Shown piece after piece: positions 1 to 64,000 of a stretch of DNA of 64,000 bases. The stretch is from assembly GCA_040754315.1 (NCBI GenBank), contig JBFMCS010000004.1, positions 7,390 to 71,389 of the forward strand. Reading direction: 5' to 3'. Source of the DNA: Bacillota bacterium (GTDB taxonomy: Bacteria; Bacillota; Sulfobacillia; DUSP01; JBFMCS01). The notes beneath the pieces were generated by a model. That model searched no databases, had not been told where the DNA came from, and saw only the letters and a list, made by a program, of their open reading frames with translations. Both the position numbers and the translations under genes were made by a program. Position 1 is the first letter of the stretch. The number at the start of each line of letters is the position of its first letter.

Positions 1-30
1 CCTGACATCCCGGAGTTCCTCCGGGCTGGC

Positions 31-558
31 ATGAAGGCTACGCCCAAGATGAGACGTGTCAGGTTCGGATTCTGGGACCGCGTGGTCCTGACGCCGGTGG
101 AGGTGATGGGCATCCGGAAGTGGGCTTTTACGGGATTCCTGGTGCTCCTGGCGGTGATGTGGCTCAGGGAACGGCCTGTGAGTCCCGCCGGTGCGCTCTC
201 CGGGGCGCTCCTGGGGGCGGTACCGTACGCTGGCGCCGTCCTGGCTGGCTCAGTGTTTGTCCCAGCGCTGCTACCCTACATACCGGGAAGGGCACTGTCC
301 TTTAAGGGCGCTCTCCTGGGTCTCCTGTGGGCCCTGGCTTATGCGGCCCGTAGCTACCCTGAGGTGGACTGGGTGGCCTCCGTCCCCTACGTCTTGGTGC
401 TCCCGGCGATTTCGTCATTCCTGGCCCTGAACTTCACCGGTTCCACCACGTACACCTCACTGTCCGGCGTGCTGGAGGAAATGGGGGTAGCCCTGCCTGT
501 AACAGCGGTGGCGGTGGTTCTGGGTGTGGTGTGGGCGGTAGTACGAGCGATTGTATGA
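31..558 (+). CDS. Hydrophobic membrane protein, function unknown. It may be the C-terminal part of a longer CDS, because the reading frame is open to the window start.
   Basis: A 175-aa ORF with several hydrophobic helices. The frame has no stop upstream of position 31, so the true start may lie outside the window. Confidence 0.35.
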   Translation: MKATPKMRRVRFGFWDRVVLTPVEVMGIRKWAFTGFLVLLAVMWLRERPVSPAGALSGALLGAVPYAGAVLAGSVFVPALLPYIPGRALSFKGALLGLLWALAYAARSYPEVDWVASVPYVLVLPAISSFLALNFTGSTTYTSLSGVLEEMGVALPVTAVAVVLGVVWAVVRAIV

Positions 559-854
559 TACCAGTGTGCGAGGAGGAGGTTCCGGTGGGTCTGAGGTACC
601 TGTCCAAATTTGTAACACTTGAACTGGATGAGGAGAAGTGCACAGGCTGCGGGCTGTGCCTGGAGGTGTGCCCTCACGGGGTGTTCTCCCTGGGCGCTGG
701 GCATTCCAGCATCCAGGACCGGGATGCCTGCATGGAGTGCGGGGGGTGCGCCCTGAACTGCCCATCCGGCGCCCTGAGGGTGCGAGCGGGTGTAGGGTGC
801 GCCTACGCCATCTTCCTGGGCAGGCTGAGGGGGACTGAGCCCTGTTGCGGCTGA
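555..854 (+). CDS. 4Fe-4S dicluster ferredoxin-domain protein
   Basis: It carries two CxxCxxCxxxCP motifs (CTGCGLCLEVCP and CMECGGCALNCP). It has an ATG start at 555 and overlaps the upstream membrane ORF. Confidence 0.6.
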   Translation: MIPVCEEEVPVGLRYLSKFVTLELDEEKCTGCGLCLEVCPHGVFSLGAGHSSIQDRDACMECGGCALNCPSGALRVRAGVGCAYAIFLGRLRGTEPCCG

Positions 855-863
855 GTGCCGAGC

Positions 864-892
864 ACAGTTTCCCCGGCTGGAACTACAGCCCA
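864..892. terminator. Perfect 10-bp inverted repeat (ccccggctgg...ccagccgggg) between the convergent ferredoxin and DapA-like genes. It is probably a bidirectional terminator hairpin with no clear U-run.
   Basis: The palindrome is visible in the sequence between the two convergent 3' ends. Confidence 0.3.
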
Positions 893-928
893 GCCGGGGA
901 ACGGCACTTCTGGGTCTAAGCGCCAATC

Positions 929-1828
929 CTAGATGAGACCGCACCCCTCCATGACGCCCCTGAGAGCCCGGGCCTCATCCCGGGTTAGGGGAAGGAGCGG
1001 TTCCCTGGGGCTCCCCGCTGGCAACCCCACCATGGCCGTGGCCGCCTTCATGGTTGCCACGTACCTGGCGCCTTCCAGGTAGGCCAGGAAGGGCGTGATC
1101 TCGGCGTACATGGTCATGGCATCTTCCATATCCCCGTGCTCAGCGAGGATGGAGAGTATCTTGGCCAGCTGCCTGCCTACCACGTTGGCGGGTCCTGAAA
1201 TGGAGCCGCCTGCCCCCAAGAGGGCTCCCTCCAGGGGCGTGCTGTCACTGCCGTTAAGGACTGTAAAGGTGTGTGCGGACCGCATGGCGATCTGGGTGAA
1301 CCTCTTGATATCACCCGTGGATTCCTTGATGAACCTTATGTTCTTCTCCCCCGATAGCCTGGCTGCGAGCTCAGGATGGATATCGACGCCCACTCTCTTG
1401 GGATTGTTGTAAAGGACAACGGGGATGTCCACTGCACCAGAGATCCTCTTGTAGTGCTGGAACAGTTCCTCTTCGGACGGCTTGATATAGGGGGGTGGGG
1501 CCACCAGGACACCGTCGGCTCCAAGTTCGGCGGCACGCCTGGAATAGTCTATCACCTGCGTGGTGGTGACGGCAGTGGTACCCACCACCACAGGGGCCTT
1601 GCCCCTGGCCACCTTCACAGCGACCTTGATGACCTCATCCCTCTCTTGACCTGTGAGGAGCAATCCCTCCCCGGTTGAACCCAGGGGTACCAGCCCGCCG
1701 ACTCCCCATTCCCCAAGAAGGGTCTGACACAGGCGTTCCAGGCCCTCCAGGTCTACCCTGGAGCCGTCCCGGTTCATGGGGGTGATGTTGGCTGCCAGTA
1801 ACCCCCGGATGGGCTTTCTTCCTGCCAT
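929..1828 (-). CDS. DapA/DHDPS-family class I aldolase or deaminase. The family includes 4-hydroxy-tetrahydrodipicolinate synthase, KDG aldolase, NAL and Pyr4H2C deaminase.
   Basis: The 299-aa protein from MAGRKPIRGLLAANITPM has the typical DHDPS-family layout (GSTGE, the active Lys region and YNNP). The ATG is at 1828 with a GGAGGTG RBS. The 133-codon upstream extension in the ORF track is not coding. Confidence 0.75.
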   Translation of the reverse strand: MAGRKPIRGLLAANITPMNRDGSRVDLEGLERLCQTLLGEWGVGGLVPLGSTGEGLLLTGQERDEVIKVAVKVARGKAPVVVGTTAVTTTQVIDYSRRAAELGADGVLVAPPPYIKPSEEELFQHYKRISGAVDIPVVLYNNPKRVGVDIHPELAARLSGEKNIRFIKESTGDIKRFTQIAMRSAHTFTVLNGSDSTPLEGALLGAGGSISGPANVVGRQLAKILSILAEHGDMEDAMTMYAEITPFLAYLEGARYVATMKAATAMVGLPAGSPREPLLPLTRDEARALRGVMEGCGLI

Positions 1829-1859
1829 GGTGCCACCTCCGAATCTTGTTCTCCCGCCT

Positions 1860-3080
1860 TCATTCCACAGGTTTGAGGCTTCCCTCCCACATGTTCTCAA
1901 GGAGCCGCTCCACCTGGGAAAGACCCACATCCCTGGGATTGAATGGCCTGTAGTACTGCTCCATGGTCTCCTCAGCGTAGGACCTGAGGGACTGGCGCTC
2001 AACCCCGGCTTCCTCCAGGCTCTGGGGCAAGTTGACTTCCTCCAGTAGTTCCCAGGAGCGCTGGATGGCCCTCTCCGGCAGATTACTTGCGTCTCCGGCC
2101 ATCCCCAGGGCCCTGCCCATGTAGACCAGTTTCTCCCTGATGTAGTCAATGTTGAGCATGAGGGTGTAGGGCAGAGAGATCCCGCAACCCATCCCGTGGC
2201 CCATGCCCAGGTGATGGGTGAGAACATAGGAAATGCTGTGAGCGTAAAGACCGCCGGTCCAGTTGTACGACATCATCCCCAGGGAGGAGGCCCACGACAT
2301 GTGGTAGCGCGCCTCGATGTCGGAGCCATCCCGGGTTGCCCTGGGCAGGTAGTTGAATACGAACTCAATGGCCTTACAGCTCAGGGCGTCCCCGATGGGG
2401 TATGCCTTGGGATGCACGAGCCCTTCCACTGCGTGGCACAGCGCGTCCAGGCCCGTGCCCGCCGTTACCCTGGGAGGCATGGTGCTGGTCATGATGGGGT
2501 CTATGAGGGCCACGTCAGGGAAGAGCAGCGCGTCCGCGGAAAACACCTTCCTTCCCTCCCTGCTGAAGACGAAGGAGTTGCTGACCTCGCTCCCCGTTCC
2601 CGAGGTGGTCGGGATGGCGATCCGGGGCAGGCCTGGACCTTCGAAACCCTTCCCGCTGATGTACTCGAAGATCTCCCCGGGGTTTGTTGCGAGCATCGCC
2701 GCGGCCTTGGCAGTGTCAATGACGCTGCCGCCCCCCAGGGCCACCACCGTGCCGTACTGGTGCCTCCGGGCCATTTCCCCGGCCTCGCCTGCCAGCTCAA
2801 TCCTGGGTTCGGCCTCAACCTGGCTGAACACATCCACGTTGACCCCTGAGGACTCCAGCGCCTCCACGATTACGTCAACTACGTGGAGGCTGGACAGGGT
2901 GCTGTCGGTGACCAGTAGCGCCCTGGGCTCCCCAAGTCTCCGGGCCTCTTCTCCGGCGGTTCTGGCTACCCCGCAGCCAATTACCAGCTTGCCCAGGGCC
3001 TTGGTGCCTGCCGTTTGCCAGGTGACAGGCCTCTTCAGGCTCTCAGGGGCCTTCTTGAGCATCTCATCGTACAGAAGCAT
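1860..3080 (-). CDS. Iron-containing (group III) alcohol dehydrogenase
   Basis: The 406-aa protein has the GGGSxxD motif (GGGSVIDTAK) and the His-rich metal site (HxxxH...H) typical of Fe-ADH. The ATG is at 3080 with a GGGAGG RBS. Confidence 0.85.
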   Translation of the reverse strand: MLLYDEMLKKAPESLKRPVTWQTAGTKALGKLVIGCGVARTAGEEARRLGEPRALLVTDSTLSSLHVVDVIVEALESSGVNVDVFSQVEAEPRIELAGEAGEMARRHQYGTVVALGGGSVIDTAKAAAMLATNPGEIFEYISGKGFEGPGLPRIAIPTTSGTGSEVSNSFVFSREGRKVFSADALLFPDVALIDPIMTSTMPPRVTAGTGLDALCHAVEGLVHPKAYPIGDALSCKAIEFVFNYLPRATRDGSDIEARYHMSWASSLGMMSYNWTGGLYAHSISYVLTHHLGMGHGMGCGISLPYTLMLNIDYIREKLVYMGRALGMAGDASNLPERAIQRSWELLEEVNLPQSLEEAGVERQSLRSYAEETMEQYYRPFNPRDVGLSQVERLLENMWEGSLKPVE

Positions 3081-3120
3081 TGATCATTACCTCCCTCACG
3101 AACCTTGCCGCTTTGGAATG

Positions 3121-3885
3121 CTACCACCTGTTCCTGGTGTCCACGGGCGAACCCCAAGGCCCCACCAGGCCTCTGTGGGCGGCGAAGCACCAGTCCACCA
3201 GTGTGACAACATCGAAAACCGGAAGGCCGGTAGCCCTCTGGACCGCGGCGGAGAAGGGCACCATGTTGGTGCATTCAAAAACCAGGGCCCCTATGCCGGG
3301 GTTTTCTCGTATCAGGGCCTTGGCTCCCTCTATCATCTCTTGCTCCAGGGTTTCATACTCCAGTTCCAGGTTGTTCCCGATGAAGGCCGTGGCGAACCGG
3401 GAGCCCTCCGGCAGGCCCCCGGTGACGACTGGCACGGTACTGGTGGTGAAGCCTACCTTCTCGAAGTGAACATCGGACATGAACTGGGAGCGCTCCGTCA
3501 GTATGCCGACCCGCTGGTCCGGTCCTATCATCCTGGAGACCAGGGGAACCTGCAGGAGGCTGGAGGTGGCCACGGTCACGCACACGGACCCGGCCAGGTC
3601 CTCCTGGAAGGGTGCCAGGAACCCGCAGCTGGTGGTTATTATCCTTGCCCCTTGCGCCTCCAGTTCCCGGGCGCCTTCGATGAAGGGCTCGATGAGGCTG
3701 GCATCCGGCTCATACCCCATAACGCGGCTGGGGAGAGCCCCCTTGACCACGTGATACCTCACGGGGTAGCGCCAGGTTGAGGCGTGGCCTATGTCCCCGG
3801 GTAGCCTCGGGAAACGGGTGTCCAGCATGAGGATCCCCACTACCTGGCCATAGGTGGTGTATCCACCCCTTGTCCTCTCGCTCAT
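3121..3885 (-). CDS. Asp/Glu/hydantoin-racemase-superfamily-like protein, paralog A. The exact family and function are uncertain.
   Basis: The ~254-aa protein starts MSERTRGGYTTYGQVVGILMLDTRFPRLPGDIG. It shares a conserved N-terminal block with the adjacent paralog. The ATG is at 3885, preceded by a GGGGGGTGA RBS, and overlaps the stop of paralog B. Confidence 0.45.
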   Translation of the reverse strand: MSERTRGGYTTYGQVVGILMLDTRFPRLPGDIGHASTWRYPVRYHVVKGALPSRVMGYEPDASLIEPFIEGARELEAQGARIITTSCGFLAPFQEDLAGSVCVTVATSSLLQVPLVSRMIGPDQRVGILTERSQFMSDVHFEKVGFTTSTVPVVTGGLPEGSRFATAFIGNNLELEYETLEQEMIEGAKALIRENPGIGALVFECTNMVPFSAAVQRATGLPVFDVVTLVDWCFAAHRGLVGPWGSPVDTRNRW

Positions 3886-4640
3886 ACCATCACCCCCCCA
3901 GAGGTGCCGCCGCCCGAGGTGTAGTCGCGCTGGATGACTGAGTGGTAGACCATGGAACAAAGGGTGACAAGGTCATATACCGGCCTTTTGGTCTTGGCCA
4001 TGACCTCCCGGGAATAGGGGCAGAGGCTGGCACATTCAAACAGGAAAGCGCCAATTTCAGGCTCTTTGCCCGTCATTTCCCTGGCAGCGCTGACCACCTC
4101 GGCTTGGATGGCCCCGAAGTCTGCCTCGGGGCGGTCCTCCAGCACGCTACGGGCGAACTCGGAGGTGTTCTCGAGCCCCTGTATCACCAGGCGCGCATCC
4201 CCTGGGTCTAGCCCGGTCGAGCGGAGGTGCTCCCCTGTGAGCTGGTCCCTGGCAGCCGTGAGGACTCCTACCTTCTTCCTAGGGTTCAGTGCCTGCAGCA
4301 CCAGGGGCAACTGGAGAAGGCTGGAGGTGAACACAGGCACACTCACCGCGCGCCGCAGCTCATCCTGGTGCACCGCCAGGCGCTCCGAGCCAGCGGCAAT
4401 TGCCTTTACCCCGCCAGACTCCAGTAGCCGTGCCCCATGTACCAGGGGCTCCAGTGAGTCGTCGTTGGACCCCGGTATCCTTCCGGGGCTCGGGACTACG
4501 TGATATCTCCCGGGGAAAGGAAAGGTCCCCGCATTGCCCACATCCCCAGGGATCCTCGGGAACACCGTTTCCAGCATGAGAATACCCAGGGGAATACCGT
4601 AGGTGGTGTAACCGCCCTTGAAGACTGTGCCCACCGGCAT
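3882..4640 (-). CDS. Asp/Glu/hydantoin-racemase-superfamily-like protein, paralog B
   Basis: The ~252-aa protein starts MPVGTVFKGGYTTYGIPLGILMLETVFPRIPGDVG and shows the same motif set as paralog A. The internal ATG at 4640 was chosen over the ORF-track start to avoid overlapping the AOR gene. Confidence 0.45.
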   Translation of the reverse strand: MPVGTVFKGGYTTYGIPLGILMLETVFPRIPGDVGNAGTFPFPGRYHVVPSPGRIPGSNDDSLEPLVHGARLLESGGVKAIAAGSERLAVHQDELRRAVSVPVFTSSLLQLPLVLQALNPRKKVGVLTAARDQLTGEHLRSTGLDPGDARLVIQGLENTSEFARSVLEDRPEADFGAIQAEVVSAAREMTGKEPEIGAFLFECASLCPYSREVMAKTKRPVYDLVTLCSMVYHSVIQRDYTSGGGTSGGVMV

Positions 4641-4669
4641 CCGTCCCTTCGCCAAGAATCTCTCCTCCT

Positions 4670-6517
4670 TCAGTCCACTGCCCACTCAATGCCCAGTTCC
4701 GCCAGCTTCCCTCTGGTGGGCACTCCCTCATGATCCCAGCCAGACATCTCGTAGAACAACCGCAGGGCGTCGTCGAACTCCTCCTGGATGATGACGGAAC
4801 CCTTGAGCAGACCCGATTCAATGGGCTTCAGGAAGCAGTAGTTCAGGGTGTCACCGGCCAGCCCGAAGCCCTCCCTGAGGTTAAAGAGCCTGCCCAGGTT
4901 GTGGGCCCGCTCCCCAACCTTAAGGAGCTCGTGCACGCTAGTCTCCCAGCCCGTCACTGCCTTTACCAGTTCAACCGCCTCCAGCGGGCGCCATGGTGTC
5001 AGGGTACACAGCCCGCAGTTGGCGAAGTGGTTCCAGTTGGTCACGTAGTAGGCCAGGCGCACCTTCCGGGCTGACATCTCTCCCTCGGGGATGGGCTCGA
5101 GGATGCCGAAGGGTTTCAGCGGGTCGATACTGGCATTCCACATGGTGTCGTGGATGTTGTGACAGTGGTCAGAACCCGTGGGGGAAACGGCGTAGCCCAG
5201 AGCAAGTCCCTTTTTAAACCTGGGGTCGTGAAGGGGTGTCTCCTGTCCCTTCACGTGATGAGCGAATTCCTCGGAGCCCTGCCCGATTTCCCTGGAGAGC
5301 GCCTTTATCCCGCGGGCCATGAGGTCGCCAAAACCCTCTCTCTGGGCAATCATCTCGATACACTGGAGCATGGCCTTGGAGTCACCAAAGCGCACCTCCA
5401 GGCCTCCCATGGAGTCCCTGTCAAGAAGGCCTCGCTCGAAGCACTCCATGACGAAGGCAATGGTGACGCCTGCGGAGATGGTGTCCAGGCAGTACCTGTT
5501 GCACATCTCATTGCCCTTGGCCACGGCCTCCAAGTCATCCACGGCGCAGTTGGACCCCAGGGCGGCCATTGTCTCGTACTCCGGCCCCCCGTAATCGGGA
5601 TCCACTGGGTACTTGCCCTGGGAAGCCACAACGCCCTTGCACTTGATGGGACAGCCGTGGCAGCTCTGCCGGGTAACCTGCAGCTTATCCCTGAGCATCT
5701 CCCCGGAGATGCCCTGGGCGCCCTCGAAGTAGCCTGTGCGGAAGTTGCGGGTGGGAAGGCCTCCTGCGGCGTTGAGTATCAGGATGGAGCCAGCGGTCCC
5801 AGTGTCATAGTACCTTGGGACTCTCTTGGGGGCTTCTTCCGACATGAACCGGGCGAGTTCCTGGACACGCTGGGGGTCGGCCATGGACAGCCTACCCTCA
5901 CCCTTGACGGCTACGGCCTTCAGGTTCTTGGAGCCCATCACAGCGCCCATCCCGGTTCGCCCGGCGAAGTGCCTGAGGTCATTCACCACGCTGGCGTATC
6001 GCACCTGATTCTCCCCAGCCCTGCCTATCTGTGCCACCCTTACCTGGCCATCCCCGAGTTCGTCCCTGATGGCCTGCTGGACAAGCTTGGGCTCCTGTCC
6101 CCAGAGGTGAGTGGCATCCCTGACTTGCACTGTCCCGGGAGAGATGAATAGATAGACAGGCTGGTCAGCCTTGCCCTCCACTACGAGGGCATCGTAGCCG
6201 GTGCGCTTCAGGGCCTGTGGGAAGAACCCTCCTGCCTCTGAGGTCCCGTAGGCTCCCGTGAGGGGAGACCTGGCGGCGACGCTGTTCCGGCAGGTTCCCG
6301 CCAGGTTAGACCCAGCCAGCAACCCAGGAGCGAAGACCAGAACATTATCCGGGCCCAGTGGGTCGACGCCGGGCCTCAGCCTCTTCATGAGCCAGTAGGA
6401 GGTAAAACCGTGGCCTCCGAAGTAGGTGCGGTAGAAGGCCTCAGGATACTCTTCCACCTCCCACCTCCTGCCTGTCAGGTCCACCCGCAATACCTTGCCA
6501 TTATAACCGTAACCCAT
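4670..6517 (-). CDS. aor: Tungsten-containing aldehyde:ferredoxin oxidoreductase (AOR family)
   Basis: The 615-aa protein has an MGYGYNGKVLRVDLT N-terminus and AOR_N plus AOR catalytic domain features. These include the 4Fe-4S Cys ligands and the pterin-binding motifs characteristic of AOR. The RBS is GGGGGAGG. Confidence 0.9.
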   Translation of the reverse strand: MGYGYNGKVLRVDLTGRRWEVEEYPEAFYRTYFGGHGFTSYWLMKRLRPGVDPLGPDNVLVFAPGLLAGSNLAGTCRNSVAARSPLTGAYGTSEAGGFFPQALKRTGYDALVVEGKADQPVYLFISPGTVQVRDATHLWGQEPKLVQQAIRDELGDGQVRVAQIGRAGENQVRYASVVNDLRHFAGRTGMGAVMGSKNLKAVAVKGEGRLSMADPQRVQELARFMSEEAPKRVPRYYDTGTAGSILILNAAGGLPTRNFRTGYFEGAQGISGEMLRDKLQVTRQSCHGCPIKCKGVVASQGKYPVDPDYGGPEYETMAALGSNCAVDDLEAVAKGNEMCNRYCLDTISAGVTIAFVMECFERGLLDRDSMGGLEVRFGDSKAMLQCIEMIAQREGFGDLMARGIKALSREIGQGSEEFAHHVKGQETPLHDPRFKKGLALGYAVSPTGSDHCHNIHDTMWNASIDPLKPFGILEPIPEGEMSARKVRLAYYVTNWNHFANCGLCTLTPWRPLEAVELVKAVTGWETSVHELLKVGERAHNLGRLFNLREGFGLAGDTLNYCFLKPIESGLLKGSVIIQEEFDDALRLFYEMSGWDHEGVPTRGKLAELGIEWAVD

Positions 6518-6884
6518 TAGCCTTGCCTCCCCCGGATGAATGGTATCCCAGTGTGATTGGCGTGCTGGAGCCCTTTCGGCGGCATAGCACCAGGTTCGCC
6601 CATTGCCACCGGCCAGGCTTGAGGTATACCGCTACCTTACCATGGTCAGACCTTCTAGACTAGGATTCGACCCCCTGGCGAAAAGTCTTTTTTTTCAAAG
6701 GGCTTTTGTCTCCCTGCGGTCAGAAGGTTGTCGTCGTGGGTCCTAGTAAGCCAGGATACTAAACTTCTTACGAAAAGTCGCTCCCGGTAAAGCCTGTCGC
6801 TTCACAACCGGGCAGTGCGAGGAACTATTCCACCTCACCGCTCGCCGGCTGCTGGAAAATACCCTGAAGCGCTTGTTAACGGTC

Positions 6885-6950
6885 ATGCAATTCACCCACC
6901 CTAGAGTCAAGTAATTCACCTACTGTCGGTGTCAAGTAATTCACCCACAC
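6885..6950 (+). repeat. Three closely spaced direct repeats, (gtc)aagtaattcaccc(ac), probably transposase-binding sites at a transposon end.
   Basis: The copies sit at about 6887-6900 (partial), 6907-6924 and 6931-6948. They are seen directly in the sequence. Confidence 0.5.
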
Positions 6951-6993
6951 AGGGGGTCGTGGAGCGCAGCGAAGAATGCAGCCATTCTGGTGA

Positions 6994-7614
6994 CAAAAGA
7001 GAAAAAGGAGGAGGCGCCGGAATGGCGCGGAGGGATTTCGCTGCCACGATCTCATTGAGATTTACCTTCACTGGCAAGCGGGAAGTGGGATTCGGAGAAT
7101 AGCATCGAGCCTGGGAATAGACAGGAATGCGGTCAGGAGATACATTCGGAGTGCCGAAGAAGCCGGGTTCACCCGCGAGCAGCCGTTATCTGAGGAGTGG
7201 ATGCGGTTTATACGGGAGGCTTTGCCATTTACTCACGACCCTTTGGCACGGTCCGTGAGGTTTAAGGCCATCGAGCCCTACAGGGAACATATCCGGGGAG
7301 CCTTGAAGGAGAACAAAGCCAGCACCGTGTGGCAAAGGCTCAAGGATGAAGCAGACCTTCGGCTAACATTCCACCTCGGAGGACTCGCCCCGCCCGAAAC
7401 CCAAGACTACATCCACCACCAACTTCGGACAGCCGGCTGTGACCAGCCCCTTTTCACCCAGCAAGTCATCGACAAGATCCATGCCCACTCCAAGGGCCTC
7501 CCTAGGCTCATTAACCGCCTCACTCGCGGTTGCCTACTGGATGCCGCCCTCCATGAAGGGCGCCTCGTCAAGGACTCTCACCTTGCACGTGTCCTCTCTG
7601 ACCTCGAGGCTTGA
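6994..7614 (+). pseudogene. Decayed mobile-element gene. An IstA/Mu-type transposase N-terminal HTH (IASSLGIDRNAVRRYIRSAEEAGF) is fused in frame to the C-terminal tail of an ExeA/TniB-type AAA+ transposition ATPase (DYIHHQLRTAGCDQPLFTQQVIDKIHAHSKGLPRLINRLTRGCLLDAAL). There is no P-loop core and no proper start codon.
   Basis: The reading frame is open from 6994 with no ATG until 7201. The Walker A/B region is missing. It sits next to the repeat cluster and a flanking low-GC segment. Confidence 0.45.
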
Positions 7615-7636
7615 GACCTTCTCATTCACTCCCGCC

Positions 7637-7659
7637 TATCAAACCAAGATGCGCCCGGA
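7637..7659 (+). terminator. Perfect hairpin agatgcgcccggagggcgcatct just after the transposase/ATPase remnant
   Basis: A 10-bp inverted repeat with a 4-nt loop. No strong U-run follows. Confidence 0.3.
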
Positions 7660-7938
7660 GGGCGCATCTTGACCTAATACAAACCCGCCATCTATTCGCA
7701 GACAATTACCGTCAAACTGCTCCGGCATGGACAGCTACTGATGTATTGCCCACACCTCCTCCAATTACTTTATATTGCTTCGACGTTCACCCCGTAAATT
7801 CCTCTGTCTCCGTCTTCCATCCGGACCGGCCGGGGGTTTTTGCAGTGGAATCAAATAGGCGTTGCTCATTGCATCGGGGCTTCTGTGAGTGGAATAACAT
7901 GTCCGATGGCCGATGGGACAAAGGGCTGATTGGCTAAC

Positions 7939-8583
7939 CTAAGGAGTTGCCACAATCAGTTTTAATATTTTACCAAACCTGTCTTCGATGCTGGTGATTT
8001 TTATCCCGGCTTTTTGAATGTTTTCCACTGTCCGCCTGTTGATACTAGAACCTATCATGTACAGGGTCAGCGGATTAAGTAAGTCCATTAACGCTCCTAA
8101 AACAGGATGTTCGCTTCGTACATGTTCCAGTAGGATAATCTGGCCATCAGGCTTACACACCCGGCGTGCTTCAGTCAACCCTTTTACAGGGTCTGGAACC
8201 GAACAAAAAACGCAGGTGGACACTATTGTATCAAAAGTATTATCGGGAAAATCCATTTGCTGAACATCAATTTCAAGTAAGGTTACCTGGGCACCGCTCT
8301 GGTGGACCCTTTTTCTCGCCTTAGCCAGCATTCCTGGACTAAAATCAATGCCGGTAATTTCGCAGTCCGCCGGGTAATAGGGCAAATTCCTTCCGGTACC
8401 CACACCCACCTCCAATACCTTCCCTTTGGCAAAGCCTAACGCTTTTTTTCTCAACCCATCGTCAATCATCCGATCCAGCCAGTCATAGTATAGCGCTGAA
8501 CGGTTGTACCGCCGTTTGATGACCTCGGTTAGGTGGCTCAAATCATTTGTTTGTTCAACCAACTTTGATACCTCCTGCATCAC
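7939..8583 (-). CDS. Class I SAM-dependent methyltransferase (UbiE/COQ5-like, Methyltransf_11). It lies in a lower-GC segment and is probably horizontally acquired.
   Basis: It has the VLEVGVGTG SAM-binding motif I and the acidic motif II. The local GC is clearly lower than in flanking genes. Confidence 0.8.
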   Translation of the reverse strand: MMQEVSKLVEQTNDLSHLTEVIKRRYNRSALYYDWLDRMIDDGLRKKALGFAKGKVLEVGVGTGRNLPYYPADCEITGIDFSPGMLAKARKRVHQSGAQVTLLEIDVQQMDFPDNTFDTIVSTCVFCSVPDPVKGLTEARRVCKPDGQIILLEHVRSEHPVLGALMDLLNPLTLYMIGSSINRRTVENIQKAGIKITSIEDRFGKILKLIVATP

Positions 8584-8942
8584 CTTACGTCAATATCCAT
8601 ATCTATACAGATCTCATTCAGAAGCTGTTTAAACCTTGCTTCAACTGTGCATTCCGGTGAACCGGCCATCTGTTCCGGAGTTTCCGGCCGGGTCGGAGCG
8701 AAGCGACGCCGGTTGTTGTGGATAATATATCCGGGTGGCCGGGATCAGTCAATCTTGGAGAAGGTTTTGGGTGCATGACACCATTGTTGTAGATTTCAAG
8801 ACACCAGGCCATGCTGCTACTATAATGTCAAGTCGTGTATGATGCAAGTCATGCTATTGACGGATCCCGGTAAAGGGGTATACAATGCAGTCGCTGGTGA
8901 CTTTACTATGGTAAAGCGCTAAAGTCCCCGGGGGTGGAGTGA

Positions 8943-9908
8943 ATGGTGCAGCCTACGGTCCAGGAGGCCAGGGCCAGGAGAAGGATATGCCAGCGGCTGG
9001 CGGAGGTCTTTGCCCGGTGGGGCTTCGCTGAGATTGAGGTGCCCTTGCTGCAACCGGCTGAAGATCTTGAACCCGTTGCAGGGCCCCAGCTCATGGAGTC
9101 CTCCTACAAGGTCATTGACCACCAGGGGAGGGTGCTTTGCCTGAGGCCGGACTTCACCGCGGCCATATCCAGCATGGTCACAGGCCAGTGGGCCTGCGAG
9201 CCGAGACCGCTGCGTCTTTCTTACTTCGGTTCAGTGTTTCGCCGGGGGACCTCTGGCATGCGGGAGACGCCCCAGGCCGGGGTGGAGAACATCGGGTCTC
9301 CGCACGGCGATCCTGATGCCGAGTGCATTGCCGTGGCGCTGGAGGGACTACAGGCTGTGGGGGTCCGGGAGGTTCACGTGGCCTTGGGGGATGCCGGCGT
9401 GCTCCGGGCCTGGCTGGACCAGGCGGGATTGACCCCGGACACCCTTAGAAGGACCGTCCAGGCCCTCTCTGGCAAGGATCTCGTATCCCTTGAGCGACTC
9501 CTGGGTGCCGCCGGGGGGGGGCTTGCCCGCTCCTTCCAGGACCTCCTTGATACCCGGGGAGACGGGGATGCCCTGGACAGGGCCTTGAAGGCCTGGCAGG
9601 GCAGTTTGCTTGAGCCTCACCTGGAGGCCCTCCGCTTGACCTACGGGCGCCTCGGGGCCATGGGGCTTTGTGAGAGTGTCTTCGTTGACCTCGGTCTCCT
9701 GCGGGACCTGGACTACTACACAGGCCTGGTATTTGACGTGTACATAAGGGGGCTTGGCGAGCCCGTTGCTGGCGGGGGACGGTACGACGATCTCCTGGGC
9801 CGGATCGGTGCTGCGGAGGCGGCTGTGGGCTTTGCCTATAACGTGGAGGCCATTTCGAAGATATCGACGGAGGGTGCCCTGAGTGGGTTCTCTCTCAGTA
9901 TCCACTAG
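8943..9908 (+). CDS. hisZ: ATP phosphoribosyltransferase regulatory subunit HisZ (HisRS paralog)
   Basis: It resembles class II aaRS-like HisZ and lies immediately upstream of a short-form hisG. Confidence 0.8.
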   Translation: MVQPTVQEARARRRICQRLAEVFARWGFAEIEVPLLQPAEDLEPVAGPQLMESSYKVIDHQGRVLCLRPDFTAAISSMVTGQWACEPRPLRLSYFGSVFRRGTSGMRETPQAGVENIGSPHGDPDAECIAVALEGLQAVGVREVHVALGDAGVLRAWLDQAGLTPDTLRRTVQALSGKDLVSLERLLGAAGGGLARSFQDLLDTRGDGDALDRALKAWQGSLLEPHLEALRLTYGRLGAMGLCESVFVDLGLLRDLDYYTGLVFDVYIRGLGEPVAGGGRYDDLLGRIGAAEAAVGFAYNVEAISKISTEGALSGFSLSIH

Positions 9909-9910
9909 GG

Positions 9911-10579
9911 GTGAGGCGGTTGGATCTTGTTACCTATGCCCTGCCCAAGGGACGCCTCATGAATGGCACGTTGAGGCTTCTCCGGTCAGCGGGGGTGCCC
10001 TGCCCCCAGGAGGACGGGAGGCGTCTTTTACTGGAGATTCCCGAGAAGGGACTTAGGTTCCTTTTCTCCCGGCCCTCGGACGTTCCCGTCTACGTACAGT
10101 ATGGGGCGGCTGACCTCGGCATCTGCGGGAAGGATACCCTCATCGAGATGGGCCCCAAGGTATACGAGGTGCTGGACCTTGGGTTCGGGGCCGGGCGTTT
10201 TGTGCTGGCCACAGTGTCCGAATGGGTGGATCAGGGTTTTGACTGGACAAGGCCTGGGTTGAGGGTGGCCACCAAGTTCCCCAGGATCGCCTCGCTGTTC
10301 CTGGAGAGCCAGGGGGCCAGTCACCACATCATCAAGGTACACGGAGCGGCGGAGCTGGCACCCCGGGTGGGTTTAGCGGAAATGGTATTCGACATAACGG
10401 CCACAGGGAAGACCCTGGCGGAAAACGGCCTCAGGGTGGTGGCCAACGCCGGCACCACAACTGCCAGGCTGGTGGCGAACCCTGCCAGCTACAAGGTGAA
10501 GGCCCGCGAGCTGGGGGACGTCATCGCGAGGGTAAAGGGGTTTATCCAGAGCGAGGGTCACACGCTGGCCGGGCTTTGA
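9911..10579 (+). CDS. hisG: ATP phosphoribosyltransferase, short form
   Basis: It has the LPKGRL motif and HisG-family layout, is ~222 aa, and starts with GTG. Confidence 0.9.
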   Translation: MRRLDLVTYALPKGRLMNGTLRLLRSAGVPCPQEDGRRLLLEIPEKGLRFLFSRPSDVPVYVQYGAADLGICGKDTLIEMGPKVYEVLDLGFGAGRFVLATVSEWVDQGFDWTRPGLRVATKFPRIASLFLESQGASHHIIKVHGAAELAPRVGLAEMVFDITATGKTLAENGLRVVANAGTTTARLVANPASYKVKARELGDVIARVKGFIQSEGHTLAGL

Positions 10580-10601
10580 TGAAGGCCATCGGGGAGAGGC
10601 G

Positions 10602-11189
10602 GTGAACCTGTTGCGCGAAGTGGAGCACAAGAGGACCACACGGGAGACGTCCATTCATCTCCGGATCAACCTGGACGGTAATGGCGAGTCCCGTGTTGAG
10701 GTTGGAGGCTTTCTCGGTCACATGCTGGATACCCTCTCAAGGCATGGCATGTTTGACCTCGAGCTCAAGGCCGAGGTGTTCCTTGACCCTGACGGGCACC
10801 ACACAGCAGAGGACCTTGGGATCGTACTGGGAGAGGCCATAAGGAGGTCTGTGGGCCAGGGCCAAGGCCTGTCCAGGTTCGGCCACTCGGTGGTGCCCAT
10901 GGACGATGCCCTGGTGGAGGTGGCCCTGGACCTGTCGGGAAGGTCCTACTGCAACTACGACCTGGGGCCTGTGGGGGACCTGGGGGTCAATGCGTTCTTA
11001 CGCGAGTTCTTCCTGGGTTTTTCCCGCAGGGCCGAGGCCACCATCCACCTGAGGAGGCTGGCGGGTCACGATGCACACCACGTGGGCGAGGCTGCCTTCA
11101 AGGCCTTTGGGCGGGCTCTCTCCCAGGCTGTCTCACCCGATCCCAGGCTCAGCGGGAGGGCGCTGTCAACCAAGGGCGTGCTGTCGTGA
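10602..11189 (+). CDS. hisB: Imidazoleglycerol-phosphate dehydratase
   Basis: It has the RTTRETSI, HHTAEDLGI and HLRRLAGHDAHH motifs of IGPD. Confidence 0.9.
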   Translation: MNLLREVEHKRTTRETSIHLRINLDGNGESRVEVGGFLGHMLDTLSRHGMFDLELKAEVFLDPDGHHTAEDLGIVLGEAIRRSVGQGQGLSRFGHSVVPMDDALVEVALDLSGRSYCNYDLGPVGDLGVNAFLREFFLGFSRRAEATIHLRRLAGHDAHHVGEAAFKAFGRALSQAVSPDPRLSGRALSTKGVLS

Positions 11190-11932
11190 ACATGCTGGTG
11201 CTGCCGGCCATTGACATTATGGGAGGCCAGTGCGTCCGGCTCCTGAAGGGCAGGCCGGAGGAGAGCAGGGTCTACCACCAAGATCCCCTGGACGCCGCCC
11301 TCCGGTGGGAGCAAGAAGGGGCCGGAGCCCTCCACCTGGTGGACCTGGATCGTGCCCTGGGAGGGAAGCCAAATTCCGATGCTGTCAGGCGCATCGTCGA
11401 CTCCGTGACGGTCCCCGTGCAGTTGGGGGGGGGCTTGAGGAGCAGGGAGGCGGTAAAGGAGGCGTTTGGGTCCGGGGTGTGGAGGGTCGTCATGGGCACC
11501 GCCGCGCTGAGGTCCAGGGACCTTCTTTGCTGGTGCCTGGACCGGTTCGGGGACAGGGTGGTAGTCGCCCTTGATCACAGGGAGGACCGGGTGGTGGTTT
11601 CCGGCTGGACCCAGGAGCACGGCCTCTCATTGAAGGAGGCTACTGAAACCCTGCTGGAGCAGGGGGTCAGGGAGGTACTGGCCACCGCGGTAGAACGGGA
11701 TGGCACCATGGAGGGTCCGGATCTTGCAGGCTTGGCCATCCTGGTACGCTCCGGGTTGAGGGTGATAGCATCGGGCGGTGTCACCAGGCTTGAAGACCTG
11801 CGGGACCTCGCGGGGCTGCCTAACCTGACCGGGGTTGTCATTGGAAGGGCTCTCTATGAAGGCGTTTTATCCCTGGGGGAGGTCCTTAGGGTATCCCGTG
11901 GTGAGGGGAGGCTTGATTGTGAGCGAGGTTGA
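11186..11932 (+). CDS. hisA: ProFAR isomerase (HisA)
   Basis: It has the [15 protein letters not shown]-terminus and the (beta/alpha)8 HisA/HisF fold signature. No hisH or hisF is adjacent. Confidence 0.8.
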
Positions 11933-12527
11933 ACAGGGGACACTTACCCCCGTGGTGGTACAGCACGCTATCACGGGACAGGTGCTCATGCTGGCCTATA
12001 CCAACGCTGAGCTCCTGGAGAGAACCGCCAGGGAAGGGCGTGTCTGGTTCTGGAGCAGGTCCAGGGGGGGGCCCTGGCTGAAGGGCGCTACCAGCGGGAA
12101 CTACCTGAACGTACAGTCCATCACAATGGACTGTGACCAGGACGCGGTACTGGTGGAGGTGACCCCTGAGGGGCCCGCATGCCATACAGGCAAGACCAGC
12201 TGCTTTCACAGGCCGGTTATGGGTAGTGCATCCCCCGGCATCCTCCTGAAGCTGGGCGGGGTAATCGAGAGCCGGGTGATGAAGAAGCCCGAGGGGTCCT
12301 ACACGGCAGCCCTGGCTGGGAAGGGACCGGAGGCCATACTGAGGAAGGTCTCGGAGGAAGCCTTTGAGGTAGTCCTGGCCGCCAAAGAGGAGGGAGCCCC
12401 GGGCTTGGTGTGGGAGGTTGCTGACCTCTGGTACCACTGCATGGTGCTGTTGAGCGTCTTGGGATACAAGGCCGAGGACGTCCTTGAGGAACTTGCCCGC
12501 AGGGCGAAGAGGGATGAACAAGGGTGA
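11913..12527 (+). CDS. hisI: Bifunctional phosphoribosyl-AMP cyclohydrolase / phosphoribosyl-ATP pyrophosphatase (HisIE)
   Basis: It has the HisI domain (LIPAVVQ-like [19 protein letters not shown]) followed by the HisE MazG-like domain. A TTG or GTG start after a GGAGG RBS is preferred over the ORF-track start, which overlaps hisA. Confidence 0.8.
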
Positions 12528-13036
12528 GTAGGCTGCTTTCCAGAAGGAGGGGATAGAATATACGTGGGCTTGAAAGTACCCTGTGTGAACCGGAGAAGTG
12601 CCCCGAGTGCGGGGCAGGAAGTTACCTCGTACGACCGGATGGTCCGCTTCGGCTGCCGTTCTGAGCATGGGCGACAAGTACGACCTTCATATCCTGGCCT
12701 CTTGGCCACCCTCCAGGTTAAGGGCTCTCCATTAGCCCAGGCCCTGCGCTTACTGTGTTCCTCGGGCCCTCTTGCATCCTAGTCACTGGATCCAGGCGTC
12801 GTAGCCCCTGGGGCCTGGAACACACTACGGGGATGGTAGCCCAGGTTCCGCCACAGCATCGCAATAGTGTCTCCAGTGCGGGCCACTTATACCCCCTTTT
12901 TTATGACTCTCTTATGTGCGACCTGCCTTTTTACATGCCTTTTTTACAGGCTTTCCTGTACAGTCTAAGGGGGGTAGTCTCCTGCCCTCAGCCCAATTGT
13001 CTGACTCGGATGCATTCCCTGTAAGGGAGGATCAGC

Positions 13037-13525
13037 ATGTCACATCAGTGTGAGTGTCTGGAAACTCTCCTGGAGGAGAGTATCAAGCGGAATGGCCATG
13101 GGTTTGTGTCCATCCTTCAGGACATTCAAGAAGACTGCGGTTACTTGCCCGAGGATGCACTGAGGGCCCTTGCCAGGAAGACAGGGGTTCCCCTGAGTGA
13201 GATCTACCGCACAGCAACCTTCTACAACTACTTCTCACTTGTACCCCGCGGGAAGCACCAGGTAGTCGTATGCACAGGGACGACTTGTCACGTCCGCGGA
13301 GCCAAGCGGGTGTCCAGGGAGATCACAAAGAACCTGGGAATACGCGTGGGCGAGGTGACTGAGGATCGTGAGTTCTCACTAGAGTCTGTAAACTGCCTTG
13401 GATGCTGCGCCTTTGCTCCCGTGGTGGTGGTGGATGGCAGGCACTACGGTAACCTGACTCCTGACGAGGTGAAGAAGGTGTTAGACTCCGTCAAGCGAGA
13501 AGCCGTGACCGTTGGAGCCACATGA
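13037..13525 (+). CDS. NuoE/HydC-like thioredoxin-fold [2Fe-2S] protein (24-kDa subunit homolog)
   Basis: It has the C...C...CxxC pattern (CTGTTCHVRG...CLGCCAFAP) of the NuoE family. Confidence 0.8.
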   Translation: MSHQCECLETLLEESIKRNGHGFVSILQDIQEDCGYLPEDALRALARKTGVPLSEIYRTATFYNYFSLVPRGKHQVVVCTGTTCHVRGAKRVSREITKNLGIRVGEVTEDREFSLESVNCLGCCAFAPVVVVDGRHYGNLTPDEVKKVLDSVKREAVTVGAT

Positions 13526-13539
13526 AAGGAGAACCGTTG

Positions 13540-16500
13540 ATGAGCGTCACACCAAGAAGACTCTTGGCACCAGGCGACCTGGCTGAGTTGGCAGATTGCC
13601 TTAAGACTCGTCTAGATACTCGGAAACCCTGCGTGACGGTGTGTGGCGACACCGGCTGTACGGTTTGCGGCTCCTTGGGGCTTGCAGAGAGTTTCCGGAA
13701 CATCATCGACAAGAAGGGACTTAGTGACAAGGTTGACTTGAAGGTCACCGGATGTCTCGGCTTCTGTGAGCAGGCGCCAGCGGTCATGGCCATGCATGAT
13801 GAGGTCCTGTACTGCAAGGTGACCCCGGATGACGTGGAAGAATTGCTGGAGGCGATCATTGCTGGCAAAGTAGTGGATCGCCTGGTATATGCGGATCCCG
13901 TTACGGGTCGGATTATCCCCCGTGCCAGGGATATTCCCTTCTATAGCAGGCAAACACGCATGCTCCTGGAAGCCAATTGGCATACGAACCCCGTTGACAT
14001 CTACGACTACATTGCCAGGGGCGGGTACCACGCTCTTTCTCGCGTGCTGGCGGGAATGAACCCTGAAGAGGTTATCGCTATGATGAAAGAGGCATGCCTT
14101 CGGGGAAGAGGTGGAGCAGGGTTTCCCACTTGGCTGAAGTGGGATATCGCACGAAAGCAGCTCGAGAAGGAAAGATACATGATCTGTAATGCTGACGAGG
14201 GAGACCCAGGAGCCTTCATGGATCGTAGCATCCTGGAAGGTAACCCTCACGCGCTTTTGGAAGGGATGCTGATAGCAGGCTTCGCCATAGGATCGAGCAA
14301 TGGGATAATCTACGTAAGGGCAGAGTATCCCACTGCGGTAGCCAAGATCCAGCACGCTATCCAACAGTGCCAGGATCTTGGCCTTGTTGGGAAGGATATC
14401 CTCGGGTCTGGGTTTGATTTTGACCTGACCATAAGCAAAGGAGCTGGTGCCTTTGTTTGCGGTGAGGAGACAGCCCTGATTCGCGCCGCTGAGGGAGGAG
14501 TTGCCGAACCGCGACAGAAGCCTCCCTACCCTTCCGAATCGGGTTTCAAGGGCAAGCCCACTGTGATTAACAACGTGGAGACCCTGGCCAATGTTCCCAT
14601 CATCGTGGAGAGGGGGGCCGGCGCATACCGCAGTCTCGGGACGGAGAAATCAGGAGGCACGAAGATATTCTGCCTGGTGGGAAAGGTGCTCAATGCTGGG
14701 CTCATAGAGGTTTCCTTTGGGACCAGACTCGGTGATGTCATCTTCGACATTGGTGGCGGAACGAAGAAGGGGAAACGGTTTAAGGCAGTTCAAACCGGTG
14801 GCCCCTCTGGCGGGTGTCTCCCAGCGGACAAACTGAACCTTCATATAGATTTTGAAGAATTGGCTCTGGCGGGTTCCATCATTGGCTCGGGCGGCATGAT
14901 CATAATGGACGAGGATACCTGTATTGTGGATGTGACCCGCTATTTCCTGGGTTTTCTCAAGAGTGAATCCTGCGGAAAGTGCTTTTCCTGCCGTGTGGGA
15001 ATCGAGCGCATGCTTGAGATCGTGGACCGGATTGCTCAAGGCAGGGCAGTGGAGTCAGACCTGGATCTCCTTGAGGAATTAGCCCTCACCGTCAAGGATA
15101 CATCTCTATGCGGGCTCGGCCAGACAGCTCCAAACCCTGTTCTCAGCAGTCTCCGGTACTTCAGGGAGGAGTACCTGGAGCACATAAGACACAAGTTTTG
15201 CCGAGCGACGGTGTGTGAGTCCCTTTTCCGGTCCCCTTGCCAGAATTCGTGCCCCGCGGGTGTGGATGTGCCAATTTACGTCGACCAGATCAGGCATGGT
15301 GAGTTCATTGAAGCCTACGAGACAGTTCAAAAGAATAATCCCTTCCCTGTTGTCTGCGGGAGAGTGTGTCATCATCCCTGCGAGTCTAGGTGCCGGAGAG
15401 AGCAGATAGATAAGCCGGTAGCCATCAGGGCGTTGAAGCGCTTTGCCGCCGATTACGCCGTGAGTAATGGCCAAAGACCCGCGAGGGTTCCAGGCATTAA
15501 GAGCAGCAAGAAGGTAGCGGTCATCGGGGCTGGGCCAGCCGGGCTGACCGCTGCTTTCTATCTAGGCCGGAAAGGCCACCAGGTAACGGTATTCGAGTCC
15601 TCTCCGGTGCCCGGCGGCATGCTGGCCCTAGGGATCCCCGATTACCGGTTGCCCAAGGACTCTCTCAATGCTGACATCGAGGCCATCAGGAACTCAGGGG
15701 TCAAGATGAGGATGAACTCGGCGCTTGGCAGGGACTTCACTCTCCAAGACCTGAGGGAGGATGGTTACGAGGCCATATTCCTGGCCATAGGTGCCCATAA
15801 GGACAGGGATATGGGGATCCCCGGGGAGGGGCTGGAGGGTGTCCTCTCCAGCGTCGAATTCCTTCGGGCCGTCAATTTGGGGCATCAGGTGGACGTCGAC
15901 GGCAAAGCGGTGGCAGTCGTAGGGGGAGGAAACGCAGCCATTGACGCGGCCCGGGTTGCCCTGCGAAAGGGCGCTCGTGTGGTACACATACTTTACAGGC
16001 GCCGGCAGGAAGACATGCCAGCGATGAAAGAGGAGATCGCTGACGCACTGGCTGAGGGAATACACCTCACACAGTTGACTGCGCCAGTGCGAATACTGGG
16101 TGACGATAAGGTTAGGGCCATCGAGTGTGTCCGTATGGGACTGGGGGACTTCGACGAGACCGGAAGGAGGCGCCCGGTGGCGGAAGCAGGCACGGAGTTT
16201 CACCTTCCTGTGGATGTTGTTATCCGGGCCATCGGCCAGGCGCCGGATGTTCCAGATACTGTCCGCAAGACCGTGTCGATAGCTGGAAACGGGACGATTG
16301 CTGTTGACTCTCGTAGTCTCTCCACTCAGGTAGCGGGGGTGTTTGCCGGCGGTGATTGTGTTACAGGTCCAGCCATGGCCATTGATGCCATAGCCCAGGG
16401 CAGGATAGCAGCAGCCTCAATTGACAAGTACCTGGGGGGTGACGGTGTGCTGTGGGGAGATGACGAAGAGCCCGTACGCCAGTTCCGGTCGGAGATCATC

Positions 16501-16692
16501 CAGACTCCGCTGGATCGCTATGCTCCAGGGAAGATCCCGTTGAGTGAACGAATCAGGGGCTTCCGGGAGGTAGAAATGGCGTACTCCGAGGAAGTCGCGT
16601 GTAATGAGGCGTCCCGTTGCCTGCGGTGTGACGTGCAGCAAGATGACGAAGAAGAACAAGACAACCGGCACTCTTTGGCGGGAGCATCCTAG
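13540..16692 (+). CDS. Fusion protein: a thioredoxin-like 2Fe-2S domain, the NuoF/HydB (51-kDa) FMN/NADH module, a Cys-rich Fe-S linker, and a GltD/NfnB-like FAD/NAD(P)H pyridine-nucleotide-disulfide oxidoreductase domain
   Basis: The NuoF core carries GGAGFPT, the FMN site and the 4Fe-4S motif ESCGKCFSCRVG. A Cys-rich linker follows (CRATVCESLFRSPCQNSCPAG...VCGRVCHHPCESRC). The GltD-like Rossmann motifs VAVIGAGPAGL and VAVVGGGNAAIDAA come next. An ATG at 13540 after an AAGGAG RBS is the likely start. Confidence 0.8.
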   Translation: MSVTPRRLLAPGDLAELADCLKTRLDTRKPCVTVCGDTGCTVCGSLGLAESFRNIIDKKGLSDKVDLKVTGCLGFCEQAPAVMAMHDEVLYCKVTPDDVEELLEAIIAGKVVDRLVYADPVTGRIIPRARDIPFYSRQTRMLLEANWHTNPVDIYDYIARGGYHALSRVLAGMNPEEVIAMMKEACLRGRGGAGFPTWLKWDIARKQLEKERYMICNADEGDPGAFMDRSILEGNPHALLEGMLIAGFAIGSSNGIIYVRAEYPTAVAKIQHAIQQCQDLGLVGKDILGSGFDFDLTISKGAGAFVCGEETALIRAAEGGVAEPRQKPPYPSESGFKGKPTVINNVETLANVPIIVERGAGAYRSLGTEKSGGTKIFCLVGKVLNAGLIEVSFGTRLGDVIFDIGGGTKKGKRFKAVQTGGPSGGCLPADKLNLHIDFEELALAGSIIGSGGMIIMDEDTCIVDVTRYFLGFLKSESCGKCFSCRVGIERMLEIVDRIAQGRAVESDLDLLEELALTVKDTSLCGLGQTAPNPVLSSLRYFREEYLEHIRHKFCRATVCESLFRSPCQNSCPAGVDVPIYVDQIRHGEFIEAYETVQKNNPFPVVCGRVCHHPCESRCRREQIDKPVAIRALKRFAADYAVSNGQRPARVPGIKSSKKVAVIGAGPAGLTAAFYLGRKGHQVTVFESSPVPGGMLALGIPDYRLPKDSLNADIEAIRNSGVKMRMNSALGRDFTLQDLREDGYEAIFLAIGAHKDRDMGIPGEGLEGVLSSVEFLRAVNLGHQVDVDGKAVAVVGGGNAAIDAARVALRKGARVVHILYRRRQEDMPAMKEEIADALAEGIHLTQLTAPVRILGDDKVRAIECVRMGLGDFDETGRRRPVAEAGTEFHLPVDVVIRAIGQAPDVPDTVRKTVSIAGNGTIAVDSRSLSTQVAGVFAGGDCVTGPAMAIDAIAQGRIAAASIDKYLGGDGVLWGDDEEPVRQFRSEIIQTPLDRYAPGKIPLSERIRGFREVEMAYSEEVACNEASRCLRCDVQQDDEEEQDNRHSLAGAS

Positions 16693-16710
16693 AAGCAGGG
16701 GTGTATTTGA

Positions 16711-17415
16711 ATGCTGGAAATAACGCTGAACGGTCTTAGGGTTGGTGTGGATGAGGGCATGACGATACTGGAGGCAGCTCGGTTCTATGGGATCGAGATA
16801 CCGACCCTCTGTTACCTTGATGGCCTGAGCCCATACGGGGCATGCCGGCTTTGCCTGGTGGAGGTAGGCCCGCCGGAGAGGCCGAGATTAGTCTCATCCT
16901 GCATTCACAGGGTAGAAGAGGGCCTTGTGGTCAGGACGCACTCTGAACGAGTGATGATGAGGAGGAAGATGCTTCTGGAACTGTACCTGGCGACCTGCCC
17001 CTCATCCAAGACCATCCAGGATCTCGCCTCAAAGCATCACGTTACTGAGGTCCGCTTCAAGCCTCGGAACGAGGACTGCATTCTCTGCGGGCTTTGTGTC
17101 AGAATGTGCGCCGAACAGATGCAGGGCAAGGCCATCGATTTTGGTCACCGGGGAGCAGATCGAAGAGTCCTGACGCCGTTTGACAAGAAATCGGAGGATT
17201 GCCGGTTATGCGGTGGTTGCATGTACGTCTGTCCTGCGTGCCAAGCCAGGTGCCAAGGCCCGCAAGAGAGCGAGCCTGTGTGCAATGCCTGTCTCAACCT
17301 GCCTGTGGCATGCCTGGAACGTTTCGAGCATGCCATGTGCTATATGGACCCGTGCGTTGCCTGTGAGAGACAGCCCACAGAGATCGTTACGACCGAAAGG
17401 AGAAGCGACCCATGA
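16711..17415 (+). CDS. NuoG/HndD N-terminal-like Fe-S protein (2Fe-2S ferredoxin fold plus 4Fe-4S motifs). It has no catalytic domain.
   Basis: It has the TLCYLDGLSPYGACRLCLVEV 2Fe-2S motif and downstream CxxCxxC clusters. It is only 234 aa. Confidence 0.7.
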   Translation: MLEITLNGLRVGVDEGMTILEAARFYGIEIPTLCYLDGLSPYGACRLCLVEVGPPERPRLVSSCIHRVEEGLVVRTHSERVMMRRKMLLELYLATCPSSKTIQDLASKHHVTEVRFKPRNEDCILCGLCVRMCAEQMQGKAIDFGHRGADRRVLTPFDKKSEDCRLCGGCMYVCPACQARCQGPQESEPVCNACLNLPVACLERFEHAMCYMDPCVACERQPTEIVTTERRSDP

Positions 17416-18992
17416 GTTTTTCTCGAATCAACGCAAGTGCTGCAAGCCTGACCAAGAATCGCACCGTGGATTCGATCAGTTCTCTTAGCGGCATGTGCGC
17501 CACATGCATAGATGGGTGCATTGGGATGTGCGAGGTGGGCAAGTCCGCCTACCGGGGTCATGAGGTTATATACCCTCAACCGTTTGGGCTTATCAGCACG
17601 GCCTCGGAGAAGAACTACCCCTTGGACTACTCTCACTTCTCCATCATGGGCACCACGGTGGGCGCCGTTGGAGTGGAACCCGACAGCGACAAGGCCATCT
17701 TCCCCTCCGTTAACGTGGAGGCACGCATGGGTAAGGGAGAGGGCATTAAAACCAGGTTGCCTCTGGTTGTCTCGGGAATGGGTTCCACACGTATCGCCAG
17801 TGTCAACTGGGAGGGCCTGGCCATCGGGGCAGCCCTGGCCGGTATCGTTGTCACCATAGGCGAGAACATCTGCGGCATGGACCCCCAGTCCGAGATCCGT
17901 AACGGGAAGGTGGCAAGGAGCCCAGAGCTGGCCAGGCGTGTCCGGCTCTTCAAAGACTGGCAGGTGGACGGCTACGGCGATGTGGTGCTCCAGGCCAATG
18001 TCGAAGACACCAGCCTCGGAGTGCAGGAGTTCGGCATCAGGGAACTCGGCGTGACCAGCGTGGAGCTGAAGTGGGGCCAGGGGGCGAAGGACATCGGTGG
18101 CGAGGTAAAGATCTCCGACCTGGAAAAGGCCAAGATGCTCAAGAGCCGGGGATACGTGGTGCTGCCCGATCCGGAGGATCCCAATGTCATTGAGGGGTTC
18201 AAGCGGGGTGCCTTCAAGGAGTTCGAGCGCCACTCCAGGGTCGGCATGGTTGAGCCTGAGGGCTTCATCAGGCGGGTGCAGGATCTGAGGAAGGCCGGGG
18301 CCAAGTGCGTGCTTCTGAAGACGGGGGCCTTCAGGCCCGCGGATATGGCCCGGGCGGTCAAGTACTGCTCCATGGCGGGGGTGGATGTACTCACGGTGGA
18401 CGGAGCTGGGGGCGGGACAGGAATGAGCCCCTGGCGCATGATGAACGAGTGGGGTGTGCCACCGGTAGAGATGCATTCTCTAGCGCGGGAGTTCTGTGAC
18501 AGGCTGGCGGCAAAGGGCGAGTACGTGCCGCACCTGGTGTTTGGCGGGGGCTTCGTCATGGAGGACCAGATGTTCAAGGGCCTTGCCCTGGGGGCCCCAT
18601 ACGTGAAGGCCATTGGAATGGCCCGGGCGCCACTGGCCGCGGCCATGGTGGGCAAGACAATTGGCAGGAGCATCGACGAGGGCCGTCTCCCCGTGTATGT
18701 TGAACGTTTCGGGAGGTCCAAGGAGGAGGTCTTCGTCACGGCCACGGAGCTGAGGCAGCTAGTGGGCAACGACCGGTTTGCGGAACTCCCTGCGGGTGCC
18801 ATTGGACTCTTCACGTTCTGCGAGAGGCTTTCCCAAGGCCTCAAGCAGCTTATGGCAGGCAGCAGGAAGTTTGCCTTGGAGTACGTGGACCGGTCCGACA
18901 TCGCTGCATTGACCAGGCACGCCAGTGAGGTCAGCGGGATCGACTTCGTCATGGAGGCAGACAGGAACGAGATAGAGGAGATCCTTGGATAA
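17412..18992 (+). CDS. Glutamate-synthase (GltB) FMN-binding central-domain family protein with an N-terminal Cys-rich cluster. This is the stand-alone archaeal-like GltS domain 2.
   Basis: The 526-aa protein has the N-terminal CATCIDGCIGMCEVGK motif. It has the TIM-barrel FMN domain signature of PF01645-type proteins (GAGGGTG, LVFGGG). Confidence 0.75.
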   Translation: MSFSRINASAASLTKNRTVDSISSLSGMCATCIDGCIGMCEVGKSAYRGHEVIYPQPFGLISTASEKNYPLDYSHFSIMGTTVGAVGVEPDSDKAIFPSVNVEARMGKGEGIKTRLPLVVSGMGSTRIASVNWEGLAIGAALAGIVVTIGENICGMDPQSEIRNGKVARSPELARRVRLFKDWQVDGYGDVVLQANVEDTSLGVQEFGIRELGVTSVELKWGQGAKDIGGEVKISDLEKAKMLKSRGYVVLPDPEDPNVIEGFKRGAFKEFERHSRVGMVEPEGFIRRVQDLRKAGAKCVLLKTGAFRPADMARAVKYCSMAGVDVLTVDGAGGGTGMSPWRMMNEWGVPPVEMHSLAREFCDRLAAKGEYVPHLVFGGGFVMEDQMFKGLALGAPYVKAIGMARAPLAAAMVGKTIGRSIDEGRLPVYVERFGRSKEEVFVTATELRQLVGNDRFAELPAGAIGLFTFCERLSQGLKQLMAGSRKFALEYVDRSDIAALTRHASEVSGIDFVMEADRNEIEEILG

Positions 18993-19042
18993 CCTCAGGA
19001 TTGGGCCGAGTAGGGGAGAGACCTGAAAGGGGGACTCACACA

Positions 19043-19543
19043 ATGGCTAGCATCCTGGAGTATGCAGGAATCAAGGTGCCGGCGGGAGAGATGCTGAAGG
19101 AGGCTCTGATATACTGCCAGGCCAAGACTGGCAGGAAAGATGCCCTGGAACTAATCAGGAAGGGTGAGCCAACGGCAACAGGCTACTTCCGGTACAGGCT
19201 TGCCCAGGAGATCGGGTCCCTTCTGGGACAGGCGGATAATACCATCACCCAGGTATACCTGTACCCGGAGGAGGCCCTCGAGGAGAATGCTCCGCCAACG
19301 GTACCCCTGACACTGGTGGTGTGCACCGAAAGGCGCACGGCGGCCCTGGACGCTGTGGTCGAGAGTCTGGATGGCGACCTCTTGGCGGAGTACCGGAAGA
19401 TGGTGGAGCCAGCAGCGGACGGAGTGACTTCCTTCTCAAACATATGTCTGGTAGAACAAGAGGAATTATACCAGCGCAAGGGGCTCAGTGCCATAATAGG
19501 CTCGCTGAGTACACCCAGCTTCTGCGTTTGGCGGCGCCATTAA
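19043..19543 (+). CDS. Hypothetical protein, co-oriented and tightly spaced with the oxidoreductase genes
   Basis: The ORF runs from MASILEYAGIKVP with no recognisable domain. The start was chosen at the internal ATG. Confidence 0.35.
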   Translation: MASILEYAGIKVPAGEMLKEALIYCQAKTGRKDALELIRKGEPTATGYFRYRLAQEIGSLLGQADNTITQVYLYPEEALEENAPPTVPLTLVVCTERRTAALDAVVESLDGDLLAEYRKMVEPAADGVTSFSNICLVEQEELYQRKGLSAIIGSLSTPSFCVWRRH

Positions 19544-19573
19544 CTAGCAATCCGGGCAGTAAACCCTCCTATA

Positions 19574-21001
19574 TTGCCTGCGATGGCCATGTCATCGCAG
19601 GATTTTCTTTTCCCGGCTAGAAGTGTAGGCAGTGGACTCCACGGTAAGGGTGTGATGAGAGTGGGCAACGGGCAGGGATGGGCCCGCCCCTGTGATGAAG
19701 GGAAGTACCAGGCCTTTCACGCGTGCCGTGACTTCCGCGCCTGCGGTGTCGCGGGGCTCTGCCGCAGCCTCATTGCTGACTTCAACACGGATACCTTCAT
19801 TCCCCAGGCTGTCTTGCTTCTCACAAGACACCTGCCCTTCGACGCCGGTGTGCTCTTTCTATACGATGACACCCTGGACAGGCTGGTCCCGGCATCGTGT
19901 TACGGTTACGAGATGGATGCCCTGGAGCACCTGGCGCTTGGGGACTCCATCATGTACGAGGTTTTTGACACCGGCAAGCCGAGGGTCTCCCGTTCGAGCA
20001 AGCGTATCCGCGAGATCCAGGCCCAGCTCACCAGGAGCGGGAAGGGTAGTCTTCCCATGTCCTCCTGCATGGTGTGTGTCCCGTTGCGCCTGGATTCCGT
20101 TGCCCTGGGGTGCGTGGTGCTGGAGAGCCGCTCTGCCCAGGTGGTAGTAGGCCGGCGTCTCCTGTCCTGCGTCATCCATGCCCTGGAACTCCTGGTGCTC
20201 TTTGTTCACAAGGCTCAAACTATGCGGCAGAACCAGGAGAAGGGCTTCTCGGAGCTGGTTTCCACCCTCTCCCATGAGCTCAGGACCCCCCTGACGTGTA
20301 TCAAGGGCTACACTACCACGCTTCTGGAGAACCCCGAGCTGGACCACGTCAACGGCCGGGAGTTCCTGGAGATAATAGACAGTGAGAGCGATACCATGAA
20401 TAACCTCATCAAGGACCTGATGGACTCCTCTCTAATCGAGGCGGGGTTCCTGCGGATAAGGAAACAGCCGATGCTGATGACGAAGATCGTACATAAGGCC
20501 GTGGAGAACGCCAGCGTTCAGACGAGGAAGCACAGGTTTGTCGTGAGCATCTCCCAGGACTTCCCGGTCTTGGAGGGGGACCCGGACAGGATGAAGCAGG
20601 TCCTGGACAATATCCTGGACAATGCCGTGAAGTACTCCCCTGAAGGGGGCTTGATAGTAATCAATGGAAGGGTTGTGGGCAGGGAAGCCATTATCAGCAT
20701 AGCCGACCAGGGCATGGGGATTGCCCCAGAGGACCTGAACAGGCTCTTCGAGAAGTTCTTCAGGGTCAAGTCGGAGATGGCCGGGACGGGCCTGGGGCTG
20801 CCCGTGGCCCATGAGATCATCGAAAAACACGGGGGACGGATATGGGCAGAGAGTGCGCCCGGGAAGGGGAGCACCTTCTTCTTCGCGCTGCCCCTCACAG
20901 ACATTTCCCGTAGGAACGGGGGGCCGTCCCAGGTGCCGGATACTGCAAGGGGAACGAGGGAGGGCCTAGATGAAGAAGCACCTGATTCTAGTAGTCGATG
21001 A
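19574..21001 (+). CDS. Cytoplasmic GAF-domain sensor histidine kinase (KdpD C-terminal-like)
   Basis: A GAF region is followed by an HisKA H-box (LSHELRTPL) and an HATPase_c domain (N, G1, G2 boxes). There are no TM segments. It overlaps the response-regulator gene. Confidence 0.75.
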   Translation: MPAMAMSSQDFLFPARSVGSGLHGKGVMRVGNGQGWARPCDEGKYQAFHACRDFRACGVAGLCRSLIADFNTDTFIPQAVLLLTRHLPFDAGVLFLYDDTLDRLVPASCYGYEMDALEHLALGDSIMYEVFDTGKPRVSRSSKRIREIQAQLTRSGKGSLPMSSCMVCVPLRLDSVALGCVVLESRSAQVVVGRRLLSCVIHALELLVLFVHKAQTMRQNQEKGFSELVSTLSHELRTPLTCIKGYTTTLLENPELDHVNGREFLEIIDSESDTMNNLIKDLMDSSLIEAGFLRIRKQPMLMTKIVHKAVENASVQTRKHRFVVSISQDFPVLEGDPDRMKQVLDNILDNAVKYSPEGGLIVINGRVVGREAIISIADQGMGIAPEDLNRLFEKFFRVKSEMAGTGLGLPVAHEIIEKHGGRIWAESAPGKGSTFFFALPLTDISRRNGGPSQVPDTARGTREGLDEEAPDSSSR

Positions 21002-21719
21002 TGAACCCCGTATACTCAGGCTCATCCAGACCAACCTGAAGCTGGCGGGGTACGCTGTGCTCTGCGCCGGAGACGGGCCCTCGGGATTGGAGATCGTGGA
21101 GAGGGAGAACCCCGACTTGGTTATCCTGGATATTCTCCTGGTGGGTCCAATCGATGGCTACGCGGTATGCGAGCGCATTAGAGAGTTCTCCGATGTTCCC
21201 GTACTGATGCTTACCGCCAAGAGCCAGGACGCGGACAAGATAAGGGGTTTTGACGCTGGGGCAGATGACTACCTGACCAAACCCTTCAGTTCCCAGGAGT
21301 TGCTGGCCAGGGTCAAGGCCATCCTGAGGCGAAGCGGTGAGGGTTCCAAGGTCAAGGGACCCTCGACACTGGTCTGCGGGGAGATCTCCATCAACTTCGC
21401 CCAGGCCAGGATAACCACTGAGCATGCCGGCACGGTGGATCTCACCCCCACCGAGTTCAAGCTCCTCTCGGAGCTGGCTAAGCACCCCAATGAGATCGTG
21501 CTGCACGAAGACTTGCTCACCAGGGTCTGGGGGAGCGAGTACAGAAACGAGGTGGACTACCTCAGGGCCTACATCTGGTACCTCCGGAGGAAACTTGAGA
21601 GGGACCCCTCGCGTCCCCGGTATCTCCTGTCCAGGCAGGGGCTGGGTTACATGCTGGCATGCCCGGGGGATCCGGAGAGTGCTCCGGAGCAGGGAGCCCC
21701 CGGGGAGCCGCCCGGCTAG
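20970..21719 (+). CDS. OmpR-family response regulator (KdpE-like)
   Basis: It has a receiver domain (DDE...D...K) and a winged-helix DNA-binding domain. Confidence 0.85.
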   Translation: MKKHLILVVDDEPRILRLIQTNLKLAGYAVLCAGDGPSGLEIVERENPDLVILDILLVGPIDGYAVCERIREFSDVPVLMLTAKSQDADKIRGFDAGADDYLTKPFSSQELLARVKAILRRSGEGSKVKGPSTLVCGEISINFAQARITTEHAGTVDLTPTEFKLLSELAKHPNEIVLHEDLLTRVWGSEYRNEVDYLRAYIWYLRRKLERDPSRPRYLLSRQGLGYMLACPGDPESAPEQGAPGEPPG

Positions 21720-21749
21720 AGGCCTGGTGCCGGGGACACCTGGGACCCT

Positions 21750-23210
21750 TCAGTTGACCCGGGCTGTGCGGGTCCTGCCCACTAGGTCCACACACCTGTG
21801 GGGGAAGAACTCCCTGAAGATCCGGTAGTAGAGGAGTTCCTCTTTGCTGGAGGGGACGAAGCAGCCCGCCTCACGGGACGCCCGCCTCAGGTCCGAGTCA
21901 CTGACCCTCCTCTCGGCCAGCACCGTCATGAGGCCGCTTGTGCCTGAGCCCAGGTAGAACTTCTCCTTCTTCCTCCACACCACCTCCCGGGGAAGCGCCC
22001 CTAGATAGGCCTTCCTGAGAAACCACTTCTCCGTGGCGTTGCCACCCTCTCGCTTGAGCTTCCACTCCAGGGGGAGGGAGACTGAGAAGTCCACCACATC
22101 CAGGTCCATGAAGGGCAGGGCCGGTTCGAGGCCGTGGGCGGCGTTCATGCGGTCCACCCTCTGGAACGCCCCTGAGTGGCCCTGGGTGAGAAGTATCCGG
22201 AGCTCCTTCCTGACGTCATTCTTCCTCTCCAGCGCCTTGAGGTAGTGGTACCCCGCGAAGAGCTCGTCACCGCCCTCACCGCAGAACACCATCTCCATCC
22301 CTGCTTTCCTGGCGAGGCGCGCGGCCATGTAGTTGGCCACCGAACTCCTCACCAGTGGAGCATCGAAGGACTCCAGGTGGTAAATGACATTAGGAAGGCA
22401 CTCCTCTATGTGCCCCAGGCCGTACAGGAAGCGATGGTGCTCTAGCTTCAAGGCCTGGGCCACCAGGGCTGCGGAACTCACGTCACTGCAATCCCGGGTT
22501 CCCACGACGAAGGTGGGCACCCCAGGTTCGAGGCGGGCCACCGCCGCCGAAACGATGCTGGAGTCAACCCCCCCGCTGAGGAGCACGCCCGCCTTCTTCC
22601 CAGAGTCAAGGGACCTTCTGACGGCGGTCTCCATCCTCTGACGGAAGCCCGCCAGTGCCTGGTCCAGTGGAGGCAGGGTCTCCAGTTCCGTGTCGTCCAG
22701 GGAGTAAAAGGGGGTAAGGTGGCCGGGGACTCCCACATGGCCAGGGGGAAAGGTGCGCACGGTCCCGGAAAAGCCCGCAAAGGCCTTGATCTCCGAGGCC
22801 GCCAGCATGCCGCCGGGTGTCACGGCGTAGTAGAGGGGTTTGAGGCCAAAGGGGTCCCTGGCCATGACAACACCCTCGCCGGTGATGAACAGCATGGCGA
22901 AGGGCCCGGACAGGCTCTCCAGGAACTCCGGCCCTCCCCGGCGGTAACCTTCACTGATCTCCTCCGGGCGTAACACCCGGTTCGCGGGGATCTCCCGGGA
23001 CCATTCGCTATCGAGCCCCTGCTGGGACAGGCAGGCCATCCCATCTACATAAACGCCTGCCCTGTCGTCTTGAGACTCGTCGTAGCCGGTGACGAAGGGG
23101 CCCACTTCCCTCAGGCAGCCACTACCTTCTCCCCGATGGCTCATCCGCTCCAGCATGGACAGGACCCTGGCCTGGGCGCCAGATCCGCTGGCCACTGCTA
23201 TTCTTGACAT
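21750..23210 (-). CDS. Asparagine-synthase (AsnB) family amidotransferase lacking the N-terminal Cys nucleophile
   Basis: The C-terminal AsnB synthetase domain has the SGGVDSS PP-loop. The N-terminus is MSRIAVASG instead of MCG. The start was chosen at the ATG at 23210 with a GAGGTGAT RBS rather than the longer ORF-track start. Confidence 0.75.
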   Translation of the reverse strand: MSRIAVASGSGAQARVLSMLERMSHRGEGSGCLREVGPFVTGYDESQDDRAGVYVDGMACLSQQGLDSEWSREIPANRVLRPEEISEGYRRGGPEFLESLSGPFAMLFITGEGVVMARDPFGLKPLYYAVTPGGMLAASEIKAFAGFSGTVRTFPPGHVGVPGHLTPFYSLDDTELETLPPLDQALAGFRQRMETAVRRSLDSGKKAGVLLSGGVDSSIVSAAVARLEPGVPTFVVGTRDCSDVSSAALVAQALKLEHHRFLYGLGHIEECLPNVIYHLESFDAPLVRSSVANYMAARLARKAGMEMVFCGEGGDELFAGYHYLKALERKNDVRKELRILLTQGHSGAFQRVDRMNAAHGLEPALPFMDLDVVDFSVSLPLEWKLKREGGNATEKWFLRKAYLGALPREVVWRKKEKFYLGSGTSGLMTVLAERRVSDSDLRRASREAGCFVPSSKEELLYYRIFREFFPHRCVDLVGRTRTARVN

Positions 23211-23388
23211 AACATCACCTCGTATTAGACTTCTGTGCTGACCGCCAGGCTCATGACAGCCTTCTTCTCCAAGCCTGCAGATACCTTCCTCTTTCGGGAA
23301 ATTGGTTGCCGTTTCCAAGCCGCCCTCCCTGGCATGGCCCATTGGTGGTGTGAATAGGCATATCTATGCGTATCGAGGAGGGAGGCCA

Positions 23389-26058
23389 TTGAAGGCTTGG
23401 CACACCCTGGCCCTGGCGGAACTAGTGCGGGCCCTGGATACCGATCTTGAGCAGGGTCTGGCCCAGAGGATAGCGGGCGCGCGCATGGCGTCCACGGGGG
23501 CCAACACCATTAGCGCTACCAAGGCCCCCAGCGTAGTGGACCTTTTCGTGCGGCAGTTCAAGGACTTTATGGTTCTCACCCTGGTGGCAGCGACGGTGGT
23601 GGCCTCCCTGGTGGGCGAGACCACCGATGCCTTGGCCATCATTGCCATCCTATTCCTCAACGCCGTCCTTGGCAGTGTCCAGGAGTACCGGGCTGAGAGG
23701 GCCCTCATGTCCCTGAGGGCGCTTTCGGCCCCCACAGCCAGGGTAGTGCGGGATGGCCTTGCCCAACGCCTGGGGGCGGACACCCTTGTTCCAGGGGATG
23801 TCATCCTCCTGGAGGCTGGAGACAGGGTTCCCGCCGATGCTAGGGTGGTGGAGGTCCAGGCCATGGAGGCAGACGAGTCTGCCCTTACCGGGGAGGCCTT
23901 CGCGGTGTCCAAGGCCCCCCTTGACGGCCTGGAACGGGATCTTGCCCTGGGTGACCGTGCCAACATGGTCTACGCAGGTACAGCGATAACCCGGGGCAGG
24001 GGGCGGGCGGTTGTAGTGGCCACCGGCATGGATACCCAGATGGGTCACATCGCCCACATGCTCCAGGAGGCTGGGGCCGGCAAGACACCCCTGCAGAGAC
24101 GCCTGGCCCACCTGGGCGGGCACCTGGTGGTACTGTGCGCCGCGGTGTGTCTGGCCGTGGGGATCCTGGGCATGCTCAGGGGCGAAGCCCCTGCCCGCAT
24201 GCTCCTGACCGGTGTGAGCCTGGCCGTGGCCGCTATACCTGAGGGGCTCCCTGCCGTGGTGACCGTGGCCTTGGCCCTGGGGGTGCAACGAATGGCCAGG
24301 GGGAATGCCATCGTCCGGCGCCTGCCTGCCGTTGAGACCCTGGGGTGCGCTACGGTGGTTTGCTCAGATAAGACTGGCACGCTGACACAGAACCGGATGG
24401 TCCTGGCGGAGACATACACCTTGGGCCCCAGGACCTGGGTTCCGGCAGGGGGGCCGCGGGAACCTAGCGTGGAGAGGCTGCTTCTCCTGGGGGCGCTGTG
24501 TAACAACGCCAGCATTTCCCGGGGCTTCGCCGGGGTCTTTGCCCGCGGGGCTGAGGGTGATCCCACAGAGGTCGCCCTCCTGGATGCAGCGTGGGACGCC
24601 AGGGTGTATGCCAGGGCCCGGCGGTACCGGCGTGTTTCAGAGGTGCCCTTTGACGCCGAGCGCAGGCTCATGTCGGTCCTGGTACGGTCCGGGGGGGAGA
24701 TCATGGTTGTGCTAAAGGGCGCCCCCGAGGCTGTTGTGCCACTGTGCTCGGACTTTGGGCCTGCGGGATCAAGGGAGGAAGCCTTGGAGGCTGCCGCGGC
24801 CATGGCCTCCCGGGGCCTCAGGGTGCTTGCCCTGGCTGAACGTCGCCTTGAGCCGGGGGATCCTTTGGTGATAGTCGAGGATTCCCTGATCCTGACGGGA
24901 CTTGTGGGCATCGCGGATCCCCCAAGGCCCGAGGCGGTACGGGCTGTCAGGGAACTGGCTCGCGCAGGCATCAGGACTGTGATGGTAACCGGGGATCACC
25001 CCAACACGGCGGTGGCCATCGCCTCCCAGATGGGAATACTCGCGCCAGGGGGCCGGTCACTATCGGGCATGGAAATGGATTCCATGCCTGACGCGCTCCT
25101 GGAGAGGGTCTCGGCGAATGTCATGGTGTATGCTAGGGTCTCTCCCGGGCACAAGATGCGGATAATCAGGGCGCTGAAGGCTCAGGGGCACGTGGTGGCA
25201 ATGACGGGGGATGGCGTGAATGACGCCCCCGCGGTCAAGGCGGCAGATATTGGTATCGCGATGGGCAGGTGCGGAACCGACGTTACCCGGGATGCCGCGG
25301 ATATGGTCCTGGCCGACGACAACTTCGCCACAATCGCCGTGGCGGTGAGGGAAGGCCGGGCCATCTACGACAACATCCGCAAGTTCGTCCGTTACCTCCT
25401 GGCATGTAACATTGGGGAGGTCCTCACCATGTTCATCGCGGCGATCCTGGGACTTCCTCTTCCCCTGATACCTGTGCAGATCCTCTGGGTGAACCTGGCC
25501 ACCGACGGCTTGCCTGCCATAGCACTGGGACTGGAGCCCCCGGAGGAGGGTGTCATGTCTAGGCCACCCAGGCCTGCGAACGAGGGCTTCCTTGGCCGTG
25601 GGCTCAGCATAAAGATAGTGGTGAGAGGCATACTTATTGGCGTGACAACGCTGGGAGCGTTTGCCTGGAGGCTCCAGGCTGGCGTGAGCCTGGAGGAGGC
25701 CAGGACTTGGGCCTTCGCCGTACTGGTGGCCTGCCAGCTGTGGCACGTGTTTGATTGCCGCTCGGAGAAGGGTGGGCCCATTTCGGTTCCCTTGTCCCGG
25801 AACCCCTTCCTTGCGGTGTCCGTGGCGCTTTCCTGGGTCATGCTGTCGCTAGCCGTCTACCACCCCTTCCTCCAGGGGCTGTTCTGCACCGTACCCCTGT
25901 CATGGGGGGACTGGGCAATAGTGGTGGCGGTGTCAAGCGCCGGGAGTATCCTCACGGCTTTGTGGGCGAGGGCTTGCCAGGGGGAAGGAATTCCTGCCAA
26001 ACCGGCGAATGGTACAGGATACGCAACCCCCGGGGGGTGCAGGCGCTGGAGTTCGTGA
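23389..26058 (+). CDS. P-type Ca2+-transporting ATPase (P2A/P2B type, YloB-like)
   Basis: It has the DKTGTLT phosphorylation motif, TGDGVNDAPA, and 10-TM P2-type architecture with a cation_ATPase_N domain. A TTG at 23389 after a GGAGGAGGGAGG RBS is the likely start. Confidence 0.85.
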   Translation: MKAWHTLALAELVRALDTDLEQGLAQRIAGARMASTGANTISATKAPSVVDLFVRQFKDFMVLTLVAATVVASLVGETTDALAIIAILFLNAVLGSVQEYRAERALMSLRALSAPTARVVRDGLAQRLGADTLVPGDVILLEAGDRVPADARVVEVQAMEADESALTGEAFAVSKAPLDGLERDLALGDRANMVYAGTAITRGRGRAVVVATGMDTQMGHIAHMLQEAGAGKTPLQRRLAHLGGHLVVLCAAVCLAVGILGMLRGEAPARMLLTGVSLAVAAIPEGLPAVVTVALALGVQRMARGNAIVRRLPAVETLGCATVVCSDKTGTLTQNRMVLAETYTLGPRTWVPAGGPREPSVERLLLLGALCNNASISRGFAGVFARGAEGDPTEVALLDAAWDARVYARARRYRRVSEVPFDAERRLMSVLVRSGGEIMVVLKGAPEAVVPLCSDFGPAGSREEALEAAAAMASRGLRVLALAERRLEPGDPLVIVEDSLILTGLVGIADPPRPEAVRAVRELARAGIRTVMVTGDHPNTAVAIASQMGILAPGGRSLSGMEMDSMPDALLERVSANVMVYARVSPGHKMRIIRALKAQGHVVAMTGDGVNDAPAVKAADIGIAMGRCGTDVTRDAADMVLADDNFATIAVAVREGRAIYDNIRKFVRYLLACNIGEVLTMFIAAILGLPLPLIPVQILWVNLATDGLPAIALGLEPPEEGVMSRPPRPANEGFLGRGLSIKIVVRGILIGVTTLGAFAWRLQAGVSLEEARTWAFAVLVACQLWHVFDCRSEKGGPISVPLSRNPFLAVSVALSWVMLSLAVYHPFLQGLFCTVPLSWGDWAIVVAVSSAGSILTALWARACQGEGIPAKPANGTGYATPGGCRRWSS

Positions 26059-26900
26059 AGATGGAAGGGCTGGGAAACGACTACGTATTCGTGGATCTGA
26101 CCTCGGGAGCGCCAGAGAGGGACTGGCCTCAAGTGTCAAGGAGCGTGAGCTCCAGGCACTTCGGGGTCGGCTCGGACGGGCTCATCCTGATCATGCCGCC
26201 CTCGTCTGGCGGGGACCTCAGGATGCGCATGTTCAACGCCGACGGCTCCGAGGGTGAGATGTGTGGCAATGGTATCCGTTGTTTTGCCCGCTATGCCTAC
26301 GAGCGAGGGCTTGTGGGCAGCACCGCCATGGAAGTGGAGACCCTGGCAGGGATCATAAGGCCTGAGGTGCTCCTGGAAGGGGGCCGTGTCACCGGTGTCA
26401 GGGTGGACATGGGCCCCCCGCGTCTTTCCAGGCAGGATATACCGTGCCGCCTGGAGGACACCCGGGCTGGGCTCCCTTGCGGGGTCCTGGAGATCCAAGG
26501 GGAGTCCTTGGAGGCACTTGCCGTATCCATGGGCAACCCCCATGCAGTGATCCTGGTGCCCGAGGTGTACCGGGTGCCTCTGGAGTGGCTTGGCCCCCTG
26601 ATCGAGGTCCACGAGGCGTTTCCCGCCAAGGCCAACGTGGAGTTCGTGGAGGTCCGGGACGCAGGACGCATCAAGGTCCGGGTGTGGGAGAGGGGCTCCG
26701 GTGTAACGCTGGCCTGTGGTACGGGGGCGTGCGCCTCCGTTGTTGTCACGTCGGCCCTGGGGAAGACGTCCCGGGTAGTCCAGGTGGAACTCCCGGGAGG
26801 GGAGCTCCTGGTGGAGTGGGCCCAAGACAATCACGTCTATATGACAGGGCCTGCCAACGAGGTTTTCCAGGGGGTCTACACCAGATCAGGGGAGGTTTGA
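26037..26900 (+). CDS. dapF: Diaminopimelate epimerase
   Basis: It has the KMEGLGNDYVFVD N-terminus and two catalytic Cys (CGNGIRC, ACGTGACAS). The start is approximately a GTG about 24 nt upstream of an internal ATG. Confidence 0.85.
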   Translation: MQALEFVKMEGLGNDYVFVDLTSGAPERDWPQVSRSVSSRHFGVGSDGLILIMPPSSGGDLRMRMFNADGSEGEMCGNGIRCFARYAYERGLVGSTAMEVETLAGIIRPEVLLEGGRVTGVRVDMGPPRLSRQDIPCRLEDTRAGLPCGVLEIQGESLEALAVSMGNPHAVILVPEVYRVPLEWLGPLIEVHEAFPAKANVEFVEVRDAGRIKVRVWERGSGVTLACGTGACASVVVTSALGKTSRVVQVELPGGELLVEWAQDNHVYMTGPANEVFQGVYTRSGEV

Positions 26901-26903
26901 CCG

Positions 26904-28085
26904 GTGTTAGAGATCAAGGCCGCTCAGCGTTTGGACAAGGTGCCGCCGTACGCCTTCGCTCAACTGGACCAGGCAAAAAAACGGGCCATAGAGAGGGGAG
27001 TTGACATAATCAACCTGGGAGTGGGCGATCCAGACCTTCCCACTCCGGAGTGGGTGTGGAGACAAGCCCGGGCGGCTGTGGGGGAACCCAGGAACCATCG
27101 CTACCCTGACTATGAGGGGTCATTGGGGTTCAGGGAGGCGGTGGCCGGGTACTACCAGAGGCGCTTCGGGGTTTCACTCGACCCCCGGGAGGAGGTCATG
27201 GCCCTCATTGGGTCTAAGGAGGGCCTTGCTCACATGGTATGGGGCATGGTGGATCCTGGGGACGTGGTGCTGATCCCGGACCCGGCCTATCCTGTGTACG
27301 AGGCCCATACTCACTACGCCCTAGGAGAGCCCTACTTCATGCCCCTGGAGGCGAAGGCGGGTTTTCTCCCGGACTTCCGTGCTATTCCCCAGGGTGTTGC
27401 CCGGAGGGCGAAGGTGATGTTCCTGAACTACCCGAACAACCCCACTGGGGCTGTGGCCGGGCGGGGGTTCTTCGAGGCTGCTACCGGATACTGCCGGGAG
27501 CATGGTATTCTCTTGTGCCATGACGCCGCCTACATTGAGATGACCTATGACGGCTACAGGGCCCCCAGCGTACTGGAGATACCGGGAGCCCGGGAGGTGG
27601 CCGTGGAGTTTTACTCCTTGTCCAAACCCTTCAACATGACGGGCTGGCGCATTGCTGCCGCCGTGGGCAACAAGGAGGCCCTGGCAGCCTTGGGCAAAGT
27701 GAAGACCAACACTGACTCGGGCCAGTCCGGCGCCATACAGGAGGCCGGGATAGTTGCCCTGAGGGATGACCCGGAAGGGTTCATCGGGCACATGAATGAG
27801 GTGTACCGGAGCCGCCGCGATGTCCTGGTGGAGGGGCTCGGGGCCTCGGGTTGGGATGTCCAGAAGCCCCAGGGCACCTTCTACCTGTGGGCGCGTTGCC
27901 CTGGCGGGATGGATGGGAGGACCATGGCGGCACTGCTCCTTGAGGAGGCAGGGGTGATTGTTGCCCCAGGGCCTGCCTGGGGGGCCCAGGGACAGCACTA
28001 CGTGAGGTTTGCCCTTACCGTCCCGGAGGAGCGGCTTAGGGAGGCTTGCCAGAGGATATCAGCCATGATGCCTAGGGTCCAGTAG
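26904..28085 (+). CDS. dapL: LL-diaminopimelate aminotransferase-type class I aminotransferase
   Basis: It has the NLGVGDPDLPTP motif and the PLP Lys region (SLSKPFNMTGWR). It lies directly downstream of dapF. Confidence 0.75.
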   Translation: MLEIKAAQRLDKVPPYAFAQLDQAKKRAIERGVDIINLGVGDPDLPTPEWVWRQARAAVGEPRNHRYPDYEGSLGFREAVAGYYQRRFGVSLDPREEVMALIGSKEGLAHMVWGMVDPGDVVLIPDPAYPVYEAHTHYALGEPYFMPLEAKAGFLPDFRAIPQGVARRAKVMFLNYPNNPTGAVAGRGFFEAATGYCREHGILLCHDAAYIEMTYDGYRAPSVLEIPGAREVAVEFYSLSKPFNMTGWRIAAAVGNKEALAALGKVKTNTDSGQSGAIQEAGIVALRDDPEGFIGHMNEVYRSRRDVLVEGLGASGWDVQKPQGTFYLWARCPGGMDGRTMAALLLEEAGVIVAPGPAWGAQGQHYVRFALTVPEERLREACQRISAMMPRVQ

Positions 28086-28175
28086 ATGCTGGTATAATAG
28101 AAATATTTGCCTGGAGTGAAGAGGATTCCCGAGGTCCCTGAACGAAGTCCTAGTTGCGTTGGAGGGGAACTAGAG

Positions 28176-29057
28176 GTGGCACGCAGCATGACCGGGTATG
28201 GCCGGGGAGAGACCCAGGCCGGTGAGGGTGCTACTATCACGGTGGAAATACGCTCCTCTAACCACCGCTTCCTGGAGACCAACGTAAAATCCCAAAGAGA
28301 AGCAGGGTTCTTGGAGGATCGGGTCCGGAAAGAGATCCAAGAGTGCCTTTTTAGGGGAAGAGTCGATGTCGTCCTTGTCTTCCGAGGAGACGCCCAGGCA
28401 AGAAAGGTAATCGTTGACAAACCGCTGGCCATGGCATATTATAGGGCCTTAGAGGGCCTGGAGCGGGACTTTGGCGGTGAACGCCAGCAACTGCTCGCTT
28501 ATGTTGCATCCTTGCCAGGGGTTCTCTCTCTGGAAGAAGAGGGGCCCGACCTGGAGGCTCTCTGGTCTTGCACCAAGGTGGCGGTGGGACAGGCCCTGCG
28601 CGAGACGGTGGCCATGAGGGAGAGGGAGGGGCTAGTCATAGCCAGTTTCCTCCAGGAGTGCTGTGATGCGCTGGAGAGACTCATAGGTTCCGTAAGCCTA
28701 AGAAGCCCCACCGTGGTAGAGGAATACAGGTCAAAGATGGAGCGGAGACTCAGTGAGGTTTTGCCCGAAGGGAGTATGGATGAAACCCGGCTGGCCATGG
28801 AGATAGCCATAATGGCTGAAAGGGCAGACATCCAGGAGGAGATATCAAGGGCTCTCAGTCACCTCGGGCAGTTCCGTGCGACGCTTGATGGAGAGGAGGG
28901 TGTCGTCGGGAGGAAACTTGAGTTCATACTCCAAGAGCTGCACCGTGAAGTGAACACCATCGGTTCCAAGGCGGGGGATTACGCCATAGCCAGCATGGTG
29001 GTGGAGGCCAAGGCTGAACTTGAGAGAATGCGGGAGCAAGTACAAAACGTCGAGTAA
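28176..29057 (+). CDS. yicC: YicC/YloC-family stress-induced protein
   Basis: It has the N-terminal SMTGYGRGE motif and the C-terminal DUF1732 region. It starts with GTG after a GGAGGGG RBS. Confidence 0.85.
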   Translation: MARSMTGYGRGETQAGEGATITVEIRSSNHRFLETNVKSQREAGFLEDRVRKEIQECLFRGRVDVVLVFRGDAQARKVIVDKPLAMAYYRALEGLERDFGGERQQLLAYVASLPGVLSLEEEGPDLEALWSCTKVAVGQALRETVAMREREGLVIASFLQECCDALERLIGSVSLRSPTVVEEYRSKMERRLSEVLPEGSMDETRLAMEIAIMAERADIQEEISRALSHLGQFRATLDGEEGVVGRKLEFILQELHREVNTIGSKAGDYAIASMVVEAKAELERMREQVQNVE

Positions 29058-29072
29058 GAGGAGGGGAAGAGA

Positions 29073-29384
29073 TTGGCGCTGCCAAAGCTTACTGAGAAAC
29101 AAAAGATGGAGGCATTGAAAAAGGCCCAGGAAATGCGCCGCAGGAGGAGCGACTTGAGGGGCCAGCTTAAGAGGGGCGATGTTTCCTTCGAGGACGTCCT
29201 GAACACGGATGATCCCGTTACCGCCCGGATGAAGGTTGCCTATCTTCTTAGGTCCCTCCCCCGGATCGGCAAGGTTAAGGCCAAGAAGATCATGGAAGAG
29301 GTCGGTATTGACGATTCCCGGAGGATTCAGGGACTTGGGCGGAGGCAGAAGGAAGAGCTCCTGGCTCGCCTCGGGGGCAAGTAG
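29073..29384 (+). CDS. Actinobacterial-type integration host factor (mIHF)-like small DNA-binding protein
   Basis: The 103-aa protein resembles mIHF (LPKLTEKQK...LKRGDVSFEDVL...KVGKVKAKKIM). It has a TTG start with an AGGAGGGG RBS. Confidence 0.55.
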   Translation: MALPKLTEKQKMEALKKAQEMRRRRSDLRGQLKRGDVSFEDVLNTDDPVTARMKVAYLLRSLPRIGKVKAKKIMEEVGIDDSRRIQGLGRRQKEELLARLGGK

Positions 29385-29440
29385 GACTTAGCCGTTATAC
29401 ATAGATCCCCAAAGTGCGGTTCCTCCAGTGGAACCGGATC

Positions 29441-29466
29441 TCGATTATGAGCGGGGGCTGGCATGC
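29441..29466 (+). terminator. Perfect 9-bp stem hairpin ggctggcat...atgccagcc after the IHF-like gene, with no U-run
   Basis: The inverted repeat is seen in the sequence. Confidence 0.25.
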
Positions 29467-29555
29467 CGGCGGATGCCAGCCCTCTAGGACGTAATGCGTA
29501 AGATTCCTCATCCAAGAAGGGAGCGAAGCTGGCCGCCCTGTGGGGGCGGCCAGGG

Positions 29556-29831
29556 GTGATGGAGATAAAACTCGTCAATATTGGCTTTGGCAACATGGTG
29601 TCGGCCAACCGTATAGTGGCTATCGTGAGCCCGGAGTCGGCCCCCATAAAGCGCATAGTAACCAAGGCGCGGGACTCGGGAGTACTCATCGACGCTACAT
29701 ACGGCCGGAGAACCCGAGCCGTGATTATGATGGATTCGGATCACGTGATCCTCTCCGCAGTGCAACCGGAGACTGTGGCGAACCGCGTGACCGCCATGGA
29801 AACCAGCGGTGGCGAGGGCAGTGCAATCTGA
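29556..29831 (+). CDS. remA: RemA/YlzA (DUF370) extracellular-matrix regulatory protein
   Basis: [33 protein letters not shown] is nearly identical in pattern to B. subtilis RemA. Confidence 0.85.
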
Positions 29832-29850
29832 ACCCGTGAAGGCCAGGGGC

Positions 29851-30444
29851 ATGGTGGTAGTGATGTCAGGCCCATCTGGGGCGGGCAAGGGCACCCTTTC
29901 CCGGGCCCTTTTGCGGGCCTTCCCCAGGATGCGTTTCTCTGTGTCTGCTACTACACGGCCACCCAGGCCCCACGAAGAGCCCGGGAGGGACTACATCTTC
30001 CTCAGTGAGGATGCCTTTCACCGTATGCAGGGCGAAGATGCCTTCCTAGAGTGGGCGGAGGTCTACGGCAACCTGTACGGGACTCCCCGGTCCGAGGTTG
30101 ACCGGCTGCTCGAAGAGGGATATGATGTATTGCTGGACATTGACACCAATGGCGCCATGCAGGTGCGCTCCAGGTGCCCCCAGGCAGTCCTGGTCTTCGT
30201 GGTGGCACCGTCCATGGAAGAACTGAAGAGGCGCCTGAGGGGAAGGGGCACGGAGTCTACTGCCAGCCTCAAGCGCCGGCTGGCTGAGGCGCGATTACAC
30301 ATGGCCCTCATTGGGCACTACGACTACGTGGTGGTCAACGATGGCCTGGATGAGGCGTTCCAGCGGCTCAGCGCCATCATAACCGCGGAGAGATGTCGCG
30401 TATCCCGGCAGGATCCCGAGAGTCTCATGAGACTCTCCAGGTGA
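29851..30444 (+). CDS. gmk: Guanylate kinase
   Basis: It has the P-loop GPSGAGKGT and the GMP-binding region. It follows remA as in B. subtilis. Confidence 0.85.
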   Translation: MVVVMSGPSGAGKGTLSRALLRAFPRMRFSVSATTRPPRPHEEPGRDYIFLSEDAFHRMQGEDAFLEWAEVYGNLYGTPRSEVDRLLEEGYDVLLDIDTNGAMQVRSRCPQAVLVFVVAPSMEELKRRLRGRGTESTASLKRRLAEARLHMALIGHYDYVVVNDGLDEAFQRLSAIITAERCRVSRQDPESLMRLSR

Positions 30445-30461
30445 GAAAGGGGAATGAAGGA

Positions 30462-30671
30462 TTGCTGATCCAACCTTCCTTGGACTCTCTCATGAAGAAG
30501 GTGGATTCCAAGTATACCCTGGTGGTCATGGCAGCCAAGCGTGCCAGGGCACTCGTGGAGGACAGTCCCAGGCTGGTGAAGGCCAAATCGCCTAAACCAG
30601 TGGGCATAGCCTTGGAGGAGATCCTCAAGGGTAGGGTGAACTTCCAGCGGGCCAAGGCGGGAATCAAGTAG
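30462..30671 (+). CDS. rpoZ: DNA-directed RNA polymerase omega subunit
   Basis: It has the PSLDSLMKKVDSKYTLVVMAAKRAR motif. A TTG start was chosen after the gmk stop. Confidence 0.8.
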   Translation: MLIQPSLDSLMKKVDSKYTLVVMAAKRARALVEDSPRLVKAKSPKPVGIALEEILKGRVNFQRAKAGIK

Positions 30672-30682
30672 GAGGGGGCCCT

Positions 30683-31879
30683 TTGAAGCGCATCGTCCTA
30701 GGGGTATCAGGCGGCATAGCCGCATATCGAGCCCTGGACGTGGTGAGGGGGCTGAGGCGTTCCGGGGTGGATGTGCATGTGGTCATGACTGAGGCGGCGC
30801 AGCGCTTTGTGGCGCCCCTCAGTTTCCGGACCATATCGGAAAACCCAGTGCACACCCACATGTTCCAGGAGCCCTCACAGTGGAACGTAAACCACGTGGG
30901 CTTGGCGGAACTGGGTGACCTGATCCTGGTGTGCCCGGCTACCGCGAACGTCATAGGGAAGGTATCTGGCGGCATTGCCGATGACCTTCTCACCGCTGTA
31001 ATCATGGCTGCCCGGGTCCCTGTAGCCTTCGCTCCTGCCATGAATGAAGCAATGTGGCTAAACCCGGTGGTCCGGGCGAACGTGGAGAGACTCCTGTCCC
31101 TGGGCTACCGTTTCATTGAGCCTGCCTGGGGACACCTGGCCTGCGGCCACCAGGGCCAAGGCCGTCTCCCGGAGCCCCAGGTCATCGTGGAGTATGCCTT
31201 GAGCATCTTGGAGGGGTCCGGTGGCCTGGCCGGTCTGAAGGTCCTGGTCACGGCTGGGCCGACCCGGGAGGCCATTGATTCTATCAGGTTCCTGAGCAAT
31301 CGTTCCTCGGGCCTCATGGGCTACCTCGTGGCCGAGGTGGCCCGGAACAGGGGTGCCGAAGTTGTGCTGGTAACCGGGCCCACGTCTCTCAGCCCGCCCC
31401 ACGGGGTCAGGCTGATGCCAGTGGAGAGCGCCCGGGAGATGAGGGAGGCCGCCTTGAGGGAGTTTCCTGGGGCTCATGTAGTGGTGATGGCTGCTGCGGT
31501 GGCTGACTACGCTCCGTGCCGTGTGGTCCCGGGCAAGATCAAGAAGACGGAAGGCCCCCTGGAACTCAGGCTGGAAAGGACCGCCGACATTCTCCAGGAG
31601 ATGGGCAAGCTCAAGGACCGCCAGATCCTCGTGGGCTTTGCAGCTGAAAGCGAGAACCTCCTTGAGAATGCCAGGAGCAAGATGGAACGCAAGAACCTCG
31701 ACTTCGTTGTGGCAAACCCCGCGGGCGGGCCGGATTCGGCCTTTGGTGCCCGTGAGAGCAGGGCGATGCTGGTCTGGCCCCAGGGCAAGACCGAGGACCT
31801 GGGGATGGTGCCCAAGGAGGTCCTAGCCCAAACCATACTAGACAGGGTGGAGGCGCTACTGGTCTCCCGGGCACAGTGA
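30683..31879 (+). CDS. coaBC: Bifunctional phosphopantothenoylcysteine decarboxylase / phosphopantothenate-cysteine ligase
   Basis: An N-terminal flavoprotein domain (GVSGGIAAYRA) is followed by a C-terminal DFP domain. Confidence 0.9.
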   Translation: MKRIVLGVSGGIAAYRALDVVRGLRRSGVDVHVVMTEAAQRFVAPLSFRTISENPVHTHMFQEPSQWNVNHVGLAELGDLILVCPATANVIGKVSGGIADDLLTAVIMAARVPVAFAPAMNEAMWLNPVVRANVERLLSLGYRFIEPAWGHLACGHQGQGRLPEPQVIVEYALSILEGSGGLAGLKVLVTAGPTREAIDSIRFLSNRSSGLMGYLVAEVARNRGAEVVLVTGPTSLSPPHGVRLMPVESAREMREAALREFPGAHVVVMAAAVADYAPCRVVPGKIKKTEGPLELRLERTADILQEMGKLKDRQILVGFAAESENLLENARSKMERKNLDFVVANPAGGPDSAFGARESRAMLVWPQGKTEDLGMVPKEVLAQTILDRVEALLVSRAQ

Positions 31880-31935
31880 AAGGGGTCGCGTGCCAGTAAG
31901 CCCGCCGCCAGGCGGGCTTTTTGAGGTGATCCCTA

Positions 31936-34083
31936 ATGAGGCAGTACGCAGCGGTGAGCGTAGATGTCCCGGTCCTGGGTGTGTCCCGGGTCTACCACTA
32001 CTCGGTGCCCGAGGACCTCAGGGACGAGCTCGAGGTGGGAGCACCTGTCCTGGTTCCCTTCGGGCCCCGGAAGGCCCGGGGCTACATACTGGAGTTCGTG
32101 GACAGTCCAGGTGTTGATGAGGTCCGGCCAATACTGGGGCGGCTGAGGGTGGCCGTAGTGACGCCCAACCTGATGGTCCTCGCCGGGGATGTTGCCCGGA
32201 GGTACCTGTGCCAGGTGGGAGAGGTCCTGCGTTGCATGGTGCCGCCGGAGCGCAGGTCAATGCCTCACGATGTGTGGGAGGCCCTGCCGTTCCAGGGCAA
32301 GTACCCCGCAAGGCAGGCGAGGCTCCTGGAGGTACTGGCTCGCCATGCGGCCCCAGTCAGCGGGAGGCTTGCCTGCAGGGAGGCGAGGGTACCCAGGGAG
32401 GTGCTCCTCGCCCTGGAGCAGAAGGGCCTTGCCACCCGGGTGACCTGTGTAGAGGAGCCCCCCAAGGACCGGGCTGTGGTGCCCACACCGGCCCAGGCTG
32501 CGGCAGCCATGTGGGCCAGCGAAGCCCTGGAGGGAGGCGTCTCACTTCTCTTTGGTGTGACTGGAAGCGGCAAGACCCACATCTACCTGGATGCGGTAGA
32601 AAGGGTGGTGGACCAGGGCAGGCAGGCCATATTCCTGGTCCCGGAGATCTCCCTGACCCTGCAGGCGGCCCAGGTGTTCCAGGATCACTTCCCGGGGCGT
32701 GTCGCCCTGATGCACAGCCGGATCACCCCGGGAGAGCGCTTTGATGAGTGGGCCAGGGTCCGGGAGGGGCGGGCATCGGTGGTAGTCGGGGCTCGTTCCG
32801 CTGTCTTCGCTCCCTGCGCCAGCCTTGGGTTGATCATAGTGGATGAGGAGCATGAGACAACTTACAAGCAGGAGGAGGCCCCCCGCTACCATGCCCGGGA
32901 GGTTGCCCTCATGAGGTGTGGCCAGGAGGGCGCCGGGGTTCTCTTGGGGAGCGCCACCCCCTCCGTGGAGAGCTACCACAGGGCCCTGAGGGGGGACTAC
33001 CGCCTCTTCTGCCTGGAAGCAAGGCCACTGGGGCGCCCGATGCCCAGGGTTCATGTGGCGGACATGAGGGAGGAACTGAGGTCAGGCAACCGCACCATCT
33101 TCAGTGCCCTGCTGAAGGAGGATATCCAGGATACACTGGCCCGGCGCGAACAGGTAATCCTGTTTCTAAACAGGAGGGGCCACTCCACCTTCATGCTTTG
33201 CAGGGAGTGTGGTTTCGTTATGCGCTGCCCATCATGTGATGTCTCCCTTAACCTTCACACTGAGGGCCGTGCCCTCCGGTGTCACTACTGCCAGCATACC
33301 GCCTTGGCCCCGGACACCTGCCCCAGGTGCCAAGGGCACTACCTCAGGGCCTTCGGCACCGGGACACAGCGCGTGGAAGAGGAGGTCAAAAAGGCGTTTC
33401 CCAGTGCCCGAGTGTTGAGGATGGATACTGACAGCACGGCCAGGAAGGGATCACACCAGAGGATCCTCAGCGCCTTCCAGCGCGGAGAGGCAAACATACT
33501 GGTGGGAACACAGATGATCGCCAAGGGCCTGGACATTGAGAGGGTCACCCTGGTAGGGGCAATGGCGGCCGATACCGCGCTGCACCTCCCGGACTTCAGG
33601 TCCGCCGAGAGGACCTTCCAGCTGCTCACCCAGGCTGCGGGCAGGGCGGGCAGGGGCGAAAGGGAGGGGCGGGTTATCATACAGACGTACAACCCCGAAC
33701 ACTACAGCATCGAAGCGGCCCGGCACCATGACTACCCGGGGTTTTTCGAAAAGGAGATCGCCTCCAGGGAGGATCTTGGGTACCCACCCTTCAGGGAGCT
33801 GGCCCAGATCACCTGTGACGCAGTATCGGAGGATGCAGCTCGCGGGGGTGCGGAGTCCCTAGCCCGTGGTGTAAAATACAATGGGGGCCTGGAAATACTG
33901 GGACCAAGCCCGGCCCCAATAGCCAAGATGAAGGGCCGCTATCGCTGGATACTGGTGGTGAAGGCCCAGAACGCGGGGGTTCTGTCTGTCCAGGTGGGAG
34001 AATTGCTGGCCAGGGCCCACGGCAAGGGATGGCCGCGGGGTGTCCGGGTGACAGTGGACGTGGACCCGGCGTCGGTGCTCTAG
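31936..34083 (+). CDS. priA: Primosomal protein N' (PriA helicase)
   Basis: It has DEAD/DEAH helicase motifs (GVTGSGKT, DEEH) and a Cys-rich zinc-binding region (CxxC...CxxC). Confidence 0.9.
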   Translation: MRQYAAVSVDVPVLGVSRVYHYSVPEDLRDELEVGAPVLVPFGPRKARGYILEFVDSPGVDEVRPILGRLRVAVVTPNLMVLAGDVARRYLCQVGEVLRCMVPPERRSMPHDVWEALPFQGKYPARQARLLEVLARHAAPVSGRLACREARVPREVLLALEQKGLATRVTCVEEPPKDRAVVPTPAQAAAAMWASEALEGGVSLLFGVTGSGKTHIYLDAVERVVDQGRQAIFLVPEISLTLQAAQVFQDHFPGRVALMHSRITPGERFDEWARVREGRASVVVGARSAVFAPCASLGLIIVDEEHETTYKQEEAPRYHAREVALMRCGQEGAGVLLGSATPSVESYHRALRGDYRLFCLEARPLGRPMPRVHVADMREELRSGNRTIFSALLKEDIQDTLARREQVILFLNRRGHSTFMLCRECGFVMRCPSCDVSLNLHTEGRALRCHYCQHTALAPDTCPRCQGHYLRAFGTGTQRVEEEVKKAFPSARVLRMDTDSTARKGSHQRILSAFQRGEANILVGTQMIAKGLDIERVTLVGAMAADTALHLPDFRSAERTFQLLTQAAGRAGRGEREGRVIIQTYNPEHYSIEAARHHDYPGFFEKEIASREDLGYPPFRELAQITCDAVSEDAARGGAESLARGVKYNGGLEILGPSPAPIAKMKGRYRWILVVKAQNAGVLSVQVGELLARAHGKGWPRGVRVTVDVDPASVL

Positions 34084-34095
34084 GATACGGAGGGA

Positions 34096-34578
34096 ATGGC
34101 GGTGGAGATAAGGATTGTGGGGGATCCTGTGCTGAGGAAGAGGGCCAAGGCTGTCCAGCGTGTCAACAGGGCTGTCAGGGAGATCCTCGACGAGATGGTC
34201 AAGACCATGGAGGAGGCCAAGGGCGTGGGACTGGCCGCGCCACAGGTTGGAATAGAGAAGCGCCTTATCGTGGTGGATGTTGGCGAGGGCCCAATATATC
34301 TTGTGAACCCGGAGATCATATGGTCAGAAGGGGAATGCACGGCTGTCGAGGGCTGCCTGAGCGTGCCAGGGTACGTGGGAGACGTGCGCAGGGCCGAGAG
34401 GGTCCGGGTCACCGGGATTGACCGGGAGGGTCACCACGTTTGGGTGGAGGGAGACGGCCTCCTGGCCAGGGCGCTGCAGCACGAGATCGACCATCTTGAT
34501 GGTGTGCTTTTCACAGACGTGGCGGACCGCGTGGTGGAGGCCCAGGAAGGGCTTGAGGAGGCAGGAGTCGTTGAGTGA
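34096..34578 (+). CDS. def: Peptide deformylase
   Basis: It has the GVGLAAPQVG, EGCLS and HEIDHLDG motifs. Confidence 0.9.
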   Translation: MAVEIRIVGDPVLRKRAKAVQRVNRAVREILDEMVKTMEEAKGVGLAAPQVGIEKRLIVVDVGEGPIYLVNPEIIWSEGECTAVEGCLSVPGYVGDVRRAERVRVTGIDREGHHVWVEGDGLLARALQHEIDHLDGVLFTDVADRVVEAQEGLEEAGVVE

Positions 34579-35506
34579 CGGCCTCAGGGTGGTTTTCATG
34601 GGAACCCCCAGGGTGAGCCTCACGGTGCTGGACGCCCTCTTGGGCTCCAGGCACCGGGTGGTGGGTGTACTCACCAGGCCCGGGGGCGCCCGGGACACGG
34701 GCCCTCACAGTGTGGCCGGCAGGGCCACTGAGGAGGGCATACCCGTGCTCAAGCCCGAAAGGCTCTCGGAACCGGGGTTCATAGAGGCCTTCCGCGGGCT
34801 GGGGCCTGAGATCCTGGCGGGTTCGGCTTTCGGGGCGCTGGTGCCCCCGCCGGTCCTTGGGGCTCCCCGGCTGGGCGCCCTGAACGTTCACCCCTCGCTC
34901 CTGCCAATGTACAGGGGACCTGCCCCCGTGCAGCGAAGCCTCATGAACGGGGACGAGGTGACAGGGGTTACCGTTCACTTTCTGGATGAAGGGATGGATT
35001 CAGGCGACATTGTGTTCCAGGAGCGCCTCGAGATAGGGGAGAACGAGACTTCCGGCAGCCTCACCCACCGCCTCCTTCAAACAGGCTCTAGGCTCTTAGT
35101 GGCGGCCCTGGATCTCCTGGAGGGCGGGGCTGTGCCTAGGTGCCCCCAGGATGAAGCCAGGGCTACCTACGCCCCTGCCCTGGATGTTTCCGACGAGGTG
35201 CTGGACTGGGGACGTCCCGCCCAGGAGGTGTGCAACAGGATCCGGGCCCTCAACCCTGATCCCGGTGGTTACACGACCCTCAGGGGCAAGCGGCTGAAGG
35301 TGTGGGAGGCCAAGCCCTGGGACAAACCCGCCTCAGGTCAGCCCGGAAGGGTGGTCTCCCTGGAGAAGCGGCAGGGTTTTGTGGTGAAGACGTTGCCTGG
35401 GGCAGTGCTAGTGACGCAGGTGCAGCCCGAGGGCAAGAGGGTCATGTCAGGTTGGGCTTTCTCCATTGGAAGGCATGTGGCCGAGGGGGATATTCTCGGC
35501 ATCTAA
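34571..35506 (+). CDS. fmt: Methionyl-tRNA formyltransferase
   Basis: It has the LRVVFMGTP N-terminus and the formyl_trans_N and formyl_trans_C domains. A TTG start overlaps the def stop. Confidence 0.9.
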   Translation: MSDGLRVVFMGTPRVSLTVLDALLGSRHRVVGVLTRPGGARDTGPHSVAGRATEEGIPVLKPERLSEPGFIEAFRGLGPEILAGSAFGALVPPPVLGAPRLGALNVHPSLLPMYRGPAPVQRSLMNGDEVTGVTVHFLDEGMDSGDIVFQERLEIGENETSGSLTHRLLQTGSRLLVAALDLLEGGAVPRCPQDEARATYAPALDVSDEVLDWGRPAQEVCNRIRALNPDPGGYTTLRGKRLKVWEAKPWDKPASGQPGRVVSLEKRQGFVVKTLPGAVLVTQVQPEGKRVMSGWAFSIGRHVAEGDILGI

Positions 35507-35523
35507 ACCTGGAGGTGTTCCCA

Positions 35524-36207
35524 ATGTACTTTCTAGATACCGGCATGATGTACTTCGTCCTGCCCGCTCTGGTCTTTGCCTTGTGGGCCCAGAACAGGGT
35601 GAAGACAGCCTTCAAGAAGAACATGCTGAAGGTGGCCAGGAGCGGGGTAACGGGAAACGATGTTGCCAGGGACATTCTCAAGGGCTCCGGGATCCACGAT
35701 GTAAGCGTTGAGGTCTCCAGGGGCGCACTCTCTGACCACTATGATTCCAGGGCCAAGGCTGTGCGGCTCTCCCCCGAGGTGTACCAGGGCCAGTCCCTGG
35801 CGGCCCTTGGGGTGGCCGCCCACGAGGCGGGACACGCCATCCAGCACGACGTGGGATATGCCCCTTTGGGGATCAGGAACGCCATCTTTCCCGTGGCCAG
35901 CCTGGGAAGCAACGCGGCGTTTCCCCTGTTCTTCATCGGCTTCATACTGCAGTATCCCCTCCTTATGGACCTGGGGATCCTGTTCTTCCTGGGTGCTGTC
36001 ATCTTCCAGGTCGTCACCCTGCCCGTGGAGTTCAACGCCTCCAACAGGGCCCTGGCGCTCCTGGAGGGACAGGGCTACATCACCGGGGATGAGGTAGGGC
36101 CTGTCAAGGAGGTCCTGAATGCTGCTGCCCTGACCTACGTTGCGGCTACCGCCATGGCGCTAGCCCAGCTACTCAGGCTGGTGCTCCTCAGGAGCAGGCG
36201 AGATTAG
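35524..36207 (+). CDS. YugP-like putative neutral zinc metallopeptidase (membrane-associated, Zn_peptidase_2)
   Basis: It has the HEAGHAIQH HExxH motif and flanking hydrophobic helices. A GGAGGTG RBS precedes the ATG at 35524. It is inserted between fmt and rsmB. Confidence 0.65.
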   Translation: MYFLDTGMMYFVLPALVFALWAQNRVKTAFKKNMLKVARSGVTGNDVARDILKGSGIHDVSVEVSRGALSDHYDSRAKAVRLSPEVYQGQSLAALGVAAHEAGHAIQHDVGYAPLGIRNAIFPVASLGSNAAFPLFFIGFILQYPLLMDLGILFFLGAVIFQVVTLPVEFNASNRALALLEGQGYITGDEVGPVKEVLNAAALTYVAATAMALAQLLRLVLLRSRRD

Positions 36208-36260
36208 GTCCAGAACACCTTGGAGGGGACGGGGCTCCCCTCCTACGGGAGGTTCCCCTC

Positions 36261-37634
36261 ATGGGTAGCGGGAAGCGTAGAGGGCCTCTCGGCCCCAGGG
36301 ATCTGGCCCTGGAGGTGCTCACCGGGGTCGAGAGGGGCAAGAACGCTGGCGATCTCTTGGATGAGGCCCTGGAAAGGAGCGATCTCTCCAGGGCCGGCAG
36401 GGCCCTGGCCACGGAGATTGCCTATGGTGCCCTCCGGTGGAGAGGCCTTCTGGACTGGATGCTCCAGCAGGTGCTGACTACCCCCCTGGAACGTCTTACC
36501 CCCTCCATAAGGAACATCCTCCGCGCCGGTGCCTACCAGATCCTCTGTCTTGACAGGGTACCCGCCAGGGCTGCGGTGTACGAGTCGGTGAGGCTCGCAA
36601 GGGAGCGAGGACACGAGGGCACCGCCCGCCTGGTAAACGCAGTCCTCAGGAACCTGGACCGGAGAAGAAATGCCCTGGTGCTCCCGGGTGACCTGGACCC
36701 CGTGACCGGCCTGGCCGTGCGCCTGTCCCACCCCCAGTGGCTGGTGGAGCGGTGGCACCGGAGGTTTGGTCCCGGTGAGACCAGGGCCTTGCTCGAGGCC
36801 AACCTGGAGATCCCTCCCTTGAGCATCAGGGCGAATTCCCTAAGGTGCACCCCAGAGGGCCTGGCCAAGTCTCTCCAGGAGGAAGGCGTCGCCCTGAGGC
36901 CTGGCCGCTACTTCCCGGGAGCCTTCACCCTCGAATCTCCCCCTCCCCTCAGGGCCGTCCGGGCCTTTAATAAGGGACTCTTCACGGTCCAAGACGAGTC
37001 CTCAATGCTGGCTGGACTGGTATGCCATCCCGGTCCCGGGCATATAGTCATAGATGCCTGTGCCGCGCCGGGAGGAAAAACCATTCACCTGGCAGAATTA
37101 ATGGGGGACCAGGGACAGGTGCTGGCCGTGGACCTGAGCGCCGCCAGGCTTTCCAAGGTCCGGGAGAACCTCCAGCGCCTGGGGCCCAAGTGCGTGAAGA
37201 TAGTGGAGGCCGATGCCAGGAGACTCGGGGCCCTTTATCCCGCCTCCGCGGACCGGCTCCTGGTGGACGCCCCCTGTTCGGGCCTGGGCGTCCTCAGGAG
37301 AAACCCCGATGCCAAGTGGATAAAGACAGAAGGCGATATTCACGCCCTGAGCAAGGTGCAACTGGAGATCCTGCTGGGTGCTTCGCCTTGCCTCAAGCCC
37401 GGCGGTGTCCTGGTATATTCCGTGTGCTCGCTGGAGGTGGAGGAGACCCGGGACGTTGTGGAGTCATTCCTCTCAAGGAGTCCTGAATTCCACCTGGACG
37501 ACATGGAGGGGTACCTGCCTGAGGGACTCAGGGGACAGGGAGGCCAGGGCGGCATGCTCTGGTTGTACCCTCACAGGCATGGCCTGGACGGTTTCTACCT
37601 GGCGCGCATGAGACGCAGGGAGGGAGATCCATGA
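36261..37634 (+). CDS. rsmB: 16S rRNA (cytosine967-C5)-methyltransferase RsmB/Sun
   Basis: An N-terminal NusB-like domain is followed by a SAM-MTase domain (DACAAPGGKT, PCSGLG). Confidence 0.85.
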   Translation: MGSGKRRGPLGPRDLALEVLTGVERGKNAGDLLDEALERSDLSRAGRALATEIAYGALRWRGLLDWMLQQVLTTPLERLTPSIRNILRAGAYQILCLDRVPARAAVYESVRLARERGHEGTARLVNAVLRNLDRRRNALVLPGDLDPVTGLAVRLSHPQWLVERWHRRFGPGETRALLEANLEIPPLSIRANSLRCTPEGLAKSLQEEGVALRPGRYFPGAFTLESPPPLRAVRAFNKGLFTVQDESSMLAGLVCHPGPGHIVIDACAAPGGKTIHLAELMGDQGQVLAVDLSAARLSKVRENLQRLGPKCVKIVEADARRLGALYPASADRLLVDAPCSGLGVLRRNPDAKWIKTEGDIHALSKVQLEILLGASPCLKPGGVLVYSVCSLEVEETRDVVESFLSRSPEFHLDDMEGYLPEGLRGQGGQGGMLWLYPHRHGLDGFYLARMRRREGDP

Positions 37635-38371
37635 GATTTGCCGCCGCCACCGACATCGGCAAGGCGCGCACCACCAACGAAGATGCCTTTTTGGCCTGTC
37701 CCATATCGGACGGGCTCTTCTTGGCGGCTGTGGCGGACGGCATGGGCGGCGGCGAGGCGGGGGGTGAGGCCTCCCGCATGGCTTTGAATGCCTTCAGGGA
37801 GACCCTTTCGTCCCTGGTGGATAGGGGGGCCAGCCTTGAGGGTGCTATCGGCCAGGCCGCATCCAGGGCAAATACGAGGATCCTCAAGCGAAGCATGGCT
37901 CGTTTCGGCTACCCGGGCATGGGTACCACCCTCACTGCAACCGTGGTGCAACCTGGCGGTTTTCATGTATGCCATGTTGGCGACAGCCGCGCATATGTAG
38001 TAGGGAACGGCAGTGCCCGGCAGGTCACCCGGGACCACTCGCTGGTGGCCGAGATGGTGCGCCAAGGTGACATTACCGAGGATGAGGCCATGGTGCATCC
38101 CCAGCGTAACGTCTTGACCCAGGCACTGGGAACCAGAGCCCGGGTCCTTGTTGACCTGGAGGAATTCCGCACGGGACGGGGGGATCTGATCCTCATATGC
38201 ACGGACGGGCTTTCTGGCCTGGTGAACCGAGAGGAGATTGCCAGGGTCATAGCCTCCGCCCGCCATCTTGAGGATGCAGCTGCCTCCCTCGTTAGACTGG
38301 CGAATGAGCGGGGTGGGCACGACAACATAACCGTGGTCCTGGTGAAGCCAGGGGGTGAAGACTCGTGCTAG
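37631..38371 (+). CDS. prpC: PP2C-family Ser/Thr phosphatase (PrpC/Stp1)
   Basis: It has the DGMGG, DSRAYV and GGHDNITVV motifs. It is co-transcribed with prkC. Confidence 0.85.
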   Translation: MRFAAATDIGKARTTNEDAFLACPISDGLFLAAVADGMGGGEAGGEASRMALNAFRETLSSLVDRGASLEGAIGQAASRANTRILKRSMARFGYPGMGTTLTATVVQPGGFHVCHVGDSRAYVVGNGSARQVTRDHSLVAEMVRQGDITEDEAMVHPQRNVLTQALGTRARVLVDLEEFRTGRGDLILICTDGLSGLVNREEIARVIASARHLEDAAASLVRLANERGGHDNITVVLVKPGGEDSC

Positions 38372-40230
38372 GCAAGAGTCTCGGAGGACGCTACGAGATA
38401 CAAGAGAAGGTGGGCGGTGGCGGGATGGCCCTGGTTTACAGGGCCCATGACACCTTTCTCAACAGGACCGTGGCGGTGAAGCTCCTGAGGTCTCAGTTTG
38501 TTGAGGACGAGGAGTTCCTCAGGCGGTTCCGGCGAGAGGCCCAGTCAGCCGCGCGTTTGACCCACCCCAATGTGGTGAACGTGTACGATGTAGGGCAGGA
38601 GGGCTCATCGCACTACATCGTGATGGAGTTCGTTGAGGGTTCAACCCTGAAGGAACTGGTCAGGGGAAAGGGGCCCCTGCCACCAAGACTGGCGGCGAAG
38701 ATAGCCTACCAGATCAGTGAGGCCTTGGATCACGCCCACAGGAACCAGGTGGTCCACAGGGATATCAAGCCCCATAACATCCTGGTGATGCCGTCGGGCA
38801 CTGTGAAGGTCACGGATTTTGGGATCGCCAGGGCAGTGTCGGATACCACCTTGACGAATACCGGGAACATCATCGGGTCTGTCCACTACTTCTCCCCGGA
38901 GCAAGCCCGGGGGGGCTTCACCGGAGAGAAGTCAGACCTTTACTCCCTGGGAGTTGTGCTATATGAAATGCTTACGGGTACCGTCCCGTTCAAGGGAGAC
39001 AGCCCCTTCAGCGTTGCCATAAAACACCTGCAGGAAGATGTAGTTCCCCCGGGTGACCTCAGGCCCGGGATCCCCGAGGGCCTTGTGCGTGTGGTCATGA
39101 AGGCGCTGGAGAAGGATTCCCTGAAGCGTTACCGTTCCGCCGCTGAGATGAAGCACGACCTCGGGCGCGTACTCAGGGACCTGGGAGATGAGGACGAAGA
39201 GGAGATGCAGATCCTGAAGGTCAGATCCCAGCCTCCCAGGCCTAAGGAGAGCATGGAGAGCGTGAGGTCTGGGAGCAGGAGGATCGGTTCAGTCTGGAAA
39301 CTGGTGGCCGCCGGTATTGTCCTGGTGGCGCTGGGCACGGTGATATATGGGGTCAGGCTCATCCAGGACTGGGTGAACGTGCCTGTGGTCCCGGTGCCCG
39401 ATGTTGTGGGCCTTTCTCTCAGCGAGGCCGAGGACGTGTTGAGGAAGGAGCGTCTTTCCTCCTTGGTTATAGCCGAGAAGCATGATGAGAAGGCGCCAGT
39501 AGGGTTCATCCTCTCCCAGGATCCGGAGGCTGGGGAGACGGTGAAGGAAGGGCGCGAGATTAAACTGGTAATGAGCATGGGGCCAGAGCTGGTGGCCGTT
39601 CCTGACCTGGTCGGCAAGACCTTCCGGGAGGCGGATCTCACCCTCAAGGGTGGCGGGCTCGACTTCGGGAGCCTGGACTACCAGCATAGCGATGACTTCG
39701 AAGAGGGGAAGATCGTCTCCCAGAGCCCCAGGGCAGGTAACAGGGTGTCCAAGGGGACACTGGTGGATCTCGTTGTCAGCAAGGGGCCTGAGCCTAGGGA
39801 AACGGTCATGCCAAGCCTAGTGGGTCTCCGGTACGAGGCTGCCCTGGAAGAGTTGAGGTCCCTGAAGATGGAGGCTTCCAGCGTAAGGGAGGAACCCAGC
39901 GCTGTATATCCTGCCGGCTATGTGATTTCCCAGACCCCCTCTGCCGGTTCGCCGGTGATGGAGGGCGCGGCGGTGAATCTCAAGGTCTCCTCGGGTGGCG
40001 CCACCCAGAACTCGAAGGATATCATCGTTGTCCTTCCCAGCGGCCAGGAGGATGAGCTGGTTGACCTCAGGTTGGACCTCCACGATATCACCGGTGACCA
40101 CACCGTGTACGCCCAGAAGCATAGGCCTGGGGACGTAATACGAATGACCATTCAATGGTACGGTCCTGAGGCGAGGGCCAGGATATACCTGGATGGGGTG
40201 TTCCACAGGGAGTCTATTCTAAGGGGTTGA
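38365..40230 (+). CDS. prkC: Ser/Thr protein kinase PrkC with a TM segment and PASTA repeats
   Basis: It has Hanks kinase motifs (HRDIKPHN, DFGIA) and three C-terminal PASTA-like modules. Confidence 0.9.
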   Translation: MLGKSLGGRYEIQEKVGGGGMALVYRAHDTFLNRTVAVKLLRSQFVEDEEFLRRFRREAQSAARLTHPNVVNVYDVGQEGSSHYIVMEFVEGSTLKELVRGKGPLPPRLAAKIAYQISEALDHAHRNQVVHRDIKPHNILVMPSGTVKVTDFGIARAVSDTTLTNTGNIIGSVHYFSPEQARGGFTGEKSDLYSLGVVLYEMLTGTVPFKGDSPFSVAIKHLQEDVVPPGDLRPGIPEGLVRVVMKALEKDSLKRYRSAAEMKHDLGRVLRDLGDEDEEEMQILKVRSQPPRPKESMESVRSGSRRIGSVWKLVAAGIVLVALGTVIYGVRLIQDWVNVPVVPVPDVVGLSLSEAEDVLRKERLSSLVIAEKHDEKAPVGFILSQDPEAGETVKEGREIKLVMSMGPELVAVPDLVGKTFREADLTLKGGGLDFGSLDYQHSDDFEEGKIVSQSPRAGNRVSKGTLVDLVVSKGPEPRETVMPSLVGLRYEAALEELRSLKMEASSVREEPSAVYPAGYVISQTPSAGSPVMEGAAVNLKVSSGGATQNSKDIIVVLPSGQEDELVDLRLDLHDITGDHTVYAQKHRPGDVIRMTIQWYGPEARARIYLDGVFHRESILRG

Positions 40231-40234
40231 ACGC

Positions 40235-41110
40235 ATGGTCCTTGAGGCCCTTGTTCTGAGCGTGGCAGGGGGGTACGCGAGGGTAAGAGTAGGCGGGGAT
40301 GTCCTTCTTTGCCAGTTCAGGGGGCGCTTGAGGCGCAGTGGCATACTGCCTGGAGATAGGGTTGTTGTCTCCTTTGAGGTTCCGGGGCAGGAGACGGTGG
40401 AGAGGGTCCTGCCCAGGGGGAACGTACTGAAGCGTCCTGCCATCGCCAACGTGGACCAGGCGCTAGTAGTCTTCACTGCCAGCGAGCCACCCCTGAACCT
40501 GCCTCTGGTGGACAGGATAACCGTCCTGGCGACCCACGCCGGGGTCGGGGTGATACTCTGCCTGAACAAGGTAGACCTTATAGATCCCGGTGAGGCGCTG
40601 CGCCTGGGGCAGGTGTACCAGCCCTCAGGCTTTCCCTTCTTCGCCACCAGCGCTCTTATAGGGGATGGTGTTGAGGGTCTCCGCCCCGTGCTGGAGGGTA
40701 GGGTTACCGTTATGGCTGGTCAGAGCGGCGTGGGCAAGTCCCGGCTCCTGAACTCCCTGGACCCTTCCCTCAGCCTGGCCACAGGGGCTCTGAGCCGCAA
40801 GATCTCACGGGGGAAACACATCACACGCCGGGTGGAGCTCCTTCAAGTCCAGGGAGGGGGCATAGTGGCGGACGCTCCCGGGTTCTCCCGTCTTGATCTT
40901 GAGGGTATGTCCCCTGGTGAACTGGGTGACTGCTACCCTGAGATCCGGAGCCTGTCGGCAGGCTGCCGGTTCACTGGCTGCCACCACCAGAAGGAGCCGG
41001 GGTGTGCCGTGAAGGAATCTATAGGGTCCGGGATTTCCCTGGAACGCTATTCGTCCTACTGTGACCTTTTCGCAGAGATCCTGGAATGGGAGAAGAGGCG
41101 CTATGAATAA
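40235..41110 (+). CDS. rsgA: Ribosome small-subunit-dependent GTPase A (RsgA/CpgA/YloQ)
   Basis: It has a circularly permuted GTPase (GQSGVGKS) and a C-terminal zinc-finger Cys cluster. Confidence 0.9.
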   Translation: MVLEALVLSVAGGYARVRVGGDVLLCQFRGRLRRSGILPGDRVVVSFEVPGQETVERVLPRGNVLKRPAIANVDQALVVFTASEPPLNLPLVDRITVLATHAGVGVILCLNKVDLIDPGEALRLGQVYQPSGFPFFATSALIGDGVEGLRPVLEGRVTVMAGQSGVGKSRLLNSLDPSLSLATGALSRKISRGKHITRRVELLQVQGGGIVADAPGFSRLDLEGMSPGELGDCYPEIRSLSAGCRFTGCHHQKEPGCAVKESIGSGISLERYSSYCDLFAEILEWEKRRYE

Positions 41111-41768
41111 CGGTATAAGAGTCCAGGTGGCACCCTCGCTCCTGGCCGCAGACCCTGGCAGGCTAGCGGAGGCTGCGCTCCAGGCCCAGGAGGCCGGCGC
41201 GGATATGCTTCACCTGGATGTAATGGACGGCAGGTTTGTTTCATCTATCACCTTTGGCCCTGGCCTTGTAGCCAGTCTGAGCCGGAATTGCGGGATTCCC
41301 CTGGATGTCCATCTCATGATCGAAGAGCCCGAACGGCACCTTGAGGCCTTCGCTGCCGCGGGCAGTCACATCATCACCCTGCACGTGGAGGCATCTCCTC
41401 ACATTCACCGCTTGCTGGGCCAGATCAAGGGAATGGGGATAAAGGCTGGAGTCTCACTAAATCCAGGCACTCCGCTGTCGGCCGTGCGCTGGGTTCTGGA
41501 TGTTGCCGACATGGTGCTGGTGATGACGGTGAACCCTGGGGCGGGAGGGCAGGCCTTCATAGACTCAATGACGAGGAAGATTGCCCGGCTGAGAGCCATC
41601 ATTGATGGCATGGGTTTGGGAACAGTTATAGAGGTCGACGGCGGCATTACGCCAAGGACGGCCCCGGCGGCTATTGACGCGGGCGCCACTGTGCTGGTGG
41701 CCGGGAGCGCCGTGTTCGGTCAAGAGGACATGGCCGGTGCCATAAGGGCCATTAGGGGTGGTAGCTAG
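41103..41768 (+). CDS. rpe: Ribulose-phosphate 3-epimerase
   Basis: It has the VAPSLLAAD and HLDVMDGRFV motifs. Confidence 0.9.
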   Translation: MNNGIRVQVAPSLLAADPGRLAEAALQAQEAGADMLHLDVMDGRFVSSITFGPGLVASLSRNCGIPLDVHLMIEEPERHLEAFAAAGSHIITLHVEASPHIHRLLGQIKGMGIKAGVSLNPGTPLSAVRWVLDVADMVLVMTVNPGAGGQAFIDSMTRKIARLRAIIDGMGLGTVIEVDGGITPRTAPAAIDAGATVLVAGSAVFGQEDMAGAIRAIRGGS

Positions 41769-41784
41769 TCTGGATAGGGACTCA

Positions 41785-42300
41785 TTACATCCTCCCCGAG
41801 TCCGAGGATTCTTGAGGCTCACGCCTTTTCGGTTCCTGCTTCATCTCCGTGCCGTTCCCTTTAGCCTTGTGCTTCAGTTGGCGGACTAGTTCGCCCCATG
41901 CCACATCATGGACGGCTTTGCTAGTGTCTTGCGCTTTACCGTGTTTCCCTGCCTTCAACGATTCCACACACATCGTTCTTGGCGGACAGTAAAGTCGTCA
42001 ACTTGTGAAGCCAGTCCCTGCGCCTAGACAAAGTCCTGGCGTGATGCGGGGCAACCTTAAGGTGATTGTTTTCCCGGTTCTTTAACCCCTTCTGCTTCCG
42101 GGGCAAGTCTGCCTTGGGCCTTGGCAAGCCGCTGTTAGTCCTTGACGAAGAACCTGGGATTATCAACAGGTTCACCGCGGCTCAAGAGCCACACCAAGGG
42201 GGGATGTTTCTAAGCCTGCCGGCCACCGGGCCCACAAGCACCTTCTGCCTGTACATGAAGAATTAGACTATCTGATGTTTTCGCCGCGACTCTTTATGGG
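41785..42300 (-). pseudogene. Frameshifted, truncated remnant of an IS200/IS605-family TnpB (OrfB)
   Basis: Minus-strand frames contain RRRDWLHKLTTLLSAKNDVCGIVEG (the RuvC-II block) and KAVHDVAWGELVRQLKHKAKGNG (the D-GWG-F...YKA RuvC-III block) in different frames. There is no intact ORF, and thiN is absent from this conserved position. Confidence 0.45.
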
Positions 42301-42395
42301 GATGTCCTTGGCTGGGTACTGCTGCGTTTTCCCCTTGGCCTCACAACCCCTGCCCGACTGGAATAGGATGAAATGGGTTAGGGGGGGGAGACCTG

Positions 42396-42575
42396 CGTGA
42401 GACGGCGGCCATTTTCGCGATCAGGCCGGAGAGCAGTCCGGAAGCTGGCGGGGGTCCTTCTGGCGGCCGCCGGCGTCGCATTGCTCCTTCGCATGATGCC
42501 GGGGTGGTTCTGGGTTGCCTGCCTGGGGGCTGGTATGGTCTGGGGAGGATGGGCCTTCTTTGCACTGGAGGACTA
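42396..42575 (+). CDS. Candidate small (59-aa) membrane protein (basic N-terminus plus two hydrophobic segments). It falls below the ORF-track length cutoff.
   Basis: Manual translation from the GTG at 42396 gives VRRRPFSRSGRRAVRKLAGVLLAAAGVALLLRMMPGWFWVACLGAGMVWGGWAFFALED-stop. There is no clear RBS, and high GC inflates ORF length. Confidence 0.2.
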
Positions 42576-42777
42576 GGGGGGGGAAGAGGTGAGATTCTAC
42601 TACCTAAGGCTGCCGGGGTTTCTGAGGAGGTTGTTCGGGGGGGCACGCCACAGGGTTTCTTGACAGGGTTGGGCGGGGAACAATTGCTGAGGGCCAGCGG
42701 GTGGCAAAGGGGTCCCGGCCCGAGGCCGGGATGGTGTCAACAGGGGGCATTGCCTTGTGGCAAAGCCCCCTTCACCA

Positions 42778-42969
42778 TCATGCGTGGCGTTTTACCTTCC
42801 CGCCTTTCAGGCAGCGGGTGCATACATAGACCCTCCGCGGCTGCCCGCTGTCGTCAATCCGGACCCTCTGGAGGTTGGGAAGCCAGGTGCGCTTGGTCTT
42901 GACATTGGAGTGACTCACGTGGTTACCCACTGCTACGCGCTTCCCGCACACATGACATGCCCTGGCCAT
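42778..42969 (-). CDS. rpmB: 50S ribosomal protein L28
   Basis: [59 protein letters not shown] matches the L28 consensus. The ATG is at 42969. The longer ORF-track version is an upstream extension. Confidence 0.85.
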
Positions 42970-43695
42970 ACATTCCACCCCCTTTACCGTCCCGGTACAT
43001 TTTAGCACGGCGTAGCCCAGCCTGCAATAGCACGCCGCCCAGGGTCTGTGTCGCCCAGGGCCTAGGCAGAGGTTTGGTAAACCCTGGTTCTTGGCCTGGG
43101 ACTTTCCAGGCCCTTCAGAAAGGGATGACTCCAATTGGGTATAGAGGTAGCCTGCCTAACGCCGTGATTTCTGGCGGCATTGCCTCCTGCCGGATCTCCG
43201 GCCACCAATGAGAGCCCCATTTAACCGGGGCCAGGCATAGGTGCGTGAATGGGGGCTTTATCTGGGGTACAGTGATCAATGCGTCCCCGCCATCCCCGTG
43301 GAATCCCTAAATTCCCTCAGGTTTCTTAAGGCAAACAGCCTAACGCATCCATGACCACATGGATGGGCGAGCCAGTTCCCGAATAAAGCGTTTAGAACAC
43401 CTTGTCCTGAGGATACCGCTGTGCCATCATCTGACTAATCACCTCCTTCGGCTTGAACGCTTCAATCCTACAAGCACAGGCGCAAATCCTGGTTAGCCTG
43501 GCAACAGCCCCGGTCTTTGCTATTGTCGCCGCATAAACGACCTGAGAAAATGTTGTTAGGGACATTCTGTTACGGGCAAGAGGCCTTGAAGACCATGACC
43601 AGGGATTGCCCGGGAACAACAGGAACAACGCAGAGACGAAAAGAAACCCCAGAGAAGGAGCACTACAGGTCGGAAGACGGAGGTGTTGTGAGCGT

Positions 43696-44913
43696 ATGCC
43701 AGGCTCAGTCTTGCCCAGCGTGAAAAGACTCCAGGAGGACCTGGAGGCACTCTCCCTCATTGGCCGCCACGGCCAGGGTGTCTCCCGCACAGCCTTTAGC
43801 CCTGCGGACATGGAGGCCAGGGGCTTTGTGCGAGAACTCATGGCAAGAGCCGGTATGGAGGCCCGCATGGACCCCGCTGGCAACGTGTGGGGGAGCCTTT
43901 GTGGTAAGGAGCCAGGCCTGCCCTCGCTGGTCATAGGGTCTCACCTGGACACCGTCCCTGAAGGCGGGCGATTCGATGGCGCCCTGGGGGTGTTGGCCGG
44001 GATAGAGTGCCTGAGAACCCTTGGGGAAGGCCAGGCAACAAGGGGCCGTACCATCGAGGTGGTAGGGTTCTCAGATGAAGAGGGCACGCTTACCTCCGGC
44101 TACTTTGGGAGCCGCGCCATGCTGGGGCGCCTGTCGACCCGGGAAAGGCATGACCTCGGTGACGAGACGTCGGACTTGTACAGGACGCTGGTGGCGGCGG
44201 GCTTAAGCCCTGGAGAGGTCCTGAGAGCTGGCAGGGACCCCTTGGGCATCCACTGTTACATCGAACTCCATGCTGAACAAGGGATGACCCTGGAGGAGAT
44301 GGGGTATTCCATAGGCGTGGTCACTGGCATAGTGGGGATAAACCGCTACACAGTGGAAATCCCCGGTACTGCCCGGCACGCAGGGACCACCCCCATGCGC
44401 CTTAGGGATGATGCCATAGTGAAGGCCTCCAGGTTCATCCTGAGAATGCATGAATACGTGCTTGGCCTGGAGGAACAGGCTGTGCTAACCGCCGGCTGGC
44501 TCCGGGTCTTCCCTGGTGCCTACAACATTGTGCCGGGAAAAGTCCAGGTTGGAGTTGAGGCAAGAAGCATGGATCCCGGACTCTTGGACCAGGCAGAGGC
44601 GGAAATGGCCAGGGTGCTTGAGCCCCTTGGGGGGCACGTGAACCTCTTGAGCTCCGATGCACCGGCACTCCTGGACGATGGAGTGCGCCAGGCGCTGGCC
44701 GCGGCAGCCTCCAAGGAGGGGTATGCCTCCCATCCCATGCGAAGCGGAGCCGGTCACGATGCCAGCATAATGGCTAGGAGCGTGCCCTCAGGAATGATCT
44801 TCATCCCAAGCCGGGATGGGCTCAGCCATTGCCCTCAGGAGTGGAGCGCCCCTTGGCACCTTGAGGCTGGCCTAAGGGTATTGTACAGGGCGTGCCTGGA
44901 CCTGTCGGGCTAA
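43696..44913 (+). CDS. M20-family Zn-dependent amidohydrolase (allantoate amidohydrolase / N-carbamoyl-L-amino-acid hydrolase type)
   Basis: It has the Peptidase_M20 metal ligands (GSHLDTV, SDEEG, ELHAEQG) and a dimerisation domain. The start is the ATG at 43696. Confidence 0.75.
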   Translation: MPGSVLPSVKRLQEDLEALSLIGRHGQGVSRTAFSPADMEARGFVRELMARAGMEARMDPAGNVWGSLCGKEPGLPSLVIGSHLDTVPEGGRFDGALGVLAGIECLRTLGEGQATRGRTIEVVGFSDEEGTLTSGYFGSRAMLGRLSTRERHDLGDETSDLYRTLVAAGLSPGEVLRAGRDPLGIHCYIELHAEQGMTLEEMGYSIGVVTGIVGINRYTVEIPGTARHAGTTPMRLRDDAIVKASRFILRMHEYVLGLEEQAVLTAGWLRVFPGAYNIVPGKVQVGVEARSMDPGLLDQAEAEMARVLEPLGGHVNLLSSDAPALLDDGVRQALAAAASKEGYASHPMRSGAGHDASIMARSVPSGMIFIPSRDGLSHCPQEWSAPWHLEAGLRVLYRACLDLSG

Positions 44914-45054
44914 CACCCCACCTCCAGGCTTGAGGACTCCAGGCAAAACCCGGGTGAATGGTCCTGTGGCAAGGTCACTCAAGACTACACTGGAAGGAAA
45001 ACGAAGCCTGGGCGCGAATCAACCATCATGACCCAACTGGGGGGTTTTCCTTTT

Positions 45055-45417
45055 ATGGGTAAGGAGGTCATGGGACGGTACGGGAAGATCATCGTCTCGG
45101 ATGAGGTCATAGCCACCATTGCCGCGGTAGCCGCCACCGAGTGCTATGGCGTGGTCGGCATGGCATCTACCAGGATCACCGATGGCATCGCAGAGCTCTT
45201 AGGGCGCGAGAACCTAGCCAAAGGCGCCGAGGTGTCGGTGGACGGTGATTCAGCCACCATTGTGCTGAACATCATAGTTGGATACGGGACACGCATATCC
45301 GAAGTGGCCCGGAATGTCATGGAGAAGGTTCGCTACACAGTGGAGAACACCACGGGGATCCCAGTGGTGAAGGTTCGCATAAACGTCCAGGGAGTGAAGG
45401 TTGACCGGGCAAGATAG
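45055..45417 (+). CDS. Asp23/Gls24-family alkaline shock protein (YloU-like)
   Basis: It has the GKIIVSDEVIATIAAVAATECYGVVGM signature and follows the yloU/yloV order of B. subtilis. Confidence 0.8.
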   Translation: MGKEVMGRYGKIIVSDEVIATIAAVAATECYGVVGMASTRITDGIAELLGRENLAKGAEVSVDGDSATIVLNIIVGYGTRISEVARNVMEKVRYTVENTTGIPVVKVRINVQGVKVDRAR

Positions 45418-45431
45418 GGGGGAAAGCCCTT

Positions 45432-47054
45432 TTGTCGAAGGATAGGTTAGAGGGACGGGATCTCAAGGCCATAGTGTGCGCGGCGGCCGAGGTCCTAAAG
45501 AGGCAGAAGGCTACTGTGGACGCGTTAAATGTGTTTCCCGTCCCTGATGGTGACACTGGGACCAACATGTCACTCACACTGGCTTCAGCCTGTTCGGAGT
45601 CCCAGAAGGGCATGGATGGCCCCCTGGGGGAGGTGGCGGGTCGAGTCGCCCTTGGATCCCTTATGGGTGCTCGCGGCAACTCCGGCGTAATCCTGTCCCA
45701 GATCTTCCGGGGCATGGCCCGGAGCCTAAACGGCAAGACCTGCGCAAGCCCCCTGGAAACAGCACGGGCCATGGAGGAAGGGGTCCGCACAGCCTACAAG
45801 GCTGTCATGAAGCCTGTGGAGGGCACCATCCTGACGGTGGCAAAGGAGGCGGCAAGGGCCGCCATGGAGGCTGCCAGGGATGGCCAGGACCTGGTGAGGG
45901 TGTGGCGGGCTGCCCTGGAGGCGGCCGAGGTTGCTTTGGAGAACACGCCTAGCCTCTTGCCAGTCCTGAGACAGGCCGGCGTGGTGGACGCTGGTGGCAA
46001 GGGCCTGGTCTTTTTCCTGTCCGCCGGCCTTGAAAGCCTATTAGGCGAGAGCCGCTCGTGGGTGGAGCCGGCTCCGGAGAGGGCCGATTTCCATGCCATT
46101 GATGCGGAGGCAGCCCTGACCTACCCCTATGATGTGCAGCTCTTGGTGCACGGGGAGCACTTACCTGTGGACAGGATGAGGGCTATCCTGGAAGGCATGG
46201 GGGATTCCCTTTTGGTGGTGGGAGGCGGTGAGATTTCCAGGGTCCACATCCACACTGCCAACCCCGGCCGGGTTCTGGATGCCTGCTTGGAGTTCGGGGA
46301 GATATCCTGCGTCGAGATGGAGAACATGCGCCTGCAGTACCAGGCAGCCAAGGCCGGGTGTCCTGCCATCATGCCGGAACCCGAGCCGGAGGACAACAAG
46401 GAACTGGGCGTTGTGGCGGTGGCTGTGGGTGAAGGGATCATAGAGGTTTTTAGGAGCCTTGGCGCCGACAGTGTCATTGACGGTGGGCAGACGATGAACC
46501 CCAGCACTGAACAGCTGGCCCGGGCTGTCGAGGGGTGTTCTGCCCAGAGTGTCATCCTCCTTCCCAACAACCCCAATGTGATCCTAGGTGCGGAGCAGGC
46601 CAGGGTTCTTACGGGCAAGGAGGTGCACGTGCTCCCCACCAGGAGTCTCCCGCAGGGGATGGCCGCCCTGCTGGCCCTCCGCTGTGACCGGGAGGTCAAA
46701 ACAAACCTCATGCACATGGAAAGGGCGTTTCGCTCGGTCAAAACCGGGGAGGTAACATACGCAGTGCGAGACATGAGCTCCGAACACTTCAGCGTCAAGT
46801 CGGGAGACGCGATAGGTATATCCGAAGGGCGAATCCTGTCTGTCGGAGAAACCCCCGGGGACGTACTGGCGGAACTGGTGGAAGCCCTGGTATCCCCTGA
46901 GGATGAGGTCATAAGTGTGTTCTACGGCGAGATGGTGGACCCTGGTGTTGCGGCCGGCATCGCGACGCGCCTGGCAGATGCCTTCCCCGGGCGCGAGGTG
47001 GAAATGAAGTATGGAGGGCAGCCCCTGCACTACTACATAGTCTCGGTGGAGTGA
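45432..47054 (+). CDS. DAK2-domain protein (YloV/FakA-like fatty-acid kinase component)
   Basis: It has the N-terminal Dak2 domain (DGDTGTNM) and a C-terminal FakA_C-like region. Confidence 0.85.
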   Translation: MSKDRLEGRDLKAIVCAAAEVLKRQKATVDALNVFPVPDGDTGTNMSLTLASACSESQKGMDGPLGEVAGRVALGSLMGARGNSGVILSQIFRGMARSLNGKTCASPLETARAMEEGVRTAYKAVMKPVEGTILTVAKEAARAAMEAARDGQDLVRVWRAALEAAEVALENTPSLLPVLRQAGVVDAGGKGLVFFLSAGLESLLGESRSWVEPAPERADFHAIDAEAALTYPYDVQLLVHGEHLPVDRMRAILEGMGDSLLVVGGGEISRVHIHTANPGRVLDACLEFGEISCVEMENMRLQYQAAKAGCPAIMPEPEPEDNKELGVVAVAVGEGIIEVFRSLGADSVIDGGQTMNPSTEQLARAVEGCSAQSVILLPNNPNVILGAEQARVLTGKEVHVLPTRSLPQGMAALLALRCDREVKTNLMHMERAFRSVKTGEVTYAVRDMSSEHFSVKSGDAIGISEGRILSVGETPGDVLAELVEALVSPEDEVISVFYGEMVDPGVAAGIATRLADAFPGREVEMKYGGQPLHYYIVSVE

Positions 47055-47317
47055 CCCCCCCCCAGGGAGACCTCAGGCTGCAGCGCTTATGGCGAGTGCC
47101 CTTCTGGTTTTGTGATCCTTCTGGATTATGTTGACTGCTCTTTGCCTGTGCGTGTCCAGCGGGATAGGGGCCAGAATGCAGGCCAGATGCGCCCTGAGAC
47201 GTAAAGGGGCTGTATAACATGGATTTCAATTGGCGGGCTATGTTGACATTGACTAATCTGGAACAGCCAAGCGCAACTGTTCCTGTGGTACAACTATACG
47301 AATAATTGACAGTATGA

Positions 47318-47345
47318 AAACTGGCCCCCGATTCATACTAGTTAC
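47318..47345 (+). promoter_or_regulatory. Putative forespore sigma-G-type promoter for the SASP gene (-35 GTATG, 17-18 nt spacer, -10 CATACTA)
   Basis: It matches the GHATR / CATxxTA sigma-G consensus. Its position is about 30 nt upstream of the SASP RBS. Confidence 0.3.
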
Positions 47346-47372
47346 AGGACGACAAAAGGGGGTGAAACACAA

Positions 47373-47615
47373 GTGGGACAGGGACAAAGGACGAACCGCG
47401 CGCTTGTCCCCCAGGCTACACAGGCACTTGAGAGCTTCAAGTATGAAGTGGCCAAAGACATTGGCCTGGCGTTGCCGCAAGGAGGTTACTGGGGCGATTA
47501 TCCCTCCAGGGATTGCGGGGCCATTGGTGGCCATATGGTGCGCCGGATGATTGAAATGGCCGAGAGGTCCCTTGTTGGAGCTGCACCCCAGGGCCAGAGA
47601 CCTGGCGGTCAGTAA
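47373..47615 (+). CDS. Alpha/beta-type small acid-soluble spore protein (SASP)
   Basis: It has LVPQATQALESFKYEVAKDIG and GGHMVRRMIEMAE, the two conserved SASP blocks. It starts with GTG after an AAGGGGGTG RBS. Confidence 0.8.
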   Translation: MGQGQRTNRALVPQATQALESFKYEVAKDIGLALPQGGYWGDYPSRDCGAIGGHMVRRMIEMAERSLVGAAPQGQRPGGQ

Positions 47616-47659
47616 CGTAACGGGCTGGAGAAAGCACCCCCTAAAAAGGGTGCTTTTTC

Positions 47660-48655
47660 TTACTGTATGTACCGGGCGAGGTCATCTGGCCCTATGCTGG
47701 GGTGCAAAGCCATGTTCAGTCCGCCCGAGACGACTCGGGAGACCTCATCTACCATAACGTCTACCTCTTTGGGAGTGACAACAAGGTCTCCCACAGAGGG
47801 GGACAGCACCTCATTCACCAGCCGTCGCTTGTCGTCGTGACCCATTTCCTGCAGGATCTGGTAGAACCCCACGGTGCCCTTGAGCTGGTTTACGAGGATG
47901 TCCACGGTGTCCGCGGCTATGGTGACAGCGGCCACCACAGTAGGAACCCCCAGGGCAACAACGGGTATGCCCAGGGACTTCGTGGTAATACCCTGGCGAC
48001 GATTGCCCACCCCGGACCCAGGCTGGATGCCTGTATCGGCCAGCTGGATGGTCGTCATGAGCCTCTCAACGCTCCTGGCGCACAGCGCGTCAACGCAAAG
48101 TACCAGGTCTGGCTTTACGCGGTCCACGACCCCTCGGACTATCTCGCTGGTCTCGATGCCGGTGAGACCCATGACGCCCGGTGCGAATGCTGAAACGGAT
48201 CGGAGGGTTCCCTTTAGCTCCGGGGGCACGTAGCCCTGAAGGTGCCTGGTCACCAGGACGTGGCTGATTACTTTGGGTCCGAGGGCATCGGGTGTGGCGT
48301 TCCAATTCCCCAAGCCAATGATGAGTACGGTGGTATGGGGCCCAAGGTTGCAAAGAGAGTCAAGTTCCTTGGCAAGTACGAATGAGACCTTCTCCTGTGC
48401 CAGCCTGTTCTTGTCCTGGATGCCGGGGGCCTCGATTGTGATGTAACGTCCTCTTTCTTTGCCCATTGCCCGCTCGGCTTCTTTGGTAGCCACCTGGACC
48501 CTGGTGACCTGGATGCCGTCTATGGGCTCTTGGATCACATTAACGCCAGGTATGTGTGGGCCCGCCTGGGCAGTGAGACGTTCCGTTTCCTCCAGGGCAA
48601 GATCTGTATAGACACTGAAGATGCTACCGGAAGAGGAAGACACGATTGAGCACAC
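47660..48655 (-). CDS. gpr: Germination protease (GPR endopeptidase)
   Basis: It has an N-terminal YTDLALEE region and GPR-family similarity throughout. It starts with GTG after a GGAGGT RBS. Confidence 0.85.
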   Translation of the reverse strand: MCSIVSSSSGSIFSVYTDLALEETERLTAQAGPHIPGVNVIQEPIDGIQVTRVQVATKEAERAMGKERGRYITIEAPGIQDKNRLAQEKVSFVLAKELDSLCNLGPHTTVLIIGLGNWNATPDALGPKVISHVLVTRHLQGYVPPELKGTLRSVSAFAPGVMGLTGIETSEIVRGVVDRVKPDLVLCVDALCARSVERLMTTIQLADTGIQPGSGVGNRRQGITTKSLGIPVVALGVPTVVAAVTIAADTVDILVNQLKGTVGFYQILQEMGHDDKRRLVNEVLSPSVGDLVVTPKEVDVMVDEVSRVVSGGLNMALHPSIGPDDLARYIQ

Positions 48656-48851
48656 CTCCGCGATCTAGATTATCCCCATGGCCCACGGGCTTATACAAGA
48701 AGCCCCTAAGGGAATGGCACAAATTTCCATGACGCGTGGTGAATAGGATCCAAGTTGGCATCTAATACTAGAAACGCAAACGGTAGGACGGTTCAAATTC
48801 CAATTTGAACCCTCCCCCATAGGCTCTTCCTCCGGTTTCTCCTCTCCCATC

Positions 48852-48881
48852 GCCTGGGTCTAGCCCAGGCGCCTTTTTTCG
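48852..48881 (+). terminator. Rho-independent-terminator-like element on the plus strand (gcctgggtctagcccaggc followed by gcctttttt) with no upstream plus-strand gene
   Basis: It has a GC stem plus a T6 run. A second perfect palindrome, ggttcaaattccaatttgaacc, lies at 48808-48829. Confidence 0.4.
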
Positions 48882-48947
48882 CCGGAGCCCGGCTAATGTA
48901 ACCTTTCGCCTTCTTCTGGTACAATTGGCGTAAGAGGGGGTAGGCTC

Positions 48948-49526
48948 GTGAGGATTACCGGTGGGAGTGCCAAGGGAACCAGGTTGAAGGCACCTCCTGG
49001 CAGGGGGACACGCCCCACCCCGGCCATGGTCAGGGAGGCCATCTTCGACATTCTCGGGGCCCAAGTGCCAGGAGGCGAGGTGCTGGACCTGTTCGCCGGG
49101 TCTGGCAGCCTGGGCATAGAGGCGCTCAGCCGGGGGGCATCCAGGGCTGTCTTCGTGGAGGAAAGCCCCCTTGCCTGTCGTATTATTAAGGAGAACCTGG
49201 AGTCAACGGGGTTTCGCCAGCGTGCCCGGGTGTTGGTAAGCGAGGTTAGCCGGGCGCTGAGGAAGGTTCTCAAGGGGACCCAGTTCGACCTGGTTTTTGT
49301 GGACCCACCCTACAATGCCGGGTCGGCCGTGGCCACCCTGGAGACCCTGGGTTCTCTCGAGCTGGTCAAGGCTCCCGGTAGCGTGGTGCTGGAGCATTCC
49401 GCCCGCGAAGTGCCGCCCGACGGTTTGGGGGGCTGGAGAAGGTGGAGGCACAGGAGATATGGTGACACCGGTATATCAATATACCGGTCCGAGGAAATGG
49501 GCTTGGTGGGGAGAGATGCTGATTGA
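48948..49526 (+). CDS. rsmD: 16S rRNA (guanine966-N2)-methyltransferase RsmD (YlbH)
   Basis: It has the LDLFAGSGSLGIEALSRGA and DPPY motifs. It starts with GTG. Confidence 0.85.
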   Translation: MRITGGSAKGTRLKAPPGRGTRPTPAMVREAIFDILGAQVPGGEVLDLFAGSGSLGIEALSRGASRAVFVEESPLACRIIKENLESTGFRQRARVLVSEVSRALRKVLKGTQFDLVFVDPPYNAGSAVATLETLGSLELVKAPGSVVLEHSAREVPPDGLGGWRRWRHRRYGDTGISIYRSEEMGLVGRDAD

Positions 49527-50005
49527 GATTAGCAGTATACCCAGGCAGTTTTGACCCGATCACCAACGGGCACCTGGACATAATCGAGAGAGCCAGCGTG
49601 CTTTTTGACTACCTGGTGGTGGCCGTTTTCCAGAACGCTGGCAAGAAGGCACTGTTCCCGCTAAAGGAAAGGGTGGCGATGCTCCAGGAATCCACGCAGC
49701 ACCTGGCAAACGTCAGAGTGGATTCCTCCCATGGACTCCTGTCCGAGTACGTCAAGAGCGTGGGCGCGGATGTGATCCTGAGGGCTTTGCGCGCGGCGTC
49801 GGACTTCGACTACGAATTCCAGCTGGCCCTGATGAACCGGAAACTGGACCCTGACGTGGAGACCATGTTCATGATGGCTACCGGGGAATGGTCGTTCCTC
49901 TCATCCAGCATTGTAAAGGAGGTTGCCTCCTTCGGGGGGTGCGTCAAGGGCTTGGTGCCATATTGCGTTGAACGGAGACTAGATCAGATATTCGGGCGGA
50001 GTTGA
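49523..50005 (+). CDS. coaD: Phosphopantetheine adenylyltransferase
   Basis: It has the YPGSFDPITNGHLDI (T/H-x-G-H) motif. It starts with TTG overlapping the rsmD stop. Confidence 0.9.
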   Translation: MRLAVYPGSFDPITNGHLDIIERASVLFDYLVVAVFQNAGKKALFPLKERVAMLQESTQHLANVRVDSSHGLLSEYVKSVGADVILRALRAASDFDYEFQLALMNRKLDPDVETMFMMATGEWSFLSSSIVKEVASFGGCVKGLVPYCVERRLDQIFGRS

Positions 50006-50024
50006 CAGGCAGGGGGGGCGGCAT

Positions 50025-50537
50025 GTGGATACTGACCTGATCGCCTTGTTGGACAGGCTGGAGGACTTGGTGAACAACAGCATGAGGGTGCCACTCACCG
50101 GGAAGGTGCTGGTGGACGAGGATGAGGTCTACGACCTGATTGACAGCGCCCGGGAACTAATACCGGAGGAGGTCAGGGAGGCCAAGTGGGTGGCCAGGGA
50201 GAGGGAGCGCCTCTTGGAGGACGCGCGGCAGGAGGCCCTGCGCATACTGGAGGACGCTCGGCAGGAGGCTGCCGCCACGCTGCAGGATGCGGAGGAGAGC
50301 ACCGCCCGGTTGGCCGATGAGAGCGCGATAATGGAGAAGGCCCGGCTGAAGTCGGAGGAGATCGTCAATCACGCCAGGGGGGTTGCCAGGGAAATCCACG
50401 AGGGGGCCCAGGGCTATGCCGCAGACCTCCTGGATAACCTCAACTCGTTCCTCATGAAGGCGCATGAAGCCATTGAAGAGGGCAGACGCCAGCTGGGCGT
50501 AAAGCCTGGTGATGATGCTCACGGCAAAGACGATTAG
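50025..50537 (+). CDS. Hypothetical coiled-coil protein (Glu/Arg-rich)
   Basis: The 170-aa ORF starts with GTG. It has heptad-like charged repeats and no recognisable catalytic motif. Confidence 0.4.
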   Translation: MDTDLIALLDRLEDLVNNSMRVPLTGKVLVDEDEVYDLIDSARELIPEEVREAKWVARERERLLEDARQEALRILEDARQEAAATLQDAEESTARLADESAIMEKARLKSEEIVNHARGVAREIHEGAQGYAADLLDNLNSFLMKAHEAIEEGRRQLGVKPGDDAHGKDD

Positions 50538-50605
50538 AGCGTTTCGCCAAGTGGAAAAGCGGGGCCCTGGAACCTTGCGGGTAAGCCTTAAGGGTTCCGG
50601 GGTTT

Positions 50606-51814
50606 TCACTTGGACCGGAAGCGGATTATCCTCAGGCCCCTCAAGGTCGAAAACCCCAGGCAGAAGATGAAGAGCCCTGCGGTGACCAAGAGGAACAGCA
50701 GGCCAGCCTCGCGGACGGTCTCCAGCCACGACACAGGAGCTACTCCCAGCCAGCGAGAGACCGGGAGGGACACGCCCAGGACGCCCCAGAGGATCCAAGT
50801 GTAGAGGGCTGCAAGGACAGCGTGAAACAACCGGGCCAGGATGTAGGGTTTGAGGTCAATACCGGTGCCCTGGACCATGGCGGCCACCTGGGCGTGGACC
50901 GAGAGCCCGCTCCAGGCGATGATGGCACTGGCTATCATGGCCCGGTCCATGAGGGGCGCCTGCGCCTGGCTGGCTGCCTGGGTGCCTATGGTAATCTCGA
51001 AAAACCCCTTGACCATCGCCTCGCACATGTCTGCATCAAGACCCAGGGGTACAAGGATATGGCCAAAAACACTGCCAAGGGCGCCCACGGCACCCGCCAG
51101 GGTGAGGATCCGGAGGACCACTGAGAACAGTATGATGAAGCCCCCTATGACCAGGAGGGTCTGTACGGAGTTCTTCACTGCGTCCCCCATGAGCTGGCCC
51201 AGGGGCCTGCCGTCCTTCTCCCGGGCGTCTCGCATTGCCCTGAGGGCCCTCAGGAGTAGCCAGCCCTTCCCCCTAGGGTTGGGGGTGCACTCCTCCATGG
51301 GCTTGTAGTACTTCAGCACAAGTCCCACACTGAGGCTGGACAGGTAGTGCGCGGCCATGATGCTACCGGAGAGCCCAGGCAGCCCGAACATTCCAACGGC
51401 CACTGCCCCTGACATAAAGAGGGGATCGGCAGTGTTCGTGAAACTTACCAGGCGCTCAGCCTCGTACTTGTTGCACAGCCCCTGCCGCCGGATCCTGGCG
51501 GTGAGAACCGAGCCGATGGGGTACCCAGATGCCAATCCCATGGCCATCACGAAGGAGCCGGTGCCGGGCACGTTGAAGAGAGGCCTCATGAGGGGCTCCA
51601 GGAGCACCCCCATGAAGTGGACTACCCCGAGCCCCATGAGGATCTCTGCCCCTATGAAGAAGGGGAGGAGCGCCGGGAACACGATGTCCCACCACACCTT
51701 TAGACCCTCCGTAGCCGACCGGAACGCGGGTTCAGGGTAGAGCACCATGAAGACAGTCAAGGCGAGGGCGAGGGCCGCAGGCATGTACACGCTGCCAGGG
51801 TTTAGCCGTCCCAA
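50606..51814 (-). CDS. ylbJ: Sporulation integral membrane protein YlbJ
   Basis: It is multi-TM with YlbJ-family similarity and sits at the conserved position opposite coaD. Confidence 0.85.
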   Translation of the reverse strand: MGRLNPGSVYMPAALALALTVFMVLYPEPAFRSATEGLKVWWDIVFPALLPFFIGAEILMGLGVVHFMGVLLEPLMRPLFNVPGTGSFVMAMGLASGYPIGSVLTARIRRQGLCNKYEAERLVSFTNTADPLFMSGAVAVGMFGLPGLSGSIMAAHYLSSLSVGLVLKYYKPMEECTPNPRGKGWLLLRALRAMRDAREKDGRPLGQLMGDAVKNSVQTLLVIGGFIILFSVVLRILTLAGAVGALGSVFGHILVPLGLDADMCEAMVKGFFEITIGTQAASQAQAPLMDRAMIASAIIAWSGLSVHAQVAAMVQGTGIDLKPYILARLFHAVLAALYTWILWGVLGVSLPVSRWLGVAPVSWLETVREAGLLFLLVTAGLFIFCLGFSTLRGLRIIRFRSK

Positions 51815-51984
51815 GTCCGTACCCCCTAGGAATGTAGTGCGGCCTCGTGTTCCCGGTATACGGCGGGGCTTTCCATGAGCGCCTGCTACAGTACCGGGAT
51901 GCTAAGACCCAATTACATGATATGGCGGGGTTCCGGGGATATAACCCGCGCGGGGAGAGGGCCGGGTTTTTGCAGGTAAAAGCC

Positions 51985-52015
51985 CCGGGGTGGTGCCCGG
52001 GGCCTTTGAGGGGTT
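51985..52015 (-). terminator. Terminator hairpin (gccccgggg tggtg ccccggggc) followed by a T-run on the minus strand, downstream of the dehydrogenase gene
   Basis: It has a perfect 9-bp stem. On the minus strand it is followed by ttttacctgcaaaaa. Confidence 0.4.
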
Positions 52016-52026
52016 CCGGAAGGGAA

Positions 52027-53178
52027 TCAGCCCTGGGCTTCGCCCAGGCGCCTGAGGGCATTTACCACAGCGTTCCCCATCTCTGAGGTAGAGGCACTTC
52101 CCCCAAGGTCTCTGGTGCGCACTATTCCCTCCTCCAGGACGGAGACTACCGCCCTTTCCAGGAGGTCTGCCCAGGTGTCCTCGCCCAGGTCTTCAAGAAG
52201 GAGCTGCCCCGATAGGATGGTGGCCAGGGGATTAATGATCCCTTGCCCCTTGTACTTTGGAGCGGAGCCGTGGATAGGTTCAAACATGGATACACCGTTG
52301 GGGTTGATGTTCCCCCCGGGCGCCAGGCCCAAGCCCCCCTGGATCATGGCCCCGAGGTCCGTTATGATGTCCCCGAACATGTTGGGGGTGATCACCACCT
52401 GGAATTGTTCGGGGTTCTTCACAAGCCACATTGTCATGGCATCCACGTAGTTGAACTCGTAAGATATGGACTGGTATTCCGAGGATACGTCCTGGAACAC
52501 CTCCCTCCAGAGGCCGTAGATGTCCGAGAGCACGTTGGCCTTGTCCACCGATGTGACCCTGTCCAGGCCCTTGCGCTGGGCAAGCTGGAAGCCATAGCGA
52601 ATGACCCGCTCTGCCCCTGCCCGGCTGATGAGGCCGATCTGGTAGGCGTAGTCCCCGGCTACATCCGACTCAAAGGCCACGTTGAAGGCGGCCCGGTAGT
52701 TGCTCCTGTCCACGGGTAACCGGGCGCTGCCAGCGGCCCCTCGAACCCTGTCCCCGATGCCTATGTAGAAGTCCTCAGTGTTCTCCCTGATCACGTAGAA
52801 GTTGATGTCACCGGGGCCCTTGTCCCTGAGGGGGGTGGGCACGTTAGGGTAGAGTTTTACAGGGCGGAGGTTGATGTACTGGTCAAGCCCAAACCTGAGA
52901 TTCAGGAGCATGCCGCCCTCCAGCACCCCGGGCTTTACCCTGGGGTCGCCTATGGCACCCAGGAGGATGGCATCGAAGCCGCCGAGCTCGTGGATGATGC
53001 CCGGAGGCAGGATTTCCTTGGTCTTCAGGTAGTGCTCCGCACCGAAGGGGTAGTGGGTCCACCTGAAGGTGATGGAGGCCATGGGTGCGATGGTCTCGAG
53101 GACCTTGAGGGCCTCCGTCACGATCTCGGGTCCCACGCCGTCTCCAGGAATGACCGCTATGTTGTATTCCTTACCCAA
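52027..53178 (-). CDS. Isocitrate/isopropylmalate-dehydrogenase-family NAD(P)-dependent beta-decarboxylating dehydrogenase (tartrate/3-IPM dehydrogenase-like)
   Basis: It has the IPGDGVGPEI N-terminus, a substrate/metal-binding Asp cluster, and the GSAPKYKGQ-like NAD site. It starts with TTG after a GAGAGGAG RBS. Confidence 0.8.
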   Translation of the reverse strand: MGKEYNIAVIPGDGVGPEIVTEALKVLETIAPMASITFRWTHYPFGAEHYLKTKEILPPGIIHELGGFDAILLGAIGDPRVKPGVLEGGMLLNLRFGLDQYINLRPVKLYPNVPTPLRDKGPGDINFYVIRENTEDFYIGIGDRVRGAAGSARLPVDRSNYRAAFNVAFESDVAGDYAYQIGLISRAGAERVIRYGFQLAQRKGLDRVTSVDKANVLSDIYGLWREVFQDVSSEYQSISYEFNYVDAMTMWLVKNPEQFQVVITPNMFGDIITDLGAMIQGGLGLAPGGNINPNGVSMFEPIHGSAPKYKGQGIINPLATILSGQLLLEDLGEDTWADLLERAVVSVLEEGIVRTRDLGGSASTSEMGNAVVNALRRLGEAQG

Positions 53179-53339
53179 GTCCAGGTTCTCCTCTCGCTCC
53201 CCTAACGGGGTTCGTTAATGTGACGGATAACCTTCTACACAGGCTGCCCAGGTTCCTCTTGTCGTAGACCTAGGTTCCGGGTGAGCGACAGGAGGATTCC
53301 GGTGCCGGGCGGAGAAGGAATGGACTGACAAACCCATAC

Positions 53340-53556
53340 TCTCCGAGCCTGCCTCTCCTAAGGGGTCATCTACGGGAGACAGGCCGTGCCAGCCCCATGG
53401 CTGGCAAACGGTAGGCTGGGAAACCTGCCTGCCCCCCATCGTGGAAAGGAGGCGTCTCTATGAGGAGAAGGCCAGGATCCGGAGCGGTGGTTCTGGCCGA
53501 TCGCGTTTTTTCGGGAAGGATGTCCGGGCAGACCATGGTGAAAGGAGAAGACCATT
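53340..53556 (+). promoter_or_regulatory. Structured leader upstream of tupA with a terminator-like hairpin and U-run (ggccag...ctggcc gatcgcg ttttttc). It is a candidate Moco/Wco-type riboswitch or attenuator, with class unassigned.
   Basis: The GC-rich leader and hairpin plus T6 lie about 40 nt before the tupA RBS. Tungstate/molybdate transporter genes are often controlled by Moco-family riboswitches. Confidence 0.2.
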
Positions 53557-54414
53557 TTGAAAGCGATTAGATCAGTGGCCCTTCTGTTAGTACTGCTCAT
53601 GATGCTGAACCTGGTGGGCTGCGGCAGTCCCCAGGTGACGGAGGAACCCTCTACAGAAGACCCGGCGCAGCCAGAGGCTGTCGAGGTGACGTCGTTTATC
53701 CTGGCGACCACCACCAGCACTCTAGACACTGGCCTTCTTGATGTGCTCAACGCCGCCTTTGAGGAGGAATTCCCGCAGTACCAGGTGAAAGCCATTGCGG
53801 TGGGGACAGGGGAGGCCCTGAAGATGGGCGAGCGCAAGGAGGCGGATGTGGTCCTGGTACATTCGCGGGCGGCTGAGGACAAGTTCGTCGAGGCCGGTTA
53901 TGGTTTTGACCGGCGGGATGTGATGTATAACGACTACGTCTTGGTAGGGCCCGGAGAGGATCCCGCAGGGATAAAGGGGATGGACTCCGCGGAGGCCTTC
54001 AAGACCATCGCGGCCCAAGGGGCTGTCTTCTTGTCCAGAGGGGACGACTCCGGCACCCACAAGAAGGAGATGTCCATCTGGTCCAAGGCCGGGGTAGAGC
54101 CAGGCGGGCAGTGGTATTTCGTCTCAGGGCAGGGGATGGGGGCCACCCTCCAGATAGCTGACGAGAAACGAGGGTACACCCTCTCGGACCGCGGCACCTT
54201 CCTGGCCAGTTCCAATCTGGGCCTTGTGGTCCTGGTGGAAAAGGAGCCGGCTCTCCTGAATCCCTACGGGGTGATCCAGGTCACAGGGGCCAAGAATGCT
54301 GAGGGAGCCCTGGCATACGCGGGCTTCATCACCTCTCCCGCGGGCCAGGCCATAATCGCCGAGTTCGGTAAGGACAAGTACGGGCAGCCCCTGTTCTTCC
54401 CGGACGCAGAGTAG
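53557..54414 (+). CDS. tupA: Tungstate ABC transporter substrate-binding lipoprotein
   Basis: It has a lipobox (LVGC) and the TupA-family TTTSTxDTGLLD motif. It starts with TTG after an AAAGGAGAAG RBS. Confidence 0.8.
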   Translation: MKAIRSVALLLVLLMMLNLVGCGSPQVTEEPSTEDPAQPEAVEVTSFILATTTSTLDTGLLDVLNAAFEEEFPQYQVKAIAVGTGEALKMGERKEADVVLVHSRAAEDKFVEAGYGFDRRDVMYNDYVLVGPGEDPAGIKGMDSAEAFKTIAAQGAVFLSRGDDSGTHKKEMSIWSKAGVEPGGQWYFVSGQGMGATLQIADEKRGYTLSDRGTFLASSNLGLVVLVEKEPALLNPYGVIQVTGAKNAEGALAYAGFITSPAGQAIIAEFGKDKYGQPLFFPDAE

Positions 54415-54433
54415 CTGTAGCAGGAGGTTACCG

Positions 54434-55153
54434 ATGGACCTGTTGTGGCAGGGCTTTAAAGAGGCAATAAGATTAGTGATGACCCTGGACCCGGAGGTAA
54501 TGGGGGTTACCCTCCTTTCCCTGAGGGTGTCCGGGCTGGCTACCCTCATCTCCCTGGTGCTGGGAATGCCCCTGGGGGTCTTCCTGGCCCTCAGGGAGTT
54601 CAGGGGGCGGCACCTGGCGCTGGGCGCCGTTAACACCGGCATGGGGCTTCCCCCTGTGGTGGTTGGGCTCTTCGTTGTGCTCTTCCTTTGGAGGAGTGGC
54701 CCCCTGGGTTTTCTGGAGCTCCTCTACACGCCCACGGCTATGGTCATCGCCCAGGTGGTTATCGCCTTTCCCATTGTAGCAGGCCTTACCGCCGCCGCCA
54801 TACAGCAGCTGGATCCCCGCATTGGGCTCCAGGCCAAGGCCCTGGGGGCCTCGGGATTCCAGACAGTCATGACCCTGGTCATGGAGGCGCGCCTACCACT
54901 CTTGGCCGCTGTCATGGCCGGCTTTGGGGGGGTGATCTCAGAGGTTGGGGCGGTGATGATGGTAGGGGGCAACCTGAAGGGAATAACCAGGGTACTCACC
55001 ACCGCCACGGTGATGGAGGTGAGGATGGGCCGTTTTGCCACGGCTATCGCTCTCGGGCTCATCCTACTGGGATTGACCTTCGCGGTGAACCTGGGCCTCA
55101 CCATGCTGCAACAGGGAAGGAGAAGGCAATGGAGCCACCGGCCATCAAGGTAA
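54434..55153 (+). CDS. tupB: Tungstate ABC transporter permease
   Basis: It has 5-6 TM helices and an EAA-like loop, and follows tupA. Confidence 0.8.
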   Translation: MDLLWQGFKEAIRLVMTLDPEVMGVTLLSLRVSGLATLISLVLGMPLGVFLALREFRGRHLALGAVNTGMGLPPVVVGLFVVLFLWRSGPLGFLELLYTPTAMVIAQVVIAFPIVAGLTAAAIQQLDPRIGLQAKALGASGFQTVMTLVMEARLPLLAAVMAGFGGVISEVGAVMMVGGNLKGITRVLTTATVMEVRMGRFATAIALGLILLGLTFAVNLGLTMLQQGRRRQWSHRPSR

Positions 55154-56211
55154 CCCAGCTGGAACAGCGATATGGTGACAAGGTGGCTGTATGCGTGCCC
55201 CATCTTGAGGTAAGCCGCGGGGAGGTCCTGGTTATCCTGGGCCCCAACGGTTCGGGCAAGAGCACTCTCCTGAGGGTGCTGGGACTCCTGGAGCGTCCCT
55301 TCCGGGGCAGTGTGGCCTACAGAGGGAGGGTGCCAGTAACCCAGAAGGAGTGCCTGGACCAGAGAAGGCGCATGGCCATGGTCTTCCAGGACCCCCTCCT
55401 GTTCAAGGGCAGCGTCTTCCGGAATGTCTCCTATGGCCTGCGGGTCAGGGGCATTGACGCCGGGGCAAGCCGCCAGGGAGTCAAGGGCGCCCTGGACCTC
55501 CTGGGCATTGGTCACCTGGAGGATAGGCCGGTGGACACCCTCTCCGGTGGTGAGGCACAGAGGGTGGCACTGGCCCGGGCGCTGGCTGTCAAGCCGGAGG
55601 TGTTCTTCCTGGACGAACCCACGGCGTACCTGGACGCTCCCGCAAAGGAGGCCTTTGTGAAGGACCTGAGGGGGCTCCTGGACAGGCTGGGCCTTACGGC
55701 CCTCTTCGTGACCCACGACCGGTCAGAGGCGCTGGCCCTGGGAGCCCGGGTCGCGGTTCTGGAGGCAGGCCACCTGAGGCAGGCAGGGAATGCTCTAGAG
55801 GTGTTCCGGCGCCCGGCCACCCTGTCCCTGGCGGCATTCCTCGGCGCGGAGGTGGTGGGATCCGGGCGTGTCCAGAGGGATGGCTCCAGGTGGCTGGTCA
55901 AGGCGAACGGAGGCGCTATCACGGTGAACTCTGGGGAAGGATATGAGGGAGAGGTGGACCTGGTGATGAGGCCAGAGGACGTGAACCTCTCCCGCGAGGG
56001 GAGTCACGAGCCTGGACTGAACGCCCTTACAGGCCTGGTATCGGAGATCGTCCCGTCTGGCCACGCCTACCGGGTTACCCTGGACTGCGGCTTCCGGGTC
56101 CGGGGTTACCTGACGGGATACCAGATTCGGTGCTGGCAGGTATCGGTAGGGAATTCACTGACTGCCAGCTTCTACCCAGATGCCGTCCACCTCATTCCCA
56201 GAAGTTCCTGA
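55129..56211 (+). CDS. tupC: Tungstate ABC transporter ATP-binding protein with a C-terminal TOBE-like extension
   Basis: It has Walker A (GPNGSGKST), the signature LSGGEAQRV and Walker B (FFLDEP). The ATG at 55129 overlaps the tupB end. Confidence 0.8.
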   Translation: MEPPAIKVTQLEQRYGDKVAVCVPHLEVSRGEVLVILGPNGSGKSTLLRVLGLLERPFRGSVAYRGRVPVTQKECLDQRRRMAMVFQDPLLFKGSVFRNVSYGLRVRGIDAGASRQGVKGALDLLGIGHLEDRPVDTLSGGEAQRVALARALAVKPEVFFLDEPTAYLDAPAKEAFVKDLRGLLDRLGLTALFVTHDRSEALALGARVAVLEAGHLRQAGNALEVFRRPATLSLAAFLGAEVVGSGRVQRDGSRWLVKANGGAITVNSGEGYEGEVDLVMRPEDVNLSREGSHEPGLNALTGLVSEIVPSGHAYRVTLDCGFRVRGYLTGYQIRCWQVSVGNSLTASFYPDAVHLIPRSS

Positions 56212-56224
56212 AGGGGGTGATGGC

Positions 56225-56431
56225 GTGAAGGTAAGTGGGAGGAACAAACTCTCCGGTATGGTCCAGAGCATCAAGAGGGATGGGATCCTAGCCCAGGTGA
56301 CCGTGGCTGTGCCCGGCCCCGGTACCGTTGTGGCCACCATAACAGGGGATGCCGTGGATGACCTGGGACTGAAGGAAGGCGATTCCGTGCAGGCCCTGGT
56401 GAAGGCCACTAACGTTATGATAATGAAGTAA
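56225..56431 (+). CDS. mop: Mop/TOBE-domain molybdate/tungstate-binding small protein
   Basis: The ~68-aa protein (VKVSGRNKLSGMV...) has a single TOBE fold pattern. It starts with GTG after an AAGGGGGTG RBS. Confidence 0.65.
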   Translation: MKVSGRNKLSGMVQSIKRDGILAQVTVAVPGPGTVVATITGDAVDDLGLKEGDSVQALVKATNVMIMK

Positions 56432-56624
56432 GACCCCCGTAGCCTGTACGACGGCACCTGGTGGAGGGATGCCGCCTCCCGCGTGGAATAGGTAGTGCGG
56501 GGGCGGCATTCGTCTACCAAGGCCCTGGCGGTCCCGGCACACAGGATTGCGCCATCGCCGGAGGTCTCAAGGGCAGGTCTTGAGCGAGTGGGCCGCCAAT
56601 CGATGACAGGGGAGGACTTGACTG

Positions 56625-58058
56625 ATGAAGGAAGCGTTCCCAGTGATGAGGTTCTTGTCTGACGAGGATCTGGGTGTGATCTACGCTGCCAGCCTGAGGA
56701 TCCTGGAGGGCACCGGCATGGTGATCAAGTCCCGCCGGGCTCTGGAACTGCTAGGAAACGCAGGCTGTGCCCAGAGGGACGGGAGGATCATGATCCCACC
56801 TAGACTGGTGGAGTGGGCCATGGAGAAGGCCCCATCCACCGTGACCCTCCATGACCGCGAGGGCCGTCCCTCAGTCCTGCTGGAGGGGAGAACCTCTTAC
56901 TTCGGGACGGGATCGGACTGTCCCAATATACTGGATCACCAGACCGGCGAGCGCCGTCCCTTCACCAAGGATGATGTATCCCGGGGGATGCGTGTGTGTG
57001 AGGCCTTGCCCAACATCGACTTCGTCATGTCCATGGGCCTCATCTCCGATGTGCCCAGGTGGTCCTCGGACAGGCACCAGTTCCAGGTGATGCTTACCTG
57101 GACGAGGAAGCCCGTGGTGTTCACCGCCCATGACCTTGAGGGCTGCCGGGACATAGTTGAGATGGCCGCTATGGCGGCCAATGGAGTGGCTCACCTGTAT
57201 AGATACCCTCAGTTAGTTCTGTACTCGGAACCCACGTCACCCCTGGTCCATTCGGAGCCGGCCCTTGACAAGCTCCTCTACATGGCTAGCCTGGGGCTCC
57301 CTACGGTCTATTCCCCTGGCATGATGCCGGGCGCGACGGCCCCAGTGACGGCTGCCGGGGCTCTCGCCCTGGCCACCGCTGAGGCCCTCGTGGGCATCGT
57401 GCTGGGACAACTGGAGAGGGAGGGCGCCCCCTTCATTTTTGGCGCCGGTATTAGTCCCATGGACATGAGGACCAGCGTGTGTTCCTACGCATCCCCGGAA
57501 TTCATGAGAAACCAGGTAGGGGTAGCTGAGATGGCTCGATACCTGGGCCTTCCATCCTGGGGCTACGCGGGCTGCAGCGACGCCAAGGTGCCTGACCAGC
57601 AGGCTGCCCTGGAATCGGGAATGTGGGCCGTCATGACCTGCATGATGGGGGCCAACCTGGTGCATGACGTGGGGTACCTGGAATCAGGGCTCACGGGATC
57701 CCTGGAGATGCTGGTCTTAAACGATGAGGCCATCGGCGCGGCCCGCAGGATAGCGCAGGGGATAGGGGTGGACGAGGAGTCCCTGGCGGTGGAGGCCGTT
57801 CACCGTGTGGGCCCCGGGGGGCAGTTTCTCACGGACGAGCATACCCTTGCCCACTTCAGGGAGGACTGGGTCCCGGGCCTTCTTGACAGGCAAAACCACA
57901 TGGCGTGGCAAGCCTCCGGCCAGAAGACCCTGAGAGATAGAGCCAAGGAGCGGGTGGAGGAGATCCTCCGGAGGGACCTAGCCCCGGTCATCCCTGAGGA
58001 TGTGGCCATGGAAATCGAGGGCATGGTGAAGCGGGCCGATGGCAGCCGGATGAACTAG
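56625..58058 (+). CDS. MttB-superfamily methyltransferase, full length and without an in-frame amber codon (non-pyrrolysine type, MtgB-like)
   Basis: The 477-aa protein has MttB-family similarity over its whole length (LSDEDLGVIYAASLRILE N-terminus). There is no TAG interruption. Confidence 0.75.
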   Translation: MKEAFPVMRFLSDEDLGVIYAASLRILEGTGMVIKSRRALELLGNAGCAQRDGRIMIPPRLVEWAMEKAPSTVTLHDREGRPSVLLEGRTSYFGTGSDCPNILDHQTGERRPFTKDDVSRGMRVCEALPNIDFVMSMGLISDVPRWSSDRHQFQVMLTWTRKPVVFTAHDLEGCRDIVEMAAMAANGVAHLYRYPQLVLYSEPTSPLVHSEPALDKLLYMASLGLPTVYSPGMMPGATAPVTAAGALALATAEALVGIVLGQLEREGAPFIFGAGISPMDMRTSVCSYASPEFMRNQVGVAEMARYLGLPSWGYAGCSDAKVPDQQAALESGMWAVMTCMMGANLVHDVGYLESGLTGSLEMLVLNDEAIGAARRIAQGIGVDEESLAVEAVHRVGPGGQFLTDEHTLAHFREDWVPGLLDRQNHMAWQASGQKTLRDRAKERVEEILRRDLAPVIPEDVAMEIEGMVKRADGSRMN

Positions 58059-58076
58059 GAGTGGAGGGATCCGCCC

Positions 58077-58742
58077 TTGGCATTGATTACCATTACGGCT
58101 GGGGACCGGGAGACCGCCAGGGTGGTAGCAGGGCGGGTCTCGAGGCGGATGGGCCTGGACCTGCTGGAGGAGCCCTGGGAAGGGGCTGTGAGCGGTGTCC
58201 TGCCCATGACGCCGGGAGGCCCTGCGGTGCCGCCAGACCTCAGTGTTGCCCTGGCGCCACTGGGACAAGGGGAGGCCTCCTACCACATGACCCTGGATCT
58301 GGAACGCCTGGGCCCCTCCGGGTGCGCCGACGCCATTGTGGCGGTGGCTGCCAGCCTGGGGCTGGCCAGAAAGAGGAAACGGGGCCTTACCCGTTCTCGG
58401 AGAACCCGGTTTGCCCACGCAAGCGAGAGGGAGTTCGCCGGGATACTGGACTTCTACGGGATCCATTACATGTACGAGCCCCACACATTCCCCCTGGCTT
58501 GGGATGAGGAAGGCCGCGTCACCATGGCGTTTACCCCCGACTTCTATCTTCCGGAATATGACCTGTACCTGGAATTGACCACGCTCAAGCAGGGACTGGT
58601 CTCAAAGAAGAATAGGAAGATCCGCCTTCTGGGGGAGATTTACCCGGAGGTCCAGCTGAAGGTTCTATACGGCAAGGACTACAAGAGGCTGCTTGAGAGG
58701 TGGGGTTTTGTTGATGAGGAGGAGAATCAATACCCCAAGTGA
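58077..58742 (+). CDS. Hypothetical protein
   Basis: The 221-aa ORF has no confident domain. Its N-terminus resembles a nucleotide-kinase-like fold without an intact P-loop. Confidence 0.35.
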   Translation: MALITITAGDRETARVVAGRVSRRMGLDLLEEPWEGAVSGVLPMTPGGPAVPPDLSVALAPLGQGEASYHMTLDLERLGPSGCADAIVAVAASLGLARKRKRGLTRSRRTRFAHASEREFAGILDFYGIHYMYEPHTFPLAWDEEGRVTMAFTPDFYLPEYDLYLELTTLKQGLVSKKNRKIRLLGEIYPEVQLKVLYGKDYKRLLERWGFVDEEENQYPK

Positions 58743-59148
58743 CCTTTTTGGGGTTCCTCGCCCGGACCCGTTCAGGCTTTATGCTTGCGGGCCTGCCCTC
58801 CCCGAGTGCGGCTTTCGCCGGCACTCCGGTGCGCTGACCTTTAAGCGGCCTCCCGGAACCTGGGCGGGTTTGTCCGGCTATTCCTCGGGCTTACCGGCCC
58901 TAGGCCTTTTCCGGTCTCGACCTTCCGGTCGTCCAGGAAAAGACTTGCGGCTCGACCCGCCCTCCGACTCCGGCTCTTACGGGGCCCAGGGCTCCCGGCC
59001 CGTCCACCCCATCCCGGCTTTCACCGGGTGGCTTGGACTCACCTTGACCCTGAGGCTCCGTTCCCTCGACCACTTGGGGTAATCACAGAATACTATGGAA
59101 CGCGGCGCAAGTCAATACTTTTTATGCTGGAAATTAGTGTTAAGGGGG

Positions 59149-59736
59149 ATGACAGTGTACCAGGACATTAGGGAGGTAGTATTTACGCAGGGTGATATCA
59201 GGGCTGCGGTGGCCCGCCTGGGAATCCAGATATCTCGGGACTACCAGGATAGGGATCTGGTGCTAGTGAGTGTCCTCAGGGGCGGCGCCTTCTTCGTGAC
59301 GGATCTGGCCCGGGCCATCCCTGCCTACCTCTCCCTGGACTTTATGGCCATCTCACGCTACGGGCCCAGGGCTAGGGGGGAGAAGGGAGTACGCATCCTC
59401 AAGGACCTGGACGAGGACATCTTGGGGAAGGATGTCATCTTGGTTGAGGACATCATCGACACGGGACTCACCTGTGCCTACCTGGTACGTATCCTCAACG
59501 AGCGCTCCCCCCGGAGCCTTAAGGTATGCTGCCTCTTGGACCGGCGCGAGCGGAGGCTTGTGAACCTGCCCTTGGCCTATGTGGGGTTCAAGGTGTCCGA
59601 TGCCTTCCTGGTAGGGTACGGGCTGGACTACAGGGAGATGTACCGCAACCTTCCCTTCATCGGGCTTCTCACCGACGGGGCCCGGGAGAGGCTCTCTCCC
59701 TCCAGTACCACGCCTACAGGTCAAGGGAGTCGATAG
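59149..59736 (+). CDS. hpt: Hypoxanthine-guanine phosphoribosyltransferase
   Basis: It has the PRPP-binding motif VILVEDIIDTGLT and Hpt-family similarity. The ATG is at 59149 after an AAGGGGGA RBS. Confidence 0.85.
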   Translation: MTVYQDIREVVFTQGDIRAAVARLGIQISRDYQDRDLVLVSVLRGGAFFVTDLARAIPAYLSLDFMAISRYGPRARGEKGVRILKDLDEDILGKDVILVEDIIDTGLTCAYLVRILNERSPRSLKVCCLLDRRERRLVNLPLAYVGFKVSDAFLVGYGLDYREMYRNLPFIGLLTDGARERLSPSSTTPTGQGSR

Positions 59737-60640
59737 CCTCTCTCAGGAGACGGGAAGAGTGCCGGAAGGCCTCGGCCTCCTCAGGTGCGAGGGGCAGCCG
59801 GATGATCTTCTCAATGCCCCCTGAGCCCACCACTGCCGGGACGCTAGTGCAGACCTCGTCGATCCCTTCATAGTCCCTGATCAGCGATGATACGGTCAGC
59901 ACCGTCCGGTTATCCCCTATGATCGTTTCCACGATCCTGGCCAGCGCTATGGCTATGGCATAGTACGTGGCGCCCTTTCTGCGGATGATCTCATATGCCG
60001 AGGTCCTGACTCCCTCGAAGATGGCTCCCATCTCCTCCTCGTCGTGACCGGGGAAGTCCCTGAGTCTCATGCCCGCGATGTTGGCCAGACTCCACACAGG
60101 AAGTTCCGTATCCCCGTGTTCCCCAATGATATAGGCGTGGATGCTGCGGGGGTCCACCCTGAAGTGCTCACCCAGGGCGTGGCGCAACCTTGAGGTGTCC
60201 AAGAGCGTGCCGGAGCCTATCACCCTCCTGGGTGGGAAGCCGGACAGGCGCCAGGCAACGTAGGTGAGGACATCCACGGGGTTAGTGGCCACCAGCAGGA
60301 CGCACTGCCTGTTGTTCCCGGTCACACTCCTGATCACGGAGCGAAACACCTCTGTGTTCCTCTTCAGGAGGTCCAAACGTGTCTCTCCGGGTCGCTGGCT
60401 CACCCCGGCAGCAATGACCACGACCTGCGCCCCGTCCAGATCCTGGTACCCACCGCTCTTGACCTGCACAGGGTGGGCCAGGGGCACAGCATGGCTGATG
60501 TCCATGGCTTGTCCCGCGGCCTTGTCGGGATCAATGTCCACCAGGACCACCTCGCTGGCCACCCCGGTGAGTACCATGGTATAGGCGAAAGTAGACCCTA
60601 CCAGGCCTGTGCCGACTATGCCAACCTTTCCTTGGGTCAA
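59714..60640 (-). CDS. ldh: L-lactate dehydrogenase
   Basis: It has the GIVGTGLVGS Rossmann motif and the active-site His/Arg regions of L-LDH. Confidence 0.9.
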   Translation of the reverse strand: MTQGKVGIVGTGLVGSTFAYTMVLTGVASEVVLVDIDPDKAAGQAMDISHAVPLAHPVQVKSGGYQDLDGAQVVVIAAGVSQRPGETRLDLLKRNTEVFRSVIRSVTGNNRQCVLLVATNPVDVLTYVAWRLSGFPPRRVIGSGTLLDTSRLRHALGEHFRVDPRSIHAYIIGEHGDTELPVWSLANIAGMRLRDFPGHDEEEMGAIFEGVRTSAYEIIRRKGATYYAIAIALARIVETIIGDNRTVLTVSSLIRDYEGIDEVCTSVPAVVGSGGIEKIIRLPLAPEEAEAFRHSSRLLREAIDSLDL

Positions 60641-60764
60641 CTCAATACCTCCGGCGGTTCGATGGCATTAGGGTTTCCCTTATCCTCGCCCGCTAGTACG
60701 TCCGGGCTGGAGGAATTGGCGGCCCTAGGGGGGAATCAGGGGTAGGTGAAAGGAGGCAAGGTTC

Positions 60765-61811
60765 TTGACCGTTTCCGGGTCAGGCTTGGGAGTCACAGTG
60801 AGAAGGTTGCGCCGGTTCCTCATCACCGTCATTACCGGTGGCCTTGTGCTGGCCGCCCTCTACTACCTTCCCACAGGGTATGTGCTGGTGTCACCTGGGC
60901 CTGTGAGGGATCTCTCCCAAGTGATAAAGGTTACAGGGGGTGCCGCGGACTCCTCAGGGCGGGTACTCCTTACCACCATCAACTCCCGGGATGCGGGGCC
61001 CCTTCTCTACCTGTACGGGATGGTGAACCCCAAGGCTGACCTGACGCCTCAGAGTGCCGTGGTCCCCCCGGGGCAAGACAGGGACGAGTACTGGGAGTAC
61101 CAGCGGCGCCTCATGGAGGAGAGCCAGGCCGCAGCGAAGGTTGCGGCCCTGGCCTACCTTGGCTACGAGGCAAGCCTGGTGGGGACGGGGGTCATGGTGA
61201 TGGATCTCTTGCCCTCTTCTCCTTCCGAGGGGCTTCTCAAGCCCGGCGACCTCATCACAATGGTGGACGGTGTGACTGTGAATATCGCCGGGGACCTCCT
61301 TGACTACATGGCCAGGAAGACGCCGGGGGAACCTGTTCGCCTGGAGATAAGCCGGGCCGGCGAGACCAGGACCCTGGAGGTTCCCACCGAGGCCCATCCC
61401 TCAGAGGGACGGGCCATCATGGGAGTCCTGGTGACCACAGCAGGCTTCGACGCCGAGATACCCTTGGAGATCCACATCGAGATCCAGGGCATCACCGGAC
61501 CCTCAGCCGGCCTCATGTTTTCCCTGGAAATAGTCAACCAGCTTAGCCCCGGTGACCTCACCAGGGGTATGACCGTGGCGGGAACCGGCACCATCACCGG
61601 CAACGGTGTGGTGGGTCCCGTTGGGGGAGTGCGCCAGAAGGTGTTCGCTGCCGAGAGGGAGGGGGCCGAGGTATTCCTGGTGCCTGTGGAAAACTTCACG
61701 GAGGCAATATCGGCGGCCTCCCGTGTCAGGGTGGTGCCCGTGACCTCCCTGGCCGAGGCCCTCCAGGCCCTTAGGGAATCCGGGCTGGAGACCGGGGAGC
61801 CCCCGGATTGA
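60765..61811 (+). CDS. ylbL: YlbL-like PDZ-domain plus Lon-protease-like (S16) membrane-anchored protein
   Basis: It has an N-terminal TM segment, a PDZ domain, and a Lon_C-like domain with the Ser region (GPSAG). It follows ylbJ synteny. Confidence 0.85.
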   Translation: MTVSGSGLGVTVRRLRRFLITVITGGLVLAALYYLPTGYVLVSPGPVRDLSQVIKVTGGAADSSGRVLLTTINSRDAGPLLYLYGMVNPKADLTPQSAVVPPGQDRDEYWEYQRRLMEESQAAAKVAALAYLGYEASLVGTGVMVMDLLPSSPSEGLLKPGDLITMVDGVTVNIAGDLLDYMARKTPGEPVRLEISRAGETRTLEVPTEAHPSEGRAIMGVLVTTAGFDAEIPLEIHIEIQGITGPSAGLMFSLEIVNQLSPGDLTRGMTVAGTGTITGNGVVGPVGGVRQKVFAAEREGAEVFLVPVENFTEAISAASRVRVVPVTSLAEALQALRESGLETGEPPD

Positions 61812-61901
61812 GGGTGAGGCACGCCCTCGGCCCAAGCTGCAACCTCCTGTATCATCCTCTCCACTCACGACATGGCGTAGGCGAAGGCCCTGGCAGGCGA
61901 A

Positions 61902-62848
61902 ATGGCCGTCCTGCTCCGGGGGAGAATCGTTGCCACCTGTACCCTGCGGGATATCACCGCAGCCGGGGCGGGGTTGACTAAGATCACCGTGCGTACCTCG
62001 GGTTCGAGCCTGGAAGGGAACACCCTCCCGGCAGCAGCCCGGGAGGGCTGGGTGGAGGGGTATCACGTCTACTACTCCACCAAGACCGGGTCAACGGTGG
62101 CCGCCATCATCAGCAAGGTAGAGACAGCCGGGGATAGTTCCTGGATCTGCGCCTGGAACGCCCGTCCCTGGAAGAGAGATTCCTGGAACTTACCACACAG
62201 GGGGGGTGCTCTAAATGAACGCTTTTGCCGGGCACTTCTCCTTCGAGTTCTTCCCGGCCTGCGAAACAGGAACCATCTGCTCCTCAACTACCTATTGCCC
62301 CTAGGCTTCTAAGCTATGATGGGCCTGGTTATGACGGGGCTCAATCCATTCTTCACGGAAACCATGCTCCCCGCGATGCTGGTGTTCACCGTGCTCTCCG
62401 GTGGCATCCTGGGGCTCCCCGGTCCCTGGTGGAGGCACGCGAGGGAGGAGCCCTGCGCAGCTACAAGATCAACGGGGTGCCTCAATCCTGTCCATTCCCG
62501 CCATGGCTACATGCATCCACCTGGTCATCGCTGCCACGGCCGGGTCCCTCTTCGGGGCGCCGCTGCCCGCTGGATGGCCCGCCCTGGTCCTGAATCTACC
62601 TGGCACTCCTTTTCTCCTGCAGCGGCCTGGGGGTGCTCATCGGCGTCATTTCCTCCAGCAGCCAGTCGACGGTACTGTGGTCCCAGATGGTATACGTGGC
62701 CTCGATGCTTCTTAGCGGCATGATGGTTCCAGGCCACCTGACGCCCGGCGCCCTGCAGAAGGCGACTCGCCTGCTGCCGGGAACCTATGCCATGGAGGCC
62801 ATCAAGGGGCTCGGTTTGGACGGATCCGGCGGCAAAGGAAAAGTTTGA
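61902..62848 (+). pseudogene. Decayed ABC-2-type transporter. It holds a C-terminal fragment of an ABC ATPase followed by a frameshifted permease.
   Basis: One frame gives LDLRLERPSLEERFLELTTQGG (an ATPase C-terminal motif). Permease pieces (MMGLVMTGLNPFF..., LRSYKINGVP, ...LLPGTYAMEAIKGL) are spread over three frames. Confidence 0.4.
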
Positions 62849-63145
62849 CAGTGTGTCGAACTGTCTCTGCCATTAGGGTGTGAGGGGGAATGGCCACCGG
62901 GAGGTGTGTTGCGCACGGGGTTGTTTCGCAGTATGTGGGGCTGCTGCATGGTCCGGGTCGATGGTTCAGAAAGGCCTTCCCAGTCGGGGTTCAGGTGCCC
63001 TAGCTAGTGGTCGAGGGTTTACGGCTCGCCGCCGGGAAGAGCCACAATCTGTGCCAGGTCGCTCCTAGATGGGCGCGTGGGGCAAGGCAGGCAATTTGCA
63101 GTGAGCGGAGGGTTTACTTGTTCCAGTGAAAGGCGGGGCTGCTTC

Positions 63146-63856
63146 ATGCCGTTTCGCCGTCGGGTGAAGCAGGTTTTGGTGTTCCTGGATAAGGCGTCGG
63201 ACGCCATCCAAATGTTGCTCATGGTGCTCCTGGCGGTGGGAAATCAGATCAGATACCCCTTTTCGTTGACACTGGCCTTTGTGGTGATTGCCATCGTGCT
63301 GGTGTGGAAGAACTATGCCGTCAAGACCCGCCGGGGAAGGGTGCTCACCAAGGCAAAGATGGAGCACGTTCTGGCTCACTTGGTGAATGCTGTCGAAAGA
63401 TACCAGTGCAGGCAAGGGAAAGACTCCCTTCGGGCGAATATAATGACCTTGGGGAATGAACGGCTCCAGATCGTTGCCTCATGCAGAATGGCCAATGACT
63501 TGGATCAGGACATAACCTTTGCCGTAGGCCAGGGGTGCTGTGGAGAGGCGTATGACTCGGGCCAGCTGGTGGGAGGCGACTTATCCAGCGTGTACATGGA
63601 CACATGGGAGGAAACCCGCAGGGAGTACGGGAGCCCCCCATGGGGCATCACGCGGCAGCAGTTCGAGAAGACCAGGACATTGAAGTCCGTTTTGAGTGTC
63701 CCGATGGTTCAGGGCGACAAGGTGCTGGGTGTGCTCAATCTGGACGATAAGGTCCCCCTGGATGAAGCCGGTTTTGGGGACGACGAAATGCTCCTGGTCA
63801 TTGGCGGGTACATGTGTTTCGCCATGAGCATCATCTCTGGGGAGGCTGGGGAATGA
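63146..63856 (+). CDS. Membrane-anchored GAF-domain protein
   Basis: An N-terminal TM helix is followed by a GAF-like region. The start codon is uncertain: the ORF track begins at 63077 and alternative ATGs lie at 63146 and 63209. Confidence 0.45.
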   Translation: MPFRRRVKQVLVFLDKASDAIQMLLMVLLAVGNQIRYPFSLTLAFVVIAIVLVWKNYAVKTRRGRVLTKAKMEHVLAHLVNAVERYQCRQGKDSLRANIMTLGNERLQIVASCRMANDLDQDITFAVGQGCCGEAYDSGQLVGGDLSSVYMDTWEETRREYGSPPWGITRQQFEKTRTLKSVLSVPMVQGDKVLGVLNLDDKVPLDEAGFGDDEMLLVIGGYMCFAMSIISGEAGE

Positions 63857-64000
63857 TCAATGGGGTCTGGGTCGAAGTAGAAGGGAAGAAGGGCCTTTAC
63901 AGGCGCAAGGAAGAACTGGAGGTTCCTAAGACATCCATCGAGTCTGCTGGCAAGGACCTAACGAGGTCCAGTTGGTTCAGGGAGGCTTGCTGGAGACCGG
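63852..64000 (+). CDS. Partial CDS (5' part) of a hypothetical protein running off the window end
   Basis: An ATG at 63852 overlaps the previous stop. The frame is open to the window end. Confidence 0.25.

Follow-up and report, generated by a model that had tools for sequence, protein, structure and literature searches.

A five-gene tungsten aldehyde:ferredoxin oxidoreductase operon in a Bacillota bacterium as a possible module of an anaerobic hydroxyproline-type pathway

The 64-kb window, by which we mean the whole stretch of 64,000 nucleotides from an uncultured, anaerobic Bacillota bacterium analysed here, carries near its start genes for an aldehyde:ferredoxin oxidoreductase (AOR), two racemase-like proteins, an iron-containing alcohol dehydrogenase (Fe-ADH) and a DHDPS-family protein, which raises the question of whether they serve one pathway and, if so, for which substrate. 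The five open reading frames lie on the minus strand, co-directional and densely packed in the order AOR, racemase-like paralog A, paralog B, Fe-ADH and DHDPS-family gene, and profile matches confirmed the family identities named in the initial annotation. The AOR stop codon is followed by AAGGAGG and the start of paralog A, the stop of paralog A overlaps the start of paralog B in ATGA, and the other two junctions are gaps of 40 nt and 31 nt with a ribosome-binding site in each. A consensus scan found no terminator-like sites inside the operon on the minus strand. On the 3' side of the last gene, the 74-nt gap between the DHDPS-family gene and the convergent hgcB contains a GC-rich hairpin (854..908, unstranded) whose MFE is -39.9 kcal/mol, compared with -29.4 on average for shuffled sequences (z = -3.07; 0 of 200 shuffles equally stable). 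Since it has no U-tract, this hairpin was not called by the consensus scan, and we regard it as a candidate bidirectional terminator at the 3' end of the operon. These features support the co-transcription that had been proposed, and it is plausible that the five genes form one transcription unit. Approximately 105-135 nt upstream of the aor ATG, a 30-nt element (GGTCTGACCATGGTAAGGTAGCGGTATACC; 6623..6652, minus strand), which occurs once in the window, is identical in the window and in the near relative L001, where the surrounding intergenic region is otherwise diverged. With its GntR/FadR-like half-palindromes, it is a candidate operator and/or promoter and may have a regulatory role.

The adjacent ferredoxin that had been suggested as the electron acceptor of the operon proved to be a different protein. 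ORF 531-854, on the plus strand, is the mercury-methylation protein HgcB; it is no member of the operon and does not encode its dedicated electron acceptor. It scores 113.5 on NF040864 (cutoff 99), contains two CX2CX2CX3CP motifs, ends in the HgcB-typical CCG (C-terminal CC) and lies immediately behind 31-558, which encodes the C-terminal half of HgcA, whose ortholog in L001 carries NVWCSAGK. Score, cysteine motifs and position thus match the known HgcAB pair, whereas transcription is convergent with the AOR operon, from which the gene is separated by the hairpin.

The first gene of the operon, aor (4670..6517, minus strand; PF02730 and PF01314; MEW6080309.1 in NCBI), encodes a tungstopterin-type AOR with domain scores of 252 bits (AFOR_N) and 401 bits (AFOR_C). 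The closest solved structure is P. furiosus AOR (PDB 1AOR; full-length alignment, 389 bits), and the protein is also similar to the bacterial AORs 9MQX, 9G7J and 8C0Z. In the alignment with 1AOR, the [4Fe-4S] cysteines (CxxCxxxC and the distal Cys), the equivalents of Glu313 (in GPEYE) and the active-site His448, and the pterin-binding LDTIS motif are all kept. Compared with known AORs, the enzyme differs in its setting, a dedicated operon that it shares with genes for racemase-like proteins, a DHDPS-family protein and an Fe-ADH, and in which an AorA/AorC-type partner subunit and a MoaD/ThiS-like gene are absent; unlike this operon, the loci L087 and L002 contain ThiS-like genes. With regard to the remote tungstate uptake system named in the initial annotation, the tup-like ABC transporter (53557-56211) and a preceding Moco/W-cofactor riboswitch (53329-53467) are real, but the transporter proteins score under the equivalog cutoffs, and the substrate may be either tungstate or molybdate.

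Paralog A (3882..4655, minus strand) and paralog B (3121..3885, minus strand) are PRK07475/Alma1-like Asp/Glu-racemase family members, 39% identical to each other, with NF005679 scores of 243 and 300 bits, respectively (cutoff 231). Paralog B has both canonical catalytic cysteines (TTSCGFL and FECTNM), and the fold of its AlphaFold model (pLDDT 89.4) matches, with identities of 12-18%, those of arylmalonate decarboxylase, hydantoin racemase, Asp racemase and Glu racemase. Paralog A keeps the second motif (FECAS) and has Ser in place of Cys in the first (AAGSERL), where its L001 ortholog keeps Cys; with 83% identity to that ortholog and 41 nonsynonymous against 51 synonymous codon differences, it evolves faster than the other four genes. 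Its start is ambiguous among TTG 4655 (after AAGGAGG), ATG 4640 and GTG 4685 (the JGI call). The pair can be placed in the bacterial group that is sister to the algal DMSP lyase Alma1, with which it has the subfamily model NF005679 in common, and the two catalytic motifs of paralog B are almost the same as the Alma signatures xCGF and ECT[E/Q/N]; DMSP lyase activity was reported to be absent from bacterial PRK07475 proteins (PMC10349084). The proteins here differ from Alma1 in forming a tandem pair with the first cysteine lost in one copy, and their genomic partners indicate amino-acid racemisation feeding a dehydrogenase rather than beta-elimination. Across 83 PRK07475 loci, the commonest partner was a DAO-family FAD oxidoreductase (45 loci), and in anaerobes these loci often contain extra Fer2_4, PyrRedox2 and Fer4 subunits, transporters of the TAXI-TRAP or Liv type and FCD regulators, so that the racemase-like proteins appear habitually tied to FAD-dependent amino-acid dehydrogenases. 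Many proteobacterial members are paired instead with a TPP enzyme, so the family is not bound to a single substrate. No AOR was found within 10 kb of the PRK07475 gene in any of 80 randomly sampled PRK07475-bearing genomes, and both observations count against the hydroxyproline-type reading reached below. The Fe-ADH (1860..3080, minus strand; PF00465 and PF25137) belongs to group III; its best NCBIfam scores (GbsB 236, FucO 216, SarD 210 and 4-hydroxybutyrate dehydrogenase 199 bits) are all far under cutoff, and its PDB matches include methanol dehydrogenase (203 bits) and FucO (163 bits).

Comparison of the neighbourhood across genomes showed that the gene set is conserved. Two near relatives have the same five genes in the same order, L001 with 83-92% protein identity and L092 with approximately 98.5% DNA identity. 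In the distant locus L087, the next-closest DHDPS-family ortholog (54% identity) lies in one operon with an AOR ortholog and two racemase paralogs, together with another DHDPS paralog and a DAO-type dehydrogenase of the heteromeric kind. There, next to a sigma54 activator, 13 structural genes form a single co-directional array with gaps of at most 107 nt (Fer2_4-DHDPS1-DAO-DHDPS2-RACE-PyrRedox2-BFD/SO_alpha_A3-RACE-AOR-ThiS-IlvD/Edd-MFS-SBP). In L002, an Fe-ADH ortholog (613 bits) adjoins the racemase pair. A same-strand cluster of approximately 36 kb in GCA_013178305.1 brings together orthologs of the AOR (73%), of the racemase pair (72%) and of the Fe-ADH (613 bits). It further contains two genes of the DHDPS family, a DAO/Fer2_4/PyrRedox2/Fer4 set, an ABC importer of the Liv type, regulators of the GntR and IclR families, and large and small AcnX subunits. 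The best match of the DHDPS-family protein on an S. meliloti megaplasmid belongs to a textbook cluster of GntR, an amino-acid ABC transporter, the DHDPS-family gene, an FAD oxidoreductase, an aldehyde dehydrogenase and a proline-racemase family gene, and next to its best match in Azospirillum lie a large FAD oxidoreductase, an ABC transporter for amino acids and GntR.

The last gene (929..1828, minus strand; PF00701, 210 bits) encodes a DHDPS/NAL-superfamily Schiff-base enzyme of a rare subtype, here called DHDPS2. NCBI and JGI annotate it as 4-hydroxy-tetrahydrodipicolinate synthase, and it could simply be the lysine-biosynthetic dapA of the organism, which by chance closes an aldehyde/alcohol operon unrelated to it, in which case the five genes would not be one pathway. 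DapA is indeed its best-scoring family model, its TIGR00674 score (210.4) slightly exceeds the cutoff (206.15), and it is the sole DHDPS-family gene in the window, where dapF (26061-26900) and dapL (26904-28085) were confirmed. However, TIGR00674 gives 421.6 for an E. coli DapA sequence, 166-296 for non-DapA paralogs and a sub-cutoff 189.9 for the L087 ortholog. The motifs GSTGEG, PPPYIKP, YNNPKR, IKESTG and ISGPAN are seen in DHDPS2, and GTTGE and NPxPxK are absent. In the tree, it forms its own clade in 100/100 bootstraps, the DapA clade leaves it out in 98/100, and its sister relationships beyond that clade are unsupported (2-21/100). Unlike a housekeeping enzyme, it has just four homologs with 49% identity or more among 5.8 billion proteins, the next ones being at most 40% identical; a metagenome pattern scan returned a single relative (36%), and the association with AOR and the racemase pair persists at the 54% distance. 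The clustering with lysine DapA that the initial annotation had considered was thus not found; judged from its sequence, DHDPS2 is not the lysine-pathway enzyme, and a chance arrangement is very improbable. Our prediction is instead a deaminase or aldolase that sets free an aldehyde.

DHDPS2 could still act in DapA-like chemistry, interconverting a tetrahydrodipicolinate-like compound and pyruvate plus aspartate semialdehyde, with AOR interconverting the semialdehyde and aspartate in place of aspartokinase and Asd, Fe-ADH forming homoserine, and the racemase pair acting on diaminopimelate or aspartate, either for catabolism of diaminopimelate or a related cyclic imino diacid or as an ATP-saving biosynthetic shunt. 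In addition to the DapA top score, the presence of Lys161, Tyr133 and Arg138 equivalents is consistent with this. PRK07475 genes also share an operon with DapB in Spirochaetes, Clostridiales and Peptococcaceae (L014, L019 and L024), in L024 together with a DAO complex, a DapA of the true clade, two genes of the Asd family and an amino-acid kinase, which suggests a link of PRK07475 to DAP-pathway-like chemistry with AOR as the counterpart of Asd plus kinase. In DapA, Arg138 binds the carboxylate of aspartate semialdehyde; as DHDPS2 keeps an equivalent residue, carboxy-aldehydes other than that of a hydroxyproline-type route are equally possible, which speaks against the latter. HTPA formation is, however, generally held to be effectively irreversible, a DapB-like gene is absent from the window and from the L001 and L087 clusters, DHDPS2 lies outside the DapA clade and lacks the two motifs noted above, and our literature search found no description of such a pathway. 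Moreover, the DapA paralog PA0223 of Pseudomonas aeruginosa (PDB 3NA8), a joint top solved-structure match (163 bits) with identity only in the thirties, shows no DHDPS activity in vitro (PMC3281039). It shares the PLGSTGEG, YNNP and KESTGDI signatures and a place in a loose non-DapA assemblage with DHDPS2, but the Arg138 equivalent is missing in PA0223 (GTSG) and kept in DHDPS2 (KRVG). We therefore consider this DapA-like route quite improbable. A sugar-acid pathway of the Dahms or non-phosphorylative Entner-Doudoroff type, in which DHDPS2 would cleave a 2-keto-3-deoxy-aldonate to pyruvate and glycolaldehyde, lactaldehyde or glyceraldehyde, AOR would oxidise and a FucO-like Fe-ADH reduce the aldehyde, and the racemase pair would epimerise the acid, is likewise unlikely. 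In archaeal non-phosphorylative Entner-Doudoroff pathways, a KD(P)G aldolase of the DHDPS/NAL family does work together with a glyceraldehyde oxidoreductase of the AOR type, FucO is among the better Fe-ADH matches, and the genes directly after AOR-ThiS in L087 encode a dehydratase of the IlvD/Edd family and an MFS transporter. On the other hand, the KDG-aldolase and KdgD models give the lowest DHDPS2 scores (94 and 92 bits), the window operon has no dehydratase, kinase or sugar transporter, and both the racemase family and the relatives of DHDPS2 are repeatedly found with FAD amino-acid oxidoreductases, ABC/TRAP transporters for amino acids and GntR regulators. Sugar acids are not known to be substrates of two-cysteine Asp/Glu-type racemases.

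Of the three substrate classes in the initial annotation, the hydroxyproline-type or amino acid-derived option is best supported, since the orthologs occur together with DAO-type dehydrogenase complexes, AcnX, transporters for amino acids and regulators of the GntR/FCD type. The 4-hydroxyproline pathway is defined by an epimerase, a DAAO, a DHDPS-family deaminase and an aldehyde dehydrogenase, and its clusters contain AcnX genes (PMC4113996; PMC5144071). Against this, DHDPS2 is only 35-40% identical to the DHDPS-family genes of hydroxyproline-type clusters. Bacterial Lhp/Hyp clusters, comprising 4-hydroxyproline 2-epimerase, cis-4-hydroxy-D-proline dehydrogenase, Pyr4H2C deaminase and alpha-KGSA dehydrogenase as well as AcnX/LhpI, share with our locus and its relatives the logic of epimerase, FAD dehydrogenase (DAO-type, sometimes heteromeric), DHDPS-family deaminase and aldehyde oxidation, as well as amino-acid transporters and GntR-type regulators. 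The relatives also carry the DAO complex and an AcnX-type dehydratase. In contrast, the epimerase candidate here is a tandem pair of the Asp/Glu-racemase superfamily rather than of the proline-racemase family, aldehyde oxidation would use a tungsten AOR and ferredoxin rather than an NAD(P) aldehyde dehydrogenase, Fe-ADH is an extra gene, the dehydrogenase lies outside the operon, the organisms are strict anaerobes, and the link to the substrate is predicted. The dedicated aldehyde-generating route proposed initially is supported as far as the five-gene unit and its conserved linkage are concerned, but the gene for the oxidising step that makes the DHDPS substrate is absent from the window. Neither a DAO-type dehydrogenase nor AcnX is encoded in the operon, the window or approximately 5.3 kb beyond the window start, and, apart from the tup-like transporter, no transporter gene was found in any of these regions; consequently, hydroxyproline could not be converted by the operon alone. 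In addition, AcnX of the two-subunit type is given in PMC8184944 as the archaeal mevalonate-5-phosphate dehydratase, and the AcnX of the relative, being of this type, counts against a hydroxyproline-type reading.

While the gene identities, the layout of the operon, the conserved co-occurrence and the placement of DHDPS2 outside DapA are shown by these data, the following on the substrate, the individual reactions, the way the flux runs and any hetero-oligomer of the two paralogs is inferred from them. The PRK07475 pair would be a PLP-independent two-cysteine 2-epimerase/racemase yielding the stereoisomer fit for an FAD-dependent DAO-type dehydrogenase, with paralog B catalytic and paralog A a degenerate partner or a second specificity. 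This dehydrogenase, adjacent in relatives and presumably encoded elsewhere in the genome, would produce a cyclic imine or a 2-oxo acid, which the Schiff-base lysine of DHDPS2 would bind and deaminate or cleave to a (semi)aldehyde, the model case being alpha-ketoglutarate semialdehyde. The tungsten AOR would oxidise the aldehyde to the acid with reduction of ferredoxin, and Fe-ADH may convert the same aldehyde to a hydroxy compound as a redox valve or for detoxification. Such a scheme resembles the alcohol/aldehyde/acid modules of anaerobes, in which Fe-ADH and tungsten AOR act on one aldehyde by pyridine-nucleotide-dependent reduction and ferredoxin-dependent oxidation, and the archaeal Entner-Doudoroff branch with KDG aldolase and an AOR-type oxidoreductase, where the aldehyde likewise comes from a DHDPS/NAL-family enzyme; our locus differs from both in the racemase pair and the link to DAO-type dehydrogenases, and the window has no sugar-acid genes. 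We tentatively propose, at somewhat less than an even chance, that the operon is a rare five-gene route for an amino or imino acid-derived substrate via an aldehyde, and that it would constitute the lower part of an anaerobic, ferredoxin-coupled hydroxyproline-type pathway in which the tungsten AOR takes over the part played in aerobes by the NAD(P)-dependent semialdehyde dehydrogenase.

The five genes on the minus strand encode an aldehyde:ferredoxin oxidoreductase (AOR, 4670-6517), racemase-superfamily paralogs A (3882-4655) and B (3121-3885), an iron-type alcohol dehydrogenase (Fe-ADH, 1860-3080) and a member of a rare DHDPS-family subtype, here called DHDPS2 (929-1828). All were assigned with Pfam and NCBIfam and correspond to NCBI proteins MEW6080305.1-MEW6080309.1 on a 78.9-kb contig of an uncultured Bacillota MAG, whose JGI twin contig (Ga0484001_0000384) is 124.9 kb long. 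On the coding strand, AAGGAGG lies between the AOR stop and the paralog A start, the paralog A stop and the paralog B start overlap as ATGA, and the spacers 5' of the ADH gene (40 nt) and of the DHDPS2 gene (31 nt) each carry a GGAGG-type ribosome-binding site. When positions 400-7400 were scanned with sigma-70 promoter and terminator consensus patterns, sites were not in excess of shuffled sequences and no terminator-like site was detected on the operon strand. The 74-nt spacer 3' of the last gene forms a strong hairpin (-39.9 kcal/mol, z = -3.07). Because of the tight packing, the scan result on the operon strand and this closing hairpin, a single transcription unit is likely for the five genes.

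Upstream of aor, a 30-nt block, GGTCTGACCATGGTAAGGTAGCGGTATACC (6623-6652, minus strand), is identical in the window and in L001, a near relative from a hydrocarbon metagenome, whereas the rest of the aor leader has diverged between the two. This block is unique within the window and bears GntR/FadR-like half-palindromes; it resembles a GntR/FadR-type operator and is a candidate operator. No copy was found in loci L002, L087, L088, L089, L024, L019 and L031. A sigma-54 promoter pattern, searched because a sigma54 activator accompanies the distant operon L087, gave 31 matches, equal to the expected 31, with no match in the aor leader. Further upstream, a 1277-bp low-GC segment (7373-8649) with a class I SAM methyltransferase gene (7939-8583) is missing in L092, the 98.5%-identical JGI contig, and is therefore a strain-level indel. 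Beside it are three 18-nt direct repeats with 24-25 nt spacing and an ExeA/PEP-CTERM-type ATPase fragment (6882-6948, 7201-7614), which together with the segment look like transposon-end remnants.

The ferredoxin gene downstream, which the initial annotation had counted as an operon member and a likely electron acceptor for AOR, belongs to a different system. The ORF at 531-854 runs convergently to the operon on the plus strand and reaches 113.5 bits with the HgcB equivalog NF040864 (cutoff 99). It contains two CX2CX2CX3CP motifs, CTGCGLCLEVCP and CMECGGCALNCP, and a C-terminal PCCG with vicinal cysteines, and is directly preceded by the 3' transmembrane half of hgcA (31-558, plus strand), which is cut by the window edge and covers HgcA profile positions 153-323. 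Model score, motifs, C-terminal cysteine pair and hgcA adjacency all agree, and the cap-helix motif NVWCSAGK is present in the complete HgcA of L001, the closest relative. The plus-strand gene pair at 1-854 is hgcAB, the mercury-methylation system, which makes this Bacillota MAG a candidate for Hg methylation. As a partner of AOR, the hgcB ferredoxin was rejected on account of its strand, equivalog score and hgcA pairing, proximity being the sole link. The hgcAB-MarR arrangement is common to the window, L001 and L092. Elsewhere, sporulation membrane protein YlbJ is encoded at 50606-51814 (minus strand; 324 bits, above its cutoff), and the organism is probably an endospore former.

The AOR has a full-length domain architecture (PF02730, AFOR_N, 252 bits; PF01314, AFOR_C, 401 bits) and its alignment with P. 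furiosus AOR (1aor; residues 3-610, 389 bits) spans the whole protein. In this alignment the [4Fe-4S] ligands, CxxCxxxC plus the distal Cys, are kept (SCHGCPIKC vs PCYACPIGC and CGLCTLT vs AGLCLFT), as are the equivalents of the active-site Glu313 (GPEYET vs GPEYES) and His448 (in the GG(C)H segment) and the LDTIS pterin motif. Domains, cluster ligands and active-site Glu/His thus place the protein in the AOR family. The Rfam scan of the whole window returned only a Moco/tungsten-cofactor riboswitch (53329-53467, plus strand, 57.3 bits), and none 5' of aor. Directly behind this riboswitch are tupA/tupB/wtpC-like genes (riboswitch and genes together 53329-56211, plus strand), which may point, circumstantially, to tungsten in the AOR cofactor. 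The remote tungstate uptake system proposed earlier stands as a Tup/Wtp-like ABC transporter for tungstate or molybdate, all three proteins scoring below the tungstate-specific equivalog cutoffs. A MttB-superfamily methyltransferase (56625-58058, plus strand) reaches 371 bits on the trimethylamine model (cutoff 525) and is probably a non-pyrrolysine quaternary-amine methyltransferase. The Fe-ADH is without a close characterised relative, and its best NCBIfam matches, all sub-threshold, are GbsB, FucO, SarD and 4-hydroxybutyrate dehydrogenase, which all act on functionalised aldehydes. At 13037-18992 (plus strand), a NuoE-like protein, a 1056-aa NuoF-like/GltD-like fusion, a Fer2_4+Fer4 protein and a Glu_synthase-FMN protein are encoded; this set is a candidate flavin-based NADH/ferredoxin oxidoreductase, which could recycle AOR-reduced ferredoxin.

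The public name of the DHDPS-family protein, 4-hydroxy-tetrahydrodipicolinate synthase (NCBI MEW6080305.1 and JGI), is probably an over-call that stems from its TIGR00674 score of 210.4, 4 bits above the cutoff of 206.15. The L087 ortholog falls below this cutoff (189.9) and paralogs from catabolic clusters range from 166 to 296, while an E. coli DapA sequence scores 421.6. DHDPS2 keeps the equivalents of the Schiff-base Lys161, Tyr133 and Arg138 (IKESTG, LYNNPKR). In place of GTTGE (Thr44) and the C-terminal NPxPxK, both found in all true-clade DapA of the alignment, it has GSTGEG and ARYVATMKA. In a neighbour-joining tree with 100 bootstraps, a distance method applied to a limited reference set, the clade of DapA and spirochaete DapA formed without DHDPS2 in 98/100 replicates, and DHDPS2 formed its own five-member clade in 100/100. 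The clustering with lysine DapA that had been considered earlier is thus not what we find, and judged from these sequence features DHDPS2 is very probably not a DapA. The subtype is rare: among 5.8 billion proteins only four homologs of at least 49% identity were found, all further ones being at 40% or less, and a metagenome scan with the DHDPS2 alignment gave one 36% relative, on a 1.9-kb contig. Among solved structures, the joint best match is PA0223 (3NA8), a paralog of DapA that shows no DHDPS activity (PMC3281039). The window contains no other DHDPS gene, and the housekeeping dapA would have to be located outside it.

Both racemase-like paralogs score above the cutoff of 231 on NF005679 (PRK07475), with 243.1 for A and 299.6 for B. 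Paralog B has both catalytic cysteines, one in TTSCGFL and one in FECTNM. In paralog A, which evolves faster than the other four genes of the operon, Ser replaces the first Cys (AAGSERL) and the second motif reads FECAS; the L001 ortholog of A has the first Cys. A metagenome scan with paralog A alone returned no relatives because the search patterns were too specific. The predicted model of paralog B (pLDDT 89.4) shows a two-domain racemase fold, and its Foldseek top matches are arylmalonate decarboxylase and hydantoin, Asp and Glu racemases (probability 1.00, TM 0.5-0.7), with an identity to solved structures of only 12-18%. PRK07475 is the bacterial sister group or outgroup of the algal DMSP lyase Alma1, and its bacterial homologs were reported without DMSP lyase activity (PMC10349084). 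Alma-like beta-elimination chemistry is considered less likely for both paralogs, since racemisation fits better with the linkage to DAO-family FAD oxidoreductases described below.

Comparison of gene neighbourhoods across genomes bore out the grouping of AOR, racemase and DHDPS genes in the initial annotation. The same five genes occur in L001 (83-92% protein identity) and in L092 (approximately 98.5% DNA identity), flanked in both by hisZ and hgcBA. The next DHDPS2 ortholog (54%) is in L087, in one co-directional array: a sigma54 activator, then Fer2_4-DHDPS1-DAO-DHDPS2-RACE-PyrRedox2-BFD/SO_alpha_A3-RACE-AOR-ThiS-IlvD/Edd-MFS-SBP, where RACE denotes a PRK07475-family gene. This array holds an AOR ortholog (575 bits), two PRK07475 paralogs and DHDPS2, together with a heteromeric DAO-type dehydrogenase, and thus the core is conserved across a large distance. 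In another relative, GCA_013178305.1, orthologs of AOR (73%), the racemase pair (72%) and Fe-ADH lie in a single same-strand cluster of approximately 36 kb, together with two DHDPS-family genes, DAO-506, Fer2_4, PyrRedox2, Fer4, a Liv-type ABC importer, GntR and IclR regulators, a class V aminotransferase and PDH-like E1/E2 components. Conserved linkage is shown for AOR, two racemase paralogs and the DHDPS2 subtype.

The wider family context came from PRK07475 genome matches, which sample the family more or less at random and represent neither the closest relatives nor orthologs. Among the matches listed, the commonest neighbour was a DAO-family FAD oxidoreductase (45/83 loci), followed by a TPP enzyme (30/83, largely in Rokubacteria and Proteobacteria) and by TRAP/TAXI or Liv transporters, and anaerobes recurrently had the module TAXI-DctM-RACE-DAO-FCD-BFD-DHDPS-Fer2_4-PyrRedox2-Fer4. 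An AOR gene within 10 kb of the PRK07475 gene was found in none of the 80 randomly sampled genomes among these matches; therefore, the AOR link is specific to the DHDPS2 lineage. DapB genes were also encountered: in the spirochaete locus L024 (3459-13690), one operon contains PRK07475, a heteromeric DAO complex, a true-clade DapA, DapB, two Asd-family genes and an amino-acid kinase, L058 has the same module up to its contig end, and DapB adjoins the PRK07475 gene in L019 (Clostridiales, 6571-11539) and L014 (Peptococcaceae, 2-1649).

The best DHDPS2 matches on sequenced rhizobial and Azospirillum replicons sit in catabolic clusters. The cluster of the S. meliloti pSymA match (35%) consists of GntR, amino-acid ABC, DHDPS-family, FAD oxidoreductase, SDR, aldehyde dehydrogenase and proline-racemase-family genes, and the A. 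brasilense p3 match lies with genes for a large FAD oxidoreductase, an amino-acid ABC system and GntR. The pSymA arrangement is the exact published neighbourhood signature of the 4-hydroxyproline pathway, in which the DHDPS-family member is Pyr4H2C deaminase and an aldehyde dehydrogenase oxidises alpha-ketoglutarate semialdehyde (alpha-KGSA) (PMC4113996); AcnX genes are also typical of hydroxyproline clusters (PMC5144071). Taken together, the racemase family and the DHDPS relatives are both recurrently linked to FAD-dependent amino/imino acid dehydrogenases, amino-acid transporters and GntR/FCD regulators.

Compared with the bacterial hydroxyproline cluster, the window operon has a DHDPS-family, non-DapA protein as a candidate counterpart of Pyr4H2C deaminase. 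Instead of the proline-racemase-family 2-epimerase, its candidate epimerases are of the Asp/Glu-racemase superfamily. The DAO-type cis-4-hydroxy-D-proline dehydrogenase (homomeric or alpha/beta/gamma) is absent from the window and from the approximately 5.3 kb beyond its start, although such a dehydrogenase adjoins the orthologs in L087 and in L091/L002, the loci of the GCA_013178305.1 cluster. Instead of the NAD(P)-dependent alpha-KGSA dehydrogenase (Aldedh), for which the operon has no gene, AOR would fill the aldehyde-oxidising role, so the operon would work like a hydroxyproline cluster without being a member. In the pathway we propose, C2 epimerisation of an amino or imino acid would be the task of the racemase pair. 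Oxidation of the resulting compound, giving a cyclic imine or a 2-oxo acid, would fall to a DAO-type dehydrogenase whose gene would lie elsewhere in the genome, and the DHDPS-family enzyme would release a (semi)aldehyde. AOR with ferredoxin would then oxidise the aldehyde, a step for which aerobic clusters use an NAD(P) aldehyde dehydrogenase, and Fe-ADH could serve as the reductive outlet.

It is probable that the operon is dedicated to the catabolism of a compound derived from an amino acid, with an aldehyde as intermediate. Hydroxyproline isomers are the best-supported substrate class, and an anaerobic hydroxyproline-type route via a tungsten AOR, argued entirely from genomic context, is plausible, falling a little short of an even chance. 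A sugar-acid route of the Dahms or non-phosphorylative-ED-like type would agree with the IlvD/Edd dehydratase that adjoins AOR in L087 and with the FucO-like ADH, but it is a poor fit to the DAO and racemase linkage, and we regard it as unlikely. The PRK07475-DapB operons suggest, as one idea, a reversed DAP-type catabolic route. For the operon itself, an aspartate-semialdehyde or reverse-DAP scheme could draw on the Arg138 retained in DHDPS2 and on these operons of Spirochaetes, Clostridiales and Peptococcaceae, the L024 operon adding the DAO complex, true-clade DapA, Asd-family genes and kinase; however, no AOR-type cluster has a DapB, and this scheme is quite improbable. A literature search on diaminopimelate catabolism via D-amino-acid dehydrogenase found nothing relevant. 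Least probable is that DHDPS2 is a plain biosynthetic dapA, in view of its borderline score, missing motifs, exclusion from the DapA clade and rarity.

In conclusion, the conserved operon links one AOR with a particular aldehyde-forming enzyme and so gives a testable substrate hypothesis for a protein family that is abundant in anaerobe genomes and whose physiological aldehydes are mostly not known. Our literature searches found no paper combining AOR, racemase, DHDPS and ADH, and none linking AOR with hydroxyproline or alpha-KGSA. We advance more tentatively, as a rather doubtful extension, that PRK07475 is a new amino/imino acid 2-epimerase family (a heteromeric pair here) which, with a new DHDPS subtype and a tungsten AOR acting as semialdehyde oxidoreductase, makes up an undescribed ferredoxin-coupled anaerobic route, either hydroxyproline-type or, more radically, for diaminopimelate or a related cyclic imino diacid by way of a DapA/DapB-like sequence run in reverse. 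If true, this would be the first physiological role for bacterial PRK07475 proteins and would define a physiological substrate for a bacterial AOR. To our knowledge, the sole anaerobic hydroxyproline route is the glycyl-radical dehydratase pathway, and an alternative that depends on tungsten and ferredoxin would be relevant to the turnover of collagen and necromass in anoxic, hydrocarbon-impacted habitats. The hgcB gene next door marks the organism as a potential mercury methylator. The operon is a useful lead to the substrate of a bacterial AOR and to the function of the PRK07475 family. This family, with more than 7000 members and no assigned function, is the closest bacterial relative of the algal DMSP lyase, and its steady link to FAD-dependent amino-acid dehydrogenases suggests targets for assays.

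Follow-up and report, generated by a model that had tools for sequence, protein, structure and literature searches.

In this study, we found that a 64,000-nucleotide stretch of DNA from a Bacillota bacterium (contig JBFMCS010000004.1; hereafter, the window) carries a widespread and uncharacterised operon for a predicted NADH/ferredoxin flavoenzyme, of which we found no description in the literature. Its four-gene core is kept across hundreds of anaerobic species. Our preferred reading, which we hold tentatively, is that the operon encodes an NAD(P)H/ferredoxin oxidoreductase of Bfu type that would represent a new class, acting most likely on 2-oxoglutarate and NH3/glutamate as a putative substrate. 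It had been suggested that no characterised enzyme has this architecture, and neither the Bfu classification nor a full-text literature search yielded a characterised enzyme with such a subunit set.

Gene content and conservation of the operon

The locus (13037-21719) comprises seven genes, not six as originally counted, all in one orientation on the plus strand and with open reading frames lying exactly where they had been placed. It is preceded by a 509-bp untranslated leader/promoter region (12528-13036) between hisIE upstream and the first operon gene downstream, where we found no open reading frame with a Pfam family match, no Rfam hit even at E<=1, and no site in a scan for the sigma-70 consensus. 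Five structural genes follow, encoding a NuoE-like subunit, a 1056-aa fusion protein, a short HoxU-like Fe-S subunit, a protein with an FMN (beta/alpha)8-barrel and a small hypothetical protein. The nuoE/nuoF pair and the hoxU/FMN-gene pair overlap by 4 nt each. Pfam and NCBIfam searches confirmed the predicted domain architecture of the co-oriented NuoE-like, NuoF-GltD fusion and NuoG-N-like proteins.

We surveyed 80 loci from species-representative genomes, some of them cut by contig ends. Upstream of the FMN gene, in the same order and on the same strand, a hoxU-like gene was found in 67, a nuoF-like gene in 70 and a nuoE-like gene in 58 of the 80 loci, the exceptions being loci at contig ends. 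The order nuoE-nuoF-hoxU-FMN recurs wherever the flanking sequence sufficed. Its range takes in two archaeal lineages and over 15 bacterial phyla, with Bacillota, Aminicenantes, Zixibacteria, KSB1, Planctomycetota, Ignavibacteria, Bacteroidota, Acidobacteriota, Dehalococcoidia and Thermoplasmata among the taxa represented. Conservation as a unit in other genomes had been set beforehand as one point on which the original prediction could fail, and by these counts the cluster is indeed kept.

The small hypothetical protein (166 aa; 19043-19543, with an alternative start at 19001) belongs to no Pfam or NCBIfam family and is confined to the Bacillota version of the locus. Homologues with 37-44% identity occupy the equivalent position in three loci (L002-L004), a 163-aa gene without family stands there in three others (L082-L084), and the protein database holds only two close relatives. 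A hairpin resembling an intrinsic terminator (19577-19601), with an 11-bp stem (7 GC pairs) followed by ATTTTCTTTT, sits between the structural and the regulator genes; this assignment is a consensus match only.

The sixth gene encodes a cytoplasmic sensor histidine kinase with a GAF-like sensor, HisKA and HATPase_c (19655-21001), and the seventh an OmpR-family response regulator (20970-21719; Response_reg 4e-29, Trans_reg_C 4e-20). The HisKA, HATPase_c and OmpR domains of the predicted GAF-kinase/OmpR pair were found by Pfam, but the GAF domain is below threshold here, although GAF_2 is on record for a 75%-identical kinase homologue (L082). The kinase start had been placed at 19574; the start is most likely at 19655, because the gene was called from there on the identical NCBI contig and because the hairpin lies at 19577-19601. 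An OmpR-type regulator also follows the operon in five other loci (L002, L003, L082-L084), and a signalling system is, as predicted, recurrently attached to the operon across loci. Such a dedicated system would control expression, through the GAF-kinase/OmpR pair here and through a kinase/NtrC-sigma54 pair or IclR elsewhere.

A Bfu-type core with an optional GltD-type module

The first subunit (13037-13525; BfuC/NuoE/HoxE-like; PF01257, 7e-47) matches the HoxE model (1e-42) and the NuoE model (1e-39), and the ligands of its thioredoxin-like [2Fe-2S] cluster C1 (C79, C84, C120 and C124) are kept at 98-100% in 58 homologues. The fusion protein (13522-16692) consists of a BfuB part and an NfnL/GltD-type part, with N-terminal thioredoxin-like 2Fe-2S, Complex1_51K, SLBB, NADH_4Fe-4S, Fer4_20 and Pyr_redox_2 domains in this order. 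Both parts of the predicted NuoF-GltD fusion are therefore present, but the N-terminal 2Fe-2S domain, a third part, had been missed.

By Pfam (Complex1_51K 2e-43, NADH_4Fe-4S 9e-32) and PDB matches, the BfuB part (aa 1-556; 13522-15189) carries a B5 [2Fe-2S] site, an NADH/FMN site, a B1 [4Fe-4S] site and a B2 Cys3His site. Its best PDB matches, 7t2r_B (2e-191), 7q4v_B, 9bov_B, 8oh5_B and 9n5u_B, are B subunits of proven bifurcating enzymes. The B1 ligands (C484/C487/C490/C530) align with those of bifurcating B subunits, and the B2 ligands (C467/H554/C560/C565) with the HIRDKKCxxxxC motif of 9bov_B, 7q4v_B, 8oh5_B and 7t2r_B; both sets, including the B2 His, are 100% kept in 62 of 62 homologues (36 fused and 26 unfused). 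The B2 criterion consists of three Cys and a His, the latter, which is missing from non-bifurcating homologues (PMC12018979), being described as diagnostic in the literature (PMC12018979, PMC9304861). The B5 domain was matched by PF01257 (residues 36-111, E=7e-10), and its Cys pair C78/C82 is kept at 97-100%, the first Cys pair falling in a poorly aligned stretch. Judging from these alignments, the BfuB subunit retains the cluster ligands seen in genuinely bifurcating members of the Bfu family.

The C-terminal NfnL/GltD-type module (aa 557-1056; 15190-16692) contains two [4Fe-4S] clusters (Fer4_20) and binding sites for FAD and NAD(P)H, as indicated by Pfam, NCBIfam (NF009410, 4.5e-151) and PDB matches, the best of which are to NfnA residues 101-568 of NfnABC/Stn transhydrogenases (9bov_A, 1e-119; 9n5u_A; 8oh5_C). 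The motifs GAGPAG and GGGNAAIDAAR are conserved. In the window, this Fer4_20 and FAD/NAD(P)H module stands in place of the C-terminal 2x[4Fe-4S] ferredoxin-like B3/B4 domain, which is gone, whereas unfused homologues (L002, L082) carry the B3/B4 Fer4 dicluster domain at that position. The fusion is optional: among about 63 loci, 36 including the window are fused and about 27 are unfused, and the module is missing from the closest relatives. Replacement of B3/B4 by DPD_II (Fer4_20) plus an FAD/NAD(P) domain has been reported for sub-type I BfuB of Hydrogenedentota [FeFe]-hydrogenases (PMC11406978), and HydB with a fused GltD-type domain for Thermoplasmatota hybrid hydrogenases (PMC11216029). 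The NuoF-GltD fusion as such is thus already documented in hydrogenases.

The short BfuA/HoxU-like subunit (234 aa; 16711-17415; Fer2_4, Fer4_7) matches HoxU and [FeFe]-hydrogenase N-terminal models. Among 67 homologues, its 2Fe-2S ligands (C34, C45, C48, C64) and two 4Fe-4S motifs (C123-133, C164-174) are 97-100% kept, and eight extra C-terminal Cys (C177-C218) are kept at 93-99%. Since it contains Fe-S motifs only, this protein is a wire rather than an enzyme.

Whether such a core would still bifurcate bears on one alternative, which we regard as unlikely but as deserving serious weight, namely that the complex is a plain NADH- and/or NADPH-dependent reductase wired like the N-module of complex I, the Bfu sites being leftover or structural. 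The likely substrates are high-potential compounds that NAD(P)H alone could reduce on established thermodynamics, the presumed ferredoxin-binding domain is lost in the fused form, and in some Bfu enzymes Zn occupies the B2 and B5 positions (PMC12018979). However, NuoF homologues that do not bifurcate are without B2-B5 (PMC9304861), whereas here the B2 ligands with the diagnostic His are retained in all 62 homologues and the C78/C82 pair at 97-100%, and unfused relatives have a complete B3/B4 domain.

The FMN barrel subunit and its gene context

The presumed catalytic subunit (526 aa; 17412-18992) had been described as a stand-alone GltB FMN-domain protein. A match to PF01645 (Glu_synthase) is indeed present, but it is partial and weak as an assignment (E=1e-11, profile positions 186-308 of 369), and no NCBIfam family was matched. 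The family forms a separate and very tight clade, with about 1,058 50%-identity representatives at E<=0.001 among 1.84 billion, over 8000 clusters of homologues that are 66-92% identical, 66-75% identity across the 80 loci and a mean column identity of 80% in the alignment (A1). Invariant residues include C29, C32, C36 and C40 (an N-terminal CxxCxxxCxxxC motif), QGAK226, H274, R276 and DGxGGGTG. These four are the only conserved Cys, none lying within the barrel, and the invariant Cys4 motif would be suited to receive electrons.

An AF2 model of the barrel (about residues 100-526) is mostly confident, residues 1-96 not being modelled. Its fold matches are FMN barrels, nearer to IDI-2 and alpha-hydroxy-acid oxidases than to GltS; after IDI-2, the nearest solved folds are mandelate dehydrogenase, lactate oxidase and glycolate oxidase. 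The sequence search matched no solved GltS, a broader profile reaching GltS at E=0.28 only, and the GltS 3Fe-4S motif Cx5Cx4C is absent. The motif order GENxCGMD, QGAKxxGGE, R246, ERHSR, LKTG and DGxGGGTGMSP presumably resembles that of GltS and is taken as a lead. Judged by sequence, the FMN protein and GltB are only distant relatives. The claim that both halves of glutamate synthase are present was too strong, considering this weak GltS link, the fold matches of the model and the absent Cx5Cx4C motif. The glutaminase domain was correctly predicted to be missing: Pfam found no glutaminase, central or GXGXG domain in the protein, and no such gene recurs as a neighbour in the 80 loci. In proteins related to the barrel, different electron-input modules are found fused to it, for example a Fer4 and FrhB (F420) fusion that is 35% identical (P0260), which fits a reductase fed by any reductant at hand.

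The incomplete set of his genes (hisZ, G, B, F, IE; 8943-12527) and the adjacent AsnB-like gene, in which Cys follows none of the candidate start Mets, are both present as described. A nitrogen-metabolism context is plausible, but on the strength of GDH, GlnA and NtrC-type neighbours in other loci rather than of the AsnB-like gene, which belongs to no recurrent neighbour family in the 80-locus survey. A GDH-type ELFV dehydrogenase lies on the operon strand in 9 loci, sometimes inside the operon (L052), Type I GlnA (glutamine synthetase) is near the operon in 3 loci, and a kinase and sigma54/NtrC-type regulator are found upstream in 22. Elements resembling -24/-12 sites were found in 7 of these 22 loci, as compared to 1 of 35 loci without a sigma54-type regulator.

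The second alternative, to which we likewise give a minor share of the probability, keeps the complex as described but lets the barrel act on another 2-oxo/2-hydroxy acid or imine, coupled to NADH and ferredoxin as in Ldh-Etf/Bcd-Etf; examples would be the step from 2-oxoglutarate to 2-hydroxyglutarate, or conversions involving malate, lactate or some other 2-oxo acid that derives from an amino acid. The nearest solved folds of the model would suit such chemistry. In one locus (L006), genes for a LarA-family 2-hydroxy-acid racemase (best match malate-racemase family) and a TRAP dicarboxylate-type transporter lie directly downstream; IclR regulators, which are typical of organic-acid catabolism, occur in L006 and L009; malic enzyme and succinyl-CoA synthetase genes occasionally adjoin the operon; and the GDH neighbours would supply 2-oxoglutarate. 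On the other hand, the LarA/TRAP context is confined to a single locus and the GlnA and NtrC-type neighbours are left unexplained. The best Pfam match is Glu_synthase (1e-11 to 1e-17), with FMN_dh absent or at best 8e-6 in relatives. In alpha-hydroxy-acid oxidases, the His/Arg pair follows the FMN-contacting Lys, whereas the invariant H274/R276 precede K303, and DGxGGGTG is of the GltS/IDI-2 type.

A role in oxidative-stress defence seems improbable. The barrel would hand NAD(P)H/ferredoxin electrons on to proteins that reduce peroxide or oxygen, or would act on these species directly, by analogy to the rubredoxin-GltS-like CD0828 of the C. difficile rbr operon and to the predicted Rub-Bfu. 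The stand-alone protein CD0828, which is GltS-like and carries FMN and Fe-S, has a part in resistance to H2O2 (PMC11980386), a rubrerythrin-linked Bfu has been predicted by Schut et al. (PMC9304861), and in a close relative (L002) the operon is immediately preceded by genes for rubrerythrin and desulfoferrodoxin. However, this neighbourhood occurs in 1 of 80 loci, the neighbours that recur are nitrogen-metabolism genes, and CD0828 belongs to the canonical archaeal-type subfamily with Cx5Cx4C and a rubredoxin domain, neither of which the present FMN protein has. We find it equally hard to believe that two independent enzymes lie side by side, a Nfn/Stn-like transhydrogenase (nuoE, nuoF-gltD, hoxU) and an unrelated FMN enzyme: although the first three proteins hold every NfnABC module and would suffice for a transhydrogenase, hoxU is followed by the FMN gene at every flanked locus with or without the GltD module, the genes overlap, the unfused version would be without any third substrate, and the barrel's own Cys4 motif implies an Fe-S partner.

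Proposed reaction and relation to known systems

Returning to the Bfu-type oxidoreductase, we infer complex formation, electron path, substrate and energetic coupling as follows. The five structural genes would give one soluble multi-subunit iron-sulfur flavoenzyme of the Bfu family (HydABC/NfnABC-type, NuoEF-based), in which the usual third-substrate module (hydrogenase, formate dehydrogenase or NADP site) is swapped for a separate FMN TIM-barrel subunit. A hydride from NADH would be transferred to the FMN of the NuoF part, and electrons would then pass via B1 and the HoxU-like clusters to the N-terminal Cys4 cluster of the barrel and on to its FMN, which would reduce a C=N or C=O bond. The likeliest substrate would be 2-iminoglutarate, formed from 2-oxoglutarate and free ammonia and reduced to glutamate. 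A second branch would run from C1 to B2 and onward, ending at the ferredoxin-binding 2x[4Fe-4S] domain in unfused forms or at the NADP(H)/FAD module in the window. With this two-branch layout, an exergonic reduction could be coupled to that of ferredoxin or NADP+; in the reverse direction, both donors could feed the reaction.

In favour of this scheme, the B subunit is closest to structurally proven bifurcating enzymes with B1 and B2 ligands kept, and the GltD-type module, the natural partner of GltB, is fused to it in 36 of about 63 loci. The gene order kept across loci, the 4-nt overlaps, the ferredoxin-like domain of the unfused form, the invariant Cys4 motif and the nitrogen-metabolism neighbours likewise speak for it. 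Against it, the barrel and GltS are only weakly related by sequence comparison, no glutaminase, central or GXGXG domain is encoded at a conserved position, and the Cx5Cx4C motif is missing. A GDH within the operon and an ammonia-dependent glutamate synthase would be redundant, and L006 has the LarA/TRAP and IclR context instead. Furthermore, known Bfu enzymes use third substrates of intermediate potential, and the 2-oxoglutarate/glutamate couple lies at a much more positive one (PMC9304861; established knowledge); therefore classical Bfu energetics are not directly applicable.

Among known systems, NfnABC/Stn, the Bfu-type NADH-dependent ferredoxin:NADP+ transhydrogenase (S. ovata 8OH5, C. saccharolyticus 9BOV, T. 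sibiricus 9N5U), shares with the locus a NuoE-like C subunit, a B subunit with FMN, B1, B2 Cys3His and an N-terminal 2Fe-2S domain, and an NfnL/GltD-type NADPH-FAD module with two 4Fe-4S clusters. In NfnABC, however, this module is inserted in a large A subunit with a NuoG-like/pterin-like body, whereas in the locus it forms the C-terminal part of B and so replaces the ferredoxin-like domain, and A is a 234-aa HoxU-like stub. Unlike the three-subunit NfnABC, the operon always has a fourth, FMN-barrel subunit, and half of the homologous operons are without any NADPH module.

The wider Bfu family (HydABC, NiFe-HydABCSL, Wor-Bfu and Fdh-Bfu; Schut et al. 2022, PMC9304861) similarly links a BfuBC core through an Fe-S A subunit to a third-substrate module, and a module held as a separate subunit corresponds to type 2/3 Bfu enzymes (PMC9304861). 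In the text of PMC9304861 consulted, none of the FeFe, NiFe, Nfn, Fdh, F420, Wor, Bam, Codh, Por, Mbh, Nuo and Rub classes has an FMN TIM-barrel/PF01645 partner, and the word "glutamate" is absent from the paper and from the supplement consulted. The likely substrate here is high-potential, unlike H2, formate or NADPH. The GltD-fused BfuB/HydB proteins (PMC11406978, PMC11216029) work with hydrogenase catalytic subunits, whereas the locus has none and an FMN barrel instead.

GltBD (GltS alpha-beta) resembles the locus in its GltD-type NADPH/FAD/2x[4Fe-4S] input module, its FMN barrel, which in the locus is only weakly assigned to the same family PF01645, a QGAK-type motif and nitrogen-metabolism gene neighbours. 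Unlike GltBD, the locus is without glutaminase, central and GXGXG domains, has the N-terminal Cys4 motif instead of the 3Fe-4S motif, and has an NADH/FMN bifurcation-type core interposed; sequence and fold similarity to solved GltS is marginal. Like the FMN protein, the stand-alone GltS-domain-2 proteins of archaeal type (M. jannaschii MJ1351 type, C. difficile CD0828 and the putative F420-dependent FGltS) are FMN barrels about 500 aa long that have a metal-cluster extension at the N-terminus and are combined with various electron-input modules (rubredoxin, FrhB), their functions being mostly unproven. They belong to PF01645, to which the FMN protein is weakly assigned. These proteins keep Cx5Cx4C (e.g. 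CD0828) and Pfam covers more of their domain than in the FMN protein, whereas the FMN-barrel family described here is always linked to nuoE-nuoF-hoxU.

Organization and distribution of the operon

Pfam/NCBIfam searches identified, all on the + strand, genes for a NuoE/HoxE-like thioredoxin-type [2Fe-2S] protein (13037-13525, 162 aa), a NuoF-GltD fusion (13522-16692, 1056 aa), a HoxU/NuoG-N-terminal-like Fe-S protein (16711-17415, 234 aa), an FMN-barrel protein (17412-18992, 526 aa) whose sole match is PF01645 (Glu_synthase), a small family-less protein (start at 19043 or 19001), and a histidine kinase followed by an OmpR-type regulator. The ORF positions of the original prediction proved exact in an ORF check. 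The nuoE/nuoF pair and the hoxU/FMN gene pair each overlap by 4 nt. A terminator-like hairpin with an 11-bp stem and a T-run (19577-19601, + strand) lies 3' of the small gene, and the kinase gene starts at 19655 according to the gene call on the identical NCBI contig. Thus, the layout is five structural genes, a terminator-like site, and then kinase and regulator. No riboswitch or leader RNA 5' of nuoE was matched in Rfam, even at E ≤ 1.

The FMN-barrel protein has more than 8000 homologue clusters, and the matches listed are 66-92% identical to it and span very different phyla, including Thermoplasmata archaea. Mean column identity in a 20-sequence alignment is 80%, and this level of conservation is usual for core metabolism. 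In a locus scan using one genome per species, the operon was found in at least 593 species-level genomes from more than 15 phyla plus archaea, and the best 80 of these at least 593 loci were examined by tblastn and ORF clustering. Of the 80 loci, 67 have a hoxU-like gene, 70 a nuoF-like gene, and 58 a nuoE-like gene 5' of the FMN gene, co-oriented with it and in constant order; those that miss any of them are cut by contig ends, and all other neighbour families are far rarer. Gene order is kept wherever contig ends leave enough flank, and the cluster suggested by the original prediction is therefore conserved as a unit, so that the lack of conservation named there as refuting evidence did not occur. 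The genes just 3' of the FMN gene vary, being in nine other loci MnmG, malic enzyme-PTA, SucC, Na/H exchanger, adenosine deaminase, and HsdM genes, so the operon normally stops after the FMN gene.

Some loci depart from this pattern. A Dethiobacter MAG (L009) carries an FMN-barrel paralogue (2129-3712, 58% identical) without its own nuoEF-hoxU genes, located between two IclR-type regulator genes ~1 kb upstream of the nuoE-nuoF-hoxU-FMN operon, and L080 has a partial second copy of the FMN-barrel gene (6431-6985). In most non-Bacillota loci the NuoE-like subunit is ~280-340 aa long (for example L065 3237-4085), compared with 162 aa in the window, with an additional C-terminal ~120 aa that have no Pfam match. 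In L041, a small double-zinc-ribbon-like gene lies between nuoE and nuoF.

Relationship to bifurcating Bfu enzymes

From N- to C-terminus, the fusion protein comprises thioredoxin-like 2Fe-2S, NuoF NADH/FMN, SLBB, NuoF 4Fe-4S, Fer4_20 dicluster, and GltD/NfnL-type pyridine-nucleotide/FAD oxidoreductase domains (Pfam/NCBIfam). Residues 1-570 best match B subunits of bifurcating enzymes of the NuoEF-based Bfu family whose structures have been characterised, with A. mobile NiFe-HydB at the top (2e-191), together with A. woodii and T. kivui HydB, C. saccharolyticus and T. sibiricus NfnB, and S. ovata StnB. For residues 570-1038, the best match is the NADPH module (residues 101-568) of NfnA/StnC. 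The cluster sites B2-B5 of BfuB are reported to distinguish Bfu enzymes that bifurcate from NuoF homologues that do not, those of complex-I type included, and the B2 histidine is an especially good marker (PMC9304861, PMC12018979). In the fusion, the B2 motif H554-x5-C560-x4-C565 together with C467 aligns in register with HIRDKKCxxxxC of the bifurcating enzymes, and the B2 residues and B1 cysteines are invariant in 62 homologues. The HoxU-like protein retains conserved ligands for one 2Fe-2S and two 4Fe-4S clusters and has eight more cysteines that are 93-99% conserved; no catalytic domain was found in it. Despite the resemblance to HoxEFU, a hydrogenase was rejected, as no hydrogenase large or small subunit gene and no H-cluster gene lies in the 80 loci, which were collected by way of the FMN gene.

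The NuoF-GltD fusion (~1050 aa) occurs in 36 loci including the window, and an unfused NuoF (~620 aa) with a 2x[4Fe-4S] ferredoxin-like C-terminal domain occurs in ~27 loci. The GltD fusion is thus optional and not new in itself. The NuoF core of the window protein is closest to unfused Bacillota proteins (71%), and its GltD part shares no more than 49% identity with the GltD part of other fused loci, which suggests, at the level of sequence, that the swap of B3/B4 for a GltD-type domain arose more than once. The window fusion shares this replacement with a BfuB sub-type of Hydrogenedentota [FeFe]-hydrogenases (PMC11406978) and with HydB of archaeal hybrid hydrogenases (PMC11216029), in both of which a DPD_II-FAD/NAD(P) domain takes the place of B3/B4.

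The FMN-barrel subunit

The PF01645 match of the 526-aa protein (E=1e-11) covers one third of the model, and no NCBIfam model matched. An AlphaFold2 model built from the 20-sequence alignment (overall pLDDT 68, pTM 0.76) is a (beta/alpha)8 barrel, mostly confident from around residue 100, with residues 1-96 unmodelled. Sequence and profile searches of the PDB for solved homologues of the barrel returned designed TIM barrels only and no GltS. A wider profile including paralogues of 31-53% identity matched IDI-2 at E=0.002 and GltS only at E=0.28, in the FMN-phosphate region only, and P0260, a distant barrel relative, did not match GltS either when used as the query. An exhaustive search of 1.84 billion representatives yielded only 1,058 at E ≤ 0.001, and the FMN family is therefore a tight, isolated PF01645 clade.

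Four cysteines, C29, C32, C36, and C40, are invariant and form a CxxCxxxCxxxC motif that is probably a [4Fe-4S] site. Also invariant are QGAK226, R246, R273-H274-S-R276, K303, and DGxGGGTGMSP, in an order that we take to be that of GltS and IDI-2 rather than that of the alpha-hydroxy-acid oxidases. The homologue alignment has no conserved cysteine within the barrel, so the 3Fe-4S motif of GltS is absent. P0260 itself (800 aa) is a natural fusion of a 4Fe-4S dicluster, an FrhB/FdhB F420 module, and a barrel that shares 35% identity with the window protein, and recalls the F420-dependent glutamate synthases of methanogens, which are predicted and uncharacterised (PMC3448663).

Genomic context and possible function

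A histidine kinase and an NtrC-type sigma54 activator are encoded upstream in 22 of the 80 loci, and -24/-12-like elements were found in 7 of these 22 loci but in only 1 of 35 loci without a sigma54-type regulator. In 13 loci, a Cys-rich ORF (typically ~115 aa, range ~100-150 aa, repeated CxxC...C motifs, no Pfam family) precedes nuoE and follows the sigma54 regulator gene (for example L065 2727-3182 and L016 2823-3176); it is probably the start of a sigma54-dependent operon. This ORF is not present in the window, and on comparison the small protein of the window (hyp180) was unrelated to it.

Same-strand GDH-type ELFV dehydrogenase genes are found upstream of, downstream of, or within the operon in 9 loci from at least 6 phyla, with glutamate dehydrogenase models as NCBIfam best matches throughout, and type I glutamine synthetase genes in 3 loci above the cut-off; a PPDK_N-domain protein occurs in 6 loci. 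For a single-copy gene such as gdh, chance would give, by a rough estimate, well under 1 in 80 windows of ~16 kb; the loci, however, are not phylogenetically independent. The original prediction also drew a nitrogen-metabolism hint from two neighbours in the window, both of which are present as described. Directly upstream of the operon is a partial his operon (8943-12527, + strand) with hisZ, hisG, hisB, hisF, and hisIE but without hisD, hisC, hisH, and hisA. In two Dehalococcoidia loci (L069 4113-4883; L070 4232-4939), the gene directly upstream of nuoE is likewise hisF-like, with GlnA two genes farther upstream in L070, and the his link is weak in that it extends to only these two other loci. 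The AsnB-like gene (21750-23342, - strand; Asn_synthase 3e-59), convergent with the regulator gene, encodes only a partial GATase domain, and none of its candidate start Met residues is followed by a Cys. It formed no family of recurrent neighbours in the 80 related loci and was therefore rejected as a member of the system.

In four loci (L014, L018, L026, and L068), a gene for a TfrA/L-aspartate-oxidase-like flavoprotein (551 aa) lies downstream on the opposite strand, convergent with the FMN gene, followed by an Fe-S subunit gene in the first three, and L014 and L018 also carry an M42 aminopeptidase gene. Elsewhere in the window, a Moco/tungsten riboswitch (RF01055, 53329-53467, + strand; 57 bits, E=4e-11) precedes genes for a PBP_like_2 solute-binding protein (53557-54414, + strand) and an ABC ATPase (54688-56211, + strand), probably together a molybdate/tungstate uptake system. 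The window also encodes a tungsten-containing aldehyde:ferredoxin oxidoreductase (AFOR_N/AFOR_C; 4670-6517, - strand) and a 477-aa protein of the MttB family in the trimethylamine methyltransferase superfamily (56625-58058, + strand; E=2e-97).

Judged from sequence, these data support the view that the locus encodes one multi-subunit enzyme, in which a BfuBC-type NADH/FMN core would be joined by a short Fe-S connector to the FMN barrel as catalytic subunit, and the second branch would end at ferredoxin in the unfused form and at NADP(H) in the window form. We tentatively regard 2-oxoglutarate plus NH3/glutamate as the leading substrate candidate, given the PF01645 assignment, the GltD partner, and neighbours of the GDH, GlnA, and NtrC types; the reaction would run without a glutaminase, since none is encoded nearby. 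The 2-oxoglutarate/glutamate couple is much more positive than NAD+/NADH, and NADH-driven bifurcation is therefore a plausible, if speculative, energetic logic. The exergonic reduction of the substrate would pay for the endergonic reduction of ferredoxin or NADP+, much as in Etf-type systems. That the operon represents an unrecognised, widespread bifurcating class, in which the large free-energy drop of NADH-dependent reductive amination of 2-oxoglutarate drives ferredoxin reduction (in the fused form, NADP+ reduction), seems unlikely in this full form. If true, primary nitrogen assimilation, or the reverse in glutamate catabolism, would be coupled directly to energy conservation in many anaerobes living under energy limitation, among them uncultured phyla and Thermoplasmata archaea.

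Alternatively, the barrel may act on another 2-oxo or 2-hydroxy acid or an imine; the nitrogen-related neighbours point to glutamate, and dissenting contexts are seen in L006 and L009, which have IclR regulators, and again in L006, where a LarA-family racemase is accompanied by a TRAP transporter. The enzyme may also be NAD(P)H-dependent and non-bifurcating, a reading to be set against the retained B2 histidine. Oxidative-stress defence, a role suggested by the example of CD0828 (PMC11980386), is poorly supported: in one locus only, that of a 75%-identical Bacillota relative (L002), rubrerythrin and desulfoferrodoxin genes lie directly upstream (3500-4603) and recall the C. difficile rbr-perR-sor-CD0828 operon. 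Two merely adjacent enzymes, each with its own function, are likewise poorly supported given the gene order kept across loci.

Bfu enzymes, which bifurcate electrons, have a central place in the energy conservation of anaerobes. To our knowledge, their partners have so far been only hydrogenase, formate dehydrogenase, NADP, aldehyde, and a few predicted ones. The operon would add a chemically different partner, an FMN barrel related to amino-acid/2-oxo-acid redox enzymes, and much of the diversity of its carriers lies in uncultured sediment and subsurface lineages, where metabolic reconstructions probably label the genes 'NADH dehydrogenase' and 'glutamate synthase'. With 2-oxoglutarate/glutamate as its substrate, the enzyme would tie ferredoxin-based energy conservation to the assimilation of nitrogen or the fermentation of amino acids; with any other substrate, a very common enzyme remains nameless. 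The partners listed by Schut et al. in their classification of Bfu enzymes are FeFe, NiFe, Nfn, Fdh, F420, Wor, Bam, Codh, Por, Mbh, Nuo, and Rub, and the word 'glutamate' is absent from its text and supplement (PMC9304861). Likewise, full-text searches of literature outside subscription journals found no report in which a NuoE/NuoF/HoxU-like module is joined to a PF01645 protein. Thus, the operon appears to be a new partner class for a known kind of enzyme, widespread and highly conserved, with a predicted function. By analogy, we speculate that it follows an Etf-like, NADH-driven logic, unlike the hydrogenase-type Bfu enzymes with their mid-potential-donor logic.

Follow-up and report, generated by a model that had tools for sequence, protein, structure and literature searches.

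The window analyzed here (64,000 nucleotides of contig JBFMCS010000004.1 from a Bacillota bacterium, assembly GCA_040754315.1) encodes a protein of more than 1000 residues, in which a NuoF-type flavoprotein is joined to a GltD/NfnB-like module. To which enzyme does such a protein belong, and which electron carriers would it connect? The initial annotation placed a single polypeptide of 1056 aa at 13540-16692, called its architecture unusual and took it as the hallmark of Nfn/Stn-type confurcation.

The fusion protein and its cofactor sites

The open reading frame 13522..16692 (+) comprises 1056 uninterrupted codons, with no stop or frameshift. Its first ATG (13522) overlaps the stop of the upstream NuoE-like gene, and since AAGGAG sits 8 nt before ATG 13540, the latter is the likelier start (Table 1). 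The coordinates 13540-16692 yield 1050 aa, and the initially given length of 1056 aa fits ATG 13522, from which residues of the fusion protein are numbered here. A 99%-identical metagenome protein was called shorter (1005 aa), a matter of start-codon choice only. The possibility that faulty sequencing or assembly fused two separate genes, one nuoF-like and one gltD-like, can be regarded as already refuted: the reading frame is unbroken, residues at the junction are conserved, and the same architecture recurs in over 120 independent, full-length relatives (clustered at 90%), with the junction spanned by at least ~140 clusters at 50% identity and the fusion encoded in 56 genomes from many phyla, archaea included. 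Far from being unusual, the design is widespread in sequence databases and common in uncultured anaerobes. The fusion was noted once earlier, in the 2018 genome paper on Vallitalea guaymasensis (PMC6163223).

Table 1. Features of the fusion gene and its operon in the window (residues counted from ATG 13522).
Feature	Position	Strand	Basis or remark
BfuC/NuoE/HoxE-like subunit, 162 aa, one thioredoxin-like [2Fe-2S] (cluster C1)	13037..13525	+	Pfam, NCBIfam
BfuB::GltD fusion protein	13540..16692	+	1050 aa from ATG 13540, or 1056 aa from ATG 13522
Thioredoxin-like 2Fe-2S domain, residues 36-111, Cys41/46/78/82 (B5 site)	13627..13854	+	Pfam, alignment
NuoF-type core, residues 155-555	13984..15186	+	TIGR01959, PDB alignments, invariant columns, Foldseek
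Bfu zinc ('B2') hinge H554-x5-C560-x4-C565, completed by C432	15181..15216	+	Alignment, conservation
GltD N-terminal FeS domain (Fer4_20), residues 561-649	15202..15468	+	Pfam 1.9e-24, alignment
GltD FAD/NAD(P)H domain, residues 663-960	15508..16401	+	Pfam Pyr_redox_2 5.7e-33, alignment
C-terminal tail ...RGFREVEMAYSEEVACNEASRCLRCD, residues 1005-1040	16534..16641	+	Folds back onto FeS domain
Short BfuA/HoxU-like FeS subunit, 234 aa	16711..17415	+	Pfam Fer2_4 and Fer4_7, NCBIfam HoxU 2.7e-35
GltB-like FMN TIM-barrel protein, 526 aa	17412..18992	+	Pfam Glu_synthase (weak), AF2, Foldseek, synteny
Conserved small ORF, 180 aa, probably last operon gene	19001..19543	+	Homologues at other loci
Terminator-like hairpin, closes operon	19577..19611	+	11-bp stem, then T-run

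Domain searches place the NuoF part and then the GltD part in one ORF. The N-terminal half contains the Pfam domains 2Fe-2S_thioredx (36-111), Complex1_51K (189-359), SLBB (382-431) and NADH_4Fe-4S (470-554), and its core matches the NCBIfam model nuoF_fam (2.5e-139). The C-terminal half contains Fer4_20 and Pyr_redox_2, and GltD-type NCBIfam models match residues 524-1042 (about 1e-150). Together with alignments to PDB chains, these matches confirm a single polypeptide with a bifurcating-type HydB/NuoF (BfuB) core and a GltD/NfnB-type module. The AF2 model of the whole fusion is confident (pLDDT 86.9, pTM 0.82); by Foldseek, the N-half resembles BfuB chains of known structure (TMt 0.84-0.95), whereas the C-half resembles the GltD segments inserted in NfnABC/Stn.

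Residues of about 17-570 align end to end, with 45-56% identity, to BfuB/HydB of the Bfu enzymes (HydABC of T. maritima, A. woodii and T. kivui, NiFe-HydABCSL and WOR-Bfu; PDB 7p5h, 7q4v, 8a6t, 7t2r, 9mqx). We compared this half with the features that define Bfu membership (Schut et al., 2022; Li/Xiao et al., 2025). The N-terminal 2Fe-2S domain can be aligned with the start of the HydB/BfuB chains 7t2r_B and 7q4v_B, with C41, C46, C78 and C82 in register as the B5 site, C78 and C82 being invariant. The FMN/NADH site is present (GRGGAGF 195-201, CNADEGDPGA 222-231, GAGAFVCGEET 307-317), as are the invariant B1 [4Fe-4S] ligands C484, C487, C490 and C530. The zinc hinge aligns to HIKDKRCPAKIC of 7t2r_B and to 7q4v_B, and its His and three Cys (H554, C560, C565, C432) are invariant in 22 fusions; the hinge His is absent from non-bifurcating homologues (for the meaning of the site see PMC12018979). 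BfuC- and BfuA-type partners lie alongside, as in BfuB/HydB systems. Unlike in these proteins, Pfam found no Fer4 match to the C-terminal ferredoxin-like domain (two CX2CX2CX3CP, clusters B3/B4; IPR017896) with its ferredoxin site. The sequence past the hinge is Fer4_20/GltD, a module of 480 residues, so that the initial view that GltD replaces the ferredoxin-like domain was borne out. Because of this replacement the fusion falls outside the InterPro-based BfuB definition of Schut et al. (2022). The database label 'NADH-quinone oxidoreductase subunit NuoF' is a misnomer, as scores for TIGR01959 and PRK11278 are under their cut-offs; a complex I NuoF (about 420-450 aa, no extra domains, nuoA-N operon) does not match a protein with an added GltD module, in an operon with no membrane subunits among its proteins.

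The eight Cys that had been described as a Cys-rich linker are there, but they do not form a linker: C560 and C565 belong to the zinc hinge, and the other six (C573, C577, C612, C616, C620, C624) to Fer4_20 of GltD, where they are invariant and aligned to 9bov_A, 9n5u_A, 8oh5_C and 4ylf_B. The expected pair of Rossmann motifs is there: GAGPAG 669-674 for FAD and, for NADPH, GGGNAA 801-806 with YRR 825-827 after it. In alignments with NADPH-binding NfnB/Stn/NfnA modules, YRRRQEDMPA is placed against YRRTREEMPA, and the motif is invariant in the 22 fusions. The C-terminal tail is the circularly permuted counterpart of the NfnB/GltD N-terminus, aligning to 4ylf_B residues 14-43, to 5jca_L 11-48 and, in 9bov_A and 8oh5_C, to the segment that follows the FAD domain. 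Its invariant C1033 and C1036 complete the GltD clusters; AF2 pLDDT is 87-95 over residues 1000-1029 and 72 for 1030-1039. The GltD module is thus complete: it has both [4Fe-4S] sites, the FAD site and, with YRR, the NADPH site. Across the 22 homologous fusions, which share about 50% pairwise identity, no ligand residue varies. The FMN, FAD and FeS motifs are thus all intact on alignment, and the proposal of two pyridine-nucleotide sites on one chain holds, one of them of the NADPH type by motifs and alignments.

Operon, partners and module exchange

The gene upstream of the fusion encodes a BfuC-type subunit (Pfam 2Fe-2S_thioredx 18-152, E 7e-47; NCBIfam HoxE/NuoE models). Downstream, the HoxU-like subunit has one [2Fe-2S], two ferredoxin-type [4Fe-4S] sites and eight more conserved C-terminal Cys (73 homologues). 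Adjacent BfuC and BfuA homologues, the latter with 2Fe-2S plus Fer4 sites, are therefore both encoded, as in Bfu loci. The HoxU-like gene is always directly upstream of the GltB-like gene. The GltB-like protein carries an invariant N-terminal C29-x2-C32-x3-C36-x3-C40 and a weak Pfam Glu_synthase match (1e-11, residues 280-408); it matched no NCBIfam family, and among PDB sequences gave two weak matches only, to designed TIM barrels. Its AF2 model is a TIM barrel, which by Foldseek matches FMN alpha-hydroxyacid oxidases, IDI-2 and GltS. It is 67-77% identical across phyla with conserved synteny, and is presumed to be the catalytic ('third substrate') subunit. The 180-aa ORF that follows had no Pfam or NCBIfam match; a 44% identical homologue occupies the same position in locus L007, and others occur in L090 and L116. 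Domain searches found no NfnA/PyrK-like small subunit (FAD + [2Fe-2S]) among the operon proteins.

Glutamate dehydrogenase genes are recurrent neighbors of the GltB-like clusters. This hints at a third substrate in glutamate or 2-oxoacid chemistry.

At this locus the fused subunit is accompanied by the HoxU-like and GltB-like proteins; elsewhere its partners are [FeFe]-hydrogenase, [NiFe]-hydrogenase, formate dehydrogenase (FDH) and probably MTHFR. Conversely, 41 (59%) of the 69 classifiable GltB-like clusters have a fused BfuB and the other 28 a canonical BfuB with ferredoxin domain. The two states are interleaved on the tree of GltB-like proteins and need at least 15 state changes, as counted on neighbor-joining trees without support values. 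The canonical and the fused form of BfuB are collinear up to and including H-x5-C-x4-C-xxL, past which the ferredoxin CxxCxxCxxxC of canonical relatives such as L007 gives way to PCxxxCP in the fused form, the first GltD Cys lying 8 residues past the zinc hinge. The N-half of the present fusion shares 66% identity with the canonical BfuB from L007, a locus in full synteny with this one, and 67% with the fused protein of L006, and the GltD half and N-half differ in their nearest-neighbor pattern. By these comparisons, the C-terminal modules of BfuB are interchangeable and the fusion represents a modular variant of this subunit; the ferredoxin domain has apparently been exchanged for GltD repeatedly, at one hinge position.

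Comparison with known systems and possible electron paths

The GltD module is closest to those of the Stn/Nfn-Bfu (NfnABC) systems of Sporomusa ovata (8oh5), C. saccharolyticus (9bov) and T. sibiricus (9n5u), with 40-45% identity and E-values of 1e-120 to 1e-103 to 9bov_A, 9n5u_A and 8oh5_C. The building blocks are the same (a BfuBC core and a GltD-type NADPH/FAD/2x[4Fe-4S] module), and the circular permutation with its 'RCLxC' segment after the FAD domain is shared. In Stn/NfnABC, GltD is located inside BfuA as a mid-potential input path to B1, and BfuB retains its ferredoxin domain (PMC10482914; PMC11829005). Here, however, GltD is part of BfuB, at the position of the missing ferredoxin domain, BfuA is a 234-aa HoxU-like protein rather than a NuoG-like one carrying GltD, and a separate, extra catalytic subunit (GltB-like) is encoded, which sets the locus apart from Stn/NfnABC. 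To speak of the hallmark of Nfn/Stn-type confurcation was therefore an overstatement, given a GltD on BfuB and an operon with no NfnA/PyrK-like partner. Since the operon encodes this further catalytic subunit, the complex is not simply a transhydrogenase. The enlarged HydB with GltD domain of the second trimeric [FeFe]-hydrogenase of V. guaymasensis L81 (PMC6163223), known by its annotation, has an [FeFe]-hydrogenase and not a GltB-like protein as its partner.

Building on the architecture, cofactor motifs, operon, modularity and swap point established above, we give about an even chance to the reading that this BfuB-type flavoprotein acts in a Bfu complex in which NADP(H) replaces ferredoxin. 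From these features we infer complex formation, the electron path, the coupling of NAD to NADP (by bifurcation or confurcation) and the reaction direction. The fusion, the NuoE-like BfuC, the HoxU-like FeS wire and the GltB-like FMN TIM-barrel subunit would form a soluble complex, in which NAD(H) would react at FMN, NADP(H) would take over, via FAD and the GltD clusters, the role that ferredoxin has in canonical Bfu enzymes, and the GltB-like subunit would convert a third substrate. Such an enzyme would probably connect the NADH and NADPH pools to the flavin enzyme of the neighboring gene. The reading draws on the invariance of the ligands, the AF2/Foldseek matches, the swap point, the interchange of C-terminal modules and the several partners of one fused subunit. 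A point against it is that the potential gap between NAD and NADP is about 100 mV in vivo, small compared with that between NAD and ferredoxin. The C-terminal 2x[4Fe-4S] ferredoxin-like domain of canonical BfuB is a low-potential exit where ferredoxin docks, and the clusters of GltD serve as wires of low potential linked to NADPH (PMC8097209). Schut et al. count the B3/B4 ferredoxin domain among the invariant parts of the bifurcating core; without it, bifurcation could have been lost as well. In addition, the frequency of GltD fusions in GltB-like clusters (59%) would also suit electron transfer directly from GltD to the GltB-like protein, as in GOGAT.

In such GOGAT-like wiring, which we consider rather unlikely, GltD would behave like the beta subunit of glutamate synthase and pass NADPH electrons through its two [4Fe-4S] clusters straight to the FeS/FMN of the GltB-like protein, with NuoF/NuoE as an independent NADH input and no energetic coupling. 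As in GltBD, one operon holds a GltD-type NADPH module and an FMN TIM-barrel protein that resembles the FMN domain of GltB (by Foldseek, the GltS alpha FMN domain); the invariant 4-Cys motif at its N-terminus could take electrons, and both the 41 fused clusters and the recurrent glutamate dehydrogenase neighbors fit. By Pfam and NCBIfam, however, the locus is not a GltBD (class II amidotransferase, FMN/[3Fe-4S] synthase and GXGXG domains): the GltB-like protein has neither the amidotransferase nor the GXGXG domain, its Glu_synthase match is weak, its CxxCxxxCxxxC contrasts with the 3-Cys motif of GltS, and NuoE, NuoF and HoxU-like subunits are encoded here. Moreover, the 28 clusters with canonical BfuB use no GltD at all, the fused subunit also serves hydrogenases, FDHs and other partners unrelated to GltB, and the GltD tether starts 8 residues from the BfuB hinge, not on the BfuA or GltB-like side.

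We regard it as unlikely that, with the ferredoxin domain lost, the protein became a non-bifurcating dehydrogenase in which NADH (at FMN) and NADPH (at FAD) are alternative donors or acceptors on one FeS chain. Characterized non-bifurcating NuoF homologues do lack the C-terminal ferredoxin domain (PMC9304861), and StnC-type GltD modules alone do not bifurcate (PMC10482914). Yet BfuC with its C1 cluster is kept, as are the invariant N-terminal 2Fe-2S domain and hinge His554/Cys site, which are Bfu-specific and missing in non-bifurcating homologues, and an ungated path from NADPH over FMN to NAD+ would make a futile transhydrogenase. Quite improbable, to our minds, is a reading near that of the initial annotation, in which the FAD of GltD bifurcates as in NfnB, sending one electron via the two [4Fe-4S] to external ferredoxin and the other via a nearby [2Fe-2S] (C1 or B5) to FMN and NAD+, which would make the fusion a built-in NfnAB analogue working on NADH, NADPH and ferredoxin. 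Over about 420 residues, the C-half shares 40-43% identity with NfnB/NfnI-L of NfnAB/NfnSL (T. maritima 4ylf, P. furiosus 5jca), two [2Fe-2S] domains are at hand, and NfnB docks ferredoxin at its distal [4Fe-4S] cluster (PMC8097209). Unlike NfnAB/NfnSL, however, the GltD module is circularly permuted, of the Stn/NfnABC type found not to bifurcate (PMC10482914), and PyrK-like small-subunit domains are absent among the operon proteins; frequent exchange with a plain ferredoxin domain is easier to reconcile with a simple port than with another site of bifurcation. By analogy with Stn, bifurcation at the GltD FAD is unlikely.

Significance for Bfu enzymes

Returning to NADP(H) in the place of ferredoxin, we tentatively propose, as a possibility that is still rather doubtful, that BfuB::GltD proteins form a ferredoxin-independent branch of Bfu enzymes, splitting electron pairs between NAD+ on the high-potential and NADP+ on the low-potential side, the latter through the tethered GltD. 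If true, H2, formate or the substrate of the GltB-like protein would be coupled to both pools, NADH and NADPH, at the same time, and a high NADPH/NADP ratio could be set, or NADH oxidation pulled, without ferredoxin. As a corollary, the four-gene GltB-like cluster would represent a new Bfu class, very widespread and present in both bacteria and archaea, whose third substrate is related to glutamate or 2-oxoacids.

In present studies of the Bfu family, the BfuBC core, including its ferredoxin-binding C-terminal domain, is taken to be invariant, and the mechanism of the low-potential branch is still debated. A large natural family that keeps all other Bfu signatures and has exchanged this domain for an NADPH module is a natural experiment on the role of the C-terminal domain, and on the core's possible ability to couple NAD to NADP in place of ferredoxin. 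It would change the reading of those hydrogenase, formate dehydrogenase and Wood-Ljungdahl clusters in metagenomes that contain the fused subunit, which is now uniformly mislabelled 'NuoF'. The analysis also brings to light a putative GltB-like Bfu enzyme, highly conserved and encoded by many anaerobes among both bacteria and archaea.

Architecture and cofactor sites of the fusion

The gene for the fusion of BfuB, the HydB/NuoF-like NADH subunit of Bfu electron-bifurcating enzymes, with a GltD module is an uninterrupted ORF of 1056 codons (13522 to 16692, forward strand), whose first ATG shares bases with the stop codon of the preceding gene (ATGA). The initial annotation had placed the start at the second ATG (13540), which is preceded by a strong AAGGAG 8 nt upstream and yields a protein of 1050 aa; the difference of six residues is immaterial, and residues are numbered here from the ATG at 13522. 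The domain boundaries obtained by HMM searches were clean and without overlap. The composite architecture is therefore present at 13540-16692, with chance excluded by the statistics, and the proposed combination of a NuoF module and a GltD-type module on one polypeptide is genuine.

Features of the window, of the fusion protein and of comparison loci with related gene clusters (L numbers)
Feature	Position	Basis or remark
his gene run (hisZ-like, hisG, hisB, hisA/F, hisIE)	8943-12527	same strand
510-nt leader	12528-13036	between his operon and nuoE
NuoE/HoxE-like BfuC, one [2Fe-2S] site	13037-13525	Pfam/NCBIfam
BfuB::GltD fusion	13522/13540-16692	+
HoxU-like protein, 234 aa	16711-17415	
GltB-like protein, 526 aa	17412-18992	overlaps HoxU-like gene by 4 nt
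180-aa ORF, no family	19001-19543	no Pfam/NCBIfam match
GAF histidine kinase and OmpR-type response regulator	19574-21719	3' of operon
Strong terminator-like hairpin, T-run after	19577-19601	3' of 180-aa ORF
2Fe-2S_thioredx	fusion residues 36-111	Pfam
nuoF_fam	fusion residues 155-555	NCBIfam, 2.5e-139
Complex1_51K	fusion residues 189-359	Pfam
SLBB	fusion residues 382-431	Pfam
NADH_4Fe-4S	fusion residues 470-554	Pfam
GltD-type models	fusion residues about 524-1042	NCBIfam, about 1e-150
Fer4_20	fusion residues 561-649	Pfam
Pyr_redox_2	fusion residues 663-960	Pfam
Homologue of 180-aa ORF	L007 9703-10194	44% identical
GDH-like neighbours	L008 2839-4044; L036 4238-5767; L039, L098, L099, L106, L126, L154, L156, L163, L164, others	
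Small Cys-rich ORF	L018 719-1147; L092, L094, L096, L110, L111, L123, L148, L150, L151, L155	upstream of nuoE
Fused BfuB in Hox-like [NiFe] clusters and beside a methylenetetrahydrofolate reductase gene	L045 9641-10936; L053 4435-5970; L059 11460-12881; L041 5201-6106	
Two tandem hydrogenase sets	L012 2620-11756; L029 936-10478	
99%-identical fusion protein	L170 1001-4018	JGI 3300045950, Ga0484001_0000384

The N-terminal half of the fusion aligned with the solved BfuB/HydB chains 7t2r_B, 7q4v_B and 9bov_B over residues about 37-570, at about 50% identity. The alignment includes the four cysteines of the N-terminal domain, the FMN/NADH site (GRGGAGFP, CNADEGDPGAF and GAGAFVCGEETAL) and the cysteines of the B1 cluster, and it matches the segment EHIRHKFCRATVC to HIKDKRCPAKIC of the solved chains. 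In the NfnABC structures of 2025, the corresponding segment is the zinc ('B2') hinge that connects the core to the C-terminal domain, the histidine of which is kept in Bfu B subunits and missing in non-bifurcating homologues (PMC12018979; PMC11829005).

The best matches of the C-terminal half were the GltD-like inserts of BfuA (the FeS subunit) in NfnABC of C. saccharolyticus (3e-120) and T. sibiricus (8e-116), with an E-value of 3e-103 against S. ovata StnC; NfnB/NfnI-L and GltD proper came next. The N-terminus of NfnB is matched by the tail of the fusion (RGFREVEMAYSEEVACNEASRCLRCD, residues about 1005-1040), so that the GltD module shares the circular permutation of the Stn/NfnABC inserts; two cysteines at the extreme C-terminus close its FeS domain. 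Beyond the second Rossmann motif lies YRRRQEDMPA, aligned with YRRTREEMPA of NADPH-binding relatives.

Across an alignment of 22 fusion proteins with a mutual identity of only about 50%, residues C78, C82, C432, C484, C487, C490, C530, H554, C560, C565, C573, C577, C616, C620, C624, C1033 and C1036 are invariant, as are the GxGPxG, GGGN and YRR motifs. The reading of the FMN and FAD motifs as intact was upheld on alignment, and both are invariant in these 22 proteins. A confident AlphaFold2 model built from the same alignment reached a mean pLDDT of 86.9 and a pTM of 0.82, with pLDDT values of 82-93 for the hinge (residues 540-569), 87-95 for residues 1000-1029 of the tail and 72 for residues 1030-1039. 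When the PDB was searched with Foldseek, the N-terminal half of the model resembled BfuB chains and the C-terminal half the GltD inserts of NfnABC/Stn; none of the solved chains covers much beyond one half of it (TMq <=0.51), and the architecture is without a solved structure there.

In L170, a 99%-identical protein is called from residue 52 (1005 aa), and this short gene call cuts the N-terminal 2Fe-2S domain so that Cys41 and Cys46 are lost. In this locus the call for the GltB-like gene is likewise short (488 aa). Such start-codon miscalls could hide the N-terminal cluster in surveys.

The operon and its GltB-like subunit

The HoxU-like protein, a short form of BfuA, carries one [2Fe-2S] site and two ferredoxin-type [4Fe-4S] motifs and is without the His-ligated NuoG-type cluster region. 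Eight extra cysteines at its C-terminus (C177-C218), conserved in 97-100% of 73 homologues, suggest one or two added clusters facing the GltB-like subunit. The product of the 180-aa ORF may serve the complex in an accessory role or in maturation; homologues are found at the same position in L007 and also in L090 and L116. The 510-nt leader holds no convincing ORF, gave no riboswitch match in Rfam, and showed no clear promoter match in a promoter scan (3 sites vs 3.0 expected); it may be regulatory. No functional link was seen between the his genes upstream and the fusion. Sensor kinases adjoin 19 of 89 related loci. In the window, the kinase ORF is listed with a TTG start (19574) that overlaps the terminator-like hairpin, so the true start probably lies further downstream.

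The GltB-like protein, labelled 'FMN-binding glutamate synthase family protein', gave a weak match to Pfam Glu_synthase (1e-11), no NCBIfam family and, by sequence against the PDB, only two weak matches, to AI-designed TIM barrels. Its sequences from many bacterial phyla and from Thermoplasmata and Loki archaea are 67-77% identical, which is an unusual level of conservation. The AF2 model contains a confident TIM barrel (residues about 100-480) and a poorly predicted N-terminus with an invariant C29-x2-C32-x3-C36-x3-C40 motif. A fold search related the barrel to FMN-dependent alpha-hydroxyacid oxidases, IDI-2 and the glutamate synthase FMN domain, with identities of 12-17% that do not identify the substrate; the predicted placement among FMN TIM barrels comes from this search only.

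Three look-ups and a metagenome scan of 80 loci agreed on the genomic context of the GltB-like gene: wherever the upstream sequence was long enough, the order was NuoE-like, BfuB, approximately 230-aa HoxU-like and GltB-like. This four-gene cluster (L007-L010, L090-L169 and the window) has the look of a Bfu enzyme class not yet described. Among the 86 loci with a full-length GltB-like gene, BfuB was GltD-fused in 41 and canonical in 28, and 17 loci were cut too short to tell. The canonical form is exemplified by L007, where BfuB (622 aa) ends in a ferredoxin domain and the small ORF, GAF kinase and response regulator follow downstream exactly as in the window. A glutamate dehydrogenase (GDH)-like gene adjoins 13 of 89 GltB-like loci (11 on the same strand), both fused and canonical and in both bacteria and archaea, which hints at a substrate related to glutamate or 2-oxoglutarate. 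A small Cys-rich ORF (about 90-140 aa) with repeated C-x2-C...C-x-H / CEEY motifs lies directly upstream of nuoE in 11-13 of the clusters. Neither gene is present in the window.

Distribution of the fusion and the swap point

A homologue search with the fusion scored at least 8000 relatives. The best 120 clusters (90% identity), from Bacillota, Poribacteria, Caldatribacterium, Bipolaricaulota, Aminicenantes, Planctomycetota and others, were nearly all about 1000-1070 aa with both domain sets present, and almost all are labelled 'NuoF'. A 146-residue junction probe (fusion residues 505-650) recovered 80 cluster representatives (50% identity) at E <=1e-30, and about 140 of the 150 best matches crossed the junction in one stretch. 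Scanning one genome per species yielded at least 56 non-redundant full-length fusions, all in MAGs, including one Promethearchaeota (Loki) and one other archaeon. The design, which the initial annotation had considered unusual, is common. A sequencing artefact merging two genes is ruled out, its probability being negligible: the reading frame is unbroken, and hundreds of independent sequences conserve the junction.

Adjacent catalytic genes were counted among these genomic fusions, the remaining contigs ending too early. They encode the [FeFe]-hydrogenase HydA (about 18 loci), formate dehydrogenase-type molybdopterin subunits (about 15, one inside a Wood-Ljungdahl cluster), the HoxU-like and GltB-like pair (6), [NiFe]-hydrogenase large subunits preceded by a HoxU-like gene (at least 3 loci), MTHFR (1) and an HdrA-like FeS flavoprotein (1). 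The tandem hydrogenase sets of L012 and L029 each have their own NuoE-like and HydA genes; one set has a short BfuB (526-542 aa) without a C-terminal domain, the other a GltD-fused BfuB.

In a neighbour-joining tree of the N-terminal half, sequences cluster by partner type, with fused and canonical forms interleaved inside each partner group. The N-terminal half from the window is 67% identical to that of the fused locus L006 and 66% to canonical L007 (next best 59%). In the GltD half, L006 is the closest sequence (61%); hydrogenase-linked fusions follow at 55% and 54%, and identity to the other GltB-linked fusions is only 39-49%. On the tree of the GltB-like subunit (70 tips) the distribution of fused and canonical forms requires 15 or more changes, a count that is indicative only since the trees are neighbour-joining trees without bootstrap support; the interleaving itself is extensive. 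Canonical and fused BfuB are collinear through H-x5-C-x4-C-x-x-L, after which the canonical form continues with x7-9-CxxCxxCxxxC and the fused form with x2-4-PCxxxCP (CESLFR|SPCQNSCP in the window vs CRPLFR|YSIDKELCIGCGSC in the syntenic L007). Given this precise junction and the collinearity up to the hinge, the two C-terminal modules act as exchangeable cassettes joined to the core at the zinc hinge.

Relation to known systems and proposed mechanism

The fusion is clearly derived from BfuB and appears to work like it; as one published defining feature, the C-terminal ferredoxin domain, is missing, it is filed as a variant rather than as a member of the family as published. The initial annotation saw the hallmark of Nfn/Stn-type confurcation. 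The parts are indeed those of Stn/NfnABC, but GltD is attached to another subunit and another branch of the electron path, and the window's operon has an additional catalytic subunit. The fusion is mechanistically interesting and not a plain Stn/Nfn analogue. The system is not NfnAB, because NfnA is absent from the operon, nor a true glutamate synthase, since it has neither an amidotransferase nor a GXGXG domain and matches Glu_synthase weakly. Operon content and NuoF scores below threshold exclude membership of complex I; the database label notwithstanding, the fusion is not complex I NuoF.

In Bfu enzymes the FMN of BfuB is the NAD(H) reaction site, the third substrate connects via the BfuA clusters and B1, and low-potential electrons exit via the mobile C1 cluster of BfuC to B3/B4 in the C-terminal domain of BfuB. 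As the GltD FeS domain begins 8 residues past the hinge, replaces the ferredoxin domain cassette-wise and leaves the other Bfu signatures in place, the simplest model would put the GltD clusters in the B3/B4 position, with NADP(H) taking over ferredoxin's role as second redox partner; we give this model an even chance of being correct. Physiological potentials are roughly -280 mV for NAD and roughly -380 mV for NADP. At these potentials a coupled enzyme could reduce both NAD+ and NADP+ with electrons from a mid-potential donor, or could drive a reduction with NADH and NADPH combined. In the window's enzyme the donor or acceptor would react at the GltB-like subunit; chemistry of glutamate or 2-oxoacids is loosely suggested by the GDH neighbours and by the fold, an alpha-hydroxyacid/imine-type FMN barrel.

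Three other mechanisms were weighed against this model. A GOGAT-like route, in which GltD hands electrons directly to the GltB-like subunit, is unlikely, and an uncoupled dual-nucleotide dehydrogenase slightly more so. The Stn-type GltD version is without bifurcation on its own (PMC10482914). Least probable is a cis-Nfn mechanism in which ferredoxin is still used, which we consider doubtful.

The fusion has been noted in print before and is not biochemically characterized. It is mentioned in a remark on a GltD-bearing HydB of Vallitalea guaymasensis (PMC6163223), and the HydDB rule 'GltD ... but not NuoF' implies that NuoF-GltD fusions had already been noticed (PMC5037454). These were the only mentions in a full-text search that included few subscription journals, so that earlier ones may exist; the same search yielded no biochemical work on a NuoF/HydB-GltD fusion or a GltB-like Bfu cluster. 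The Bfu survey of Schut et al. (2022) uses the ferredoxin-type domain as the defining feature of BfuB and mentions neither GltD nor glutamate in its text or supplement, and the four-gene cluster was not described in the literature searched. What is new is that the fusion is a cassette swap of the ferredoxin port at the hinge, that this swap recurs in several classes of Bfu enzyme, and that the fusion in the window is part of a GltB-like Bfu cluster, undescribed and highly conserved, which occurs in both the fused and the canonical variant.
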